Of a stretch of 64,000 bases of DNA, positions 1-64,000 are shown piece after piece. Numbering within the stretch: the first letter of the stretch is position 1; each line of letters begins with the position of its first letter. A program made the translations under genes and the position numbers. This stretch comes from Nitrospirota bacterium. GTDB taxonomy: Bacteria; Nitrospirota; Thermodesulfovibrionia; Thermodesulfovibrionales; SM23-35. A model generated the notes under the pieces. That model was not told the DNA's origin. It searched no databases and saw nothing but the letters and a program-made list of their open reading frames with translations. Location of the stretch: contig JBMOLW010000001.1 of NCBI GenBank assembly GCA_049323875.1, positions 160,073 through 224,072 on the forward strand, given 5' to 3'.

Positions 1-1253
1 CCATCGGCGTAACAAGCATCCTTATCGGGGTGATGCAGGCGCTCTTTATGATCCGGCCTGCAAAGGTCGCGTTCAAAGACTTCATGGACCCCTCCGTCTG
101 GTTCATCTTCGGGTCCATTGTCATCGGAATGGTTTTTACCAAGACAGGCCTCACAAAACGCCTTGCCTATAAAATGCTTACGATTGTCGGCGAAAAAACG
201 AGCATGATTTATCTCGGCTGTTTTGTGGTGACTGCGGCACTCACCCATATCATGGCGCATACAGCCGTTGCCGCAACGATGTATCCTCTCCTCCTCGCCA
301 TCTATTCTTTATACGGAGAAGGAGACAAGGTCACAAAATTCGGCAAAGGCCTTTTCATCGGCATGGCCTTTGTTGCCGGCGCAGGGAGCATCGTTACCCT
401 GCTCGGCGCAGCCCGTGGCGCGGTTGCAATAGGGTTCTATAACGACATCATGGGGAAGAATGTCACCTTTTTCGAGCTTACCAAATACATGTTCCTGCCC
501 GGCTGGATCATGACCTTTCTCCTCTGGGGATTTATGATGATATGGTTCAAGCCGGAAAAAAAGAATATTCCGGGACTGAGACAAAAAGCCCGGCAGCTCT
601 ATAAAGAAATGGGGAATTTCTCCGGCAAAGAAATATTTGTGGGGTTCGCTGTGCTCGGGATCATCCTGTTCCTGTCTCTTCAGTCCTTTATTCCCGCATT
701 GAAAGCTTTTGACAAGTCGGCGGTTGTTCTCGTCTCAACCGTGCTCTTTTTTACCACAAAAATCCTGACGATCAAGGACCTTGAAGAGATACCCTGGAAT
801 ATCATCCTGCTTTTCGGAGGCGCCATGAGCATAGGGTTCTGTCTCTGGGAAACCGGGGCAGCCAAGTGGCTTGCCATCAACTGGCTGGTCATGTTCCAGA
901 AATCGAACTGGTTCATCTTTGTCCTTGCGATAGCGTTCTTCGTGATGGTCATGACCAACTTCATCATGAACGTCGCGGCAATCGCTATCTCGCTTCCTGT
1001 CGCACTCGTTATCGCCCCGTACCTCGGGGTTTCGGGTGAAGTGATCTTGTTTGCGTCGCTGGTGACCGCAGGCATGCCCTTCCTCCTGCTGGTGGGCGCA
1101 GCGCCGAATGCTATCGCCTACGAGTCGAGACAGTTCACCACAGGGCAGTTCTTTGTTGCAGGCATTCCTGCAAGTATAGTCCTCATGGCTATCGTGGGAT
1201 TATGCGCAGCCATAATATGGCCGATGCTCGGCATGCCGGTAACATTGCAATAA
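1..1253 (+). CDS. SLC13/DASS family anion permease, 5'-truncated by the window edge
   Basis: Hydrophobic multi-TM ORF with motifs AHTAVAA, LLGAARGAVA and LVGAAPNAIAY. The frame is open from base 3 (IGVTSILIGVMQALF) and aligns with the interior of the paralog at 60480-61997, so the true start lies upstream of the window. Confidence 0.85.
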   Translation, partial: IGVTSILIGVMQALFMIRPAKVAFKDFMDPSVWFIFGSIVIGMVFTKTGLTKRLAYKMLTIVGEKTSMIYLGCFVVTAALTHIMAHTAVAATMYPLLLAIYSLYGEGDKVTKFGKGLFIGMAFVAGAGSIVTLLGAARGAVAIGFYNDIMGKNVTFFELTKYMFLPGWIMTFLLWGFMMIWFKPEKKNIPGLRQKARQLYKEMGNFSGKEIFVGFAVLGIILFLSLQSFIPALKAFDKSAVVLVSTVLFFTTKILTIKDLEEIPWNIILLFGGAMSIGFCLWETGAAKWLAINWLVMFQKSNWFIFVLAIAFFVMVMTNFIMNVAAIAISLPVALVIAPYLGVSGEVILFASLVTAGMPFLLLVGAAPNAIAYESRQFTTGQFFVAGIPASIVLMAIVGLCAAIIWPMLGMPVTLQ

Positions 1254-1256
1254 AAA

Positions 1257-1297
1257 CAGGCACCTGGAAGAGTGAATTTTTCCTGTTCCGGTGCCTG
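1257..1297 (+). other. Intergenic stem-loop
   Basis: CAGGCACC(T)GGAA at 1257-1269 pairs with TTCCGGTGCCTG at 1286-1297. There is no clear U-tract, so it is more likely a stability or processing hairpin than a terminator. Confidence 0.45.
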
Positions 1298-1322
1298 ATA
1301 TCTTAATTTATAAGGAGGATGT

Positions 1323-2039
1323 ATGTCATCTGAAACCATGCTGCAGAAATATTTCCCCGCAGTACATCCGGAAGCAGGCTATGTTGAAAAAACGTACAAG
1401 ATTCTGAACAGGGCAGGTTTTCATGCAGACAATACCATCGCTGCCGTTGACGTCTGCAGGGACGAGATATCCCAGCCGCTGGTCGCCCTGATCAGGGAGA
1501 AATGGGGTGAGGCATTCAATCTCTGCAGCCTTGCAGCCATGTTTTTCGCGGGCAAGACAGCCCTCAAGGCGGCAATGCACCATGCACCGGTCGTAGGGGG
1601 CAAGGAGCGGTATGTGTTTTACGCCATTCCCCATATCGCAATCGGTGCAAGGGGGCAGATGGGCTTGTGCACAAGGACCGGCAGGAAAGAGGCCTCCAAT
1701 GCATGCGGGGCGCTGAACGTTTTTCTCGGCGAACTCAGAGGAGGCAAAACAAACCTTGCCATGGACAGTGAAGACGTCGAACTGAGTCTCGTCAGAACAA
1801 GGCTGCTCAGAGAGATACCATACGGAAAAATTCCTGATCTTCTTGAACTGACCCACATTACCCTGAAGACAATAAGGGAAGACCTTGAGAACGCCCTGCA
1901 GAAGACTGTCGATGCCAGGCACAGTGACTATGCGCTCTTTACCGGCATACAAATACATGCACCCGACGGAAACTATGTGTCTCCGGCAGACAGCTATGTG
2001 GTCTTAAATTCCAAGAAACGGTCGCTCAGAATTCGATAA
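1323..2039 (+). CDS. LCIB/LCIC-family (theta-type) carbonic anhydrase-like protein
   Basis: Family motifs NTIAAVDVCRDE, WGEAFNLxSLA, GKTxxxAAMxHAP, ERYVFYAxPHIAI, SNACGAL and TGIQIH. The Cys/His/Cys zinc ligands are present. RBS AAGGAGG upstream. Confidence 0.8.
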   Translation: MSSETMLQKYFPAVHPEAGYVEKTYKILNRAGFHADNTIAAVDVCRDEISQPLVALIREKWGEAFNLCSLAAMFFAGKTALKAAMHHAPVVGGKERYVFYAIPHIAIGARGQMGLCTRTGRKEASNACGALNVFLGELRGGKTNLAMDSEDVELSLVRTRLLREIPYGKIPDLLELTHITLKTIREDLENALQKTVDARHSDYALFTGIQIHAPDGNYVSPADSYVVLNSKKRSLRIR

Positions 2040-2319
2040 CAGACTGAGATACAAAGGGTAAGCAATAGCATACAGAGATTTTGGAATGAATATGCCAGAT
2101 AAAGTATTTTTGGTCATTCTCGGGCAATCACCCTCCGAGGTATCTCCCGAAAGCTTTCGTGAGATAAAGCTGCTCAAATACTGTATCCGCAAAATTGCAT
2201 GCTCAGTTAATCAACAATACAGGTCAAGCGTTGAAGAAGGCAAACGGTTTCGGAGAGGGATAGTTTACACTCTTCACTCTCTGCTTTGAACTTTACACTT
2301 CATGCTTAAGGGAGGGATT

Positions 2320-4071
2320 ATGAAAAAACAGTTTCTCAAGCATTTCTCTCTGGGGATTCTGGCCTTATTGTTTATGCTCCCGGCAAACTGCTTCTGTGCA
2401 TCTTCCGGTGAAGTTCGGGAAATGGACAAGGTATTCGTCTCCGGAGAAATCCTGGATTCTCACCGGGAACCCGTCAAGCAGGCTGAAGTCAGGGTTCTCA
2501 TCAACGGACAGCCTCATAAAATGATCGTAGAGCATAAGGAGGTTGAAAATACAGAGACTTCCTCTCACGGCACCTATCAGCTGGAATTCGATCTGCCCGC
2601 GGGTATGATCGACACTGCCGCGATTCAGCTGAAACTGACAAAGACAAGCTACCGGACAACTTATATTGACTTTGCGAAGGAGGACTTTGCACAGAAAGGC
2701 CGGAGTTTCTATGCGGTCAGGGATACCGAGATGCCAAGGGCCATCGGCCCTGCTTTCTGGATTGCGACGGTGGTCTTCCTTATCGCGTATGCCCTGATCT
2801 CGTTTGAACTCCTCCACAGGACGATTGCAGCCATGCTCGGGGCGGCTATCATGCTCCTCATCACGTATACCTTCGGCACTCTCAACCATGAATACCATAT
2901 CATCTCTTTCGAACGGGCGATGCATGCAATCGATATGAATGTCATCTTTCTCCTCATGGGAATGATGATCATTGTCGGCGTCCTGAAGCATACGGGCGTC
3001 TTCCAGTGGTGTGCCTATATGTCTTTCAAGCTCGCGCGGGGCAATGTTATGGCCCTTGCGGTTATCTCCATGATCTTTATCTCGGTTACCTCTGCCATGC
3101 TTGACAACGTGACCACGATGCTGCTCTATACTCCGGTTCTGATAGAAATTGCGCTGGCTCTGAAACTTTCGCCTCTCGCTCTCCTTATCCCGGGCATTAT
3201 GGCATCGAATGTGGGAGGCACCGCAACATTGATCGGCGACCCCCCGAATATCATGATCGGTTCATACACCGGCCTCTCGTTCATGGCATTCGTCGCGAAC
3301 CTTACCATCACCGTAATTATATCGATGGCGGCGCTTTTCATCTATAACCGGTTCTTTTACGGAAAGACATACTCCAATGCAAAAGTCGAGGATATCGACG
3401 GGTTTATCGCCTTTTTGAAGGAAGAATACAAGATTACGGACAAGACCCTGCTGGGTTATGGCCTTTTTGTCATGGCACTGGTCGTATCTTTCTTTGTTAC
3501 CCACGGGTACTGGCATATGGAAGTGAGCATCCCCGCGCTCTTCGGAGCAGGGCTCCTCTTCACCTATGGAATCCTCAGCAAGAAGGTCAAGATGCTGGAA
3601 CTCATCGAGAAAGACATTGAGTGGACAACCCTCCTCTTCTTTATCTTCCTCTTCATGATCGTGGGCGCGGTGGAAGAGGCGGGTCTCCTTGCTGTTATTG
3701 CCGACTGGGTGCTGAACGTATCCCAGGGTGATCTGGTTACCGCGATCTGTCTGATCCTTTGGGTAGCAGCCATCATGAGCGCGTTTGTCGACAACATCCC
3801 GTTCACCGCAACCATGCTCCCCATTACCGCCTATCTCACCAAAGTAATCCCCGGAGCGGCAGAGACAAATGTACTCTGGTGGGCGCTTGCTCTCGGGGCA
3901 TGTTTCGGCGGGAACGGCACCATGATCGGAGCAAGCGCAAATGTTGTGACCGTGGGGATCGCAGAGGCTGCAGGGCACAAGATCAGCTTTTTCGGCTTCA
4001 TGAAATATGCATTCCTGTATATGATAATAAGCGTAGCCATCGCAAATGTATGGCTGCTTATCGCCTATTAA
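2320..4071 (+). CDS. ArsB/NhaD (P-protein-like) ion transporter with N-terminal signal peptide and extracytoplasmic domain
   Basis: Motifs SAMLDNVTT, SNVGGTATLIGDPPNIMIG, SAFVDNIPF and GGNGTMIGASANVV. Start moved to ATG 2320, which follows GGAGGG. Confidence 0.85.
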   Translation: MKKQFLKHFSLGILALLFMLPANCFCASSGEVREMDKVFVSGEILDSHREPVKQAEVRVLINGQPHKMIVEHKEVENTETSSHGTYQLEFDLPAGMIDTAAIQLKLTKTSYRTTYIDFAKEDFAQKGRSFYAVRDTEMPRAIGPAFWIATVVFLIAYALISFELLHRTIAAMLGAAIMLLITYTFGTLNHEYHIISFERAMHAIDMNVIFLLMGMMIIVGVLKHTGVFQWCAYMSFKLARGNVMALAVISMIFISVTSAMLDNVTTMLLYTPVLIEIALALKLSPLALLIPGIMASNVGGTATLIGDPPNIMIGSYTGLSFMAFVANLTITVIISMAALFIYNRFFYGKTYSNAKVEDIDGFIAFLKEEYKITDKTLLGYGLFVMALVVSFFVTHGYWHMEVSIPALFGAGLLFTYGILSKKVKMLELIEKDIEWTTLLFFIFLFMIVGAVEEAGLLAVIADWVLNVSQGDLVTAICLILWVAAIMSAFVDNIPFTATMLPITAYLTKVIPGAAETNVLWWALALGACFGGNGTMIGASANVVTVGIAEAAGHKISFFGFMKYAFLYMIISVAIANVWLLIAY

Positions 4072-4089
4072 CGGAAAAGGAGAGATACC

Positions 4090-5046
4090 ATGCAAATGGC
4101 ATGTCCCATACCAAAAATACTGCTTCCGATAGACGGGAGCGATGAGGCAAAGAGAGCGGTTCAGTTTGCGGGATGTCTGGGATCGTTTCTCGGGAAGAGT
4201 CTCTCGATGGTCACCCTGCACCGGGTGCTCACCGGAGGATACATAAGCAACCATCTCGCAAACGTGGACTTTCGGGCAGCGGAGATTCTGAAGAGTTCGG
4301 AGGTCTTCAAACGCATCAGGGAAGAGCATATCGCCCGGGACATCATGCCCATCCTGAATGAGGCTGAAAAGATCCTGATGGATCTCGGAATCGCTTCCCC
4401 GGTCGAGAAACTGGTCACTGAAGGGGACGCAGCGAACGAGATCATCCGGGTTGCCGGGGAGGGCGCCTTCTCCACCATCATGATGGCACGGCGGGGACTT
4501 GCTGCCGGCGGCGGCACCCCTCTGGGGAGCGTCACCAACAAAGTCATCCATGCCGCAAGCAGGCATACAGTATACATCGTCGGACACAGGCCGCTAGAGG
4601 GCAAGGCCTGTCCTATTCCAAGAATCCTGATCCCTGTTGACGGTTCCCAATACTCCATGAAGGGTGTGGAACACGCCGTTTGTCTCGCAGCGAATCTCAG
4701 GGGAGCCCTTGGCAGCATAACCCTCCTCAGGGTCATTAACGTCGCCCTGTATATGGAGAGATTGAAGAAAGGCATTGACCCGGAAGAGGAGGCCCGGAAA
4801 ATTCTTGACGAGGCCGGCAGGCTTTTCCTCAACGCCGGTATCGGGGAGGCCCTTATAGCAACAAAAATAAAGATGGGCAACCCGATTGAGGAGATCATCA
4901 AAGACGTTGAGGCCGAAGATTATAACTTCATTATTATGGGCCGCAAGGGAAGAACTTCCCTGAAAGAGCTGATCCTCGGCGGAGTGAGTGCGACCATACT
5001 GCAGCGCTGCGGCAATCCGACTATTGCCCTCGTAAGCAGCGACTGA
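4090..5046 (+). CDS. Tandem-domain universal stress protein
   Basis: Two Usp repeats: KILLPIDGS...IMMARRG...LGSVTNKV and RILIPVDGS...IIMGRKGRT...LGGVSATI. Confidence 0.9.
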   Translation: MQMACPIPKILLPIDGSDEAKRAVQFAGCLGSFLGKSLSMVTLHRVLTGGYISNHLANVDFRAAEILKSSEVFKRIREEHIARDIMPILNEAEKILMDLGIASPVEKLVTEGDAANEIIRVAGEGAFSTIMMARRGLAAGGGTPLGSVTNKVIHAASRHTVYIVGHRPLEGKACPIPRILIPVDGSQYSMKGVEHAVCLAANLRGALGSITLLRVINVALYMERLKKGIDPEEEARKILDEAGRLFLNAGIGEALIATKIKMGNPIEEIIKDVEAEDYNFIIMGRKGRTSLKELILGGVSATILQRCGNPTIALVSSD

Positions 5047-5872
5047 TCTGGCTTCTCAGGAGGGACAGGACGGCGTTATTCCATCCTGCCGGCCCTGTTC
5101 CTTCTGTTTGTATGAGATTGGAGAGACGAATACCGCCGGCATATTCCCCTGAAGGTTTCCGGATAAGAACCGGGCAATCCACCTGTTCCAGCATCGGGAT
5201 ATCATTCGGACTGTCGCCAAGTCCAATGGTAACTATTGAACCAAACGCCTTCCGATACAGGTCGTTGAGTATCGATACTGCCCTGCCCTTATCGCTGTCC
5301 CCGAGGATATGGTAGAAGGCACCCCGGGTGTACCGGAACCCTTTTGCCAGAATTGCGGCAAGGAGGCGCGGGATATCAGGCTCTGCCCCTTCAAACACAA
5401 AAGGCTCATCAAATGAGCGCTTCTTTGCCATTTCAGCCTCAGGGAGACTGAGTCCGGTCAGTCCTGCAACCTCTCCTGCGCTCATATCTCCAAAACCCCT
5501 GATGGGAAAACCTTCAGTGCGGAGTGCCGAGACTGCTTTCCTTATTTCACTGTATACCGCGCCAAGGACTATTACCTCGTAGTCATCTTCACCCTGAACG
5601 GCGTGGCCGGGAACTGCAAGGGGGAAATCAAAATATCCTTTCGGGACAAAAATGCCCCCTCCGTTCTCAGCGATGAAAGGATGTCTGTTCCCGGTCTGTT
5701 CCCGGTAGAACTCTATTTCAGTCCTCGTCTTGCTGGAAGAGAAAATAAGCGGGATATTCAGGTTACGGATGGCGTGAAGAGCAGGCAATGCGGGATCAAA
5801 GCTATAGGTCGTTGCGTCCAGGAGCGTCCCGTCAAGGTCAGAGAAAATTACCCGTTGTTTCATGCTCTTCAT
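5021..5872 (-). CDS. mpgP: Mannosyl/glucosyl-3-phosphoglycerate phosphatase (HAD IIB, MpgP/YedP family)
   Basis: Motifs FSDLDGTLL, SSKTRTEI, PFIAENGG and LGDSPNDIPML. Located near a gpgS-like gene. Confidence 0.85.
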   Translation of the reverse strand: MKSMKQRVIFSDLDGTLLDATTYSFDPALPALHAIRNLNIPLIFSSSKTRTEIEFYREQTGNRHPFIAENGGGIFVPKGYFDFPLAVPGHAVQGEDDYEVIVLGAVYSEIRKAVSALRTEGFPIRGFGDMSAGEVAGLTGLSLPEAEMAKKRSFDEPFVFEGAEPDIPRLLAAILAKGFRYTRGAFYHILGDSDKGRAVSILNDLYRKAFGSIVTIGLGDSPNDIPMLEQVDCPVLIRKPSGEYAGGIRLSNLIQTEGTGPAGWNNAVLSLLRSQISRCLRGQ

Positions 5873-7179
5873 TCTATCACAGTGATCTGCAGATCCATGA
5901 CATTTGTCCCTGTCGGCCCTGTAACCAAGAGGTCGCCGGTCTCCCTGAGAAATGCATAGGAATTATTGTCTTCCAGATACCTGAGGACATCGAGTCCGAG
6001 CGCTTCGGCCCTCTTCAGGGTAGAACCGTCCACGATCGCCCCGGCTGCGTCTGTGGGTCCGTCGGTTCCGTCTGTGCCCGCAGAGAGGAGGGTGATCCCG
6101 GGGATGTCCCTGATCTCCCGGGCAAAAGCAAGCGCGAGTTCCATGTTCCTCCCCCCGGTGCCCTTTCCTCTTACCGTAACGGTTGTCTCACCGCCTGAGA
6201 GCAGGCAGAGCGGCTGTTGAGAGGGGTATTCTGCCCGGATTTCCCGCGCCTTCTCGGCAATCCATCTGCCTGCCTCCCGTGCTTCCCCTGTTATTGCAGA
6301 AGAAAGAAGGACTGTATGCAAACCTGCTCTCTCAGCGTAATTTTTCGCTGCTTCAAGAGCGGTCCGGTTCCCCCCGATAATCAGATTCTCCCCGTTTTGA
6401 AATATTCTGTCACCTTCCTTGGGCGTTTCAGGGAGAAGTCCCTGCCTTCCCAGTTCAAAGACAGAGGCAACCCTGTCCGGCACGCTATCCTGCACACCGT
6501 ATTTCTCAATCACTCCTGCTGCATCATGATAGGTTGTCGGATCAGGAGCCGTAGGCCCTGACGCTATCACGTCGAGCCTGTCGCCTATGACATCAGAGAG
6601 GATCAGGGAAAGAAAACGGGACGGATAGGCAATTGCCGCAAGCCTGCCTCCCTTCACCCGGGAGAGGTGTTTTCTCACAGCGTTCATCTCATAGATATCG
6701 GCTCCGGATCTGAGCAGGAGGTTCGTGGTCATCTGTTTGTCCTGCAGGGTTATCCCTTCACAGGGAGAGACGAGCAGCGCCGATCCTCCTCCGGACAGGA
6801 GGCATACCGCAAGGGTATGTTCGTCGGCATCTCCGAGAATCCTGACGATCTCTCCTGTTGCCCTCACACCGTTTTCATCAGGCAGAGGATGTCCCCCTTC
6901 AAAGACCTTCCCTTGCCTCAGTGCATAGCCGTCGGAATGACCGTATTTTGTAATAACCAGGCTTGTGGCTACAAGATCACCGCATATTTCCTCAACCGCT
7001 TTTGCCATAGGGCATGCCGCTTTTCCGAATGCGAGAGAGATGAGTCTCGTACACCGGCCGGACCTATAAGAACCGATAATGGCATCCCTGTATCGCACTA
7101 CTGAAACATAGGGATCGACTGCGGTCAATGCTGCGCGATAAAGCTCAAGCAGTTGCTGCCTGGTTTTATTGGATTCCAT
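5869..7179 (-). CDS. Glycerate kinase type 2 (TtuD/MOFRL family)
   Basis: Motifs GKAACPMA, GGHPLPD, LLSGGGSAL, VRKHLSRVKGG, GGETTV, GGRNMELAL and TGPTGTNVMD. Start set at the ATG following GGAGG (MESNK). Confidence 0.9.
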   Translation of the reverse strand: MESNKTRQQLLELYRAALTAVDPYVSVVRYRDAIIGSYRSGRCTRLISLAFGKAACPMAKAVEEICGDLVATSLVITKYGHSDGYALRQGKVFEGGHPLPDENGVRATGEIVRILGDADEHTLAVCLLSGGGSALLVSPCEGITLQDKQMTTNLLLRSGADIYEMNAVRKHLSRVKGGRLAAIAYPSRFLSLILSDVIGDRLDVIASGPTAPDPTTYHDAAGVIEKYGVQDSVPDRVASVFELGRQGLLPETPKEGDRIFQNGENLIIGGNRTALEAAKNYAERAGLHTVLLSSAITGEAREAGRWIAEKAREIRAEYPSQQPLCLLSGGETTVTVRGKGTGGRNMELALAFAREIRDIPGITLLSAGTDGTDGPTDAAGAIVDGSTLKRAEALGLDVLRYLEDNNSYAFLRETGDLLVTGPTGTNVMDLQITVIE

Positions 7180-7324
7180 CGCACTATCCTCCTTCCGGCC
7201 CGGATATACGCCCCGGGGAAAACCCATGCAGGCGTGGCAGAACAGGCAAAACCCTCTGCTTTCCCTTTTTGCGGATATGCCGTATAATCAACCAGGGATG
7301 ACCAGCATAGTATACAAAATTCTC

Positions 7325-7388
7325 TTGACAAAAGTAACTACTCAATTATTATAATTATGACTACAATTTTTACCTGAAATGGTTACAT
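7325..7388 (+). promoter_or_regulatory. Sigma70-type promoter of the TA operon with candidate operator repeats
   Basis: TTGACA at 7325-7330, then TATTAT at 7347-7352 (16 nt spacer) or TATAAT at 7350-7355 (19 nt spacer). Related octamers GTAACTAC (7334), ATGACTAC (7357) and inverted GGTTACAT (7381). Confidence 0.65.
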
Positions 7389-7392
7389 CATC

Positions 7393-7653
7393 ATGATTAC
7401 GGTCGGGATTAAGGAATTAAAGGCAAAACTCAGCAGCTATATAGACAAGGTATGCCGCGGAGACCGCGTGGTCATCACCGAACATGGCAGGGAAGTGGCG
7501 GTGATCACCCCGATTTCGAAGGAAAGGAAAGTTATCAACGCGCTTATCGATTCAGGAAGGGCGCAGTGGTCGGGGGGGAAGCCGCACGGGCTGGAAGGCA
7601 TAAAGATAGAGGGCAAACTCCTCTCAGAAACCATTCTGGAGGAACGCGTATGA
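7393..7653 (+). CDS. Phd/YefM (prevent-host-death) family antitoxin
   Basis: N-terminus MITVGIKELKAKLSSYIDKVCRGDRVVITEHGREVAVITP is typical of the family. ATGA overlap with the downstream PIN gene. Confidence 0.9.
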   Translation: MITVGIKELKAKLSSYIDKVCRGDRVVITEHGREVAVITPISKERKVINALIDSGRAQWSGGKPHGLEGIKIEGKLLSETILEERV

Positions 7654-8075
7654 TCCTGTATCTCGGCTCCAGCAGTCTCGTGAAGCTCTATGTCGAAGAG
7701 CCGTATACCCATCTTGTGAGGATGTGGATCCGTGAAGCCGAGATCGTCGCAACATGCCGCATCACCTATACAGAGGTCATTTCTGCGCTTGAAATGCGCC
7801 TGAAACAGACCGACCTGTCCAGAAAGGATTACGATCTCGTCGTGAAACGGTTTTCGAGAGACTGGAGTGATTATGCAACGGTCGATTTCGACGACCGCGA
7901 AGCAGCCCTGTTCCTGAAAAAATATACCCTGAAACGGTTTGATGCTCTCCATCTCTCTGCGGCAAAACTCATACAGAAGAGAAGAAACGGTTTTTTCTTT
8001 GCATTCTCATCGGCTGATGAGAGGCTCTGCAGTGCTGCAGAGTCAGAAGGACTGAACGTACTCCGTTTCCAGTAA
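7650..8075 (+). CDS. vapC: VapC/PIN-domain toxin with the first catalytic Asp replaced by Gly
   Basis: MILYLGSSSLVKLYVEE, where the family consensus is YLDTSALVKLY. TYTEV, RFDALHL and SADERL are retained. True start 7650 is coupled to the antitoxin stop. Confidence 0.85.
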   Translation: MILYLGSSSLVKLYVEEPYTHLVRMWIREAEIVATCRITYTEVISALEMRLKQTDLSRKDYDLVVKRFSRDWSDYATVDFDDREAALFLKKYTLKRFDALHLSAAKLIQKRRNGFFFAFSSADERLCSAAESEGLNVLRFQ

Positions 8076-8104
8076 AAAAAAGGATTCGCTTCAAGGAGGC
8101 ATGT

Positions 8105-9313
8105 ATGTCGGACTTTTACCAGGCAGGTGTTGTTGCAACCCTTCACCGTCTCGGGAGTGTGGAGATTGAAAAGCTCGAGGCTGAATTGACGTGGTTTGCT
8201 CAGGAAAGGCCGATTGCCCTTGTACTGCCTTCCCTGTATAGTGAACTCGAAGGGGATGCATTAAAGAACATCGTGAAAGAGCTGCAGGCAGTCAGATACA
8301 TCAAGGAGATCATCGTCACGCTCGGTCCTGCTTCCCGGGAAGAATTCATGCTCACCAAAGATTTCTTTTCCGTGCTTCCCCAGCAGGTCAGGATAATCTG
8401 GAATGCCGGCCCCCGGATTGGTGCGATTTACCAGGATATCGAAGCCGCTGACCTCCCGATCGGTGAACCCGGAAAAGGCAGGTCTGCATGGATGGCTTAC
8501 GGATATATTCTGTCAAAGCAGTATTTCCATGCCATCGCACTCCATGACTGCGATATTCTGACCTATAGCAGGGAACTCCTTGCACGCCTCTGTTATCCTG
8601 TAGTCAATCCGAATCTCGGCTACGACTTCTGCAAGGGGTTCTACAGCAGAGTAACTGACCGGCTTCATGGGCGGATGACGAGGCTCCTGGTTACTCCACT
8701 TATCCGCTCCCTGCAGAAGATACTCGGCCACCTGCCTATACTCATCTTCTTCGACAGCTTCAGATATCCGCTTGCAGGTGAGTTTTCCATGGATATTGAC
8801 CTCGCACGGATAAACCGTATCCCCGGGGACTGGGGACTGGAAGTGGGCGTGCTGGCAGAAGTTTACCGGAACACTTCGTCGCGGAGAGTCTGCCAGGTCG
8901 ATATAGCGGATAATTATGAGCATAAACACCAGGAACTCTCCCCCGAGGACACGACCAAGGGGTTGAATAAAATGTGCGTGGATATCAGCAAGTCTGTTTT
9001 CAGAACCCTTGCATCCGAGGGGATAGTCTTCTCTGATGGTTTCTTCAAAACACTTTTTGCCACGTATGTAAGGACTGCCCAGGATATGCTGAAAAGATAC
9101 GAGGACGACGCCGCCATAAACGGCCTCGTATTCGACAGGCATGAGGAAAGTCTTGCCGTAGAGACCTTCACAAACGGGATAAAAAGAGCGGCGGAAATCA
9201 TTACCGAAGACCCTCTCGGGGTTCCGCTGATTGCAAGCTGGGACCGGGTAACTTCTGCAATCCCTGATATCCTTGATGCTATCAAGAAGGCAGTCGAAGA
9301 AGATAATGCGTAA
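8105..9313 (+). CDS. gpgS: Glucosyl-3-phosphoglycerate synthase-like glycosyltransferase
   Basis: Motifs MSDFYQxGVVATLH, RPIALVLPSLYSEL, GKGRSAW, ALHDCDI, FRYPLAGEF, WGLEVGVLAEV and YEHKHQELS. Neighbours are the phosphatase and glycerate kinase. Confidence 0.8.
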   Translation: MSDFYQAGVVATLHRLGSVEIEKLEAELTWFAQERPIALVLPSLYSELEGDALKNIVKELQAVRYIKEIIVTLGPASREEFMLTKDFFSVLPQQVRIIWNAGPRIGAIYQDIEAADLPIGEPGKGRSAWMAYGYILSKQYFHAIALHDCDILTYSRELLARLCYPVVNPNLGYDFCKGFYSRVTDRLHGRMTRLLVTPLIRSLQKILGHLPILIFFDSFRYPLAGEFSMDIDLARINRIPGDWGLEVGVLAEVYRNTSSRRVCQVDIADNYEHKHQELSPEDTTKGLNKMCVDISKSVFRTLASEGIVFSDGFFKTLFATYVRTAQDMLKRYEDDAAINGLVFDRHEESLAVETFTNGIKRAAEIITEDPLGVPLIASWDRVTSAIPDILDAIKKAVEEDNA

Positions 9314-9400
9314 TTCCAGGAACCCGGCAGCAGAGGTCCGGCGGGAGAGAGTAACCCGCAGGCACAGGTTCCCTGTCATGCCGGTGAAAGGAGGTATCGG

Positions 9401-10063
9401 ATGAAAACTGTTTTGGCTCCCATTCTGGTGATTCTCGTCGTTCTCGGCGCAGGGTACTTTGCGTTACCCTTCCTGATTGAAAAAGAAACCGTTCCGCTCA
9501 GGGCTGAAGTTCAGGATCTGAGGCAGAGGGTTCAGGCGATGGAGGAGATGAACAAGGCTGCACCCCTGAACCTGGATGCTGATGCGCAGAAAATCATCAC
9601 TACGGTCAATGCACTCTCCCGTCAACTGAACTCCCTGGAAGAGTCCGGCAGGAAGGGAATTACTGCGACAACCCAGGCGATTCAGGAGCAGAAGGCCTCA
9701 ACCGAAGAAGCCCTGAAAAAGCAGACCGAAAGCACCGGGAAAACCCTCGAGGAAATGCGGCTCGCCATCCGGGACATGAGGTTTCAGGCAACCATTGCGA
9801 ACATCCGCGAGCATATCCTGAAAACGAAGATGGAAATCGCAGCAAGGAATATCGGAAATGCAAAAACCGAACTGAACGTCCTTGACGAACTGCTTGCCTC
9901 AGCAATAACCGCTGCTTCTGATGAGGAGAAGAAGAAAGCACTGGGGGATCTCCAGCCCTCCCTGAAAAAAGCGAAATCAGAGATAGAGTCTGACGTCCAG
10001 TCCGCGACAAACAGGATCGGTATCCTGTGGACCGAGACGGGCAGATTACTGAGGAAAACCTGA
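9401..10063 (+). CDS. Hypothetical membrane-anchored coiled-coil protein
   Basis: N-terminal hydrophobic helix followed by helical, charged sequence. RBS AAGGAGG. Confidence 0.7.
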   Translation: MKTVLAPILVILVVLGAGYFALPFLIEKETVPLRAEVQDLRQRVQAMEEMNKAAPLNLDADAQKIITTVNALSRQLNSLEESGRKGITATTQAIQEQKASTEEALKKQTESTGKTLEEMRLAIRDMRFQATIANIREHILKTKMEIAARNIGNAKTELNVLDELLASAITAASDEEKKKALGDLQPSLKKAKSEIESDVQSATNRIGILWTETGRLLRKT

Positions 10064-10082
10064 CAAGGAAAGCGTCAACCAC

Positions 10083-11315
10083 ATGAAAAAGACTTTTCTG
10101 ATAGTGTTTGCTGCAGCACTTGCCCTTATCGTGATACGGAGCAGTTTCACCATACCCGGCGATCAAGCCTTCCAGGAACCCGTCCGCCAGCACTTTCAGG
10201 AGATATGCGGCACTGTCGAAAAAGGCGAAACGCTCTACGATATTTTTCAGAAATATAAGCTCGACATTAATGAATTGTTTCAGTTGCAGGAGGCATCTGC
10301 CGATGTCCACCGGCTGAGGAAACTCTACCCCGGACAACCCTATAAGATTACCCTCGACGAAGATTCCACGGTCAACAGCTTCATATACTGGATCAACGAC
10401 GATCATATCTTATCAATCCACCGGACCGACTCCGGATTCTCGGCTGAAAAAATACCTGTAGAATACGAAAAGAGGCTTTTGTATGTTGCGGGAAGAATTC
10501 AGGACAACCTTGTCTCTTCCATGGATGGATGGAAAAATCACGTTCTTCTCGCCTTGCAACTCTCTGATATCTTCGCATGGGATATAGATTTTTTCTCGGA
10601 TCTGAGGAATGGGGATTCATACAAGCTCATTGTGGAGGGTTTGTATCTGGAGGGAGAATTCCGGAAATACGGGGACATACTTTCCGCAGAATTTGCGAAT
10701 AACGGCGAGATATACCAAGCGTACCGCTTTGAGCAGAACGGAGTGGCAGATTATTACGACGGAGAGGGGAAATCCCTGAAAAGGTCCTTTTTAAAGGCAC
10801 CACTCAGTTTTCGGCGCATCAGCTCTCACTTCTCCCACAAACGGTTTCATCCCATTCTCCGGATCAGCAGGCCGCATCACGGTCTGGACTATGCCGCTCC
10901 CCGCGGCACTCCCGTTTCAGCGGTTGGGGACGGCACGGTGATTTTTTCAGGCGTTCGCGGACAATACGGCAAACTGGTTATCATCAGGCACCCAAACGGA
11001 TGGAAAACATATTATGGACATCTTGCAAAAATAGGAAAGAACATCAGGAGAGGGAAGAAGGTCCGGCAGGGGACGGTTATCGGTTATGTTGGTTCGACAG
11101 GACTGGCAACAGGACCTCATCTCCACTATGAGATCAGAATACAGGATAAGCCTGTCAATCCCCTGACAGTCAAAATCCCGAAAGGAAAGCCCGTTCTGCA
11201 GGAATACCTTGCCGACTTCATGAAGGCCAGGGAGTTAATGTCAGGCAAACTTGCCATGATACGGGTCCCGGCGCAAGATTCTGCCGCAGAGGCAAAAAAG
11301 GGAGACAGGGGATGA
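10083..11315 (+). CDS. M23 peptidoglycan DD-endopeptidase (MepM-like)
   Basis: Motifs RPHHGLDYAAPRGTPV, YGHL and STGLATGPHLHYE. N-terminal anchor and LysM-like segment. Confidence 0.9.
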   Translation: MKKTFLIVFAAALALIVIRSSFTIPGDQAFQEPVRQHFQEICGTVEKGETLYDIFQKYKLDINELFQLQEASADVHRLRKLYPGQPYKITLDEDSTVNSFIYWINDDHILSIHRTDSGFSAEKIPVEYEKRLLYVAGRIQDNLVSSMDGWKNHVLLALQLSDIFAWDIDFFSDLRNGDSYKLIVEGLYLEGEFRKYGDILSAEFANNGEIYQAYRFEQNGVADYYDGEGKSLKRSFLKAPLSFRRISSHFSHKRFHPILRISRPHHGLDYAAPRGTPVSAVGDGTVIFSGVRGQYGKLVIIRHPNGWKTYYGHLAKIGKNIRRGKKVRQGTVIGYVGSTGLATGPHLHYEIRIQDKPVNPLTVKIPKGKPVLQEYLADFMKARELMSGKLAMIRVPAQDSAAEAKKGDRG

Positions 11316-11385
11316 TTCCGAAAATACAGTCAAGGTTCCAGGGTTACCCGGCAGTATGTAGTTGAAACGACAGGAGGGAGAAAGC

Positions 11386-12072
11386 ATGCCGGAAATCATC
11401 GAACCCTTTGAGTTCAGACAGTGCATCAGCATCCTGAAATCAACGGGGAAAAAGGCAAGAAACCTGACTGAACTCAGGGACACTATTGCAACCATAAGCG
11501 ATGAATGCATATTCCATCACACCTATCAGTATTTTCTGAAAGGGCACATGCTGGAATATACCAACGACTTTGCCCTCTGGGCCAGCGAAAACCTTGAAGA
11601 AAGAGCACTGTCCGAGCACCTCTCAAATATCGACCCCTATGACTTCTTGACGGTGGATGAGCTGCGCAATGAACTGGTACGGGTCATTGATAACTATCTC
11701 GACCGCTTCCCCTCGCCGCGTGAGGCAATACCTGGTGAAGAATTCTTTTTCACCGAGACGATTACGACGATATTCCCCTCCGGGGTAATGGTCAAGAATC
11801 TGGCGGAATTTCTGACCGCAATCAAATATATCGACTCGGGCTCGCTTTACTATCATTTTTACGAGGCGAGAATACGGCTCGGCGGGGGGATCGATGACTT
11901 TTCAAGGTGGATCGAGGATTCCTTCGGGAAAAGACAGCTTGCTGAAAAGATACGGGACATCGACCCTTTTATGCATACCATAGAGGAGATACGGGAACAT
12001 ATCCGGGCAGCAGTCGAACAGGAAGTGAGAAAAGACATGGAGGTTGTCGACCGGTGTTTGACGAATATATAG
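11386..12072 (+). CDS. DUF5752-like protein with two internal repeats, TreT-associated
   Basis: Repeats F.F...KARNLTEL...IFHH...NDFALW...IDP and F.F...VKNLAEF...LYYH...DDFSRW...IDP. Overlaps the treT start. Confidence 0.7.
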   Translation: MPEIIEPFEFRQCISILKSTGKKARNLTELRDTIATISDECIFHHTYQYFLKGHMLEYTNDFALWASENLEERALSEHLSNIDPYDFLTVDELRNELVRVIDNYLDRFPSPREAIPGEEFFFTETITTIFPSGVMVKNLAEFLTAIKYIDSGSLYYHFYEARIRLGGGIDDFSRWIEDSFGKRQLAEKIRDIDPFMHTIEEIREHIRAAVEQEVRKDMEVVDRCLTNI

Positions 12073-13265
12073 GGATCGTTCCAAAAGGTGACCTTATCCT
12101 CCTCCAGATGCTCGGGGAAAAACTGAACAAACGGTCTTTTCTCCACATCAATTCGACCCGTGAGGGCGGAGGAGTCGCAGAAATCCTCCAGCGCATGATC
12201 CCCATCCTCTCGGAACTCGGGATAGATGCCCGGTGGGAAGTGATAACAGGAGATGCACAGTTTTTCGATGTCACAAAAAAAATCCATAACGCTATCCAGG
12301 GTTTTCCGGAAACGATTACCCCTGAGATGTGGGCACACCACTACGACCTCAATAAGACCAACGCAGGACAGCTCAACCTCGAGGCTGACGCTGTACTGAT
12401 CCATGACCCCCAGCCTGCCCCGCTCGTGGAATTCAGGAAAAACGGGGTATGGATATGGCGGTGTCACATCGACATCTCCAGCCCCCAGCATACAGTCAGT
12501 GAACACTTGTGCAGCTATTGCAAGAAATACGACGCAGCGGTCTTCTCTGTCCCGAAGTTCGCGCAGTCAATGGGCATCGAAGAATTCATAGTCCATCCTT
12601 CCATTGATCCTCTCAGTTTCAAAAACCGCGAACTGAAAGACGAGGAAATACAGGAGACCCTGAATAAATTCCAGATACCGACTGACAGGCCGATTATCCT
12701 CCAGGTATCGAGGTTCGACAGGTTCAAAGATCCGATCGGCGTTATAAAAGCCTATCGTACGGTGAAAAAATATAACGACTGCATCCTCGTGCTCGCCGGG
12801 AGTCCTGCCACGGACGATCCTGAAGGCGAGGAGGTCCTGAATGAAGTCAGAGAATACGCAGGCAAAGACCCCGACATCTTCATCCTGCTCCTGCCGCCGT
12901 TCAGTGACAAAGACATCAATGCACTCCAGCGTTCGGCCACGGTGGTTCTGCAAAAATCGTTAAAAGAAGGCTTCGGCCTTACCGTATCCGAAGCGATGTG
13001 GAAAGGGAAACCGGTCATAGGCGGCGCCGCCGGCGGTATACCGAGTCAGATCATCCATGGCATGACCGGGTTCCTTGTACATTCCGTGGAAGGTGCTGCA
13101 TTCAGAATACGCCAGTTCCTCAATGACCCTGATATGTCGGAGAGAATGGGCAAGACCGCGAAGGAATATGTCAGGAAGAACTTTCTCATTACGAGACAGA
13201 TCAGGGATTATCTCCTCATCTGGTACGCCCTGGAAAACAGGGGGAAGAGCGTATTCGAATTATAG
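12054..13265 (+). CDS. treT: Trehalose glycosyltransferring synthase (GT4)
   Basis: Motifs HINSTREGGGVAEIL, IHDPQP, WIWRCHID, QVSRFDRFKDP and QKSLKEGFGLTVSEAMWKGKPV. Confidence 0.85.
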   Translation: MFDEYIGIVPKGDLILLQMLGEKLNKRSFLHINSTREGGGVAEILQRMIPILSELGIDARWEVITGDAQFFDVTKKIHNAIQGFPETITPEMWAHHYDLNKTNAGQLNLEADAVLIHDPQPAPLVEFRKNGVWIWRCHIDISSPQHTVSEHLCSYCKKYDAAVFSVPKFAQSMGIEEFIVHPSIDPLSFKNRELKDEEIQETLNKFQIPTDRPIILQVSRFDRFKDPIGVIKAYRTVKKYNDCILVLAGSPATDDPEGEEVLNEVREYAGKDPDIFILLLPPFSDKDINALQRSATVVLQKSLKEGFGLTVSEAMWKGKPVIGGAAGGIPSQIIHGMTGFLVHSVEGAAFRIRQFLNDPDMSERMGKTAKEYVRKNFLITRQIRDYLLIWYALENRGKSVFEL

Positions 13266-13271
13266 CGCAGC

Positions 13272-14675
13272 ATGAGTCATGATCCCTGGATGCAAGAGAC
13301 GGAGGCAGATGAAATGACCGGCAGATTGAACGATTTTTTCAGGAGAGTCGCTCTGTGTGTTTCTCTCAATTACAGGAAAGTCCTCTCGATGCCGGCATGG
13401 AACATCGTGCCCTTTCTCCTGATTGCGAACCTGGCATTTGCCCCCGGATGTACCACAGAGCAGCAAAGCGATATAACAACAGTCCGTTTCGTGACCTGGA
13501 AGCCGAACCAGCCGGCGGTATGGGACGAAATCATTGAACTTTTTGAAAAAGAACACCCCGGCATCACAATCGAACGGGAAACTGGCCCTCATTCATCGAC
13601 CGCTTTCCATGACCTTCTCACCCAGAAACTGAAAAACAAAAGCCCTGATGTCGATGTTTTCTTTATGGATGTGATATGGCCGCCCGAATTTGCCGCAGCA
13701 GGATGGGCCTTGCCCCTCGACGGATTCTTCCCCCCTGATGAGCAGGAGCGTTTCCTGCACGCTCCCGTCATTGCAAATACGTATCAGAAAAAAATATACG
13801 GTGTCCCTCTCTTTATAGACAGCGGAATGCTCTTCTACCGGAAAGACCTGCTTGACCGGTACGGATTCGGTCCTCCGGAGACCTGGGAGGAAATGGTCAG
13901 ACAGGCAGAGAAGATCATTGCCGGGGAATCGAAAAAGGGGGTGGAACTCTACGGGTTTTCAGGACAGTTCAAGCAATATGAAGGACTGGTATGCAATATG
14001 CTCGAATATATCCTGAGCAATAACGGCCATATCCTGAATCCTGACACCGGCAACCCTGAAATCGACAGGGAACCGGCTGTCCGGGCAGTGAAATTTGTAC
14101 GGGACAGAATCGTGAGGGGAATCGCGACTGCAGGGGTGCTCACCTATGAGGAACCCGAGTCGATCGCTCCTTTTATTCAGGGAAAGGTGGTTTTTCACAG
14201 GAACTGGCCCTATGCATGGGAGGTCGCGAATAGTCCGGCAAGGTCAAAAGTTGCCGGGAAAGTTGCCATCACCCGCTTGCCTCATTTCCCGGGAGGGCAA
14301 AGCCACGCAACTCTCGGGGGCTGGCAGTTAGGAATCAGCAACTATTCCCGGAACAGGGATGCAGCATGGAAATTCATTCAGTTCCTGACTGGTGAGAGGA
14401 TACAAAAACTTCTTGCCCTCAAGGCGGGCCTTGCTCCCACACGGAAAGCACTCTATGAAGACCAGGAAATCCTCGGCAGGTATCCGCAGTTTTCCGGGAT
14501 GAAGGACGTGTTCCTTACCGCATATCCCAGACCGCGAAATCCGCTGTACCCCGCGATATCGAATACCCTGCAGCGCTTCTTCAGCAAGGTCATCGCAGAC
14601 CCGACTGCCGACCTTGCAAAGGAGGCAAAAGCGGCATCGCAGGAGATCGAGAAGATCCTGGCGCTATCCCGGTAG
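13272..14675 (+). CDS. Sugar ABC transporter substrate-binding lipoprotein (trehalose/maltose type)
   Basis: Motifs MDVIWPPEFAAAGW, QYEGLVCN, FHRNWPYAW and TLGGWQLGI. Lipobox-like LAFAPGC suggests the real start is later (about 13389). Confidence 0.85.
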   Translation: MSHDPWMQETEADEMTGRLNDFFRRVALCVSLNYRKVLSMPAWNIVPFLLIANLAFAPGCTTEQQSDITTVRFVTWKPNQPAVWDEIIELFEKEHPGITIERETGPHSSTAFHDLLTQKLKNKSPDVDVFFMDVIWPPEFAAAGWALPLDGFFPPDEQERFLHAPVIANTYQKKIYGVPLFIDSGMLFYRKDLLDRYGFGPPETWEEMVRQAEKIIAGESKKGVELYGFSGQFKQYEGLVCNMLEYILSNNGHILNPDTGNPEIDREPAVRAVKFVRDRIVRGIATAGVLTYEEPESIAPFIQGKVVFHRNWPYAWEVANSPARSKVAGKVAITRLPHFPGGQSHATLGGWQLGISNYSRNRDAAWKFIQFLTGERIQKLLALKAGLAPTRKALYEDQEILGRYPQFSGMKDVFLTAYPRPRNPLYPAISNTLQRFFSKVIADPTADLAKEAKAASQEIEKILALSR

Positions 14676-14681
14676 GGGTCT

Positions 14682-15608
14682 GTGCTGGATAACGGGAAAA
14701 AACATAGCATGCTTTCTCCCTTACGGTTCAGGGAGCATCTGTTTGCCTTCCTGCTGATCTCTCCCTGTTTTCTCTTCATCCTCACGTTTGCATTCTATCC
14801 CATAGGGTATTCCTTTTTCCTCAGCCTGCACAGAATAATCCTGAGCCTTCCCGGACTTGAGCAGCCGTTCATCTGGTTCGGGAACTACCGGGATTTGCTC
14901 CATGACAGGATAGCGCTGAAATCCCTGGGCAACACTTTGCTCTTTGTGTTCTTTACAACGTTCTTTGAACTCCTCTTTGGCCTTGTCATTGCCCTCGTGA
15001 TCAATAACCATTTCAGGGGCAGGGGAGTGGCAAGGGCGGCGGTCCTGATACCCTGGGCTATTCCGACTGTCGTTGCTTCACAGATGTGGCGGTTCATATT
15101 CAACGACACCTACGGCCTTCTGAACTATGCATGGTTCGGTTCTGAAACCGCGCTTTACAAGGCCTGGCTTGCAGATCCCCTGTTTGCCTTCTTCGCAATA
15201 GTTGCAGCGGATGTATGGAAGACTTCTTCGTTTGCAGCCCTGATCATCCTCGCCGGGTTGCAGACAATACCCGACGAACTCTATGCCGCAGCGAAGACCG
15301 ACGGGGCTTCCGCGTGGCAGAGGTTCATCAGAATAACTCTCCCTCTTCTCAAGCCGGCCCTGCTTATCGCCCTCCTCTTCAGGACCATGGATGCCTTCAG
15401 GGTTTTCGACCTCGTCTTCGTCATGACTCAGGGAGGCCCCGCTGATTCAACAAACGTGCTCCAGTTTTACGGGTACAAAAAGATCTTTGCCGAAGGGCTC
15501 ATGGGATATGGTTCAACAATCTCGGTTCTGGTATTCTTTATAACATTCTGCATCTCTCTCTTCTACCTGAAATTGATCGGTACACGGCTTTTCGGGGAGC
15601 ACTCATGA
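14682..15608 (+). CDS. Sugar ABC transporter permease (MalF-like)
   Basis: Motifs LIPWAIPTVV, DVWKT and the EAA loop LYAAAKTDGA...ITLPLLKP. Confidence 0.9.
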   Translation: MLDNGKKHSMLSPLRFREHLFAFLLISPCFLFILTFAFYPIGYSFFLSLHRIILSLPGLEQPFIWFGNYRDLLHDRIALKSLGNTLLFVFFTTFFELLFGLVIALVINNHFRGRGVARAAVLIPWAIPTVVASQMWRFIFNDTYGLLNYAWFGSETALYKAWLADPLFAFFAIVAADVWKTSSFAALIILAGLQTIPDELYAAAKTDGASAWQRFIRITLPLLKPALLIALLFRTMDAFRVFDLVFVMTQGGPADSTNVLQFYGYKKIFAEGLMGYGSTISVLVFFITFCISLFYLKLIGTRLFGEHS

Positions 15609-16429
15609 GCGGAAGAGCAGCTCGGGCAGGTTTGTATTTTCTCACCCTGGTTATCGTATTTTTCAGCCTCTTGCCCTTCCTCTGGTTTCTCGATACATCG
15701 CTCAAGACCCAGGGGGAAGTCACTGCCATACCGCCCACACTCGTTCCTTCCGGTTCATTCCATTTCTATCAGTCAGCCATAGTAAACTACAACCTCTTCC
15801 ACTATCTGAAGAACAGTGCCATCGTTGCAGGAACCACCACGGTGATCACCCTGATCGTATCCGTTTTCGCAGGATATGCATTGGCGCGGCTCAGGGTACC
15901 CCGCAAAGGGTTGATTATGGGAAGCCTCCTGCTCGTCTCGATGTTTCCCCAGATATCAATCGCAGGCCCTGTCTGGAAAATTCTCCAGTCATTCGGATGG
16001 CTGAATACCTACCAGGGGCTTATCCTTCCCTACGTCACGCTCACCCTGCCACTCGGGGTATGGATACTGACAAGCTTTTTCAAAGAACTGCCCGAAGAAC
16101 TGGAAAAAGCAGCCCGGATTGACGGATGCAGTCACTTCCAGGCCCTTTTCAAAATTATTGTGCCTCTTGCTGCACCGGGGGTTTTCACGGCAGCCATACT
16201 GATCTTCATTTATGCATGGAACGAGTTCTTCTTCGCGCTTCTCATCATGACCCGGCAGCAATATCAAACGCTCCCGGTAGGGATCGCCCTGTTCCAGGGG
16301 CAATACACCATGCCGTGGGGCGAAATCGCCGCTGCATCAACAGTCGCCACTGTGCCTCTCGTCTTCCTCGTTTTTCTTTTCCAGAAAAGAATCATCCGGG
16401 GGTTGTCTGCCGGGGCGGTGAAAGGATAG
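15605..16429 (+). CDS. Sugar ABC transporter permease (MalG-like)
   Basis: Motifs ELEKAARIDG, AWNEFFFAL and FQKRIIRGLSAGAVKG. Confidence 0.9.
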   Translation: MSGRAARAGLYFLTLVIVFFSLLPFLWFLDTSLKTQGEVTAIPPTLVPSGSFHFYQSAIVNYNLFHYLKNSAIVAGTTTVITLIVSVFAGYALARLRVPRKGLIMGSLLLVSMFPQISIAGPVWKILQSFGWLNTYQGLILPYVTLTLPLGVWILTSFFKELPEELEKAARIDGCSHFQALFKIIVPLAAPGVFTAAILIFIYAWNEFFFALLIMTRQQYQTLPVGIALFQGQYTMPWGEIAAASTVATVPLVFLVFLFQKRIIRGLSAGAVKG

Positions 16430-16431
16430 CT

Positions 16432-17499
16432 ATGGCCGGAATACGATTTGAAAAGATTGTCAAGCGGTTCAGGCAGGTGCCGGTGATACAGGATCTGAAT
16501 CTTACGATACAGGACGGCGAATTCTTTACGTTTGTCGGTCCGAGCGGGTGCGGGAAGTCCACACTGTTGAACATGGTCGCCGGACTGGAACCTGTTTCGG
16601 AAGGGCAGATTCTGTTCGACAATAAGATTGTGAACGACCTTTCTCCAAGGGACAGAGATATCGCAATGGTATTCCAGAGCTATGCGCTCTATCCGCATAT
16701 GACTGTCTTCGAAAACATCGCCTTCCCGCTCCGGATGAAAAAAGTTCCCCGGCAGAAGATCAATGAAGAGGTAACGCGAATATCCGGCATCCTCGGGCTT
16801 TCCGGACTCCTGCAGAGAAAACCGAAAGAACTCTCCGGGGGACAGAGGCAGAGGGTTGCCCTCGGAAGGGCGCTGATCAGAAAACCTTCGGTCTTCCTTA
16901 TGGATGAGCCGCTCTCGAACCTCGATGCACGATTGAGAATCGAGATGAGGGCTGAACTGAAGAAACTCCATCAGGAACTCCATATCACCACGGTTTATGT
17001 AACCCATGACCAATCCGAGGCCCTCAGTCTTTCGAACAGGATAGCGGTTCTTCACCGGGGAGAGATACAGCAGTGCGGTGAACCGCGTGAGGTATACGGA
17101 AAGCCGGCCAACGTCTTTGTCGCCGGTTTTATCGGCAGCCCGCCGATGAATTTCGCACACGGTATCATAAGGGGAAAAAGTCCGCTTGAGATAGAATGCA
17201 ACGCGAAAACCCTCTCGCCCTCTGTTGAGCAACTCCCCGGCTCCAACAAGGTGATACTCGGGATCAGACCGGAGGATATCCCTGTATCATCCGGCAGGAC
17301 GGGTGCGGGCATTGAGGGAACCATACTGATCATAGAACCGGCAGGGTCTTTCAACTGGGTGGATATTGACTGGAACGGCATAACATTTAGGGGATACGCT
17401 CCGGCAGAGGCAAAGCTGGAGACCGGGATGAAGGCATGGATGGAGTTGCCTTCGGACCGAATCCTGGTTTTCGATGCCGCATCGGAAAAACGCCTCTAG
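16432..17499 (+). CDS. Sugar ABC transporter ATP-binding protein (MalK-like)
   Basis: Motifs GPSGCGKST, LSGGQRQRVALGR and MDEPLSNLDA. Start set at ATG 16432 (MAGIRF). Confidence 0.92.
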   Translation: MAGIRFEKIVKRFRQVPVIQDLNLTIQDGEFFTFVGPSGCGKSTLLNMVAGLEPVSEGQILFDNKIVNDLSPRDRDIAMVFQSYALYPHMTVFENIAFPLRMKKVPRQKINEEVTRISGILGLSGLLQRKPKELSGGQRQRVALGRALIRKPSVFLMDEPLSNLDARLRIEMRAELKKLHQELHITTVYVTHDQSEALSLSNRIAVLHRGEIQQCGEPREVYGKPANVFVAGFIGSPPMNFAHGIIRGKSPLEIECNAKTLSPSVEQLPGSNKVILGIRPEDIPVSSGRTGAGIEGTILIIEPAGSFNWVDIDWNGITFRGYAPAEAKLETGMKAWMELPSDRILVFDAASEKRL

Positions 17500-17620
17500 G
17501 CAGCTGGTATGCTGTGTTTTAATTAAAAAAAATATACTTTATAATTTATAATTAATGGCATGGTGGCATCTGATTGAAGGACAGCAGAATTTCCAAAGAA
17601 TGAAGGAGAAGAATAAACTC

Positions 17621-18022
17621 ATGACACTTCAAGAGTATTTTTCAGCAAAACAAGGAATCGGTATCCTTTCGACTGCTGACGGGGAAGGAAAAGTAACGAC
17701 AGCAATATATTCCAGACCACGCATTCAAGACAATACAACCCTGGCTTTTATCATGAGAGAGCGGTTGACGTATCACAATCTCCAGACTAATCCAAATGCT
17801 GCCTTTATGTTCATCGAAGAAAACCAGGGATATCGCGGCATCAGGCTTTTCCTGAAAAAGCTCAGAGAAGACAATGACCCTGCTGTCATTGCTGCGATGA
17901 CCAGAAGACACCTGTCCCCTGAAGAAGATCAGGAGAAAGGACCCAAGCATCTCGTCATATTCAGGGTGGAAATGATCCTGCCGCTCATCGGTTCGGGCCC
18001 GGGTCCGGTGACTTTATCATAA
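17621..18022 (+). CDS. Pyridoxamine 5'-phosphate oxidase-like FMN-binding protein
   Basis: Sequence GILSTADGEGKVTTAIYSRP...FIMRERLTYHNLQTNPNAAFMF...GIRLFL. Start uncertain (17600 or 17621). Confidence 0.7.
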   Translation: MTLQEYFSAKQGIGILSTADGEGKVTTAIYSRPRIQDNTTLAFIMRERLTYHNLQTNPNAAFMFIEENQGYRGIRLFLKKLREDNDPAVIAAMTRRHLSPEEDQEKGPKHLVIFRVEMILPLIGSGPGPVTLS

Positions 18023-18372
18023 GTTGCAGGTTCGAAGGTCTGGCTACCCATCTGCCCCTTATTGGACTAACATGATGTTCAGCACATCTTCCCGGAGAGC
18101 AGGACGACCAATGGGGATGAAATATTCCAAGCAAAGACGATCAGAAAGATCCTTGCAAAGAATGACCGCCTGATATTGGCAGCGCACAAGCAAACACCGG
18201 AACAGACAACCCCTCTTTCCTCTGGAAACATCACGTCCAGGCGAACTGGACAGCCGGCTGCATAGTCAACGGTTGCAATGTAACCACAAAATATGTTATA
18301 TTGTGACTTCAATTATTTATATTTGTAGTTATAATTTATCCTTTGCGCCGATTTGTACGCGGAGAGCGTCCG

Positions 18373-18411
18373 GAGGGCACAAGAGCTTATCTTGTATCCC
18401 GCCCTCTTTTT
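18373..18411 (+). terminator. Intrinsic terminator-like hairpin in the glgE leader
   Basis: GAGGGC-ACAAGA-(GCTTA)-TCTTGT-(ATCCC bulge)-GCCCTC followed by TTTTT. Confidence 0.5.
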
Positions 18412-18489
18412 CGATATAGTTAGAACTGGAATCCCTGCTGCATAACCAAGGTAAAACTTCAATTCGCATTGTACAGGGGGGAGGTATAC

Positions 18490-20472
18490 ATGAGCGACGG
18501 CAGACTGAGAGTTGTTATCGAAAATGTGAAACCTGAGATTGGGGGAGGAACCTTTCCTGCCAAGAGGGTCATCGGAGAAAAAGTGACCGTAGAGGCCGAT
18601 ATCTTCACTGATGGCCATGATTCCCTCTCTGCGCGCCTCCTCTATAAAAAAATCGGCAGCCGCTCATGGAAAGAGGCTCCCATGGCGCATATCGAAAACG
18701 ACCGCTGGAGGGGCGAGTTCACTGTCGGGGAAACCGGGAATTACGTATATACCCTTACCGGCTGGGTAAACCATTTCGCAACCTGGCAGAGGGACCTGGG
18801 AAAAAAATATGACGCAGGGCAGGATATCCGTGTGGATATCCTTATCGGCATCAATCTCATTCGAGAGGCTGCGGAAAGGGCACCGGAAAAAGAAAGGCCG
18901 GTCTTCGACGCGAGCATCCGTATCCTCACCGGGGAGGGAGAGCAGGAAAAGATTATCCTTCACGCGCTCAGCTCTGAACTGCGGGACCTTATGGACCGCT
19001 ACCCTGACATGCGGTTTTCGACTCTTTACGTGAAAGAACTTCCGGTCGTGGTTGACCGGCAAAAGGCGCTCTTCAGCACATGGTACGAGATGTTCCCCCG
19101 ATCCTGCTCCCGTGAACCCGGCAGGCATGGCACGTTTCAGGACTGTGCAGCGTTGCTCCCCGAAATACAGAGGATGGGGTTTGATGTCCTCTATTTCCCG
19201 CCTATCCATCCTATCGGGAAGACGAACAGAAAAGGGAAAAATAACACACTCCGGGTGACAGGGCACGACGTCGGAAGTCCATGGGCCATCGGCTCTGAGG
19301 AAGGAGGACACAAAGCTGTCCATCCCGAACTCGGAACCCTGGAAGACTTCCGGAACCTGGTCGGGGAAGCGGAGCAATACGGGATCGAAATAGCCATGGA
19401 TATTGCCCTCCAATGTTCTCCGGACCATCCTTATGTGAAAGAACACCCGGAGTGGTTCAAATGGCGTCCTGACGGCTCGATACAGTTCGCAGAAAACCCC
19501 CCGAAGAGATATGAAGATATCCTCCCCCTGAACTTCGAAACAGAAGACTGGGAAGCGTTATGGAACGAGATCAGGGATATCTTCCTCTTCTGGATCGAAA
19601 ACGGGATACGGATATTCAGGGTGGACAACCCGCACACAAAGCCCTTCCGGTTCTGGAACTGGCTCATCACCGGAATAAAAGCCCGGCATCCCGGGGTCAT
19701 TTTTCTCTCAGAGGCATTCACAAGGCCAAAAGTAATGTATCGCCTTGCGAAGGAAGGCTTCAGCCAGTCTTACACCTATTTCACCTGGAGAAACACAAAG
19801 CATGAAATCAGGGAGTACATCAATGAACTTGCCGCAACGGATGCGAGGGAGTTTTTCCGACCCAATTTCTGGCCGAATACTCCGGACATCCTCCCTGAAC
19901 ACCTCCAGTACGGCGGGAGAAATGCGTTCATGATGCGGCTCGTGCTTGCGGCAACGCTTTCCTCAAGCTACGGTATTTACGGCCCTGCGTTCGAATTGAT
20001 CGAGAACCGGGCCCAGCCGGGCAGGGAAGAATATCTGGACTCGGAAAAATATGAACTGAAAACCTGGGACCGCAACACGGAAGGCAATCTGAAAGACTTT
20101 ATTGCCCGGATAAATACAATACGGAGAGAAAATCCCGCACTTCAGGCTACGTACAATATCAGGCATTATGAGATCGACAATGACAGGATACTTGCCTATG
20201 GGAAGGCCACGGAAGATTATGCGAACATTCTTCTGGTCGTCGTGAATCTCGATCCGTTCCACACGCATGCCGGCTGGGTCACAATCCCGATCCGGGAATT
20301 AGGGATAGACCCCCGGCAGCCTTACCTGGTCCACGACCTTATCGGTGATGATAAATACATATGGCAGGGCGAGAGGAATTACGTCGAAATAAACCCCTAC
20401 ACCTCACCTGCCTCTATTTTCAGGATACGGAAACGGTTAAAACGCGAGACGGACTTCGATTATTTCATGTGA
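18490..20472 (+). CDS. glgE: Alpha-1,4-glucan:maltose-1-phosphate maltosyltransferase
   Basis: Motifs WYEMFPRS, GSPWAIG, ENPPKRYEDI, FRVDNPHTKP, FLSEAFTRP and PNTPDILP. Start follows GGAGG. Confidence 0.93.
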   Translation: MSDGRLRVVIENVKPEIGGGTFPAKRVIGEKVTVEADIFTDGHDSLSARLLYKKIGSRSWKEAPMAHIENDRWRGEFTVGETGNYVYTLTGWVNHFATWQRDLGKKYDAGQDIRVDILIGINLIREAAERAPEKERPVFDASIRILTGEGEQEKIILHALSSELRDLMDRYPDMRFSTLYVKELPVVVDRQKALFSTWYEMFPRSCSREPGRHGTFQDCAALLPEIQRMGFDVLYFPPIHPIGKTNRKGKNNTLRVTGHDVGSPWAIGSEEGGHKAVHPELGTLEDFRNLVGEAEQYGIEIAMDIALQCSPDHPYVKEHPEWFKWRPDGSIQFAENPPKRYEDILPLNFETEDWEALWNEIRDIFLFWIENGIRIFRVDNPHTKPFRFWNWLITGIKARHPGVIFLSEAFTRPKVMYRLAKEGFSQSYTYFTWRNTKHEIREYINELAATDAREFFRPNFWPNTPDILPEHLQYGGRNAFMMRLVLAATLSSSYGIYGPAFELIENRAQPGREEYLDSEKYELKTWDRNTEGNLKDFIARINTIRRENPALQATYNIRHYEIDNDRILAYGKATEDYANILLVVVNLDPFHTHAGWVTIPIRELGIDPRQPYLVHDLIGDDKYIWQGERNYVEINPYTSPASIFRIRKRLKRETDFDYFM

Positions 20473-20484
20473 GAAAGGAAGGCA

Positions 20485-23400
20485 ATGGCACGCAGAGAAT
20501 CTTTGCTCGAAGCCGACCCGTTGTGGTACAAGGATGCGATTATCTATGAACTCCATATCAAGGCATTCTTCGACAGCAGCGGAGACGGCTCAGGGGACCT
20601 GAGAGGACTGACACAGAAACTCGAGTATCTCGAAGACCTCGGGGTGACCGCGATCTGGCTCCTCCCTTTTTACCCGTCTCCGCTCAGGGACGACGGCTAT
20701 GACATCGCCGATTATTTCAACGTACACCCCACCTATGGTCTGCTGCGGGATTTCAGGGAGTTCCTGCGCGAAGCCCACAGACGGGGAATCAGGGTCATTA
20801 CCGAGCTTGTACTGAACCATACCTCAGACCAGCATATCTGGTTCCAGAAATCGAGAAGGGCCAAACCCGGTTCGCTCTGGAGGGATTTCTACGTCTGGAG
20901 CGACACCGCTGAAAAATACCCGGATACCCGGATAATATTCAAGGACTTCGAGACATCCAACTGGGCGTGGGACCCTCTTGCAAAGGCTTACTACTGGCAT
21001 CGTTTCTACTCCCACCAGCCCGATCTCAATTACGAAAGCCCGCATGTGCAGAAGGCAATGTTCCGGGTTATCGACTTCTGGTTCGATATGGGGGTAGACG
21101 GTCTGCGGCTTGACGCCGTCCCCTATCTCTATGAGAGAGAACACACAAACTGCGAAAACTTGCCGGAGACCTATGCGTTCCTGAAAAAACTCCGCGCTTA
21201 TATCGACCGTAAATTCACGAACAGGATGCTCCTCGCGGAGGCGAACCAATGGCCCGAGGATGCGGTAAGCTACTTCGGGGACGGCGACGAATGCCATATG
21301 GCCTTTCACTTCCCCCTCATGCCGAGAATATTTATGTCATTATGGATGGAAGACAGGTTCCCGATCATCGATATCTTTGAACAGACCCCGGATATCCACG
21401 AGAACTGCCAGTGGGCCCTCTTCCTCAGGAATCACGACGAACTCACCCTGGAAATGGTGACTGACGAAGAGCGGGACTATATGTATAAAGTCTACGCCCG
21501 CGACCCGAGCGCGAGGATAAACCTCGGAATCAGGAGACGTCTTGCCCCGCTCCTTGGAAACCACCTGCGGAAGATTGAACTTATGAATTTCCTCCTTTTT
21601 TCGCTTCCCGGGACACCGGTTATTTATTACGGGGACGAAATCGGCATGGGGGACAATTACTACCTTGGAGACAGGAATGGGGTAAGGACACCGATGCAGT
21701 GGAGCGCGGACAGAAACGCAGGGTTCTCACGTGCCAACCCGCAGAAACTCTACCTGCCGGTCATTATAGACCCTGCATACCACTACGAGGCAGTCAATGT
21801 GGAGAACCAGGAGATAAACCAGTCATCCCTGCTCTGGTGGATGAAGAGGATTATCGCGATGAGAAAACGCTTCAGGGCATTCGGACGCGGCAGCATCGAA
21901 TTCCTGCTTTCCGACAACCCGAAAATCCTTGCCTTCATCCGTCAGTATGGAGACGAGATCATTCTTGTTGTGGTCAACCTCTCCCGTTATTCACAGCATG
22001 TTGACCTCGACCTCTCACGTTTTGCCGGCTACGCTCCGGAAGAGGTTTTCAGCAGGAATAAATTTCCCGTGATCAAAGATGCTCCATACGGACTTACGCT
22101 CGGGTTCTACGACTATTTCTGGTTTTCTCTCGAAAAAGAAGAGCTGGACGAGGGGATACGGTTTGGCGACTTATTCAGCCCCGTACCCGAACTGAGCATA
22201 CGCGGAAACTGGGAGGCTCTGTTCCAGGGCAAGCTCAGGGAGAAATTCGAAGAGGAGATTCTCCCGTCATATATTGCAGGGTGCAGATGGTTTGGCGGGA
22301 AAGCCAGGACAATAAGCCAGGCCAGAATCATCGAAACCATTCCCATGGGGAAATCCTCTGCAAAGACCTATCTCCTTTTCATCAAGATACTCTATACAGA
22401 AGGGCTTCCCGACGTCTACCTGCTCCCGGTATCCTATGGGACAGGTGATGAGGCAAAAAAAATCGTTGAAGAAAAATCTTTCAGTATCATCTCACAGCTC
22501 AGCAGTGAACTCTCCCAGGGCATCCTCTATGAGGGCATCCAGAGCGAGGATTTCCGCCGGGATCTCCTCTGGTTCATTACCCGGCGCCAGCAGGTAAAAG
22601 GCCTCTACGGAAACCTCATCGCGTACCCCGGGCAGTTTTTGAGAACAGTGAAATACGGGGAACAGCTCCTGGAAAAAACCCAGGTGCTGAAAGCTGAACA
22701 GAGTAACACCTCGATGCTCTACGGGAATAAACTGTTCTTCAAGCTCTTCCGGCATCTTGATGAGGGCATGAATCCGGACCTTGAGATCAGCAAGTTTCTC
22801 ACTGAGAAGGCATATTATCCCCATGTGCCGCCTTTCGCCGGAGCGATTGAGTACAGGAGGCACGGCTCTGAACCGGTAGTCGTGGGCATGCTGCAGGCCT
22901 TTGTACACAACCAGGGTGACGCATGGACGTACACGCTTGATTCGGTTGAACGGTATTTTGAACGGGCGCTTTCCAGGAGGAAGGAACTCGAAGAGATACC
23001 AGTCGGTCCTGCCTCGCCCGCTGATATGGCTGATTCCGGGGAAATTCCATCCATCCTCCAGGAATTTATCGGCGGTGATTACCTCGAAATGATATCCCTG
23101 CTCGGGAAACGCACCGGCGAGCTGCATCTCGCGCTGTCTTCGGACCCGGAAACCCCTGATTTCGCGCCTGAAGCTTTTTCGCTCCTTTACCAGAGATCAG
23201 TATACCAGTCTGTGCAGAGCCTCACGAAAAGGGTATTTTCTCTTCTGCGGAAGAACCTGAGGACACTCCAGGACAGCATACGGGATAAGGCTCTCGAAGT
23301 GGCAGACCGGGAGAAGGAAATTGTCGGACAATACAAGGGACTCCTGGAGAAAAAGATATCTGCCATGAAGATCAGGATCCACGGGGATTATCATCTCGGA

Positions 23401-23829
23401 CAGGTACTCTATACCGGGAATGATTTCGTAATTATTGATTTTGAAGGGGAGCCTGCACGGTCACTCAGTGAGCGCAGGCTGAAGAAATCGCCGCTTGTCG
23501 ATGTCGCAGGCATGATCCGCTCATTCCATTATGCAGCATGTTCCGCCCTGTTCAAACATGCCCTTTCCGGATCAGAAGCCATGACCGGGGCAAAGCCTCT
23601 GATAGAGCTCTGGTACCGTTCTGTCAGCGGCATTTTTCTCAGGTCGTATCTTCACACGACACGATACTCTGCCCTCATCCCGGAGGAGAGAGAAGATCTT
23701 GCCACGCTCCTGAAGATATTTCTCCTCGAAAAAGCAGTCTATGAAATCGGGTACGAACTGAATAACCGTCCCGACCGGGTCATCATTCCCCTAAACGGTA
23801 TTCACCATTTACTGGAGGAAAACCAATGA
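20485..23829 (+). CDS. treS: Trehalose synthase / maltokinase (TreS-Pep2) fusion
   Basis: TreS motifs [17 protein letters not shown] and [15 protein letters not shown]-terminal kinase motifs EQSNTS and [12 protein letters not shown]...IDFEGEP. Confidence 0.93.
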
Positions 23830-25775
23830 GCGCAAAAAAGAAAAAAGCCCAGAATATCATACACGGAGTGAGTCTCCTGACCGACCATGATATTTATCTC
23901 TTCAAGGAAGGGAACCATTTTTCACTCCATGACAAACTCGGCACACATATCATGGCTGTTGACGGCAGGCAGGGGACCTTTTTCGCAGTATGGGCACCGA
24001 ATGCAGAGAAAGTTTCCGTAATCGGAGATTTCAACAGCTGGGACAGGCGGTCGCACACCCTGGCAGTCCGCTGGGACGGTTCCGGCATCTGGGAGGGGTT
24101 CATCCCTGATATTGGACACGGGACTGTGTACAAATATCATATCACCTCGCAACACAACAACTACGAGGTCGAAAAAAGCGACCCGTTCGCCTTTTCCTGT
24201 GAGACCCCGCCAAAAACCGCCTCCATTGTCTGGGACATGGAATACTCATGGAATGACAGCGAATGGATGGTATCCCGGCATTCACGGAACGCACTGAACG
24301 CCCCGTGGTCGATCTATGAAGTTCACCCCGGCTCATGGAGGAGAGTCCCGGAAGAAGGGAACAGGCATCTCACCTACCGCGAACTTGCCCATTACCTGGC
24401 CGACTATGCCAAAGAGATGGGATTTACCCATATTGAACTCCTTCCGGTCATGGAACATCCTTTCTATGGTTCGTGGGGATACCAGATAACCGGGTTTTTT
24501 GCTCCTACAAGCAGGTACGGGACCCCCCAGGACTTCATGTATCTTGTGGACCATCTCCACCACAAGGGGCTCGGGGTCGTGCTTGACTGGGTTCCCTCCC
24601 ACTTCCCCGACGACGAACATGGGCTCATCTATTTCGACGGGACTCACCTCTATGAACATGCAGACCCGAAAAAGGGTTTCCACCCTGACTGGAAGAGTTA
24701 CATCTTTAATTACGGCAGGAATGAGGTGAGGAATTTCCTCATCAGCAGCGCCACCTTCTGGCTTGAGAAATACCATATCGACGGCCTCAGGGTAGATGGC
24801 GTAGCTTCCATGCTCTATCTTGATTACGGAAGGAAGGAAGGAGAGTGGATACCGAACGAATACGGCGGGAGAGAGAATATCGAGGCAATCCATTTCCTGA
24901 AAAGATTCAATGAGATGGTATATGCAAGTTCCCTTGAAGACGTCCAGACGATCGCAGAGGAGTCCACTGCCTGGCCGATGGTTTCAAGACCTTCGTATGT
25001 CGGCGGACTCGGCTTCGGTATGAAATGGAACATGGGATGGATGCATGACACGCTCGATTATTTTTCAAGTGACCCTGTTTTCAGAAAATACCGGCAGAAC
25101 CAGCTGACTTTCAGCATCTGGTACGCCTTTTCCGAAAACTTCGTCCTCCCCCTGTCCCACGATGAAGTTGTTCACGGGAAAGGGTCCCTCTACGGCAAGA
25201 TGTCGGGAGACGAGTGGCAGAAATATGCAAACCTTCGGCTTCTCTACGGATACCTCTACGGACATCCCGGGAAGAAACTCCTCTTCATGGGAGGAGAAAT
25301 CGCCCAGTGGAAGGAATGGAATCACGAGGAAAGCCTTGAATGGCATGTACTTGAATACCCATACCACCACGGGGTACAGAGATGGGTAAAGGACCTGAAT
25401 CATTTCTACCGGCAAGAACCGGCGCTCTATGAACTTGATTTCAGCAACGAGGGCTTTCAGTGGATCGACTTCCATAACTGGGAAGAGAGCGTCATCAGTT
25501 TCATCAGAAGAGGGAAAAGCACTGATGACACGGTCCTTGTCATCTGCAATATGACCCCGGTTCCGAGGACCAACTACCGTATTGGTGTGCCGGCGGGCGG
25601 GTTCTGGAAAGAAGTCCTGAACAGTGATGCGCTGCCATATGGCGGGAGCGGTTATGGAAATGCAGGCGGACTTGATGCATCTCCAGTTCCCGCACACGGC
25701 AGATATTATTCGCTCTCTGTCACCCTGCCCCCCCTCGGTATCCTGTACTTCAAACACGGAGTACCCCGGCAGTGA
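23826..25775 (+). CDS. glgB: 1,4-alpha-glucan branching enzyme (GH13)
   Basis: Motifs [38 protein letters not shown] and [10 protein letters not shown]. Confidence 0.95.
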
Positions 25776-27601
25776 AAATTGGAGCATACTACCGGGACAA
25801 AAATTCTGCCGGTTTTACTGTCTGGGCTCCTTTTCTGAACAGAGTCGAGCTGAAGATTCTCCAGGGTGAAGAGAAAATACTCCCGATGCAGAAGGATGCG
25901 AGGGGATACTGGCATGCTTTTTTGCCGGATATCGCTCCAGGGACCCGGTATTGTTTCCGGCTGGAACAGGAACAGGACAGGCCTGATCCTGCTTCACACT
26001 CTCAGCCTGAAGGAGTCCACGGGCCATCCCGGGTAGTGAACCATGAGGCTTTTCAATGGGAAGACGCCGGATGGAATGCCCCCGAACTCTCTCAGATGGT
26101 AATTTATGAACTCCACCCCGGGGTATTCACCTCACAGGGAACTTTTCAGGCAATCGCCAGGAGGCTTCCCGCACTCAAACAACTTGGTATTAATGCGATA
26201 GAACTGATGCCTGTCGCACAATTCCCGGGAGGGAGAAACTGGGGATACGATGGGGTCTTCCCCTTTGCTGTTCAGAATTCATATGGGGGTCCCGAAGGGC
26301 TAAAAAGGCTCGTGAACGCATGTCACAGGTCCGGCATCGCGGTGATACTTGACGTCGTGTACAACCATCTCGGGCCCGAGGGCAATTATCTCCGGGACTT
26401 CGGTCCCTACTTCACCGATAAATACAGAACGCCGTGGGGGATGGCCCTGAATTTCGACGATGCCTACAGCAACGAAGTGAGGAATTTCTTCGTCGAAAAC
26501 GCGCTTTACTGGTTCAGGGACTTTCATATCGACGCCCTCCGTCTCGACGCGATCCACGGCATTTCCGACATGAGTGCAGTCCCTTTTCTCCAGGAACTGG
26601 CTGTGAAAGTCAAAGAATTTTGCAGCCGGGAGAAGAGACGCGCTTTGCTCATCGCAGAGAGCGACCTGAACGATTCGCGGGTCATGAGGGAACAGGAGAG
26701 AGGAGGCATCGGGCTTGATGCACAGTGGTGCGATGATTTCCATCATTCCCTGCACACCCTCCTTACCGGGGAACAGGACGGCTACTATATCGACTTCGGA
26801 AATATGGAACATCTTGGCAAATCCATGAGGGAAGGTTTTGTGTATACCGGAGAGTATTCCGAATACCGGAAGAGAAACCATGGGAATCCTTCCGGCGACC
26901 TGTCCGCCGGGAGGTTTGTGTTCTTTTCCCAGAACCACGACCAGATAGGAAACAGGGCCTTCGGAGAACGGCTGGCCTCTCTCGTTTCATTTGAATCCCT
27001 CAAGCTTGCAGCAGGGGTTCTTCTGCTCTCTCCCTCCGTACCCCTGCTTTTCATGGGGGAAGAATACGGGGAGGAAGCCCCGTTCCTCTATTTTGTAAGC
27101 CACGGCGATCCTGACCTGATAGCAGCGGTACGGAAAGGGCGGAAGGATGAGTTCCGGTCATTTGCATGGAAAGAAGAACCGCCCGATCCCCAGGATGTCG
27201 AAACATTCCTGAAATCGAAATTGCGCTGGGGAAGACGGAACAAAGGCAACCATAAAGTTCTCTATACCTTTTACCGGCAGCTCATTCACCTGAGGAAGAA
27301 GTTCCCCGCGTTGGGGGCCCCGGACAGGAAAACCCTGGAAGTACACGAATCCGAGCAGGGCAAACTGCTCTTCATGAGGCGATGGAAAAGCAAGGATGAA
27401 ATTTTCTGCTGCTTCAGTTTCAACGGGGAAGACACAATAAGCGTATGTTCACTGCCCGACGGGTCCTGGACTAAACTCCTGGATTCTTCAGATACACTGT
27501 GGAAAGGTCCCGGCTCTCTGCTTCCCGGAAAGATCAGGGGGAGCCGCCAGGTCCCCCTCAGGGGAAGAAGTTTCGCGTTATACAGGAGGAAAATCAGATA
27601 A
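25772..27601 (+). CDS. treZ: Malto-oligosyltrehalose trehalohydrolase
   Basis: Motifs [35 protein letters not shown] and [14 protein letters not shown]. Confidence 0.92.
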
Positions 27602-30045
27602 TGGAACGATATATCTGTATTCATGGTCATTTCTATCAGCCACCGAGAGAAAACCCCTGGCTCGAGGACATCGAGATCCAGGATTCTGCCTATCCGTATC
27701 ACGACTGGAATGAGAGGATCACCGCAGAATGCTATGCCCCGAACTCAGCCTCACGGTACCTCGACGGCGGTGGCAGAATACTTGATATCGTGAGCAATTA
27801 TTCAAGGATCAGTTTCAATTTCGGCCCTACTCTTCTCTCATGGCTTGAGAGCCATTCTCCGGAGACATATCAGGCCATACTCGACGCAGACAAGCAGAGC
27901 ATAGAGTGGCGTTCCGGACACGGCAATGCCATGGCACAGGTGTATAACCACGTCATCATGCCGCTTGCCGGCACCCGGGACAAGAGGACTCAGGTTTCCT
28001 GGGGCATCAGAGATTTCGAGCACCGGTACAGACGTTCCCCCGAAGGCATGTGGCTTGCCGAAACTGCAGCAGACAATGAGACTCTGGAGCTCCTTGCGGA
28101 ATACGGGATGCGGTTTACGATCCTTGCCCCCCGGCAGGCATGGAGAGTAAGGAAAATCGGCACCGGCAAATGGAAAGATGTACGGGGTTCGCGGATCGAC
28201 CCCTCAAGGGCCTATCTCTGCAGGTTGCCGTCCGGCAGAACAATCAGTCTCTTTTTCTATGACGGGCCAATCTCCCAGGCAGTGGCATTTGAACATCTTC
28301 TGGAAAAGGGTGAAGCTTTCGCTCACCGGCTCCTTTCAGGATTTTCCGACCAGCGCACCTGGCCGCAGCTCGTCCATATCGGCACCGACGGCGAGACATA
28401 CGGACATCACCAGAGGTTTGGAGATATGGCCCTGGCCTATACGCTCAGCCACATTGAGAGAAACGGCCTTGCCCGGATTACCAATTACGGCGAATACCTG
28501 GAGAAGCACCCTCCTACCCATGAAGTACAGATATTCGAGAATTCTTCCTGGAGCTGCGTCCATGGCATAGAGCGGTGGAAGGACAATTGCGGGTGCAATT
28601 CCGGTGGACACCCGGGATGGAACCAGGCATGGAGAAAACCGCTCAGGGAAGCCCTTGACTGGTTGAGGGACCGATTGTCATTCATCTATGAAAACGCGGC
28701 ATCTGAATATCTCAAAAACCCCTGGGAAGCACGGGACCGGTATATCACCGTTATTCTCGACCGCTCCCGGGAGAATGGAGAGAAATTTTTCCAGGAACAA
28801 GCCGCAAGGCAGTTGTCTCCGGATGAAAATATCCTTGCATTGAAACTCCTCGAAATGCAGCGGCATGCGATGCTCATGTATACAAGCTGCGGGTGGTTCT
28901 TCGACGAACTCTCAGGCCTCGAGACTGTCCAGGTCATACAATACGCAGGGCGGGCCATACAGCTCTCGGAGGATATCTTCACCGACGGGCTGGAGGACGC
29001 TTTCAAAACGAGACTTGCCCAGGCAAAGAGTAATATTCCTCATCATGAAAACGGGCTGGTCATTTACGATAATTTCGTCAAGCCCTCAATGATAGACCTG
29101 AAAAAGGTGGGAGCACACTATGCCGTCAGTTCCATTTTCCAGGACTATATTGACGAAACGGACATATACAGTTACGGCGTATCAAAAGAGGACTTTACGA
29201 AAACACCCGCAGGCGGCACAACAATCGCAATTGGGAGAGTAGCGGTTTCGTCCCGGATTACCTGGGAATCGGAACATATCAGCTTCTGCGTACTGCACTT
29301 CGGCGGCCATGCACTGAACGGAGGAGTGCGTACCTTCCTCGGTGAGGGTGCCTATCAGTCAATGAAACAGGAAATCCTGACGACGTTCGAACAGGGCGAG
29401 TTTGCAGATATCGTCCGGCTCATGGACACCCATTTCGGGATGCATAACTATTCCCTCCTCAACCTGTTCCGGGACCAGCAGAGGACGATCCTCAGCCTGC
29501 TCATCAGCCAGACGATGGAGGATTTTGAAACATCTTACCGGCAGATGTACGAAAACAACAGGATACTCATGGGATTTCTCCAGAGGATGGGGATACCGGT
29601 CAAGAAGGCGTTTCTTGCGTCAGCGGAGTTCACGCTGAATGCAGAGCTCAAACGTGCCTTTACCGAGGATGTCCATTCTGCGGACCGAATACAGGCCGTC
29701 TTCGGCGATATGAAACGGTGGGAGGTCCCGCTCGATACAGTAGAAATCGAGTTCGCCGTGCGGCGGGGGCTCGAAAACCTGATGGAAAACTTCTCCCTGA
29801 ACTATCAGGATACTGACCTGCTCCTCGAAATCCAGAAGAGGCTGGAACTGCTCAGACTGTTCCCGATAGAAATCAATTACTGGCAGACGCAGAACATCTT
29901 CTACAGGCTTGCAAAAACCCGGTACCCCGAAATGCTTGCCCGGGCAAGGTCAGGCGACAAAGAGGCAGGGAGATGGACGGCGATATTCACCTATGTCGGG
30001 GAAATGCTCTCCTTTGCCATCGCCACAATACTCCCCGAGGACTGA
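27601..30045 (+). CDS. GH57-family protein with DUF3536-type C-terminal domain
   Basis: Motifs HGHFYQPPRENPW, FNFGPTLL, GMWLAETA, TDGETYGHH, SWSCVHGIERW and MYTSCGWFFD. ATG 27601 overlaps the treZ stop. Confidence 0.85.
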   Translation: MERYICIHGHFYQPPRENPWLEDIEIQDSAYPYHDWNERITAECYAPNSASRYLDGGGRILDIVSNYSRISFNFGPTLLSWLESHSPETYQAILDADKQSIEWRSGHGNAMAQVYNHVIMPLAGTRDKRTQVSWGIRDFEHRYRRSPEGMWLAETAADNETLELLAEYGMRFTILAPRQAWRVRKIGTGKWKDVRGSRIDPSRAYLCRLPSGRTISLFFYDGPISQAVAFEHLLEKGEAFAHRLLSGFSDQRTWPQLVHIGTDGETYGHHQRFGDMALAYTLSHIERNGLARITNYGEYLEKHPPTHEVQIFENSSWSCVHGIERWKDNCGCNSGGHPGWNQAWRKPLREALDWLRDRLSFIYENAASEYLKNPWEARDRYITVILDRSRENGEKFFQEQAARQLSPDENILALKLLEMQRHAMLMYTSCGWFFDELSGLETVQVIQYAGRAIQLSEDIFTDGLEDAFKTRLAQAKSNIPHHENGLVIYDNFVKPSMIDLKKVGAHYAVSSIFQDYIDETDIYSYGVSKEDFTKTPAGGTTIAIGRVAVSSRITWESEHISFCVLHFGGHALNGGVRTFLGEGAYQSMKQEILTTFEQGEFADIVRLMDTHFGMHNYSLLNLFRDQQRTILSLLISQTMEDFETSYRQMYENNRILMGFLQRMGIPVKKAFLASAEFTLNAELKRAFTEDVHSADRIQAVFGDMKRWEVPLDTVEIEFAVRRGLENLMENFSLNYQDTDLLLEIQKRLELLRLFPIEINYWQTQNIFYRLAKTRYPEMLARARSGDKEAGRWTAIFTYVGEMLSFAIATILPED

Positions 30046-30057
30046 CAGGAGGAACGG

Positions 30058-33000
30058 TTGAAAAAAGAGACGCTTCTTCTCCCGAGGATACCGGTTTCAA
30101 CATACCGGGTACAATTCAACAGAGAATTCACGTTCAGCCACGCGAAGCTGATTATCCCCTATCTGCACCGCCTCGGCATAACCGACCTGTATGCTTCCCC
30201 TTACCTCAAGGCGAAGGAAGGAAGCATGCACGGATACGATATCGTAAATCCCCTGATGTTCAACCCTGAAATAGGGACAGACAGTGAATATACTGCCTTT
30301 GCAGAAGAACTCAGGAAACACGGTATGGGACAGATACTCGATATTGTACCCAACCATATGTGCATAACGAGCAGCCTGAACTCGTGGTGGACAGACGTCC
30401 TTGAAAACGGGCAGAGTTCCGTCTATGCCCATTTTTTCGATATCGACTGGAATCCGGTGAAGAAAGAACTGAAAAACAAGCTCCTCCTTCCCATACTCGG
30501 CGACCAGTACGGCAGGGTGCTCGAAAACCAGGAACTGAAACTCGAATTCAGGGAGGGCAGGTTCCTGATCTGCTATTACGATCATGTTTTCCCGGTTCGG
30601 CCCAAGACCTATCTGAACATTCTGTCGCATGGCATTGAAGAACTGAAAAAAAACCTTCCGGAAAACAACCCTGATCTGCTTGATCTCGAGAGCATCATCA
30701 CCGCACTGAAGCACCTTCCCTCGTATACGGAAAAGGACCGGCAGAGACAGCATGAACGGGACCGCGAAAAAGAGAGCATCAAAAAGCGGCTAATGGAATT
30801 GCACAGAAGGAGTGAAGCGATCAGGGAATTCATCGGGCAGAACCTGAGAGCGTTCAACGGGGAAAAAGGCAAACCGAGAAGTTTTGATCTCCTCGACAAA
30901 CTTATCAGCGAACAGGTATACAGACTCTCGTTCTGGAGGGTTGCAACAGAAGAGATAAATTACCGGAGATTTTTTGATATCAACGATCTTGCTGCTATAA
31001 AGATGGAATATCCGGACGTGTTCAGGGAAACACACCGGCTGGTGATGCGGCTGATCAGGGAAGGAATGGTCACGGGACTCAGGGTCGACCATCCCGACGG
31101 GCTTTACAACCCCCTCGAATATTTCCAGTGGCTCCAGCGAAGCTGTTTCGTACAGTTGCGGACCGGCCATCTGGAGAAGGTAAAAAAAGATATCCCGCCC
31201 GACGTGATTGAGAGCTTGCAGGAGGACATTCCCTTCCTCAATGAGAAAGACAGCATGAGAGCGGAAATCCGGAAAATTTACGATGCCATTCTCTCTTCAG
31301 ACCCCTCCTACAAACCTTTCTACATCGTGGGTGAGAAAATTCTCATCAGGGACGAACGGATGCCCGAAGAATGGCCTATCTTCAGCACGACCGGCTATGT
31401 TTTTCTGAATGCCGTGAACGGAATCTTCATAAAAGCAGAGCATGCAAAGGCAATGGACGACATCTATTCCCGTTTTACCAGGATGAGGATACATTTCCCT
31501 GAACTCATCTATGAGACGAAGAAGCTCATCATGCAGGTCGCCATGGCGAGCGAAATCCATATGCTGGGACATTATCTTAATATAATATCGGAAAAGAACA
31601 GACATACCCGGGATTTCACCCTGAACAGTCTTATTGCCGCAATTATAGAGGTCATCGCGTTCTTTCCGGTATACCGGACCTATATAACTGCGTCTCATGT
31701 GCATGAGCGGGACGTGCGGTACCTGGAACTTGCGGTTTCAAAGGCGAAGAGGAAGAACCCTGCAATCAGCGGGTCGATTTTCGACTTCCTCAAAGACGTC
31801 CTCCTGCTGCATTACCGGGAAAGCACGAGGGAACCGGACAAAAAAGAATGGGTTGATTTCACCATGAGGTTCCAGCAGATCACCGGACCTGTCATGGCAA
31901 AGGGACTCGAAGACACTGCTTTCTATGTCTATAACCGGCTCGTGTCTCTGAATGAGGTGGGAGGGAGTCCTGAGAGATTCGGGACCTCTCTCGATGCCTT
32001 CCATGGCAAAAATATCGAGCGGCTCAAGTTCTGGCCGCATGCACTCATTGCCACGGCAACCCACGACACGAAACGCAGCGAAGACGTCAGGGCGCGGATC
32101 AACGTGATATCCGAACTCCCCGAAGAGTGGAGGAAATGCCTGCTCACCTGGAGGCGACTCAACAGGAAGAAGAAACCTGTGGTCGACGGGCAGAAGGTGC
32201 CGGACCGGAGTGAGGAGTATCTTCTCTATCAGACCCTCGCAGGCGCGTGGCCGCTCGAAGAGATGGATGAAGCCGGTTACGGACAATTTACCGGGCGGAT
32301 CAGGGAGTATATGCTCAAGGCATCACGAGAGGCAAAGATCAACACAAGCTGGATCAATCCGAACAGCATGTACGAAGACGCCCTCATGGTCTTTGTCGAC
32401 GCTGTGATGCACAGGGATTCCAGCGGGGAGTTCATCAGTGATTTCTTGAGATTTCAGAAAAAAATATCCCATTACGGCATGTTCAATTCGCTGTCACAGA
32501 CCCTCCTGAAAATAACTTCGCCGGGAGTGCCGGATTTTTACCAGGGCACAGAACTCTGGGACTTCACCCTTGTCGACCCGGACAACAGGAGAGCTGTCGA
32601 CTACAGGCTGCGCACAGCGATGCTCGAGGAACTCGCGGGGAGCGAAACTTCGACCGGACTGCTGAACCTTTCAAGAGACCTCGTTGAGCACCGGGAAGAC
32701 GGAGGGATAAAACTCTTTCTCACCTGCCGGGCATTGCATTACCGGAGAAAGGTGCGGGAACTCTTCGAGCGGGGGGAGTATCTGCAGCTTGAAGTGACAG
32801 ATGGATACGGGCCTCATATATGCGCTTTCGCGAGGAGGCTGGGAACTGTGACTGCCGTCGTCGTCGCCCCAAGGCTTCTCACCGGCATTGCGCCCTACCC
32901 CGGCACCCTGCCGCTCGGGAGAGAAGTATGGCGCACTGCGGCCGTTATAGTCCCCTTTGAGGATGCAGGGGTGCGGTACACGAATATCTTCACCGGTGAG

Positions 33001-33102
33001 GTGATTACAGCGGAACCAGCAGAAGATACAACCGTGTTCTTCCTCGCTGAAATGCTCAGGCATTTCCCCGTAGCGTTATTCTCAAAAGGTGGAGGATTAT
33101 AA
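30058..33102 (+). CDS. treY: Malto-oligosyltrehalose synthase
   Basis: Motifs STYRVQF, DIVPNHM, INYRRFFDIN, GLRVDHPDGL, THDTKRSEDVR and PGVPDFYQG...LVDPDNRR. Confidence 0.93.
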   Translation: MKKETLLLPRIPVSTYRVQFNREFTFSHAKLIIPYLHRLGITDLYASPYLKAKEGSMHGYDIVNPLMFNPEIGTDSEYTAFAEELRKHGMGQILDIVPNHMCITSSLNSWWTDVLENGQSSVYAHFFDIDWNPVKKELKNKLLLPILGDQYGRVLENQELKLEFREGRFLICYYDHVFPVRPKTYLNILSHGIEELKKNLPENNPDLLDLESIITALKHLPSYTEKDRQRQHERDREKESIKKRLMELHRRSEAIREFIGQNLRAFNGEKGKPRSFDLLDKLISEQVYRLSFWRVATEEINYRRFFDINDLAAIKMEYPDVFRETHRLVMRLIREGMVTGLRVDHPDGLYNPLEYFQWLQRSCFVQLRTGHLEKVKKDIPPDVIESLQEDIPFLNEKDSMRAEIRKIYDAILSSDPSYKPFYIVGEKILIRDERMPEEWPIFSTTGYVFLNAVNGIFIKAEHAKAMDDIYSRFTRMRIHFPELIYETKKLIMQVAMASEIHMLGHYLNIISEKNRHTRDFTLNSLIAAIIEVIAFFPVYRTYITASHVHERDVRYLELAVSKAKRKNPAISGSIFDFLKDVLLLHYRESTREPDKKEWVDFTMRFQQITGPVMAKGLEDTAFYVYNRLVSLNEVGGSPERFGTSLDAFHGKNIERLKFWPHALIATATHDTKRSEDVRARINVISELPEEWRKCLLTWRRLNRKKKPVVDGQKVPDRSEEYLLYQTLAGAWPLEEMDEAGYGQFTGRIREYMLKASREAKINTSWINPNSMYEDALMVFVDAVMHRDSSGEFISDFLRFQKKISHYGMFNSLSQTLLKITSPGVPDFYQGTELWDFTLVDPDNRRAVDYRLRTAMLEELAGSETSTGLLNLSRDLVEHREDGGIKLFLTCRALHYRRKVRELFERGEYLQLEVTDGYGPHICAFARRLGTVTAVVVAPRLLTGIAPYPGTLPLGREVWRTAAVIVPFEDAGVRYTNIFTGEVITAEPAEDTTVFFLAEMLRHFPVALFSKGGGL

Positions 33103-33141
33103 TGCATTGGGTTACACTATTTCACAGGAGAAGACAGACTG

Positions 33142-34401
33142 ATGCATAGCATAACTCTCAGAAGCGATATCGCAGAAAAAGTCAGCGAAATACAGGATGC
33201 GGATATCCTGATCGGGATCCCGAGCTATAACAATGCCCGCACCATAGGTCATGTTGTAAAAGCGGTTCAGGCGGGTCTCGTCAAATATTTCCCCGGAAAA
33301 AAATCCGTGCTCGTGAATTCAGACGGCGGGTCTACCGACGGCACCATGGACGTCGTTCAGAATACGGCTATCGAGGACTTCCAGTCGATTCTCGTGCACC
33401 ACCGGGTCGGGCCGGTCTTCAAGATCGCGACTCCCTACCACGGAATACCCGGCAAGGGAAGCGCTTTCAAAACCATATTCGAAATTGCTGCCAGCCTGAA
33501 TGTAAAGGCATGTGCAGTAGTCGATTCTGACTTGAGAAGTATTACTCCGGAATGGATCGAACTCCTCATCAAACCGGTATTTGAAGGCGGCTTTGATTAT
33601 GTTGCCCCACTTTACCACAGACACAAATATGACGGCACCATTACGAACAGCATCATCTATCCCCTGACGAGAGCGTTATACGGCAAACGGGTCCGGCAGC
33701 CGATCGGGGGGGATTTCGGTTTTTCCGGAAACCTCGCACAATTCTATCTGTCGAAAGATGTCTGGGAAACCGATGTCGCAAAATACGGGATCGACATCTG
33801 GATGACGACGACTGCCATAGCGAACAATTTCAGAATCTGCCAGTCATTTCTCGGCGCGAAGATCCATGATCCCAAGGACCCGGGCGCAGACCTGAGCGCA
33901 ATGCTCTATCAGGTCGTAGGAGCCACCTTTGATCTCATGGAAACCTATACTGAGAAGTGGAAGACCGTAACCGCATCAGAGGAAGTTCCGACATTCGGAT
34001 TCGAATATGCGGTAGGGCTTGAACCAGTTTCGGTAAACCTTGACCGGATGATCGAGAAATTCAGGCTCGGGATAAAAGAACTGTTGCCGATATGGGAAAC
34101 ATTCATCCCCGCTGAGATTACCCATTTCCTCTCCAATATGGTCGTCGTCCGGAAAGAAGAATTTCATATACCTGATGAAGTATGGGTCAGGCTCATTTAC
34201 AGTTTTGCGCTTGCTGCACACAAGAAGGTTCTGAATAAAGAGCATCTCCTGAAATCTCTCACCCCGCTGTATATAGGCAGGGTCGCCTCATTCGTCTCAG
34301 AGACATGGGAGAGCAGTGCGTCCGATGTCGAAAGCAAGATCGACATGCTCAGCAAAAGCTTTGAAAACGGGAAAAATGTGTTACGAGAACAGTGGGATTA
34401 A
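33142..34401 (+). CDS. GT2-like glycosyltransferase, probable single-step glucosylglycerate synthase (Ggs/Mgs-like)
   Basis: Motifs GIPSYNNARTI, NSDGGSTDGT, GKGSAF, VDSDLRSITPEW, RHKYDGTITN, RQPIGGDFG and GAKIHDPKDP. Confidence 0.7.
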   Translation: MHSITLRSDIAEKVSEIQDADILIGIPSYNNARTIGHVVKAVQAGLVKYFPGKKSVLVNSDGGSTDGTMDVVQNTAIEDFQSILVHHRVGPVFKIATPYHGIPGKGSAFKTIFEIAASLNVKACAVVDSDLRSITPEWIELLIKPVFEGGFDYVAPLYHRHKYDGTITNSIIYPLTRALYGKRVRQPIGGDFGFSGNLAQFYLSKDVWETDVAKYGIDIWMTTTAIANNFRICQSFLGAKIHDPKDPGADLSAMLYQVVGATFDLMETYTEKWKTVTASEEVPTFGFEYAVGLEPVSVNLDRMIEKFRLGIKELLPIWETFIPAEITHFLSNMVVVRKEEFHIPDEVWVRLIYSFALAAHKKVLNKEHLLKSLTPLYIGRVASFVSETWESSASDVESKIDMLSKSFENGKNVLREQWD

Positions 34402-34416
34402 AGAAAGGGGGCATAT

Positions 34417-35115
34417 ATGAGCAATTTTTTCGATACGATACTGTTTGAACCATTCGAGAGGTTTCTGGAACGGCTGGTTCAATTTCTTCCCGATATCCTG
34501 ACCGGGGCACTTATCTTCCTCGCGGGTATTGTCCTCGGGCTGATTCTGAAGTCCCTGCTGCTCCGGTTCTTCAATGCAGTGAATCTCGACAGGTTTTCAG
34601 AACGGTTCGGCATGGTTGAGATGCTCAAGAAAGGAGGGGTAAAAGAACCGTTTTCCCTGATCCTCTCGCGACTCTTCGGATGGATCCTCATAATCAGTTT
34701 TTCGATTATCTCTCTCCGCTCGCTCAATATCCCTGCGATCGACCAGATACTCCAGAAGTTTATCCTGTACCTGCCGAATATTTTTGTGGCTTTTCTCATA
34801 CTCTTTCTCGGGTATCTCCTCAGTAATTTTCTCGGACGCGCCGCTCTGATTGCAGCAGTCAACGCCGGTCTTGCGCTTTCCGGATCGATCGGGAAATTCG
34901 TCAGGCTTACGATCTTTCTCCTTGCAGTCACTATGGCCCTTGAGCAACTCGGCATAGGGAAAGAAACAATCGTTATTGCGTTCTCTATTGTATTCGGCGG
35001 GGTTGTGCTGGCCCTTGCGATCGCATTCGGGCTCGGGGGGAAGGAACTTGCAAAAACCTACCTGGAAAAGAAGCTCCAGGGCAGGGAAAAGAAAGATGAA
35101 ATAAACCACCTGTAA
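34417..35115 (+). CDS. Conserved TM-helix repeat membrane protein (CmpX/MscS-associated type)
   Basis: Two repeats, FLPDILTG and YLPNIFVA. C-terminal LALAIAFGLGGKELA. Confidence 0.7.
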   Translation: MSNFFDTILFEPFERFLERLVQFLPDILTGALIFLAGIVLGLILKSLLLRFFNAVNLDRFSERFGMVEMLKKGGVKEPFSLILSRLFGWILIISFSIISLRSLNIPAIDQILQKFILYLPNIFVAFLILFLGYLLSNFLGRAALIAAVNAGLALSGSIGKFVRLTIFLLAVTMALEQLGIGKETIVIAFSIVFGGVVLALAIAFGLGGKELAKTYLEKKLQGREKKDEINHL

Positions 35116-35190
35116 AGCAGCGGGGCAAAGGGCTTCCTCTATCCAGGGAAAGGGACTTTTTGAGAACATACCTTCACTAAAGGGAAAAGA

Positions 35191-37875
35191 ATGAACTGGT
35201 ACCAGCTGGACCTGAAACAAATATTTCAGATACTCGGAACATCAGAGGCGGGTTTGCTCGAGGGCGACGCACTGCAGCGCTTTGAACAGTTCGGCCCGAA
35301 CAAACTTGCAGGGGACGAAGGGATCAGCAGGATAAAGATACTGCTCCATCAGTTTACCAGCCCGCTTATCTATATCCTCCTGATTGCCGGCGTTGTAACT
35401 CTCATGCTGAGAGAATATATCGATTCGGGCGTCATATTCGTGGTAGTAATGCTCAATGCAATTATAGGGTATTTGCAGGAATACAAGGCAGAGGAAAGTG
35501 TACGGTCGCTCAAGAAAATGGTCGTCCCGAGGGCAAAAGTCCTGAGGGAATGGAGAGAGAAAGAGATACCCAGCGAAGATCTCGTACCCGGTGATATCGT
35601 CCTGCTCGCATCCGGCATCAGAGTACCGGCAGACCTGCGGCTTTTTAAAACAGTTGAACTGAAGATTGAAGAGGCAATGCTTACCGGAGAATCCCTCCCG
35701 GCCGAAAAAACGGCTCGTACCCTGGACGAACCCAACCTGACCCCGGGTGACCAGAAAAACATGGCGTTTATGGGAACAATTGTTCTCAGCGGCAGGGCAA
35801 AGGGCGTTGTCGTAGAAACAGGCCGCAAGACCCTTCTCGGGAGCATCGCTCAGGAGGTGAAAGAGGCACGGCTGGTAAAAGCTCCCCTTCAGGAAAAGAT
35901 ACACCGCTTTGCCAGGACTATCGGATTTATCGTGCTGGGAGCCTCCTCATTCCTCTTCGTAATCGGACTGCTTCTTGGTGAGAACGCCCAAGACATGTTC
36001 ATGACCGCTGTCGCTGCTGCTGTCGCAACAATACCGGAAGGTCTCCCTGTAGTCGTAACGATTGCAATGGCTGTCGGAGTCGCAAAGATGGCGAGACATA
36101 ATGCTATCATCAGGAAACTTCATGCCGTTGAAACACTCGGAAGCACAACGGTCATCGGATCAGACAAAACCGGGACGCTTACAAAAAATGAAATGACCGT
36201 CAAACTCATCTTCAACGGAAACCATATATACGAGGCTGAGGGAAGCGGCTATGAACCCAAAGGCAACCTGCTCCGTGAAGGGTTACCGGCAGACATGAAA
36301 GAGATGAAGCACCTCATCCCTCTCCTGCGCATCGGCCTCCTGTGCAATGAATCGTCTCTCTACGAAGAAGAGGGTCAATACCGGATTGACGGAGACCCCA
36401 CAGAGGGAGCCCTTATCGTCTCCGCGATGAAGGCCGGGCTGAATACCGAAGAAGAAAAGGAGAAGTATGAGCAGACAGCAATCATACCTTTCGAATCCGA
36501 CCGCGGCTACATGGCGACCCTCCATAAACACAGAGGCAAGAAAATCATCTTTGTAAAGGGCGCCCCGGAGAAGATTCTTGGCATGTGCACGAGTTCGGCC
36601 GACGGCGGGGAATTCACCAAAAGAGAAGTGCTTAGAATCGCTTCGGAATTCGCCCATGAAGGACTCCGCGTTCTGGCATTTGCATACCGGGATGCACCTT
36701 CGGAACTCGAAGATCTCACCTGCAGGGAAACAGAGTGCCGGGATGTCGATTCCGGCCTCGTATTTGCAGGCCTTCAGGGCATGATAGACCCGCCGAGACC
36801 CGAGGCAGTGGAAGCGATCAGCAAGTGCAGGAAGGCAGGAATCCGTGTAGTGATGATTACCGGAGACCATGCCGTAACCGCCAAAACTATTGCGAAAAAG
36901 CTTGGCATTGCTGATGAACATGCAGAAGTTCTGTCAGGGAAAGAAATCGAAGAGATGGATGATCCGCAGCTTTTTCAGAAAGTGAAAAACGTTTCCGTCT
37001 ATGCGCGGGTATCGCCTCAGCATAAATTACGGATCACCCAGCAATTGAAGGATCATGGCGAGATAGTCGCCGTCACCGGAGACGGGGTGAACGATGCCCC
37101 CGCCCTGAAAGCGGCCCATATCGGAGTTGCAATGGGGAAAACCGGCACAGATGTCGCCAAAGAGGCGTCTGATATGGTGCTTGCCGATGATAACTTTGCA
37201 AGTATTTTTCATGCAGTAAGAGAGGGAAGAATTGTCTTCGACAATATCCGCAAGGTGACATTCTTCCTGATCCCTACAGGGATCGCTGCCATCCTCTCCA
37301 TTCTCGGGACGATCATCATGGGGATACCCATACCCTATGTGCCTGCGCAGCTCCTCTGGATAAATCTGGTGACGAACGGGTTGCAGGATGTTGCCCTGGC
37401 GTTTGAACCGGGAGAAGCGAACATACTCAACAGGCCTCCCAGAGACCCGAAGGAAGGCATCATGAACAAACTCCTCGTGGAAAGGACCATCCTGGTGGGT
37501 CTTCTCATCTCCGCGGGAGTCATATACAATTTCATTACTGCCCTTCAGGCCGGCGATTCTCTTGAAAAAGCAAGAACTGTCGCAGTGACAACCATGGTAT
37601 TCTTTCAGTTTTTCCAGGCATGGAACAGCCGCTCGGAACTGCAGTCGGTATTCCGTATAAGCCCGATGAGCAACATCTTCCTCTTCTACAGTATGATAGC
37701 CGCATTTCTTGCACAACTGTCGGTAATCTATGTGCCTGCGCTCCAATGGGTATTCAGAACCGAACCAATCACTCTGAACGAGTGGGCACAGATTATTATG
37801 GTCTCAGTTACGGTTATTCTGGCAGTGGAATTGGACAAATGGATAAGAAGGCGTAACCGAAAGGCACTGTATTGA
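35191..37875 (+). CDS. Cation-translocating P-type ATPase (P2A/Ca2+-like)
   Basis: Motifs TGES, IPEGLP, SDKTGTLT, KGAPE, TGDH, GDGVNDAPAL and QLLWINLVTNG. Confidence 0.93.
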   Translation: MNWYQLDLKQIFQILGTSEAGLLEGDALQRFEQFGPNKLAGDEGISRIKILLHQFTSPLIYILLIAGVVTLMLREYIDSGVIFVVVMLNAIIGYLQEYKAEESVRSLKKMVVPRAKVLREWREKEIPSEDLVPGDIVLLASGIRVPADLRLFKTVELKIEEAMLTGESLPAEKTARTLDEPNLTPGDQKNMAFMGTIVLSGRAKGVVVETGRKTLLGSIAQEVKEARLVKAPLQEKIHRFARTIGFIVLGASSFLFVIGLLLGENAQDMFMTAVAAAVATIPEGLPVVVTIAMAVGVAKMARHNAIIRKLHAVETLGSTTVIGSDKTGTLTKNEMTVKLIFNGNHIYEAEGSGYEPKGNLLREGLPADMKEMKHLIPLLRIGLLCNESSLYEEEGQYRIDGDPTEGALIVSAMKAGLNTEEEKEKYEQTAIIPFESDRGYMATLHKHRGKKIIFVKGAPEKILGMCTSSADGGEFTKREVLRIASEFAHEGLRVLAFAYRDAPSELEDLTCRETECRDVDSGLVFAGLQGMIDPPRPEAVEAISKCRKAGIRVVMITGDHAVTAKTIAKKLGIADEHAEVLSGKEIEEMDDPQLFQKVKNVSVYARVSPQHKLRITQQLKDHGEIVAVTGDGVNDAPALKAAHIGVAMGKTGTDVAKEASDMVLADDNFASIFHAVREGRIVFDNIRKVTFFLIPTGIAAILSILGTIIMGIPIPYVPAQLLWINLVTNGLQDVALAFEPGEANILNRPPRDPKEGIMNKLLVERTILVGLLISAGVIYNFITALQAGDSLEKARTVAVTTMVFFQFFQAWNSRSELQSVFRISPMSNIFLFYSMIAAFLAQLSVIYVPALQWVFRTEPITLNEWAQIIMVSVTVILAVELDKWIRRRNRKALY

Positions 37876-38002
37876 CCTGCCAGGAAGAGTTGTCGGCACA
37901 CCCTGCAGGGACAGCTTCAAGCGCGGAGAAGCAGGCAAGTGAATAAGCTTACTGGACGAGTTGCCTTTTCCCGCGCACAAGGAGATTGGGAAGGAGGAAA
38001 TC

Positions 38003-39124
38003 ATGAACGGAGGATTATTGCAGGGAGCATGGAAGATCGGCTCAATCATCGGAATACCCATCAAGATACATTTCTCCTGGGTCATCGTTTTTGGTCTGAT
38101 AACCTGGTCATTGTCCACGTATTATTTTCCCAGTGCAGCGCCTGATCTTCCGGCCGTTTCCTACTGGATAAAAGGAACCCTGGCAGCGCTGCTGCTGTTC
38201 ACCTCGGTCTGCGTTCATGAACTTGCCCACTCCATCGTGGCGAGGAGATATGGTCTGTCTATTATCAGCATTACCCTCTTCATTTTTGGCGGAGTTGCGC
38301 AGATCAAGGGAGAGCCGCCGCGCCCCGAAGCAGAATTCAGGATAGCGATAGCAGGGCCTGCATCAAGCTTTCTCCTGTCCGTTTTCTTCTTTTTTCTCTC
38401 TGTGAATACCGCCGGAGGAGTGAAAGCCCTTTTTTCGTATGTCTCCCAGATCAATCTCATCATAGGTGCATTCAACCTCATCCCGGGTTTTCCCATGGAT
38501 GGCGGAAGAGTCCTGCGTTCACTGATCTGGGAGAAGAAAAAAGATTTCTTTTATGCCACCCGGAAGGCGTCGGGGATAGGTCAGAAGATAGCCATATTTT
38601 TCATCTTTTTCGGAATTTTCTCGGTCTTTGCAGGAATGCCGGGGGGGCTCTGGTTCATGCTGATCGGATGGTTCCTCTTTACCGCCGCCCAGGCAAGCTA
38701 TCAGCAGTCGACCCTTCAGGAAACCCTCTCCGGGATAAAAGTTGCTGATATTATGGTGAGGGATATCGTAACTCTCAATGCATCAAGTACCCTTGAGGAG
38801 GCACTGAATGACTATTTTCTCCGTTATGGTTACGGCGGGTTTCCTGTTATGGATAACGGGAAGTATCTCGGAATCCTGAGCCTGAAAGAACTCAAGAAAA
38901 TCCCAAGGGCTGATTTCCGGAATACAGAGGTGGCTGATGTGTTCGCGCCGCACAGCAGGAAATGGGAAATTCCCCGCGATGATAGCGTCATCAGTGCACT
39001 CGAGACCATGATACGGGACGATATAGGGAGGCTCGTGGTAATAGAGGGTAACAGCCTTGCCGGTTTGATAACGAGAAACGGCATTACCCGTTACCTGCAG
39101 ATTATGGGAAAACAGGGGTTATAG
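38003..39124 (+). CDS. Site-2 protease (M50) with C-terminal CBS pair
   Basis: Motifs HELAH, IAIAGP and NLIPGFPMDGGR, followed by CBS repeats. Start follows AAGGAGG. Confidence 0.9.
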   Translation: MNGGLLQGAWKIGSIIGIPIKIHFSWVIVFGLITWSLSTYYFPSAAPDLPAVSYWIKGTLAALLLFTSVCVHELAHSIVARRYGLSIISITLFIFGGVAQIKGEPPRPEAEFRIAIAGPASSFLLSVFFFFLSVNTAGGVKALFSYVSQINLIIGAFNLIPGFPMDGGRVLRSLIWEKKKDFFYATRKASGIGQKIAIFFIFFGIFSVFAGMPGGLWFMLIGWFLFTAAQASYQQSTLQETLSGIKVADIMVRDIVTLNASSTLEEALNDYFLRYGYGGFPVMDNGKYLGILSLKELKKIPRADFRNTEVADVFAPHSRKWEIPRDDSVISALETMIRDDIGRLVVIEGNSLAGLITRNGITRYLQIMGKQGL

Positions 39125-39230
39125 GCCCGCATCACCCTGCAAGACATTCCGGCCGGACCCGGGAAGAGAAAGCAGATTTAAAAATACCAGAAAGTAATAA
39201 GCATGCGAGATATTCGGAAAGGAGATACTA

Positions 39231-40145
39231 ATGAAAGACAAGAAGAGATGCGAGATATTCCCTTCAGCCCTTGAAGACGCCCAAGCTGCCGAACTAACCG
39301 TGCCGTCTCCCCAGACACTCTCGCCTGCCTACCGTCTGGCATACCGGGATCATGATTTCTTGCTGAAGGACGAGCTGCGTCCTGTGCGGCTGCAGCTTGA
39401 ATTGCTCAAACCTGAACTCATCCTGAAGGAGCATGGCATCGAGAGTACGATCGTGATTTTCGGAAGCACCAGGATCCCTGAACGGGCAACTGCGCAGAGA
39501 CTGCTGGCAGAGGCAGAGGAGAATATTCGCAGAAATCCCGGAGATGAGTTATTTGCACGTAACGTGAAAATTGCGCAACGTATTCTTGAAAAATCCAGAT
39601 ATTATGAGGAGGCGCGGAAGCTGGCTTCCCTCATTTCCCGCAACGGCAAGTCATCGGGACATGCCGATCTTGTTGTTATTACAGGCGGTGGCCCCGGTAT
39701 CATGGAGGCAGCGAACCGCGGAGCGCATGATGCGGGCGCCGAGAGTATCGGCCTCAATATCGTCCTTCCGTTCGAAGAGAAACCCAACGAATATACGACA
39801 CCGGAACTCTGTTTCCAGTTCCACTATTTTGCGATCAGGAAAATGCATTTCCTGATACGGGCAAAGGCCCTCGTCGTCTTCCCCGGAGGGTTTGGAACCC
39901 TTGACGAACTCTTTGAAACGCTGACCCTTATCCAGACGCGGAAAATCAAGGCCATGCCGGTGCTGATCTTTGGGAGGGAATACTGGGATCGCATCATAAA
40001 CTTTGAAGCGCTTGTCGAAGAGGGCACCATCTCTCCCGGGGATATCAATCTTTTTCGGTATGTTGAAACAGCAGAGGAGGCATGGGGAATTATCTCAAAG
40101 GCGTATGATGTTTTAGGACCAAAGGAGATGGAGAATGGGCCGTAG
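39231..40145 (+). CDS. LOG family nucleotide phosphoribohydrolase
   Basis: Motifs TGGGPGIMEAANRGA, FHYFAIRKMHF and PGGFGTLDE. Confidence 0.9.
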   Translation: MKDKKRCEIFPSALEDAQAAELTVPSPQTLSPAYRLAYRDHDFLLKDELRPVRLQLELLKPELILKEHGIESTIVIFGSTRIPERATAQRLLAEAEENIRRNPGDELFARNVKIAQRILEKSRYYEEARKLASLISRNGKSSGHADLVVITGGGPGIMEAANRGAHDAGAESIGLNIVLPFEEKPNEYTTPELCFQFHYFAIRKMHFLIRAKALVVFPGGFGTLDELFETLTLIQTRKIKAMPVLIFGREYWDRIINFEALVEEGTISPGDINLFRYVETAEEAWGIISKAYDVLGPKEMENGP

Positions 40146-41712
40146 AAGACCAGTTCACACAATCTCGAAGGCAGACTTCGATGCCGTCATTTTCGACCTT
40201 GACGGAGTTGTAACCGATACAGCATCCGTCCATGCGGAGGCATGGAAGAAGATGTTCGATGAGTTTCTGTCCAGGCATGCCGCTGGCCGGAATATACCCT
40301 TTCAGCCGTTTGATATCGAGAGGGATTATCTCCTGTATGTCGACGGCAAACCGCGCATAGATGGTGTGAGAAGCTTCCTTGAGTCAAGGAGTATTGATCT
40401 GTCTGAAGGAGGACCGGATGATACACCGGGCACGGAAACCGTTCACGGTCTGGGTAAATTAAAGAACGGGTATTTTCTAAGACATATTAAGGAGCACGGC
40501 GCAGTGGTTTATGAGTCAACAGTAGAATTCATACACAGATTAAAAAAGCATGGCTTCAAAACAGCAATTATTTCGTCGAGTAAGAATTGTGCCATGATTC
40601 TCGATTCGGTGAATCTTACCGATCTGTTTGAAGTGAGGGTCGACGGCGTGGATTCCGAGGTTCTGGGGATTCAGGGCAAACCTGCGCCGGATATCTTCCT
40701 TGAAGCAGCCAAACAGCTTGACGTGAAACCTGAACGCGCTGTGGTGATTGAAGATGCCATTTCAGGGGTTCAGGCCGGACAGGCCGGGAAATTCGGCCTT
40801 GTGATCGGTGTGGCGCGGACAGGCGACAGAGATTCCCTGCTGAAAAACGGGGCTGACGTTGCAGTCGAAGATCTGGCAGAGATCACCGTCCTGGCAGAGG
40901 CTGAAAAGCCGAAGACTTTGCCCTCCGCACTGGAAAGTTTTGAAGAAATTGCCCGCAGAAGCAGGGGTAACCGAATTGCCGTATTTCTTGACTACGACGG
41001 GACGCTCACCCCTATAGTGGAGACGCCTGACAGGGCAGTGATGTCTGACGAGATGCGTGAGACCGTTATAAAGCTTTCCCGTCACTGTACGGTAGGCATA
41101 ATCAGCGGCCGGGACCTTAACGACGTTAAGGATAAAGTGCGCATTGATTCAATCGTCTATGCAGGGAGTCACGGTTTCGATATCTCAGGCCCTGAAGGGC
41201 TGCAGGTGAAAAATGAGACCGGGACCGAATTTCTGCCTGTTCTCGATGAGGCTGAAAAAAAGCTTTCCACAAAACTTGGACACATACAGGGGGTTCTTGT
41301 GGAAAGGAAGCGGTTTGCGATTGCCGTCCATTATCGCCTCGCAGCCCCGGAGAAGGTTGAACAGGTTGAGGAGACTGTGGACATAGTTGCGGCAGGCCAC
41401 CCTGAACTGAGAAAGGCATACGGCAAAAAGATATTCGAGCTTCAGCCGGATATCGACTGGCATAAGGGGAAGGCTCTGCTTGCCCTGCTGAAAACCCTGA
41501 AACTCGATGGCCCCGATGTCCTGCCTTTTTATATCGGAGATGATGTAACAGATGAGGACGCATTCAGGGCGCTTGAAGACCGCGGCATCGGGATTGTTGT
41601 CTGGGATAGACCCTATGAAACAGCGGCTTGGTATAGTTTAAACAATCCGGATGAGGTCAGGGAATTTCTCCTGAAACTTATTCCTCTGTGTAAGGGAGGT
41701 AACCATGAATAA
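40135..41712 (+). CDS. otsB: Beta-phosphoglucomutase-like HAD domain fused to trehalose-6-phosphate phosphatase
   Basis: N-domain FDLDGVVTDTA...GKPAPDIF...EDAISGV. C-domain FLDYDGTLTPI...YAGSHG...IGDDVTDEDAF. Confidence 0.85.
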   Translation: MGRRRPVHTISKADFDAVIFDLDGVVTDTASVHAEAWKKMFDEFLSRHAAGRNIPFQPFDIERDYLLYVDGKPRIDGVRSFLESRSIDLSEGGPDDTPGTETVHGLGKLKNGYFLRHIKEHGAVVYESTVEFIHRLKKHGFKTAIISSSKNCAMILDSVNLTDLFEVRVDGVDSEVLGIQGKPAPDIFLEAAKQLDVKPERAVVIEDAISGVQAGQAGKFGLVIGVARTGDRDSLLKNGADVAVEDLAEITVLAEAEKPKTLPSALESFEEIARRSRGNRIAVFLDYDGTLTPIVETPDRAVMSDEMRETVIKLSRHCTVGIISGRDLNDVKDKVRIDSIVYAGSHGFDISGPEGLQVKNETGTEFLPVLDEAEKKLSTKLGHIQGVLVERKRFAIAVHYRLAAPEKVEQVEETVDIVAAGHPELRKAYGKKIFELQPDIDWHKGKALLALLKTLKLDGPDVLPFYIGDDVTDEDAFRALEDRGIGIVVWDRPYETAAWYSLNNPDEVREFLLKLIPLCKGGNHE

Positions 41713-44101
41713 CTGGACACTGCTCTATGAAGAATTTGATCCTGCAAAGGAAAGTCTCAGGGAAGCTCTCTGCACCCTGGGCAATGGATATTTTGCCACA
41801 CGCGGAGCAGCGCCTGAATCAGAGGCAGGTGAGATTCATTACCCGGGCACCTATCTTGCAGGAGGGTATAACCGTCTGAAAACGGACATCGCCGGACGGG
41901 TGGTCGAAAATGAAGACCTGGTAAATATGCCGAACTGGCTGCTCATGAAATGGAGAGTTGAAGACGGCGATTGGTTTAACCTGATGTCCGTTGAGATCCT
42001 TTCCTACCGTCAGGAACTGAACATGAAAGAGGGGGTTCTCACCAGAACAGTGAGCTCCAGAGATAAACAGGGTCATAAGACGACCGTTATTCAGCGGCGC
42101 TTTGTCCATATGGCAGATATGCATCTTGCGGCGATCGAGACAACTCTTATTCCTGAGAATTGGTCAGGACGCTTGCAAATCCACTCGGGTCTTGACGGTA
42201 CGGTTATCAACGCGGGAGTCGAACGGTATAAGCAATTGAACAGCAAACACCTTGAGCCTCTCCAGTCCGGCATATCTGACGATGAGATTCTGTACCTTGT
42301 CGTAAAAACCAATCAATCCCGGATCCGCGTTGCAGAGGCCGCAAGAAACCGCGTTTTCACGGGTGAAGAACTCATGAATGTCGAGAGAACGGTTGTCGAA
42401 GAAACAGGGTTTATCGCCCAGGACTTCTTCCTTGATGTCACTCAGGATAAGCCGGTGCGTTTCGAGAAGATCGTGTCGTTCTACACTTCCAGAGATTTTG
42501 CCATCTCCGAGCCTGCTCTGGATGCTGTCGAGGCTCTCCGGCATTCAGGGAATATCGCCGAGCTGTTTGAAAGCCACAGGACAGAATGGGAACATCTCTG
42601 GGACAGGTGCGATATCCAGGTGTCTGATAATAACCGGGCGCAAATGATTCTCCGGCTGCATATCTTCCATCTGCTGCAGACAGTTTCCCGCAATTCGACT
42701 GATCTCGATATCGGGGTACCTGCACGGGGCTGGCACGGGGAGGCTTACCGGGGGCATATCTTCTGGGACGAACTGTTTATCTTCCCCTATCTCAACCTGA
42801 GGACCCCCATGCTCACGAGGTCTCTGCTGCTTTACCGTTACCGGCGCTTAAACCGGGCACGGCTTGCGGCTCAGGAAGAGGGATATCAAGGGGCACTCTA
42901 TCCCTGGCAGAGCGGAAGCAACGGAAGAGAAGAAACCCAGAAGCTCCACCTGAACCCCAAGTCAGGGAGGTGGCTGCCTGACAACACCCACCTCCAGCGC
43001 CATGTGAACGCAGCCCTGGCATATAACGTCTGGCAATATTTTGAAACAGCGGGGGACCTCGAATTTATGGCTACGTACGGTGCGGAAATGATTCTCGAAA
43101 TCGCCAGATTTCTTGCGAGCACAACCACGTTCAACAAGGAACTCGGACGGCACGAGATCCTCGGGGTCATGGGCCCCGATGAATATCATGATAAATATCC
43201 TGACTCCGAAGAACCGGGGCTGAACAATAATTCTTATACCAATACTATGACGGTCTGGGTATTGCGCACTGCCATCAAAGCCCTCAACCTGTTGGACCGC
43301 AGAAGGAGCCATGACCTGCGGGAAGCGATCAGGCTGGAAGACGCCGAGATCAACCGCTGGAATGATATCATCCAGACAATGCGGATAGTATTTCATGACG
43401 ACGGTATTATAAGCCAGTTCGAAGGATATGATGAGTTACTGGAGTTCGACTGGGAAGGATACCGGAAGAAGTATGGCAATATCCAGCGTCTTGACCGCAT
43501 CCTCGAGGCTGAAGGAGATTCCACGAATCGATACAAGGCATCGAAACAGGCTGATGTACTGATGCTTTTTTATCTCTTCTCTGCAGAGGAACTGAGTGAA
43601 CTTTTCCGTGAGATGGGATACGATTTCGACCCGCAGACCATTCCCAAGAATATAGACTATTATCTGGAACGCAGTTCCAACGGTTCCACCCTCAGCAATG
43701 TGGTTCACTCATGGGTCCTTGCCAGGTCAGCCCGTCCCGGTTCCTGGGAACTTTTCAACAAGGCACTGGAAAGCGATGTCTCGGATATTCAGGGGGGCAC
43801 CACACATGAAGGGATACACCTGGGTGCAATGGCAGGCACTGTTGATATTCTCCAGAGGTGCTATACCGGCATGGAATTCTGCAATGAACTGCTTCACCTG
43901 AACCCAAGGATTCCTGAAGGGCTGAAAAAACTCATACTCAAGATCAAGTACCGGGGGAACTGGTTTGACATAAAGATTAAGCCGGAAGAACTTGAAATTT
44001 CTTCGAGCAGGTACCGGGACTTGATGGCCAAGGTCTGTTTCCGCGGAAAGGAATATGAAATTAAGCCCGGGGACACCCTGAAATTCAGCATTCAGGGATG
44101 A
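41705..44101 (+). CDS. GH65 glycoside phosphorylase (trehalose/trehalose-6-phosphate phosphorylase-like)
   Basis: Motifs TLGNGYFATRG, GEAYRGHIFWDE, VMGPDEYH, KQADVLML and GSTLS. Confidence 0.88.
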   Translation: MNNWTLLYEEFDPAKESLREALCTLGNGYFATRGAAPESEAGEIHYPGTYLAGGYNRLKTDIAGRVVENEDLVNMPNWLLMKWRVEDGDWFNLMSVEILSYRQELNMKEGVLTRTVSSRDKQGHKTTVIQRRFVHMADMHLAAIETTLIPENWSGRLQIHSGLDGTVINAGVERYKQLNSKHLEPLQSGISDDEILYLVVKTNQSRIRVAEAARNRVFTGEELMNVERTVVEETGFIAQDFFLDVTQDKPVRFEKIVSFYTSRDFAISEPALDAVEALRHSGNIAELFESHRTEWEHLWDRCDIQVSDNNRAQMILRLHIFHLLQTVSRNSTDLDIGVPARGWHGEAYRGHIFWDELFIFPYLNLRTPMLTRSLLLYRYRRLNRARLAAQEEGYQGALYPWQSGSNGREETQKLHLNPKSGRWLPDNTHLQRHVNAALAYNVWQYFETAGDLEFMATYGAEMILEIARFLASTTTFNKELGRHEILGVMGPDEYHDKYPDSEEPGLNNNSYTNTMTVWVLRTAIKALNLLDRRRSHDLREAIRLEDAEINRWNDIIQTMRIVFHDDGIISQFEGYDELLEFDWEGYRKKYGNIQRLDRILEAEGDSTNRYKASKQADVLMLFYLFSAEELSELFREMGYDFDPQTIPKNIDYYLERSSNGSTLSNVVHSWVLARSARPGSWELFNKALESDVSDIQGGTTHEGIHLGAMAGTVDILQRCYTGMEFCNELLHLNPRIPEGLKKLILKIKYRGNWFDIKIKPEELEISSSRYRDLMAKVCFRGKEYEIKPGDTLKFSIQG

Positions 44102-44126
44102 TCAACGGGAGAGAAGGAGGTTTTTA

Positions 44127-45014
44127 ATGGAAATAAATGCATATCTCAAGAAAACAATCGAATGGCTGCTCACAAGCGGATTGCATATTGCCCTGATTCT
44201 GGTTTTGACTTTTGTGGCATTGAAAGCAACGAAAGCGCTCTCAATGCGTCTTATCGATCTTCTGACAAAACAGAAAGAGGAACCGGAATTCCAGAAGCGC
44301 ACCCAGACCCTCGTCTCGATTGTCCGGTATACCCTGACCGTGGTCATCTTGGTCGTTGCGTCGATGACCGTACTGAACGAGTTCGGAATAGAAATCGGCC
44401 CTCTCCTTGCCGCTGCCGGAATCGTCGGGTTGGCTGTAGGGTTTGGTGCTCAGAGCCTGGTGAAAGACGTAATCAGCGGTTTCTTCATTCTTCTGGAAGA
44501 CCAGATCCGGGTAGGTGACGTTGTGCAGATCGCAGGGAAAGGCGGGCTGGTCGAAAAAATAAACCTGAAAACCACTATTTTGCGGGACCTTGCAGGCAAT
44601 GTCCATTACGTTCCGAACGGTCATATCGACGTGGTGACCAACATGACGAAAGACTATTCACGGTATGTCTTTGATATCGGTGTTGCATACAGGGAAGATG
44701 TGGATGAGGTGATCGAGGTTATCAAGGAAGTTGACGGGGACATGCGGGATGACCCTGAATTCAGGGATGATATACTGGAGCCTATAGAAATATTGGGGCT
44801 CGACCAGTTCGCTGACTCAGCAGTCATCATCAGGGCACGCACCACAACAATGCCCATAAAGCAGTGGCGGGTAGCACGGGAATTCAACCGTCGCCTGAAA
44901 AAGAAATTCGACGAAAGGAATATCGAAATCCCCTTCCCGCATGTCACCCTCTACATGGGGCAGGATAAGAAAGGGCAGTCTCCGCCGCTCCATGTGGTTA
45001 AGGAAGGCAGATAA
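44127..45014 (+). CDS. mscS: Small-conductance mechanosensitive channel (YbiO-like)
   Basis: Motifs GLAVGFGAQSLVKDVISGFFILLEDQIRVGD and IEIPFP. Confidence 0.9.
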   Translation: MEINAYLKKTIEWLLTSGLHIALILVLTFVALKATKALSMRLIDLLTKQKEEPEFQKRTQTLVSIVRYTLTVVILVVASMTVLNEFGIEIGPLLAAAGIVGLAVGFGAQSLVKDVISGFFILLEDQIRVGDVVQIAGKGGLVEKINLKTTILRDLAGNVHYVPNGHIDVVTNMTKDYSRYVFDIGVAYREDVDEVIEVIKEVDGDMRDDPEFRDDILEPIEILGLDQFADSAVIIRARTTTMPIKQWRVAREFNRRLKKKFDERNIEIPFPHVTLYMGQDKKGQSPPLHVVKEGR

Positions 45015-45041
45015 AGAATCTTTATGGATTCAGGAGGGCAT

Positions 45042-46706
45042 ATGGGCAAAAAAAAGCGTTTTATTCTAATTACCGGCATCTTGGTCCTTGGATTGCTGTC
45101 ATTCGGCTATTTCAGTGTTTACGCAGAAAAGGCAACATCACCAGAAAAATCAGTTGATACCGGGATATGTTACGGCTGTCACGGCATTATCAGAAATCTC
45201 CATACATCAGGCAGGCATACAGACATCCATTGTTCCTCTTGTCATGCAGGCATTGAGCGGCATCTCAACGCTCCGCTCCCGGCAAACAGGCCGATAACAG
45301 ACACATCATGGGAAACCTGCGGGCAATGTCATAAATACCAGTATGATAGCTTCATGAAGGGTTCCTATCACAGACCGGCACGGGATGAAAAGTCCCTGCT
45401 TACGAACAGGTCGCCGAACCCTTTCTGGGACAGGATTATGATGGGACACAGTTTTACTATTGAACATGCCTTAACCCGCCCCCATACCTGGATGCTTATT
45501 GATCATCTCGTCGTCGACAGGGCATACGGAGGACGCTTCCAGGGCAGGAACGGCTGGCAGTACATTTTTGAAAGGGGCAGGGCATGGGATGTACTCGTGG
45601 ACAGATATCCTGACTCATCTGAACATAAACCGTTCATCCCGCAGAGTGATGCAGCCGCAAACCCCGTCTGTCTGCAATGCAAATCACAGGACCATATTCT
45701 CGATTGGGCATATTTGGGTGACCCGGGAAAGGGTGCAAAATGGTCGAGGACATCCAATGTGGTCGAACTCGCAAGGACTCTACAGCACGGGGTGAACTGT
45801 TACCATTGCCACGACCCTCATGCTGCAAAGCCAAGGATTGTAAGAGATGCACTAATTGAAGCCCTCACAAGGCCCGAGAAAGATACGCTCTGGCACAAAG
45901 ACCCGGACAGGACGGAAATCAGGGTTATGGAAATGGGCATGAGGGGATATACGAGGAACATAGCATTGCTTGACAGGTATGACACAAAGCTGCAATGCGG
46001 TCAATGCCATGTGGAGTATACCTGCAACCCCGGATATGATCTCAAAAATCCCGATACTTCGCAATATACCGTTACCATGGAAGACAGGAGGACAAACCAC
46101 ATCCCCTATAAAGAGGTTTTCGACCTGTATGACCATTATGTTACCAAGAACAATTTTCTTGATTTCAAACACACACTTACCGGAGGACTTCTCTGGAAGG
46201 CTCAGCACTCAGAAGCTGAAACGTATTATTATTCGAAGCATTCCAGGGCAGGCGCAGGATGCAATGACTGTCATGCACCCAAGAAAAAAGACAAGGAATC
46301 CGGCAAAATTTATACCTCCCATGTTCCGCTAACCCCGAAAGTTCAGCTTCAAGAAACCTGTATGAAATGCCATCCCTCATGGACAGAGGAGAGGGCAACC
46401 TATGCAATCGACTCTATAAAAACATATACGAAGGGAAGGATGAGGAAAGCGGAATTCTGGCTTGTTGCATTGATTGATAATATTGTTGAAGCCAAAAAGG
46501 CCGGGGTGGATCTGCAAACCATAGAGAAAGCCCGGGATCAGCATCTCAGGGCGCATATCCTCTGGGAGTGGTGGACCGCGGAAAACTCCGACGGCTTCCA
46601 TAATCCGGGGGCTGCAAGGGAATCTCTCACGCGCTCAATCGATGAATCGCAGAAAGGAATTGAAATGCTTAATGCTGCAATGGCTGCAGGGAGAAAAGGC
46701 AATTGA
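45042..46706 (+). CDS. Octaheme cytochrome c nitrite reductase (ONR, NrfA-related)
   Basis: Seven CxxCH motifs (CYGCH, CSSCH, CGQCH, CYHCH, CGQCH, CNDCH, CMKCH) plus the active-site CLQCK. Also CHVEYTC, KAQHSE and WWTAENSDGFHNP. N-terminal signal/anchor. Confidence 0.88.
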   Translation: MGKKKRFILITGILVLGLLSFGYFSVYAEKATSPEKSVDTGICYGCHGIIRNLHTSGRHTDIHCSSCHAGIERHLNAPLPANRPITDTSWETCGQCHKYQYDSFMKGSYHRPARDEKSLLTNRSPNPFWDRIMMGHSFTIEHALTRPHTWMLIDHLVVDRAYGGRFQGRNGWQYIFERGRAWDVLVDRYPDSSEHKPFIPQSDAAANPVCLQCKSQDHILDWAYLGDPGKGAKWSRTSNVVELARTLQHGVNCYHCHDPHAAKPRIVRDALIEALTRPEKDTLWHKDPDRTEIRVMEMGMRGYTRNIALLDRYDTKLQCGQCHVEYTCNPGYDLKNPDTSQYTVTMEDRRTNHIPYKEVFDLYDHYVTKNNFLDFKHTLTGGLLWKAQHSEAETYYYSKHSRAGAGCNDCHAPKKKDKESGKIYTSHVPLTPKVQLQETCMKCHPSWTEERATYAIDSIKTYTKGRMRKAEFWLVALIDNIVEAKKAGVDLQTIEKARDQHLRAHILWEWWTAENSDGFHNPGAARESLTRSIDESQKGIEMLNAAMAAGRKGN

Positions 46707-48379
46707 TCTTGTTTGACGACATGTTTCACGAAATTGCTCTCCTGCTTTTGATAGCTTCGGTAGTAAGCGCGCTGGTGCTCCGAATGCGGCAGCCCCTTAT
46801 TGTCGCCTATATCCTGGTGGGCATTCTCGTGGGACCGTCCGTATTCGGAATCATAACCGTCCGTGACGAAGTCGACCTCCTGGCACAAATGGGCATTTCC
46901 ATACTCCTCTTTGTGGTCGGATTGAAACTCGATCTCCACCTGATACGCACCATGGGACCTGTTGCCCTGGCAACCGGTTTGGGCCAGGTGGTCTTCACTT
47001 CTGTAGTGGGCTATTTTCTCTCGCTGGCTTTGGGGTTCACACCGGTGACAGCCCTTTATATAGCAGTCGCATTGACATTCTCAAGCACAATTATCATAGT
47101 CAAACTGCTATCCGACAAGCGAGAGATCGACGCTTTGTATGGACGGATAGCAGTGGGATTTCTGATCGTGCAAGATATCGTCGTTGTGCTGGTAATGATA
47201 GGGTTAACCACCTTTGGTTCGCCTGATACCTCAGAAGGATTGTGGAGCAATCTGCTGTTATTACTGCTCAAAGGTTTCGCTTTCATCGGCAGCATCGGCC
47301 TTCTCATGCGGTACGTACTCCCCGGACTTCTCCATCACCTCGCTCGCTCACGCGAACTGCTTGTGCTTTTTTCGATTTCATGGGCCGTATCTCTCGCCGT
47401 CACCGGCGAGATGCTCGGTTTCAGCAAGGAGATAGGAGCTTTTGTAGCGGGCATTTCACTCGCATCCACCCCATACCGTGAAGCCATTGGTACACGTCTC
47501 GTAAACCTGAGGGACTTCCTTCTGTTGTTTTTCTTTCTGGATCTGGGCGCCAAGCTTGATATGCAGCAATTATGGGTTCAGGTTACGCCTGCGGTCGTAT
47601 TGTCACTTTTTGTGTTAATCGGCAATCCACTCATCGTAATGGTGATCATGGGAACAATGGGCTACAGGAGACGCACCGGGTTTCTGGCAGGTCTTACGGT
47701 AGCGCAGATCAGTGAATTCTCCCTCATTCTTGGTGCGCTGGGCGTCAGCCTTGGACATATCAATACCGAAGCGCTTGGACTGATCACCCTTGTGGGACTG
47801 ATCACTATCGGCATTTCGACCTATATGATCCTCTATTCACATCCTCTGTACAAGCGGCTGTCGCGATGGTTAAAGATATTTGAGAAAAAAGTGCGCAGAC
47901 GGGAGGATACGGACTCCGGTGCAGACAAGACCGTCCCGGTGGATGTAATTCTTTTTGGTATGGGCCGTTACGGGAGCAATCTCGCCCATAATTTGGCACA
48001 ACGCGGATTGAATGTGCTGGGGGTCGATTTCGATTCTGAAACGGTTGCGCTGCGCAATAACCAGGGCTTCAGAGTATGCTATGGCGATGCTGAAGACCCT
48101 GAATGTCCCTCGGCGTTGCCGTTAAACCAATCGAAGTGGCTCATCAGCACCATACCCCAGTTAGACATTAACCTGGCGCTTCTGGATGCAGTGGTTCATC
48201 AAGGATACCAGGGCCGGAAAGCTTTTGCCTCTCATACGGATTATGACGCAGAAAGGCTTGGTAAGGCCGGAGTCGATCTGATCCTGGCTCCCTTTATCGA
48301 TGCGGCACAAGAAGCTGCGGACAGAATTGCGGGAGGACAAAAACCGGCAGATGAAAGGCGCCTGAGGACGAAAGAATGA
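46703..48379 (+). CDS. CPA2 (KefC-like) cation:proton antiporter with TrkA-N domain
   Basis: Motifs RQPLIVAYILVG, FSSTIIIVKLL, QDI and AQISEFS. C-terminal GMGRYG...YGDA. Confidence 0.88.
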   Translation: MILFDDMFHEIALLLLIASVVSALVLRMRQPLIVAYILVGILVGPSVFGIITVRDEVDLLAQMGISILLFVVGLKLDLHLIRTMGPVALATGLGQVVFTSVVGYFLSLALGFTPVTALYIAVALTFSSTIIIVKLLSDKREIDALYGRIAVGFLIVQDIVVVLVMIGLTTFGSPDTSEGLWSNLLLLLLKGFAFIGSIGLLMRYVLPGLLHHLARSRELLVLFSISWAVSLAVTGEMLGFSKEIGAFVAGISLASTPYREAIGTRLVNLRDFLLLFFFLDLGAKLDMQQLWVQVTPAVVLSLFVLIGNPLIVMVIMGTMGYRRRTGFLAGLTVAQISEFSLILGALGVSLGHINTEALGLITLVGLITIGISTYMILYSHPLYKRLSRWLKIFEKKVRRREDTDSGADKTVPVDVILFGMGRYGSNLAHNLAQRGLNVLGVDFDSETVALRNNQGFRVCYGDAEDPECPSALPLNQSKWLISTIPQLDINLALLDAVVHQGYQGRKAFASHTDYDAERLGKAGVDLILAPFIDAAQEAADRIAGGQKPADERRLRTKE

Positions 48380-49929
48380 GTTTGACTGTACAGGCAATTC
48401 TTGCAATGCTTCCTGTTATCACCATCATGATCATCATGCTCGTTTTCCGGTGGTCCGCTGCCAGAGCAGGGGTCATCGGCCTGGTCGTGACAATCGTCCT
48501 GGCCTTGCTGGGATTCAGCTACGGAACTGACGTTTATCGTGAATTCGGAATAGTCATGGCTCTGGCCGGCGCTTTCTCTGAAGCAATCTTTACTTCGGCT
48601 ACTATCTTATGGATCATCTTTCCCGCTCTGTGCATTCATCATCTGCAGGCTCATACCGGAGCCATCGATACCGTGAAGTTGAAAACTGCGTCTCTGTCAC
48701 CAGATCCGCGAATAGCAGCTCTCTTGATTTTCTGGTTCTTCGCCCTGTTCATCGAAGGTTTGGCGGGGTTTGGTACGCCTGTTGCCCTGACGGCGCCCTT
48801 TCTTGTGGGCATGGGGTTTCGTCCGGTTGAATCAGTAGCGCTGGCCCTAATCGGACACTCGGTCGGAGTATCTTTCGGAGCTGTCGGAACCCCGATTCTG
48901 CCGCAGATTGCTTCAACAGGATTTGACGGTCTCGAATTGTCCGGAGCTACAGGTTTGTACCATGGGATTCTGGGCTGGGTCATGATCTTCATTGCGATGT
49001 TCATGGTTACAAAGTCTTTGGAAGTCAGGAAAGACGCTTCAGGTCATATATGGGTCTGGACTTTTCTTGCCGCCGTCCTCTTTCTATTCCCGTTTTTTGG
49101 AATCTCAAGATGGGTCGGTCCGGAGTTGCCTACGCTTGGTGGGTCCTTATTCGGGGGACTGGGTTTTGTTGCCATACTGAAAATCGCAGGCGATGGAAAC
49201 AAACAGTCTGAAAATAGACCGCCGGCAAAAGATATCAGGGGATCACGGGGGAAATTATTACGTGTGACCGCCCCCTATTGGATTCTCGTATCGCTTATCC
49301 TCATGACACGCCTTATCCCCCGGCTTAGAGAGTTGCTCAGCTCTTTTGCGTGGGAATGGACGCTGCTCGATGCGTTTCACGGGAGGTTCGAGCCTCTTTA
49401 TCATCCCGGAACCATGCTCTTTGTAGGGTTTGTTGCCGGCGCACTCCTGCAGCGTGCGGGACAGGCCGATATGAAAGCGGCTGTTTCCGAGTCTATCAAA
49501 AAGCTTCTGCCAGTAACCATTGCTCTTGTTGCCATGCTGAGTCTTTCACGTATCATGATTCATTCGGGTATGATCGATTCTCTCTCTGCAGGAGCCGCCC
49601 ATGCAGCGGGAAGTTTCTGGCCGGTTCTTTCTCCAATGGTCGGGGTGCTGGGAACATTTGTAACTGGTTCGGCCACAGCCTCAAATATTCTGTTTACCGA
49701 TTTTCAGCAGACGGTTGCCCGGAATCTTGGCCTTCCTGTTCTCACCATGATCGGGGCGCAGGGATTCGGGGCAGCGGTAGGCAACATTATCTGCCCGCAT
49801 AACATTATTGCCGGAGGGGCTACGGTAGGTCTGGCCGGTCAGGAGGGAAAGATACTGGGGAAAACCATTATTGCATGTGTAGTCTATTCGGTTTTGGGCG
49901 GGCTGCTGGCAATGTGGCTAACACGATGA
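48376..49929 (+). CDS. L-lactate/glycolate permease (LctP family)
   Basis: Motifs FIEGLAGFGTP, SFGAVGTP, TGSATASNILF and GNIICPHNI. Confidence 0.88.
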   Translation: MSLTVQAILAMLPVITIMIIMLVFRWSAARAGVIGLVVTIVLALLGFSYGTDVYREFGIVMALAGAFSEAIFTSATILWIIFPALCIHHLQAHTGAIDTVKLKTASLSPDPRIAALLIFWFFALFIEGLAGFGTPVALTAPFLVGMGFRPVESVALALIGHSVGVSFGAVGTPILPQIASTGFDGLELSGATGLYHGILGWVMIFIAMFMVTKSLEVRKDASGHIWVWTFLAAVLFLFPFFGISRWVGPELPTLGGSLFGGLGFVAILKIAGDGNKQSENRPPAKDIRGSRGKLLRVTAPYWILVSLILMTRLIPRLRELLSSFAWEWTLLDAFHGRFEPLYHPGTMLFVGFVAGALLQRAGQADMKAAVSESIKKLLPVTIALVAMLSLSRIMIHSGMIDSLSAGAAHAAGSFWPVLSPMVGVLGTFVTGSATASNILFTDFQQTVARNLGLPVLTMIGAQGFGAAVGNIICPHNIIAGGATVGLAGQEGKILGKTIIACVVYSVLGGLLAMWLTR

Positions 49930-49957
49930 ACTGTTCGAAATGAATATTAAGTGGTTC

Positions 49958-50044
49958 GTCATCACTCGACTTGATCGGAGAATCCAGTTCTGAATATTTT
50001 CAGGAAAATAGTTTCTGGATTATCCGGTCAAGCCGGATAATGAC
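49958..50044. repeat. REP/RPE-like palindromic element
   Basis: 30-bp inverted arms GTCATCACTCGACTTGATCGGAGAATCCAG and CTGGATTATCCGGTCAAGCCGGATAATGAC (24/30 complementary), each with an internal hairpin, around an AT-rich spacer. Confidence 0.75.
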
Positions 50045-50104
50045 AGATAAAACATGATTGTATATTCGATCTAATTAAATTTTATCCGGAAAGGAGGTTC
50101 GCTG

Positions 50105-51112
50105 ATGAAAATCGTAGTTTTTGAAGTGGAGGAATGGGAACGTTCCGCGTTTGACAGACTGAAAGAAGAACATGAAATCACATTTGTGGACGACCTGCTT
50201 ACAAAGGACAATGTAAAGCAGTATGCGGATGCAGAAGTAGTATCCCCTTTTATCTACTCGGATCTTTCTTCCGGAGTGCTGAAACACCTGAATCGTCTCA
50301 AATTGATCGCAACCCGGTCAACCGGCTTCGATCATATCGATCTCGAGTTTTGCAAAAAAAATACCATAACAGTCTGTAATGTGCCGGTATACGGCGACAA
50401 TACCGTCGCAGAGCACGTCTTCGGCCTCATCCTTGCAATCAGTCACAATCTGATTGCTGCAGTCGACCGGACAAGGAGGGGAGATTTTTCCCAGACGGGC
50501 CTCCGGGGATTCGATCTCCTCGGCAAAACACTGGGCGTTATCGGAACAGGGAGCATAGGCCGGTGTGTTATCGAAATAGCCAAGGGGTTTCGCATGAATG
50601 TCGTGGCCTTTGACGTCAAGCAGGACGATAAATGGGCGAATACACTCGGATTTCGCTATATGTCTATGGACGAGCTTTTGGCAACTTCCGATATCATCAC
50701 CCTCCACGTCCCTTCCAGTGAGAAGACGCGCAATCTTATTTCCGGCGAGGCTTTCGCAAGGATGAAAGACGGCGTGGTCTTGATCAATACTGCCCGTGGT
50801 GATATCGTTGACGTAAAAGCCCTTGTAAAGGCGATTGCGGAAGGAAAGGTTGCAGCAGCAGGACTTGATGTGCTGCCCGAGGAGTCGGTAATCCGTGAAG
50901 AGGCGGAATTGCTGTATTCAGTATACCAGAAGAGGAATGTTCTCGAAACCCTTCTGGCCAATCATATTCTCTTACATCTCCGCAACGTGATTATTACCCC
51001 TCACAGCGCATTCAACACGCGCGAGGCTGTCGAGCGCATCCTGAATACAACTGCTGAAAACATCATTTCTTTTATTGGCGGAAATCCCGTGAATGCCCTG
51101 GTAAAAAAATGA
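50105..51112 (+). CDS. D-isomer-specific 2-hydroxyacid dehydrogenase (D-lactate dehydrogenase-like)
   Basis: Motifs TRSTGFDHID, VAEH, GVIGTGSIG, LINTARG, AGLDV and ITPHSAFNT. Confidence 0.9.
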   Translation: MKIVVFEVEEWERSAFDRLKEEHEITFVDDLLTKDNVKQYADAEVVSPFIYSDLSSGVLKHLNRLKLIATRSTGFDHIDLEFCKKNTITVCNVPVYGDNTVAEHVFGLILAISHNLIAAVDRTRRGDFSQTGLRGFDLLGKTLGVIGTGSIGRCVIEIAKGFRMNVVAFDVKQDDKWANTLGFRYMSMDELLATSDIITLHVPSSEKTRNLISGEAFARMKDGVVLINTARGDIVDVKALVKAIAEGKVAAAGLDVLPEESVIREEAELLYSVYQKRNVLETLLANHILLHLRNVIITPHSAFNTREAVERILNTTAENIISFIGGNPVNALVKK

Positions 51113-51168
51113 GTTAGTAAGAAAGAACCGCTGGCGGACACTCCGGTGCTCGATATCAGGAGGGGACA

Positions 51169-52158
51169 GTGAAGATCATAGAGGTTATTGCAGACAAAAG
51201 CAGTGGCGGCACCATATCGGCAATTGCAGAAAAGCATAAGGCATATGATTTCCGTATGGGTTTTGCCGGTGAGGACGGAAGGCAGGCAATGCAGCTTCTC
51301 GTCCGCGATGATAAGGTTCAGGAAGTGCTGGACACCTTGCAGGGAGTTCTTGGCGCACAACCGTATGCCAAGATTCTCGTCGTTCCGCTTGAGGTTGCAT
51401 TGCCGCCTCCGCCGGAAGATGAGCGCGCCAAAGAAGATTCTGCATCTGCGGCTCGGGAAAAACTCTATGAAGAAATGGAAAAAAGCGTGCTGCTGAATCT
51501 GAATTTCCTTGTCCTTGTGGTACTTTCTACCATTGTCGCAGCTATCGGGCTTATAGAGAGCAATATAGCAGTAGTGATCGGTGCGATGGTGATTGCGCCG
51601 CTGCTCGGCCCCAACCTTGCACTCGGCTTTGGCACAGCACTCGGCGATATTCAGTTGATGAGGAAGTCTTTGAGAACAAATGTAACAGGCATCGCGCTGG
51701 CGCTGGCTTTGTCGATCGCTATTGGTCTGTTTCTTCCTTTCAATAATACGAGTCATGAACTGATGTCTCGCACAGATGTGGGATTAGACTCCGTCGTCCT
51801 GGCCCTTGCCTCGGGAGCGGCCGCCGCGATGTCTCTTACCACCGGGCTTTCAAGCGTGCTTGTCGGCGTGATGGTTGCCGTGGCATTGCTTCCGCCGGCG
51901 GTGACCTCCGGCCTGATGCTCGGACAAGGGCAGTTCAACCTTGCAACCGGCGCAGCATTGCTGCTTGCTGTGAATATGGTATGTGTGAATTTGGCAACCA
52001 AGGTTGTCTTTTTTGTCAAAGGCGTCCGCCCGCGGAGATGGCTCGAGAAAGAAAATGCGAGACGCGCGATGAGGAACTATCTGGCAGTCTGGCTGATTAC
52101 CCTTGCCATTCTCATCATTATCATATATATCCGCCGGGCAGTGGTTGCATTGCCCTAG
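51169..52158 (+). CDS. TIGR00341/DUF389-type membrane protein
   Basis: Motifs VIGAMVIAPLLGP and GVMVAVALLPP. Confidence 0.85.
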   Translation: MKIIEVIADKSSGGTISAIAEKHKAYDFRMGFAGEDGRQAMQLLVRDDKVQEVLDTLQGVLGAQPYAKILVVPLEVALPPPPEDERAKEDSASAAREKLYEEMEKSVLLNLNFLVLVVLSTIVAAIGLIESNIAVVIGAMVIAPLLGPNLALGFGTALGDIQLMRKSLRTNVTGIALALALSIAIGLFLPFNNTSHELMSRTDVGLDSVVLALASGAAAAMSLTTGLSSVLVGVMVAVALLPPAVTSGLMLGQGQFNLATGAALLLAVNMVCVNLATKVVFFVKGVRPRRWLEKENARRAMRNYLAVWLITLAILIIIIYIRRAVVALP

Positions 52159-52384
52159 GGGTGCCATCAGGAGAAGGTATTTGGATTTTTTATACCAATG
52201 TACCGTCTTGAACAAACGTCTGAAGGGGAAAAGGACGAAATCGGGAAGCCGCATCCGGTTGTTTTTATTGTATTACTGTTAGAATGGTACAGGAGAAAAT
52301 GCTGCACTTGATTGATCATGCAACAGGGAAAGCTGTGAACGTCATCGGGAAATGCACTATATCCCGGCTCCGGAGGACACTGTA

Positions 52385-53734
52385 ATGGCGGAGTTGCTCG
52401 ATGAAAAGATCAGGGAATTGCTCGATAAGCAGAAATGGGCGGAAATAAGGGAACTTCTGAAGGGATTGCCCGCCCCTGATATAGCCGCTGTCATGTCTGC
52501 CGTTGAAAAACATGAGCGGATATTATTATTCCGTCTGTTGCCCAGGCAACTCGGAGCAGAATTCTTTGCATACCTGGAATCAAAAGACAAGGACATGCTG
52601 CTCAGGGAACTGACCGATGAGGAGGCCCGTCATATCCTCGCAGGTCTAAGCCCGGATGACCGGACAGAATTCTTCGAAGAACTCCCCGGACAGGCAATCC
52701 AGAGGCTTTTGAACTTCCTTAATCCTGATGACCGCAGGGAAACACTTCAACTGCTCGGATATCCCGAAGAAAGTGTCGGAAGACTGATGACGCCGGACTA
52801 CGTAGCTGTCCGTCCGGACTGGTCCATCAGGCAGGCCCTCGAACATATCCGTCTGAAAGGGCTGGATAGCGAGACGATCAACATAGTATATGTTACGGAT
52901 AACTCATGGATACTATTGGATTCCCTGAGTCTGCGGAAATTCATCCTCGCAAAACCGGACGATCTCGTGAGTGAGATCATGGATTACACCTTTGTGAGCA
53001 TTTCGGCTTTTGAGGACCGCGAAGAGGCAGTCAAATTGATACAGCGTTATGACCTCGTCGCACTGCCCGTTTTGGATTTGGACGGTGTAATGCTCGGAAT
53101 TGTGACGGTCGATGACGTTATGGATGTGGCACAGCAAGAGGCCACCGAAGACTTCCACAAAGTGGCAGCTGTGGCTCCTCTTAAGACGAGCTACAGCGAA
53201 TCAGGCATCTGGGTGCTCTACCGCAAGAGGATCATCTGGCTGCTGGTATTGCTCGGCGTGAACCTGATTGCATCGGGCGTAATCGCTGCCTATGAAGAGG
53301 TTCTGATTTCCACAATCGCACTCGCATTTTTCATACCGCTGCTTATCGCGACCGGAGGAAATGCCGGAGCGCAGTCAGCTACGCTCATGGTCCGCGCCAT
53401 CGCGACAGGCGATGTGAAGCTGAGCCAGTGGTTCTGGGCGCTCGGGAGAGAGATGGCTGTGGCAGGTTTTCTGGGAGTTACCATGGGAGTTGCAAGCTCG
53501 ATACTCGGTCTCTTCAGAGGGGGGCCGGAAATCGGACTGGTAGTCGGACTTGCAATGGTCTTATTGGTTCTTGTCGCGAACTTCATAGGGGTCGTGCTTC
53601 CTTTTGTGATAACAAAAATCGGCCTGGACCCGGCAGTCGTGAGCAATCCCTTAATAACTTCGGTCGCTGATGTCGCGGGATTGCTCATCTATTTTTCAAT
53701 CGCCACATGGCTTCTCGGTGCTGCATTGCACTGA
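52385..53734 (+). CDS. mgtE: Magnesium transporter
   Basis: YPEESVGRLMT, CBS pair, GIVTVDD, GGNAGAQSAT and DPAVVSNPLITSVADV. Start follows GGAGG. Confidence 0.93.
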   Translation: MAELLDEKIRELLDKQKWAEIRELLKGLPAPDIAAVMSAVEKHERILLFRLLPRQLGAEFFAYLESKDKDMLLRELTDEEARHILAGLSPDDRTEFFEELPGQAIQRLLNFLNPDDRRETLQLLGYPEESVGRLMTPDYVAVRPDWSIRQALEHIRLKGLDSETINIVYVTDNSWILLDSLSLRKFILAKPDDLVSEIMDYTFVSISAFEDREEAVKLIQRYDLVALPVLDLDGVMLGIVTVDDVMDVAQQEATEDFHKVAAVAPLKTSYSESGIWVLYRKRIIWLLVLLGVNLIASGVIAAYEEVLISTIALAFFIPLLIATGGNAGAQSATLMVRAIATGDVKLSQWFWALGREMAVAGFLGVTMGVASSILGLFRGGPEIGLVVGLAMVLLVLVANFIGVVLPFVITKIGLDPAVVSNPLITSVADVAGLLIYFSIATWLLGAALH

Positions 53735-53750
53735 AGTTCCGGTTATTTTT

Positions 53751-53759
53751 TGCTATACT
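53751..53759 (+). promoter_or_regulatory. Extended -10 element upstream of htpX
   Basis: TGCTATACT (TGn-TATACT) about 80 bp before the ATG. Confidence 0.35.
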
Positions 53760-53839
53760 ATATACACTCCGGAGTAAAATACAGGCAGTAATCAGAAGGT
53801 GCTGAATACACGATCAGATTTAACTATAAGGAGGAAACT

Positions 53840-54736
53840 ATGCGCAGAATAGGTTATTTTTTAATCACGAACCTCGCGATACTACTTGTGCTGGGGATGG
53901 TGCTGAGAATCCTTGGCATTGAAGCTTACATAACTCCCTATGGTTTGAATTATCAGTCGCTGCTCATTTTTGCAGCCGTGTTCGGTATGGGAGGCGCATT
54001 CATCAGCCTCGCGCTCTCCAAATGGACCGCTAAGCGACTCACGAGAGCCCAGACAATAACTGCCCCTGCAAATGAGACAGAACGCTGGCTCGTACGGACA
54101 GTGAGCGAGCTCGCTTCCCGAGCCGGCATCGGCATGCCCGAAGTTGCCGTATATCCCTCTGATGACATGAATGCCTTTGCAACAGGGATGAAGCGGAACA
54201 ACGCCCTTGTCGCTGTCTCAACCGGCATGCTGAAACGCATGGACAGGGAGAAAATCCGGGCGGTGCTCGCTCATGAAGTAGCACATGTCAAGAATGGCGA
54301 TATGATAACCCTTGCGTTAATACAGGGGGTAGTGAACACCTTCGTCATTTTCTTCGCACGCATTATCGGCTACACGGTAGACAGGGTGATACTCAGGAAT
54401 GAGAGAGGGCACGGGATAGGATTCTGGGTAACCACAATCATCGCAGAGATATTCCTTTCCATCCTTGCATCAATAATCGTCTTCTGGTTTTCGAGGAAGA
54501 GGGAATTTCGTGCTGACAGCGGCGCTGCAGAGTTTGTCGGGAAAAAACCCATGATCAGCGCGCTGGAGTCTTTGAAAGCGTCGATTAAACAGCCTCATCT
54601 GCCCGACCAGATGGCGGCATTCGGCATCTCAGGAGGAAAAAAACACGGGCTGAAAGCGCTTTTTGCGACTCATCCGGACCTGGATGACCGGATCAATAGC
54701 CTTATGGGATCCCAGTATCCTGATTACAAGCCCTGA
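53840..54736 (+). CDS. htpX: Zinc metalloprotease HtpX
   Basis: Motifs NAFATG, HEVAHVKNGDM, FSRKREFRAD and THPDL. Confidence 0.93.
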   Translation: MRRIGYFLITNLAILLVLGMVLRILGIEAYITPYGLNYQSLLIFAAVFGMGGAFISLALSKWTAKRLTRAQTITAPANETERWLVRTVSELASRAGIGMPEVAVYPSDDMNAFATGMKRNNALVAVSTGMLKRMDREKIRAVLAHEVAHVKNGDMITLALIQGVVNTFVIFFARIIGYTVDRVILRNERGHGIGFWVTTIIAEIFLSILASIIVFWFSRKREFRADSGAAEFVGKKPMISALESLKASIKQPHLPDQMAAFGISGGKKHGLKALFATHPDLDDRINSLMGSQYPDYKP

Positions 54737-54757
54737 GCATAGTGCGACGGACAAGAG

Positions 54758-56743
54758 ATGGAATTTGAATTTTTAAAATCTCTTGAAGTAATATTTATTG
54801 CGTCCGCTGCAGTAATCCTGCTGCTCTACAAATTGAAGATTCCTTCCCTGATCGGGTTCATCGTCGCCGGAATAATCATAGGCCCGCACGGTATAGGACT
54901 GATACAAGACGTCCACTTTATTCAGATCCTTGCAGAAATCGGCGTCATACTCCTGCTCTTCACCATCGGCATCGAGTTTTCAATGACAAAACTCATCAGG
55001 ATCAGAAGAGCCGTATTAGGAGGAGGCGGGGCGCAGGTCCTGCTGACCATAGTCATATCAGCTGCCCTTACCTATATCGCCATAGAAAATGTCAACCAGT
55101 CGCTTTTTTTCGGATTTCTGTATGCCCTGAGCAGCACTGCAATAGTGCTGAAGCTGCTCACTGAGAGGGGGGAAATAGACTCTCCTCACGGCCACACCAT
55201 GGTAGGCATCCTCATATTCCAGGACCTCTGCATCGTACCGCTCATGCTTCTTGTTCCGGCCCTCTCGGGTGACAGGATCGACTTCGTCGATGTTGGACTA
55301 AAGATGGGCAAGGCGGCTGTTATCATTCTCGTGGTATTGTTCAGTTCCAGATGGATGGTTCCTGCCCTGCTCCACCAGGTAGTCCGTACAAAAAGCAGGG
55401 AGCTCTTTCTGACCACCATTATCCTCCTCTGCCTCGGCATAGCCCTCCTGACCTCGAAGTTCGGTCTCTCCCTTGCCCTCGGGGCTTTTCTGGCAGGCCT
55501 CATCATATCCGAGTCAGAGTATGCACATCAGGCCATCTCGGATATATTGCCCTTCAAGGACAGTTTCATGGGCCTTTTCTTCGTCTCCATTGGAATGCTC
55601 ATGAATACCGGGTTTGCCATCGATAACGGGATCAGAATAACCCAGGTTGTTCTCCTTATAGTCCTCCTGAAAATCATCACGGGGACACTCTCAGCGCTGT
55701 TGATAGGGAATGCCCTGAGGCCGGCCGTTTTTACCGGTCTGGGGCTTGCGCAGATCGGGGAGTTTTCCTTTGTACTTGCAGTTGCCGGCAAGGCTTCGGG
55801 ACTGATTTCGGAAGAATTCTATCAGATCTTCCTTGGATCTTCTGTCGTAACAATGATCATGACCCCTTTCATGCTGAATGCCGCGCACTCAGCTTCTGAA
55901 TGGATTACGTCGAGGCCTCTCCTGAAAAGACTGGAAAGAAAACGGAGGGTTGCCGAGGGGGAGGGAACTCCGCGCAAAAAACACGACCATGTTATTATCG
56001 TAGGATTCGGTCTGAACGGAAGAAATCTGGCCAAAGTTTTGAAAGAGGCTGAAATTCCCTATGTTGTGCTCGAAATGAACAGCGATACGGTCCGGGAAAT
56101 GCGCAGGAAAGGCGAACCGATCTATTATGGTGACGGGACGAGCCAGGAGATACTCCACAAACTAAACATAGAAAAGGCGAGACTCGTGGTCATCGCGATT
56201 TCAGACCCCGTCTCCACCAGGAGAATTGTATCGATAGCAAAACATGCTAACCGTCAGATATATATTATTGTAAGAACACGCTACTTCATCGAAGTCGACG
56301 ACCTCAAATCACTTGGGGCTGATGAGGTGATACCGGAAGAGTTCGAAACCTCGATCGAGATCTTTTCGCGGGTATTGCACCGCTACAGCTTCCCCAGAAA
56401 TGCGATACTCGATATGGTTGATAAAATCCGGAGCAACAGTTACACCGCCCTGCGGAGTGTTGAAGTGCCGAGACGGCATCTTTTTGAAAAATATGAATGG
56501 CTGCCTGAGATCGAAATAGACGGGTTCCGCATCACCGAGGGGTCTCATCTCGATGAAAAGACAATCAAGGAACTCCAGATAAGGAAAAAAACCGGGGTTA
56601 CCATCATTGCCGTGAGAAGGGGCAAGACTGTCCATACCAATCCTCAGCCTGATTTCAGGCTGAAAGCAGGCGATTTCCTCCTCTATACAGGCGACAGGGA
56701 AAATATGCAGAACGCCCTCAGTTACTTTTCCGGCGAGATATAA
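54758..56743 (+). CDS. CPA2 cation:proton antiporter with TrkA-N and TrkA-C (RCK) domains
   Basis: Motifs LSSTAIVLKLL, IFQDL, AQIGEFSF, VGFGLNG and IRKKTGVTIIAVRRG...NP. Confidence 0.9.
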   Translation: MEFEFLKSLEVIFIASAAVILLLYKLKIPSLIGFIVAGIIIGPHGIGLIQDVHFIQILAEIGVILLLFTIGIEFSMTKLIRIRRAVLGGGGAQVLLTIVISAALTYIAIENVNQSLFFGFLYALSSTAIVLKLLTERGEIDSPHGHTMVGILIFQDLCIVPLMLLVPALSGDRIDFVDVGLKMGKAAVIILVVLFSSRWMVPALLHQVVRTKSRELFLTTIILLCLGIALLTSKFGLSLALGAFLAGLIISESEYAHQAISDILPFKDSFMGLFFVSIGMLMNTGFAIDNGIRITQVVLLIVLLKIITGTLSALLIGNALRPAVFTGLGLAQIGEFSFVLAVAGKASGLISEEFYQIFLGSSVVTMIMTPFMLNAAHSASEWITSRPLLKRLERKRRVAEGEGTPRKKHDHVIIVGFGLNGRNLAKVLKEAEIPYVVLEMNSDTVREMRRKGEPIYYGDGTSQEILHKLNIEKARLVVIAISDPVSTRRIVSIAKHANRQIYIIVRTRYFIEVDDLKSLGADEVIPEEFETSIEIFSRVLHRYSFPRNAILDMVDKIRSNSYTALRSVEVPRRHLFEKYEWLPEIEIDGFRITEGSHLDEKTIKELQIRKKTGVTIIAVRRGKTVHTNPQPDFRLKAGDFLLYTGDRENMQNALSYFSGEI

Positions 56744-56751
56744 CGCTCCCT

Positions 56752-58569
56752 ATGAACTCCCTGGCAATATTTGTTCTTTCGCTTCTCTGTATTTTCTGCA
56801 CTCACAGTTCCCTCCATGCTTACCCTCCCGATTACCTCATAGCTCTTGACGGCATCCATAAATTTTCTCCTGACGACAACCCTCATTACGCATTGCCCTC
56901 GTATGACGATTCCGGCTGGGAACCGGTCGCCGTTCCCGGAAACTGGCAATCCCAGGGAATCAGTCCTCCGGATGGCATAGGATGGTACAGAATTCATTGC
57001 ACTGTTCCCGAGAGCTTCAGAAACATCCAGCCTGCTGTCTTCCTCGGAAGGATCGGCGATGCGGATGAGGTTTTCTTCAATGGCTTCATGATCGGGGGGG
57101 AAGGATCTATCGGCAAACAGTTCATTGAAGCATCAAAAATTGACCGGCTCTACATGATCCCCCGGGAACAGATCAATTACGGAGGAGAGAATCTCATTGC
57201 CGTTCGGGTTCTGAATACCTATCTCAACGGCGGGATCTTTGACCGGGGAATCCATATTGGCGAATACAAAGACCTTCTGATTGTGAAACTGCAAAAACAC
57301 CAGAATACTCTTATAGGGGAGTTCTGTTTCTTCACTTTCTTCTCCCTGTTCTTCCTTGCCTGTCTCTTTTTTTACATCAAGGGACTGAGGGACAGGGAAT
57401 ATTTTTACTTCTGGCTATTTATAACCCTCTACGGCATACTCTTCTTTCTCGGAAGCGTCACATTCTATGACACCGGAATGAAAACGCGGAGTGTACAGCA
57501 GACGATCGCCATAATTTCCGCACTCCTCCCGGCAAGCCTGCTCCTGCTCCTTGTCCACTTCTATAAGGAAAAAATCTCGTTTTTTGTCCGTACAATTGCA
57601 GCCGCATTCTTCTGTATAGCGACGCTCAGCCTCTTTTTCACTTCCTATACCGCGAGGATATCTCTCCATACCTTCTGGAAACTGCTCTTTATCCTTACTG
57701 CTGCGTTTCTTGTCTTTATTGCGATCAAAGCGTTCTTCAGAAAATTTTATGAATCCGGTACCATTCTTTTCGGTATTACCGGTCTGATAGTCGGATTTAT
57801 CGTTGAGTCACTGGGGGGGCTTGACCTCCTGCAGGTTACCGGGTTTTTCCTCTGGGACTATGCCGTAGCATTTTTCATGATCTGTGTAATGTATGCGTTG
57901 ACTTCACGGTATACCCGCATCAAGGAACTCCAATCCGCTTCCATGAAAATATTCAACGCGCATGAGAAGGAGAGAAAGAGACTTGCACGGGAACTTCATG
58001 ACGGAATCGGGACATCCCTGCTCGCAACCAAGATGAAACTCAAGATGATCGAGGCCCGCGTAAAGGAGAATCTGCCGATAGACGAACAGGCATTCCCTGA
58101 ATTGATTGCGGAAATGAGGCATTCCATCGATGAATTGAGGGCTGTGGCGAAAGATCTCCGGCCGTCGTTCCTCGAGAATACCGAGCTTGTAGACGCAATG
58201 AAATGGCACGCCCGGAAGGTACAGGCCCGCACTGGCATAGACGTCAGGATCAGTGCGGGCACCCTGAACAAAATCGGTCCGGAACTCAAGGAGAATCTCT
58301 ACCGCATATTTCAGGAAGCACTGAATAATGCCATAAAACACTCGGGTGCAACATCTGTCGATATCCTGCTGAGCAGGGACACTGAATATCTTACTCTCGA
58401 AATTCACGATAATGGACGGGGTTTTGTAATTGCCGGCCGTGAAAAGGAAGAGCAGGGTCTGGGGCTCTACACAATACGAGAGCGGGTCGAGTTGCTCGGA
58501 GGTATTATCAGGATCAAGAGTTCTGATAAAATAGGCACGAATATCTATATCGAGGTGCCGCTCAAATGA
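56752..58569 (+). CDS. Sensor histidine kinase (HisKA_3/NarX type) with extracellular galactose-binding-like domain and about 7 TM helices
   Basis: N-domain YDDSGWEPVAVPGNW...GIGWYR...LGRIGDADEVFFNG. Kinase motifs ERKRLARELHDGIG, QEALNNAIKHS and DNGRGF. Confidence 0.88.
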   Translation: MNSLAIFVLSLLCIFCTHSSLHAYPPDYLIALDGIHKFSPDDNPHYALPSYDDSGWEPVAVPGNWQSQGISPPDGIGWYRIHCTVPESFRNIQPAVFLGRIGDADEVFFNGFMIGGEGSIGKQFIEASKIDRLYMIPREQINYGGENLIAVRVLNTYLNGGIFDRGIHIGEYKDLLIVKLQKHQNTLIGEFCFFTFFSLFFLACLFFYIKGLRDREYFYFWLFITLYGILFFLGSVTFYDTGMKTRSVQQTIAIISALLPASLLLLLVHFYKEKISFFVRTIAAAFFCIATLSLFFTSYTARISLHTFWKLLFILTAAFLVFIAIKAFFRKFYESGTILFGITGLIVGFIVESLGGLDLLQVTGFFLWDYAVAFFMICVMYALTSRYTRIKELQSASMKIFNAHEKERKRLARELHDGIGTSLLATKMKLKMIEARVKENLPIDEQAFPELIAEMRHSIDELRAVAKDLRPSFLENTELVDAMKWHARKVQARTGIDVRISAGTLNKIGPELKENLYRIFQEALNNAIKHSGATSVDILLSRDTEYLTLEIHDNGRGFVIAGREKEEQGLGLYTIRERVELLGGIIRIKSSDKIGTNIYIEVPLK

Positions 58570-59195
58570 CCACCCTTATCATCGCCGACGACCATATCAT
58601 ATTCAGGCAGGGGCTCCGGAACCTTTTGCAATCCTCTCCTGACCTATCCGTAATCGGAGAATCCGGTGAAGGCAGGGAGACGTTTGACCTTATTGTCAGA
58701 GAGAATCCGGATATTGCCATACTCGACATATCAATGCCCGGACTTGACGGCTTCGAAATTCTCCAGAAAATCCAGAGCATGGGACTCAGGACAAAGGTTA
58801 TTTTCCTCACCATGCATAACGAAACCCTTACGGCTAAAAGAGCCATTCAACTCAATGCCTCAGGGTATGTTCTGAAGGATAACGCGTTCGAAGACCTGCT
58901 CTATGCGGTGAAAACCGTTTCTGCAGGCGGAACTTTTCTCAGTCCTTCTGTCTCCGAGAGAATTCTGAAAACCCCCCTGGAAAAAGGAGAAGAGGCTCAG
59001 ATGCTCACACTCCGCGAACGGGAGATACTAAAGCTTATCGCATCCGGACTGACCAACAAACAGATAGCCGGGCAATTGTTTATCAGCGTCAAAACCGTGG
59101 AAACCCACCGGACGAATATTATGCAGAAACTCGATGTCCATACGACCGCAGATCTTGTGCGGCATGCGATAAAAACAGGCATTCTGGAGAAGTAA
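58566..59195 (+). CDS. NarL/LuxR-family response regulator
   Basis: Motifs ADDH, LDISMP, GYVLK and LTLREREILKLIASGLTNKQIA...SVKTVETHR. Confidence 0.93.
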   Translation: MTTLIIADDHIIFRQGLRNLLQSSPDLSVIGESGEGRETFDLIVRENPDIAILDISMPGLDGFEILQKIQSMGLRTKVIFLTMHNETLTAKRAIQLNASGYVLKDNAFEDLLYAVKTVSAGGTFLSPSVSERILKTPLEKGEEAQMLTLREREILKLIASGLTNKQIAGQLFISVKTVETHRTNIMQKLDVHTTADLVRHAIKTGILEK

Positions 59196-59227
59196 TACCT
59201 TGAGCCTCAGCGTGCAACGGAGCCGAC

Positions 59228-59653
59228 TCAATCTTTTTTCTCCCCCTGAAGCCGTCGGGTGTCGTGTTCACAGGTGTATTTTCTGCAGCGCAGGGGCCGC
59301 CTTTCATGGATGGTGCACGAAAAGGTCATGCGGTCAAGATACGGGCAGTATCCATCCGGGTCCTTGGCAAGGTAGTAAGGCCGGTCAGGATTATACCGGT
59401 AAAAGCCCTGTTTTACTTCCTCCTGGGTCAGGGCAAATACATAGGTGCAGCAGTCAGCCCTGCACAAAGAGACCTTTGACCGGCAGTCCACAACAGCATC
59501 CGGCTCAGAGTCGTCTTCCAGTCCGTAGACCTTCCCATCAATCATAACCATATTCCTGAGCGCTGCGGCAAGGATTTTTTCCTTCTTGTCAGAATGATTA
59601 TGCGCGTCAGGGCGATTCCCTTCCGCACCTGTCTTCTTCTGGTCCTCACTCAT
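59228..59653 (-). CDS. YkgJ-family cysteine-cluster protein
   Basis: C...CRADCC...DGYCPYLD...CTIHERRPLRCRKYTC. Start set at MSEDQKK after GGAGAAGG. Confidence 0.8.
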   Translation of the reverse strand: MSEDQKKTGAEGNRPDAHNHSDKKEKILAAALRNMVMIDGKVYGLEDDSEPDAVVDCRSKVSLCRADCCTYVFALTQEEVKQGFYRYNPDRPYYLAKDPDGYCPYLDRMTFSCTIHERRPLRCRKYTCEHDTRRLQGEKKD

Positions 59654-59795
59654 CCGTTTCCCTTCTCCTGAATTAACAACTGTGTTCTGCGGTACCACGA
59701 CCGGTTGCAACAAGTTCCTTGATAAGATTATAGTACAATCAGTCCATCTTGTTTGCGGTCTTATGGATTCATCCAACCATCCGGAACACATACTC

Positions 59796-59838
59796 AAAAT
59801 ACAGCAAATACCCGATAAAAATACAGCGAACACCCGAT
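59796..59838. promoter_or_regulatory. Tandem 21-bp direct repeat (22-bp period), candidate regulator binding site
   Basis: AAAATACAGCAAATACCCGAT and AAAATACAGCGAACACCCGAT (19/21 identical) in a divergent intergenic region. Confidence 0.6.
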
Positions 59839-59945
59839 TGAAATAGGCAAGAGACTTAAATAAAATATATTATATTGTTGTAATCATAATTCTTTATATA
59901 GTTAGTACATTATATTATTATGTTTAGTTCCATAACGAGGAGGGT

Positions 59946-60470
59946 ATGATGGCAGACGGAAAACGGGTGAAAGAAATCATGGTTGGAATCTTTGAGTATC
60001 CTCATGTCCCCTACTGGTTTTCGATCAACCAGGCTGTAAGGATTGTGAAGGTATCGTTCATCAGCTCCAGGAAGTTCCCTGAGCCCATGGCAATCCTGGT
60101 GTTTGATGAAAAATACAACCTCACGGGGACCCTTACCCTGAAGGATATCCTCAGGGGGCTGGAGCCGAAATTCATGAGCTCCACCACCAAGGCACAGGTC
60201 CCTGAAGAGGACGAGAGCAGTCTGGCCCTGATCTGGGACCTGCTCTTTACAAAAGACATCAAAGACCTTGCCGAGAAGCCGGTCAGCTCTATCATGGCGC
60301 CTGCAAAATATTTCGTCGATCCGGACGATCCTATCACGAAAGCCGCTTACCTCATGGTGCACCACGACCTTGTCCTCCTGCCCGTGCTGGAGAACAGGAA
60401 AAAGTTTGTCGGGCTTGTTCGGATGATCGAAATCTTTGATGAAATTTCCAACGCTCTAATGAGTGAATAG
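59946..60470 (+). CDS. Stand-alone CBS-domain protein
   Basis: VKEIM...GTLTLKDIL...PVSSIM...LPVLE...VGLVRMIEIF. Confidence 0.85.
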   Translation: MMADGKRVKEIMVGIFEYPHVPYWFSINQAVRIVKVSFISSRKFPEPMAILVFDEKYNLTGTLTLKDILRGLEPKFMSSTTKAQVPEEDESSLALIWDLLFTKDIKDLAEKPVSSIMAPAKYFVDPDDPITKAAYLMVHHDLVLLPVLENRKKFVGLVRMIEIFDEISNALMSE

Positions 60471-60479
60471 GAGGGTGAT

Positions 60480-61997
60480 ATGGCGGATACAGGGAAAAAA
60501 AGAACAGAAGGATTACCTGAGGTCCCGGAGGAAATAGTGGTCAGAAAAGAAAAACCTAAAATTGATGTCAGGCGCATATTCTTTATTTTTCTGGGGCTGA
60601 CATTCTTTTTTGTTTTTAATTATATGCCGCCTCTCCCTGATGCCGTTGACCCCCTGGGTGAACACTTTGTTCTCTCAAAGGAGGGGAAGGCAGCCATCGC
60701 CTTATTCCTCATGGCAGGCACCTGGTGGGTATTCGAGGTTGTACCCATCGGCATCACCAGCATAGCCATCGGTGTATTTCAAGCCCTCTTCTTCATCCGG
60801 CCTGCAAAAGAAGCGTTCAGAAGCTTCATGGATCCGTCGGTATGGTTTATTTTCGGATCGATAATCATCGGGCTGGTATTTACCAAAACAGGACTTACGA
60901 AACGCCTCGCCTATAAGATGCTCTCTGTTTTAGGTGAAAAAACCAGCATGATTTACCTCGGATGCTTCGTATTGACAACGCTCCTGACGCATTTCATGGC
61001 GCATACCGCTGTAGCTGCAACAGTGTATCCCCTGCTGCTCGCAATTTATTCATTGTACGGTGAAGGAGACAAGGCCACAAAATTCGGCAAAGGCCTCTTC
61101 ATCGGCATGGCATATGTTGCGGGTGCTGGCAGTATCATAACACTGCTCGGCGCTGCACGTGGTGCTGTAGCTATAGGATTCTTCAATGAAATCGCACACA
61201 AAAATGTCACCTTCTTTGAACTGACAAAATTCATGTTCCCTATCGGATGGGGCATGACAATCCTGATCTGGCTATTCATGCTCGTATGGTTCAAGCCGGA
61301 GAAAAAAATCATACCCGGCCTCAGACAAAAATCAATAGAATTGTACAGGGAACTGGGTCCGTTCAGCGGAAGAGAAATATTTACGGGACTGGTGGTACTC
61401 GGCATAATCATATTTCTCTCCCTGCAATCCTTCATACCGGCGCTGAAAGATTTCAACAAGTCTGCGATTGTCCTCGTAGGGACACTGATATTCTTCTTTA
61501 CAAGAATTCTCACGATCAAGGACCTTGAGGAAATACCCTGGAACATCATTCTCCTCTTCGGGGGGGCAATGAGCATCGGGTTCTGCCTCTGGGAGACAGG
61601 CGCTGCAAAATGGATGGCCATCAACTGGCTGGTCATGTTTCAGAAGGCTAACTGGTTCATCTTTGTCCTTGCCATATCGTTCTTCGTTCTGGTCATGACG
61701 AATTTCATCATGAACGTCGCGGCCATAGCTATTTCAATGCCTGTTGCCCTGGTCATTGCTCCGTATCTGAATGTGGCGCCTGACGTTGTTCTGTATGCTT
61801 CACTTATTGCAGCGGGCATGCCGTTTATTCTGCTTGTCGGGGCAGCACCAAATGCAATCGCATATGAATCCAAACAGTTTACCGCGGGTGAATTTTTTCT
61901 TGCCGGCATACCGACCAGTATCATCCTGATGGCGGTAATCGGTTTCGCGATAGCTATACTCTGGCCGCTGATGGGGATGCCGATAACCCTGCAATAA
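60480..61997 (+). CDS. SLC13/DASS family anion permease (paralog of 1-1253)
   Basis: Long identical peptide blocks with the first gene, e.g. EEIPWNIILLFGGAMSIGFCLWETGAAKW. Confidence 0.88.
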   Translation: MADTGKKRTEGLPEVPEEIVVRKEKPKIDVRRIFFIFLGLTFFFVFNYMPPLPDAVDPLGEHFVLSKEGKAAIALFLMAGTWWVFEVVPIGITSIAIGVFQALFFIRPAKEAFRSFMDPSVWFIFGSIIIGLVFTKTGLTKRLAYKMLSVLGEKTSMIYLGCFVLTTLLTHFMAHTAVAATVYPLLLAIYSLYGEGDKATKFGKGLFIGMAYVAGAGSIITLLGAARGAVAIGFFNEIAHKNVTFFELTKFMFPIGWGMTILIWLFMLVWFKPEKKIIPGLRQKSIELYRELGPFSGREIFTGLVVLGIIIFLSLQSFIPALKDFNKSAIVLVGTLIFFFTRILTIKDLEEIPWNIILLFGGAMSIGFCLWETGAAKWMAINWLVMFQKANWFIFVLAISFFVLVMTNFIMNVAAIAISMPVALVIAPYLNVAPDVVLYASLIAAGMPFILLVGAAPNAIAYESKQFTAGEFFLAGIPTSIILMAVIGFAIAILWPLMGMPITLQ

Positions 61998-62017
61998 CCC
62001 GGCACGGAAAAGCACAA

Positions 62018-62130
62018 CAGGGAAAGGAAAAGACACAGACAAAATGGAGCAGAGCAATCAGGGAAAGGAAAAAGTACAGACCTATATTACCTGCTTTTTC
62101 CCTTTCCCTTCTCCTTTCCCTGTATTTTTT
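62018..62130 (+). terminator. Duplicated-arm hairpin/terminator-like structure
   Basis: CAGGGAAAGGAAAA at 62018 and 62059. Complementary tracts at 62094-62109 and 62111-62122, then TATTTTTT. Confidence 0.5.
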
Positions 62131-62254
62131 GATACGTCAAAAGTAGCCGGGGAGCATACCCGAGACAGAACATGAATCTTTCTCTCTGAATAAACGCTCA
62201 ATAGCTGAAGAACCGGACATTCGCAGTACAACTAACTTCATTATGGAGGCTGGC

Positions 62255-64000
62255 ATGAAACGCATTCGTATCTGGATTCTCGCAGCACTCTTTGCAGCAG
62301 CATTTCTTATGCCTTACCCTACTCTGTCTTTTGCTACCGGAGAAGTGGCCGAAGGGGATACGTTTTTCATTTCCGGCACCGTACTGGACTACCACAATGA
62401 GCCGGTCAAGGAAGCCCATATCAGAATTCTTCTCAACGGCGAGCCTCAGAAGATCATTGTAGAGCAAGAGGAGGCAGAGGAGGCGGAGACCTCATCACAT
62501 GGCACCTATCAGGTATCATTCGCCCTCGCGCCCCAACAGATTGAAACCTCCAAAATCCAGATTGAAGTCCGCAAGACAAGCTTTGCAAAAACAACGATTG
62601 ATCTGGGAAAAGAGGATTTTGCCCGGACGGGGCGGCACGTTCTCGCCGTGAAGGACATCAAGATTGCACCCTGGCTTGGTCCTGCATTTTATATTGCAAC
62701 AACGGTATTTCTGGTCATCTATGCGCTCATATCCTTTGAGCTGCTGCACAGGACAATCGCCGCCATGCTGGGTGCAGCGCTCATGCTGCTGATCACCTAT
62801 ACCTTTGGCACCCTGAATGCCGAATACCACATCATCTCCTTTGAAGGGGCCATGCAGGCAATAGACATGAATGTCATCTTCCTCCTTATGGGCATGATGA
62901 TTATCGTGGGCATCCTGAAGCATACGGGAGTCTTCCAGTGGTGTGCCTATATGTCTTTCAAGATTGCCCGTGGCAATGTTATGATGCTCGCGGTTATTTC
63001 TTTGATCTTTATCGCTACAACTTCTGCTTTGCTTGACAATGTGACGACGATGCTTCTCTATACCCCTGTTTTGATAGAAATCGCACTGGCATTGAAGATC
63101 TCACCGCTCGCACTCCTGATCCCCGGGGTCATGGCCTCGAATGTGGGAGGTACGGCAACCCTTATCGGCGACCCTCCGAATATCATGATCGGCTCCTATA
63201 CAGGGCTTTCGTTTATGCAATTTGTAGCAAATTTAACACTGGTTGTTATTGTCGCTATAGTCGCCCTTTTCATCTACAATAAGTTTTTCTACGGCAAGGC
63301 GTATGCAAGGGCAAAGGTTGAAGACATCGATGGGTTTATCGCCTTTCTGAGGGAAGAATACAAGATCACCGATAAAACCCTTCTCGGATACGGGCTCTTC
63401 ATTATGGCTCTGGTTATCAGCTTTTTCCTCACCCATGGTTTCTGGCATATGGAGGTCTGCATCCCGGCCCTGGCAGGTGCCGGCCTTCTCTTCACCTACG
63501 GTATCCTGACGAAGAAGGTGAAGATGCTGGAACTGATCGAAAAGGATATTGAGTGGACAACACTCCTCTTTTTCATATTCCTCTTTATCATTGTCGGTGC
63601 AGTTGAAGAAGCCGGCCTTTTATCGCTCATTGCTGACTGGGTGCTGGATATGTCAGGAGGAGAGCTGGTGAAGGCAGTCGCCCTGATCCTCTGGGTTGCA
63701 GCAATCATGAGCGCCTTCGTTGACAACATTCCGTTCACCGCAACCATGTTGCCGATTACCGCCTATCTCACCAAGGTTATCCCGGGAGCGGCAGACAATA
63801 ATGTGCTCTGGTGGGCACTGGCACTCGGCGCGTGTCTTGGTGGCAACGGAACCATGATCGGCGCAAGTGCGAACGTGGTTACCGTAGGCATTGCAGAGGC
63901 AGCAGGTCACAAAATCAGCTTCTTCGGATTTATGAAATATGGATTCCTTTACATGATCATCAGTGTAGCAATAGCCCATGCATGGCTGCTGATATTCTAT
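62255..64000 (+). CDS. ArsB/NhaD transporter (paralog of 2320-4071); stop codon lies just outside the window, so it is missing from the ORF track
   Basis: ATG 62255 follows GGAGG. Reads MKRIRIWILAALF...ETSSHGTYQ...GGTATLIGDPPNIMIG and ends ...WLLIFY at base 64000, matching WLLIAY-stop of the paralog. Confidence 0.88.
   Translation, partial: MKRIRIWILAALFAAAFLMPYPTLSFATGEVAEGDTFFISGTVLDYHNEPVKEAHIRILLNGEPQKIIVEQEEAEEAETSSHGTYQVSFALAPQQIETSKIQIEVRKTSFAKTTIDLGKEDFARTGRHVLAVKDIKIAPWLGPAFYIATTVFLVIYALISFELLHRTIAAMLGAALMLLITYTFGTLNAEYHIISFEGAMQAIDMNVIFLLMGMMIIVGILKHTGVFQWCAYMSFKIARGNVMMLAVISLIFIATTSALLDNVTTMLLYTPVLIEIALALKISPLALLIPGVMASNVGGTATLIGDPPNIMIGSYTGLSFMQFVANLTLVVIVAIVALFIYNKFFYGKAYARAKVEDIDGFIAFLREEYKITDKTLLGYGLFIMALVISFFLTHGFWHMEVCIPALAGAGLLFTYGILTKKVKMLELIEKDIEWTTLLFFIFLFIIVGAVEEAGLLSLIADWVLDMSGGELVKAVALILWVAAIMSAFVDNIPFTATMLPITAYLTKVIPGAADNNVLWWALALGACLGGNGTMIGASANVVTVGIAEAAGHKISFFGFMKYGFLYMIISVAIAHAWLLIFY

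Follow-up and report, generated by a model that had tools for sequence, protein, structure and literature searches.

An algal-type (LCIB) carbonic anhydrase gene sits among ion-transporter genes in a cassette that is common to several bacterial phyla and whose likeliest task is the joint handling of bicarbonate, sodium and pH. The cassette, with the gene order GntR - CBS - DASS - LCIB - ArsB/NhaD-like permease - Usp, was found across the start of the window, i.e. the whole stretch of 64,000 nucleotides of Nitrospirota DNA that was analysed. No description of a bacterial LCIB-transporter cassette was found in the literature searched.

Four co-oriented open reading frames are present on the + strand at the window start (3..1253, 1323..2039, 2302..4071 and 4090..5046), and both Pfam and the ORF listing agree with the run SLC13 - carbonic anhydrase-like - ArsB/NhaD - Usp described in the sequence-only reading. 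The first ORF (3..1253; Pfam Na_sulph_symp/CitMHS) encodes copy 1 of a DASS/SLC13-family permease (PF00939). It is 5'-truncated here, since the gene begins 265 nt before the window; the full protein has 505 aa (L002:11736-13253). The run is extended upstream of the window by a CBS-pair gene, a GntR/UTRA regulator gene and a divergent PEP-synthase-like gene. Short inverted repeats were read from the sequence at 1255..1297 (+ strand), inside the 69-nt spacer between DASS and LCIB; an AGGAGG ribosome-binding site lies downstream of them at 1313-1318. No call of a terminator-like site fell in this spacer. The LCIB/theta-type carbonic anhydrase-like protein (238 aa, PF18599) is encoded at 1323..2039 and the permease of the ArsB/NhaD superfamily (Pfam CitMHS) at 2320..4071. 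The ORF of the latter opens at 2302 (589 aa), but the gene more probably starts at the ATG at 2320, since this is preceded by a GGGAGGG Shine-Dalgarno-like sequence. The last gene (4090..5046) encodes a tandem universal stress protein (Usp) of 318 aa that matches PF00582 in two stretches; Usp follows the ArsB-like gene in 10 loci of the clustered neighbourhoods.

The 238-aa protein matched the LCIB_C_CA profile (PF18599) very strongly (E 1.4e-54, 185.2 bits, cut-off 25) over profile positions 5-222 of 223, and the profile search found a single LCIB-family gene in the window's genome. The CRDE, PHI and ACGAL motifs named in the sequence-only reading were all found in the translation, as V-C45-R46-D47-E48, P103-H104-I105 and A127-C128-G129-A130-L131, and no signal peptide was found in this protein. 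In alignments with LCIC, LCIB and PtLCIB4, C45, H104 and C128 fall on the corresponding Cys, His and Cys and are the residues that we take to be the zinc ligands. H87, aligned to the His of the PtLCIB4 stretch 'aghip', is presumably the equivalent of PtLCIB4 H88 and CrLCIB His162, and is invariant in 32 cassette orthologues; C45, R46, D47, H104 and C128 are invariant in the alignments of these 32 orthologues and of 40 bacterial homologues. Cys-His-Cys is given as the set of zinc ligands of the family in PMC8825250 and PMC8075897.

An AF2 model of the protein (pLDDT 97.5, pTM 0.93) matched the crystal structures of LCIB, LCIC and PtLCIB4. The best eight Foldseek matches were all LCIB-family chains (TM 0.74-0.84), and canonical beta-carbonic anhydrases ranked after them, with E-values of 4.5e-6 and weaker. 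Chlamydomonas reinhardtii LCIB/LCIC (5k5w, 5b5x; TM 0.74-0.82) belong to the same Pfam family, were the best sequence matches in the PDB (LCIC, E 6.7e-43; LCIB, E 2.1e-40) and have both the Cys-His-Cys site and a C-R-D-E motif, in which the first Cys is followed by Arg. Unlike the algal proteins, which belong to a chloroplast CO2-concentrating mechanism with RuBisCO and pyrenoid and have transit peptides, C-terminal extensions and an LCIB/LCIC complex, the bacterial protein is a bare 238-aa domain of an anaerobic sulfate reducer lacking RuBisCO, and its gene has transporter genes as neighbours. Phaeodactylum tricornutum PtLCIB4 and PtLCIB3 (5b5y, 6kfs) share its fold (TM 0.83-0.84) and its zinc ligands, but are only 20-26% identical and have Ser instead of Arg after the first Cys. 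This confirms that the 238-aa protein is a member of the LCIB/theta (beta-like) family with an intact metal site and a beta-carbonic anhydrase-like fold.

The residue that directly follows the first zinc Cys deserves attention. Arg, as in R46, is also present in Chlamydomonas LCIB/LCIC and in the S47R mutant of PtLCIB4 (5b60), whereas wild-type PtLCIB4 aligns with Ser at this position. According to PMC8825250 (citing Jin 2016), no in vitro carbonic anhydrase activity was obtained with Chlamydomonas LCIB/LCIC, recombinant or native, and PMC9614477 describes PtLCIB3 and PtLCIB4 as constitutively active LCIB homologues. Because the Arg matches the Chlamydomonas proteins that are inactive in vitro, the CRDE motif alone is no argument for carbonic anhydrase activity.

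The permease encoded upstream of LCIB matched PF00939 (copy 1; E 1.7e-42, 146.5 bits, cut-off 27) and fell just below the cut-off of TIGR00785 (193.8 against 198.6 bits). Its closest solved relative is VcINDY (E 1e-27), in which two Ser-Asn-Thr motifs at hairpin tips bind Na+ and the carboxylate. Neither canonical SNT motif is present in the alignment of the permease to VcINDY: the first reads A174-H175-T176 and the second M411-N412-V413, and the VcINDY stretch GSPPNA reads GAARGA, with R227 invariant. DASS is not known as a family of bicarbonate carriers.

LCIB homologues are repeatedly linked to DASS/SLC13 and ArsB-like genes elsewhere, both in other genomes and in metagenome-assembled genomes that carry the labels of several phyla. 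The gene immediately upstream of LCIB is DASS in 49 of 65 informative loci, i.e. those with at least 1600 nt of upstream sequence among 80 loci from the species collection; since these were the closest 80 of the 105 found, the rate is not valid for the whole LCIB family. Among 61 related genomes, the LCIB gene was found in only 19 (18 of 201 in the phylum sample); a DASS orthologue accompanied it in 17 of the 17 relatives counted as LCIB-positive, and DASS occurred without LCIB in only four. Where the relatives' loci with a PF18599 match were wide (n=14), DASS was adjacent in 13 and a 44-aa DASS remnant was present in one. Parts of the cassette were also found in records labelled Thermodesulfobacterium (two cultured strains), Desulfobacterales, Acidobacteriota, Actinomycetota, Chloroflexota and Rokubacteria. 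In the neighbourhoods that were clustered (81 loci, L002 plus the 80 collection loci), the PEP-synthase-like gene is divergently linked in 35. The transporter-linked LCIBs are essentially one subfamily, so the linked loci are descendants or transfers of one arrangement and not independent origins.

The position 3' of LCIB is occupied in two alternative ways. Where 2500 nt or more of downstream sequence was available (71 loci), an ArsB-like gene was found in 38, an Mrp cluster in 5, both in none and neither in 28. The Mrp cluster is a ten-gene Na+/H+ antiporter, which adjoins LCIB in L040, L042, L070, L076, L084 and L086; in L070, nine of the ten ORFs gave Pfam matches (MNHE, MrpF_PhaF, PhaG_MnhG, MbhD, MbhE, MnhB, the NuoK-like Oxidored_q2 and Proton_antipo_M). 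A profile search for MnhE gave no match in the window's own genome. The ArsB-like permease scored above both Pfam cut-offs (CitMHS PF03600, E 6.6e-74, 249 bits; ArsB PF02040, E 1.3e-10, 41.7 bits), while all NCBIfam equivalogs were far below theirs (MamN, 157.8 against 500; ArsB, 84.9 against 457), and it has an extra N-terminal region of ~150 aa with a signal-like sequence. Since ArsB-like and Mrp genes never occur together in this slot, a cation/proton role is suggested for the second permease, which may be a cation/proton antiporter. Of the two anion transporters that the sequence-only reading had placed around LCIB, both genes are thus present as DASS and ArsB/NhaD-like, but an anion role for the second is doubtful.

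A paralogous CBS-DASS-ArsB-like module without LCIB was found on the + strand at the window end (59.9-64 kb). It is headed by a 7TMR-DISM histidine kinase and a LuxR-type response regulator (56752..59195), whose clusters recur among the 81 clustered loci (c6 in 27, c0 in 36). The CBS-pair protein copy 2 (59946..60470) shows 100% identity, at both the protein and the DNA level, with the copy encoded immediately before the window; DASS copy 2 (60480..61997) is 81% identical to copy 1, with no LCIB after it, and is followed by ArsB/NhaD-like copy 2 (62243..64000), which is 3'-truncated where the window ends. This module, together with the four relatives that have DASS alone, indicates that the permeases work without the carbonic anhydrase, which counts against the bicarbonate reading preferred below. 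Compatible-solute genes and a Kef-like exchanger gene lie nearby.

The host is a groundwater sulfate-reducing bacterium of the Nitrospirota, and its genome is 99.6% complete. It has dsrA and acetyl-CoA synthase (a Wood-Ljungdahl pathway host), and one alpha-carbonic anhydrase elsewhere in the genome; neither a beta-carbonic anhydrase nor RuBisCO was found in it. The carbon enzymes of the Wood-Ljungdahl pathway use CO2, so this sulfate reducer would benefit from a cytoplasmic carbonic anhydrase that acts after a bicarbonate carrier.

Starting from the observed family, metal site, fold and linkage, we infer substrates, transport direction and coupling as follows. Our tentative preference, to which we give a little less than an even chance, is that LCIB is a cytoplasmic zinc carbonic anhydrase and the soluble part of an inorganic carbon/sodium/pH transport cassette that combines bicarbonate-type uptake with Na+/H+ antiport. 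DASS would import a small inorganic anion (bicarbonate or carbonate being the likeliest) along with a cation; LCIB would equilibrate HCO3- and H+ with CO2 in the cytoplasm; and the adjoining antiporter (ArsB/NhaD-like, or Mrp in other genomes) would expel the co-transported Na+ and return the proton used by dehydration. The net reaction would be external HCO3- + H+ to internal CO2, and the same parts running in reverse would make the cytoplasm more acidic when the pH is alkaline. Regulatory subunits may be seen in the tandem Usp and the small CBS-pair proteins, and expression would be set by GntR and, in the paralogous module, by the two-component system. The bicarbonate/pH module of the sequence-only reading is thereby partly supported: the LCIB family and the recurring transporter linkage hold, bicarbonate transport by either permease is a prediction, and the second anion transporter is doubtful.

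SulP-family anion transporters paired or fused with beta-carbonic anhydrases are among the comparable known systems. In these and in the DAB/Cup systems (DAB, PMC13144422), a carbonic anhydrase-type protein is likewise attached to a membrane ion transporter or encoded together with one, although the protein is a beta-carbonic anhydrase, DabA or CupA there and LCIB here, and the transporters here are DASS and ArsB/NhaD. A precedent for a Ci carrier tied functionally to an Mrp-type Na+ extruder is found in cyanobacteria: the NdhR (CcmR) regulon of Synechocystis holds the Na+/HCO3- symporter SbtA/B and the Mrp-like mnh operon, proposed to drive Na+ out (PMC4390856). In contrast to the cassette, SbtA and DASS are unrelated carrier families, the regulators differ, the genes do not form one cassette, and carbonic anhydrase is absent from the cytoplasm and confined to the carboxysome.

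It is possible, although somewhat unlikely, that DASS imports sulfate/thiosulfate or a di- or tricarboxylate, and that LCIB provides counter-ion and proton balance by making HCO3- and H+ from metabolic CO2. PMC5840216 discusses DASS-family permeases as candidates for sulfate uptake in sulfate reducers, among them a 'highly conserved' group Ci that spans Firmicutes, Proteobacteria and Thermodesulfobacteria. Across phyla, the DASS of this cassette is 59-82% identical, and dsrA occurs in the host and in nearly all relatives (over the cut-off in 49 of 61). GntR/UTRA regulators usually sense organic ligands; together with the divergent PEP-synthase-like gene, the one encoded here suggests such a ligand and would fit an organic substrate better than bicarbonate. 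The LCIB-less module is also in line with a non-carbon anion. Nevertheless, the cassette is present in only 21/61 dsrA-bearing relatives, so DASS is not a general sulfate carrier; no sat, apr or dsr was found among the annotated clusters of the neighbourhoods (the unnamed ones being partly unannotated); and the two carboxylate-binding SNT motifs both differ. A stand-alone housekeeping carbonic anhydrase, kept by inherited synteny in an island of ion-stress genes and functionally uncoupled from its neighbours, appears very improbable. The single linked subfamily would agree with it, as would the compatible-solute and Kef-like genes, the lack of a beta-carbonic anhydrase in the host, which leaves room for a general role, and a set of ten co-oriented neighbours from seven distant homologue loci, which are housekeeping genes or have no Pfam match, with two exceptions (an Mrp-type antiporter subunit in one case, another LCIB domain in the other). 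However, the linkage crosses labelled phyla and survives rearrangement (LCIB lies ahead of GntR-CBS in L068 and L073, and the order in L084 is CBS-DASS-Mrp(10 genes)-LCIB), and none of the 17 LCIB-positive relatives lacks DASS. Moreover, beta-carbonic anhydrase was found in 8/17 LCIB-positive and 26/44 other relatives; the two are not complementary, and LCIB is therefore not simply a replacement housekeeping enzyme.

An unlikely alternative is that LCIB is not a free carbonic anhydrase but either an energy-coupled CO2 hydratase that depends on a partner and docks on an ion transporter in the membrane, or an enzyme for another small substrate such as COS. The Arg shared with the reportedly inactive CrLCIB/LCIC is consistent with this, and each LCIB-adjoining Mrp cluster encodes three NuoL/M/N-type (Proton_antipo_M) subunits, the family of DabB and NdhD3/F3; in the DAB/Cup model, CupA/B sit on NDH-1 and DabA on DabB. 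For COS, beta-class COS hydrolases exist (PMC13098186). On the other hand, the metal site is unaltered in all three ligands and in the adjacent Asp, Mrp lies directly downstream in only those 5 of 71 loci while most loci have single-subunit permeases, and docking of LCIB on a transporter is a hypothetical contact.

A Cup-like 'pumping' role has been suggested for Chlamydomonas LCIB/LCIC (PMC8825250). In a bolder form, which we consider decidedly unlikely, all Arg-type (C-R-D-E) LCIBs, bacterial and algal, would not be free carbonic anhydrases but CO2 hydratases that are active and directional only when docked on an ion-translocating membrane protein, which in bacteria would be Mrp, DASS or the NhaD-like permease. 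If true, this would explain the in vitro inactivity of Chlamydomonas LCIB/LCIC, and the 'CO2-recapture pump' long postulated for these algal proteins would have its ancestral form, one accessible to genetics, in the bacterial cassette.

Four plus-strand ORFs were found within positions 1-5046 of the window, in the co-oriented order SLC13, carbonic anhydrase (CA)-like, ArsB/NhaD and Usp described by the sequence-only reading. They encode a DASS (SLC13-family) permease truncated at its 5' end (3..1253, +; Pfam Na_sulph_symp/CitMHS), the 238-aa LCIB protein (1323..2039, +; Pfam LCIB_C_CA, E 1.4e-54), a 589-aa ArsB-like permease (2302..4071, +; Pfam CitMHS plus ArsB) and a 318-aa tandem Usp protein (4090..5046, +; Pfam). 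Addition of 12 kb of upstream sequence (locus L002) completed the DASS protein to 505 aa and revealed, further upstream, a 186-aa CBS-pair protein, a GntR/UTRA regulator and a divergent gene for an 867-aa PEP-synthase-like protein (L002:7776-10379, -), which resembles PEP synthase across its ATP-grasp and phospho-histidine domains only; its first 130 and last ~280-288 residues matched no usable Pfam family, even at E up to 5. Promoter-like sites (11/12 matches) pointing both ways are present in the spacer between the GntR and PEP-synthase-like genes, no terminator-like site was called between the DASS, LCIB and ArsB-like genes, and an AGGAGG site lies 5 nt ahead of the LCIB ATG. Rfam gave no match at gathering thresholds in the window or L002, so that no known riboswitch was identified in the spacers.

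The CRDE, PHI and ACGAL motifs noted earlier were located at residues 45-48, 103-105 and 127-131 of the 238-aa protein, and the proposed family membership was confirmed by the Pfam match and by an AlphaFold2 model (pLDDT 97.5) built on 40 homologues. LCIB-family chains took all eight top Foldseek places (TM 0.74-0.84), and canonical beta-CAs came next. The nearest proteins by sequence were Chlamydomonas LCIC (E 6.7e-43) and LCIB (E 2.1e-40), with diatom proteins farther off. In alignments, C45, H104 and C128 fall on the Cys/His/Cys of solved LCIB-family proteins. These three residues, R46 and D47 are all invariant, both across 40 bacterial homologues of ~240 aa and across 32 cassette orthologues. 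Judged from its sequence, the protein is thus a firm member of the LCIB family, of the Chlamydomonas type and with its predicted metal site intact.

In the 238-aa protein the first Cys is followed by Arg, a state shared by CrLCIB/LCIC and the deposited S47R mutant of PtLCIB4; this residue is Ser in wild-type PtLCIB4 and 6kfs, and Cys in 9w05. PtLCIB3/4 are described as constitutively active (PMC9614477), whereas recombinant and native LCIB/LCIC are reported to be without CA activity (PMC8825250, citing Jin 2016). Since the Arg state is shared with the proteins inactive in vitro, free activity of the 238-aa protein cannot be assumed.

In a 50%-clustered library the LCIB family has 1197 representatives (E up to 0.001). 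Its distribution is patchy: 19 of 61 related genomes carry the gene (a distant 404-aa form in two of these), as do 18 of 201 sampled across the phylum. The record titles of the closest public loci say Thermodesulfovibrionales or Nitrospirota. The distant frame of 393-404 aa (G039:C20:30062-30475, G051:C1:2401305-2401718 and genome G184) covers just the middle of the profile, from 71 to 212 (E about 1e-14), and the cassette neighbours are absent. Two LCIB copies are apparently decayed, one by two in-frame TGA codons (G003:C6:84369-84923) and one broken across three frames (G011:C9:109309-109940), as is the ArsB-like gene of Thermodesulfobacterium thermophilum (L103:10718-12444), which matched in two pieces. 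A tandem LCIB, with its domains on two adjacent ORFs, occurs in an unclassified bacterial MAG (L115:1-2261).

Neighbourhoods of up to 20 kb around 16 LCIB matches in the related genomes were searched with eight neighbouring proteins of the window. Fourteen loci matched. DASS adjoins LCIB in 13 of them and is reduced to a remnant of 44 aa in the other; in most, LCIB is preceded by GntR and CBS genes, and a PEP-synthase-like gene was divergent in 12. None of the eight queries matched at the two loci that carry the 404-aa form. A DASS orthologue (E up to 1e-60) is present in all 17 relatives with cassette-type LCIB; four genomes have DASS only (G006, G014, G036 and G054, two at contig ends), and neither orthologue was found in the remaining 40. 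Complementarity between LCIB and beta-CA was also considered and gave no useful signal (beta-CA in 8 of 17 LCIB-positive relatives versus 26 of 44 others).

Linkage was also analysed in a species-representative collection, using the best 80 of 105 relatives, by tblastn and by all-against-all clustering of 1148 crude ORFs. The recurring association of LCIB homologues with SLC13/ArsB genes was upheld: DASS lies directly upstream in 49 of the 65 loci whose upstream sequence reaches 1600 nt, and among the 71 whose downstream sequence reaches 2500 nt an ArsB-like gene occurs within 4 kb in 38, an Mrp cluster in five, both in none and neither in 28. Since the 80 loci are those closest to the query, these rates do not describe the whole family. 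None of these transporters was found by clustering in 22 of the 80 loci, short contigs included; among these, L061 has GntR-CBS directly against LCIB, and in L073 DASS was detected by tblastn. At seven distant homologue loci (labelled Anaerolineae, Planctomycetota, Polyangiaceae and others), six of ten co-oriented neighbours are ordinary genes (e.g. DNA ligase, SAICAR synthetase, sugar-nucleotide enzymes), two have no Pfam match, and the other two are a Proton_antipo_M subunit (L084) and an extra LCIB domain (L115).

The PEP-synthase-like gene is divergent from GntR in 35 clustered loci. Each IT-superfamily permease tends to carry its own small CBS-pair gene directly upstream, as CBS-DASS or CBS-ArsB-like (e.g. 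L039, L046-L050, L065, L074); CBS-cluster members number 72 across the 81 loci clustered (L002 and the other 80). This suggests that the CBS proteins are detachable regulatory subunits of IT-superfamily carriers.

The Mrp-type cluster is co-oriented after LCIB in five loci (L040, L042, L070, L076 and L086), with ten genes in L070 and L042. Pfam identified MnhE, MrpF, MnhG, MbhD, MbhE, MnhB, a NuoK-like subunit and Proton_antipo_M among the ten ORFs of L070, one of which was matchless. In L084 (labelled Actinomycetota) the order is CBS-DASS-Mrp-LCIB, and L109 (labelled Nitrospinota) contains LCIB, an ArsB-like gene and an Mrp cluster inside 10 kb. No match to MnhE was obtained in the window's genome (99.6% complete), where the ArsB/NhaD-like permease fills the slot. 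That the two were never found together directly downstream of LCIB suggests that they do the same job, cation/proton antiport, in what are small numbers from kindred genomes.

A FastTree of 153 rows placed linked sequences in two far-apart clades; the two independent recruitments of LCIB to transporters read from it were dropped after analysis with IQ-TREE under a site-mixture model, using a 61-row subset chosen once the FastTree result was known. All 22 linked rows fell on one side of the tree; the other rows of that 29-row side, five context-unknown and two unlinked, nest among them and are the only reason why monophyly of the linked rows in the strict sense was rejected (p-AU 0.037). A single origin of the linkage, followed by descent and transfer, is therefore most likely. 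The linkage has been kept through rearrangements (L068, L073, L084), which argues for selection.

At the far end of the window (56.7-64 kb) a second module consists of a sensor kinase, a LuxR-type regulator and genes for CBS, DASS and ArsB-like proteins. Its DASS is 81% identical to that of the cassette, and a 245-nt spacer occupies the place expected for LCIB. This module without LCIB indicates that the transporter pair works by itself as well, with LCIB an optional extra. The CBS-pair genes of the two modules (L002:11200-11730 and window 59944-60474) are 100% identical in DNA over about 530 nt, whereas identity between the DASS genes beside them drops to 64-94% in 100-nt blocks; the identical pair looks like a recent gene-conversion tract or a MAG assembly artefact. 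Directly upstream of the second module's two-component system lie an M48 peptidase and a Kef-type Na_H_Exchanger with TrkA-N/C (53840-56743). Downstream of the cassette, positions 5021-9313 contain a compatible-solute set: an MPGP-family phosphatase and a glycerate 2-kinase, each encoded on the minus strand, and a plus-strand glucosyl-3-phosphoglycerate-synthase-like gene. The latter two are separated by a Phd-type antitoxin (7393-7653) and, after it, a 141-aa ORF without family match.

The sequence-only reading had taken the LCIB-type CA between two anion transporters as a candidate inorganic-carbon/pH module. The host genome contains dsrA and acetyl-CoA synthase; neither RuBisCO nor a beta-CA was found in it, and its sole other recognisable CA, encoded on a different contig, is of the alpha class (G000:C47:64611-65249, -; E 1.1e-46). 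The reading we favour, held at slightly less than even confidence, is a closed ion cycle of DASS, LCIB and antiporter. DASS would import bicarbonate or carbonate together with a cation, LCIB would interconvert HCO3- plus H+ and CO2, and the NhaD-like or Mrp antiporter would move Na+ out and H+ back in. The cycle might supply carbon to CO2-using Wood-Ljungdahl enzymes or, reversed, acidify the cytoplasm at high pH. The nearest functional precedent is the cyanobacterial NdhR regulon, in which SbtA/B and the Mrp-like mnh operon are joined (PMC4390856). Against this cycle, the permeases work without a CA in the LCIB-less modules, and the GntR regulator and PEP-synthase-like neighbour hint at an organic ligand.

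Uptake of sulfate or a carboxylate, with the CA assisting pH and charge balance, is a less probable reading; DASS proteins are candidate sulfate carriers in sulfate reducers (PMC5840216). Both SNT motifs of VcINDY are changed in the cassette DASS, to AHT and MNV, and its first hairpin carries an invariant Arg; these features would fit a non-carboxylate substrate and prove nothing. NCBIfam equivalog models did not settle the substrate of the ArsB-like permease, to which the protein atlas gives only automatic 'SLC13 family permease' names. The Arg-type active site, that of proteins inactive in vitro, also weighs against the closed cycle; a partner-dependent or alternative-substrate enzyme is considered unlikely. 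In the complex prediction DASS and LCIB, each entered as an alignment, scored 0.00 against a mark of 0.32, a result that, with controls not folded, counts neither way on binding. It also counts against the cycle that the linked loci are not independent and that substrates and activity are here predicted from sequence; synteny without any coupling is judged the least probable explanation.

No description of a bacterial LCIB cassette was found in the literature searched. A 2026 survey still regards theta-CA mainly as a class of diatoms and algae, with a distribution largely limited to diatoms and protozoa (PMC13098186), and a 2024 minireview counted theta-CA genes in prokaryote genomes and did not characterise them (PMC10880623). 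What is new is the setting, a conserved and so far undescribed bacterial transport unit around a member of a known enzyme family. LCIB is a key part of the algal CO2-concentrating mechanism; its own mechanism is unresolved, the Chlamydomonas proteins being CA-like yet inactive in vitro, and its one-directional action is an open question (PMC8825250). The closest bacterial relatives of Chlamydomonas-type LCIB are encoded, together with defined membrane partners, in an operon-like unit that is compact and conserved. The unit also occurs, as DASS-LCIB-ArsB-like-Usp, in two cultured strains, Thermodesulfobacterium thermophilum DSM 1276 and T. hveragerdense DSM 12571 (L103, L107), and offers a simple system for testing what an LCIB-type protein requires. 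The cassette suggests candidate functions for two clades, one of uncharacterised DASS permeases and one of ArsB/NhaD-like proteins, and points to an unrecognised kit for carbon, pH and sodium handling in subsurface anaerobes that reduce sulfate and use the Wood-Ljungdahl pathway to fix or release CO2.
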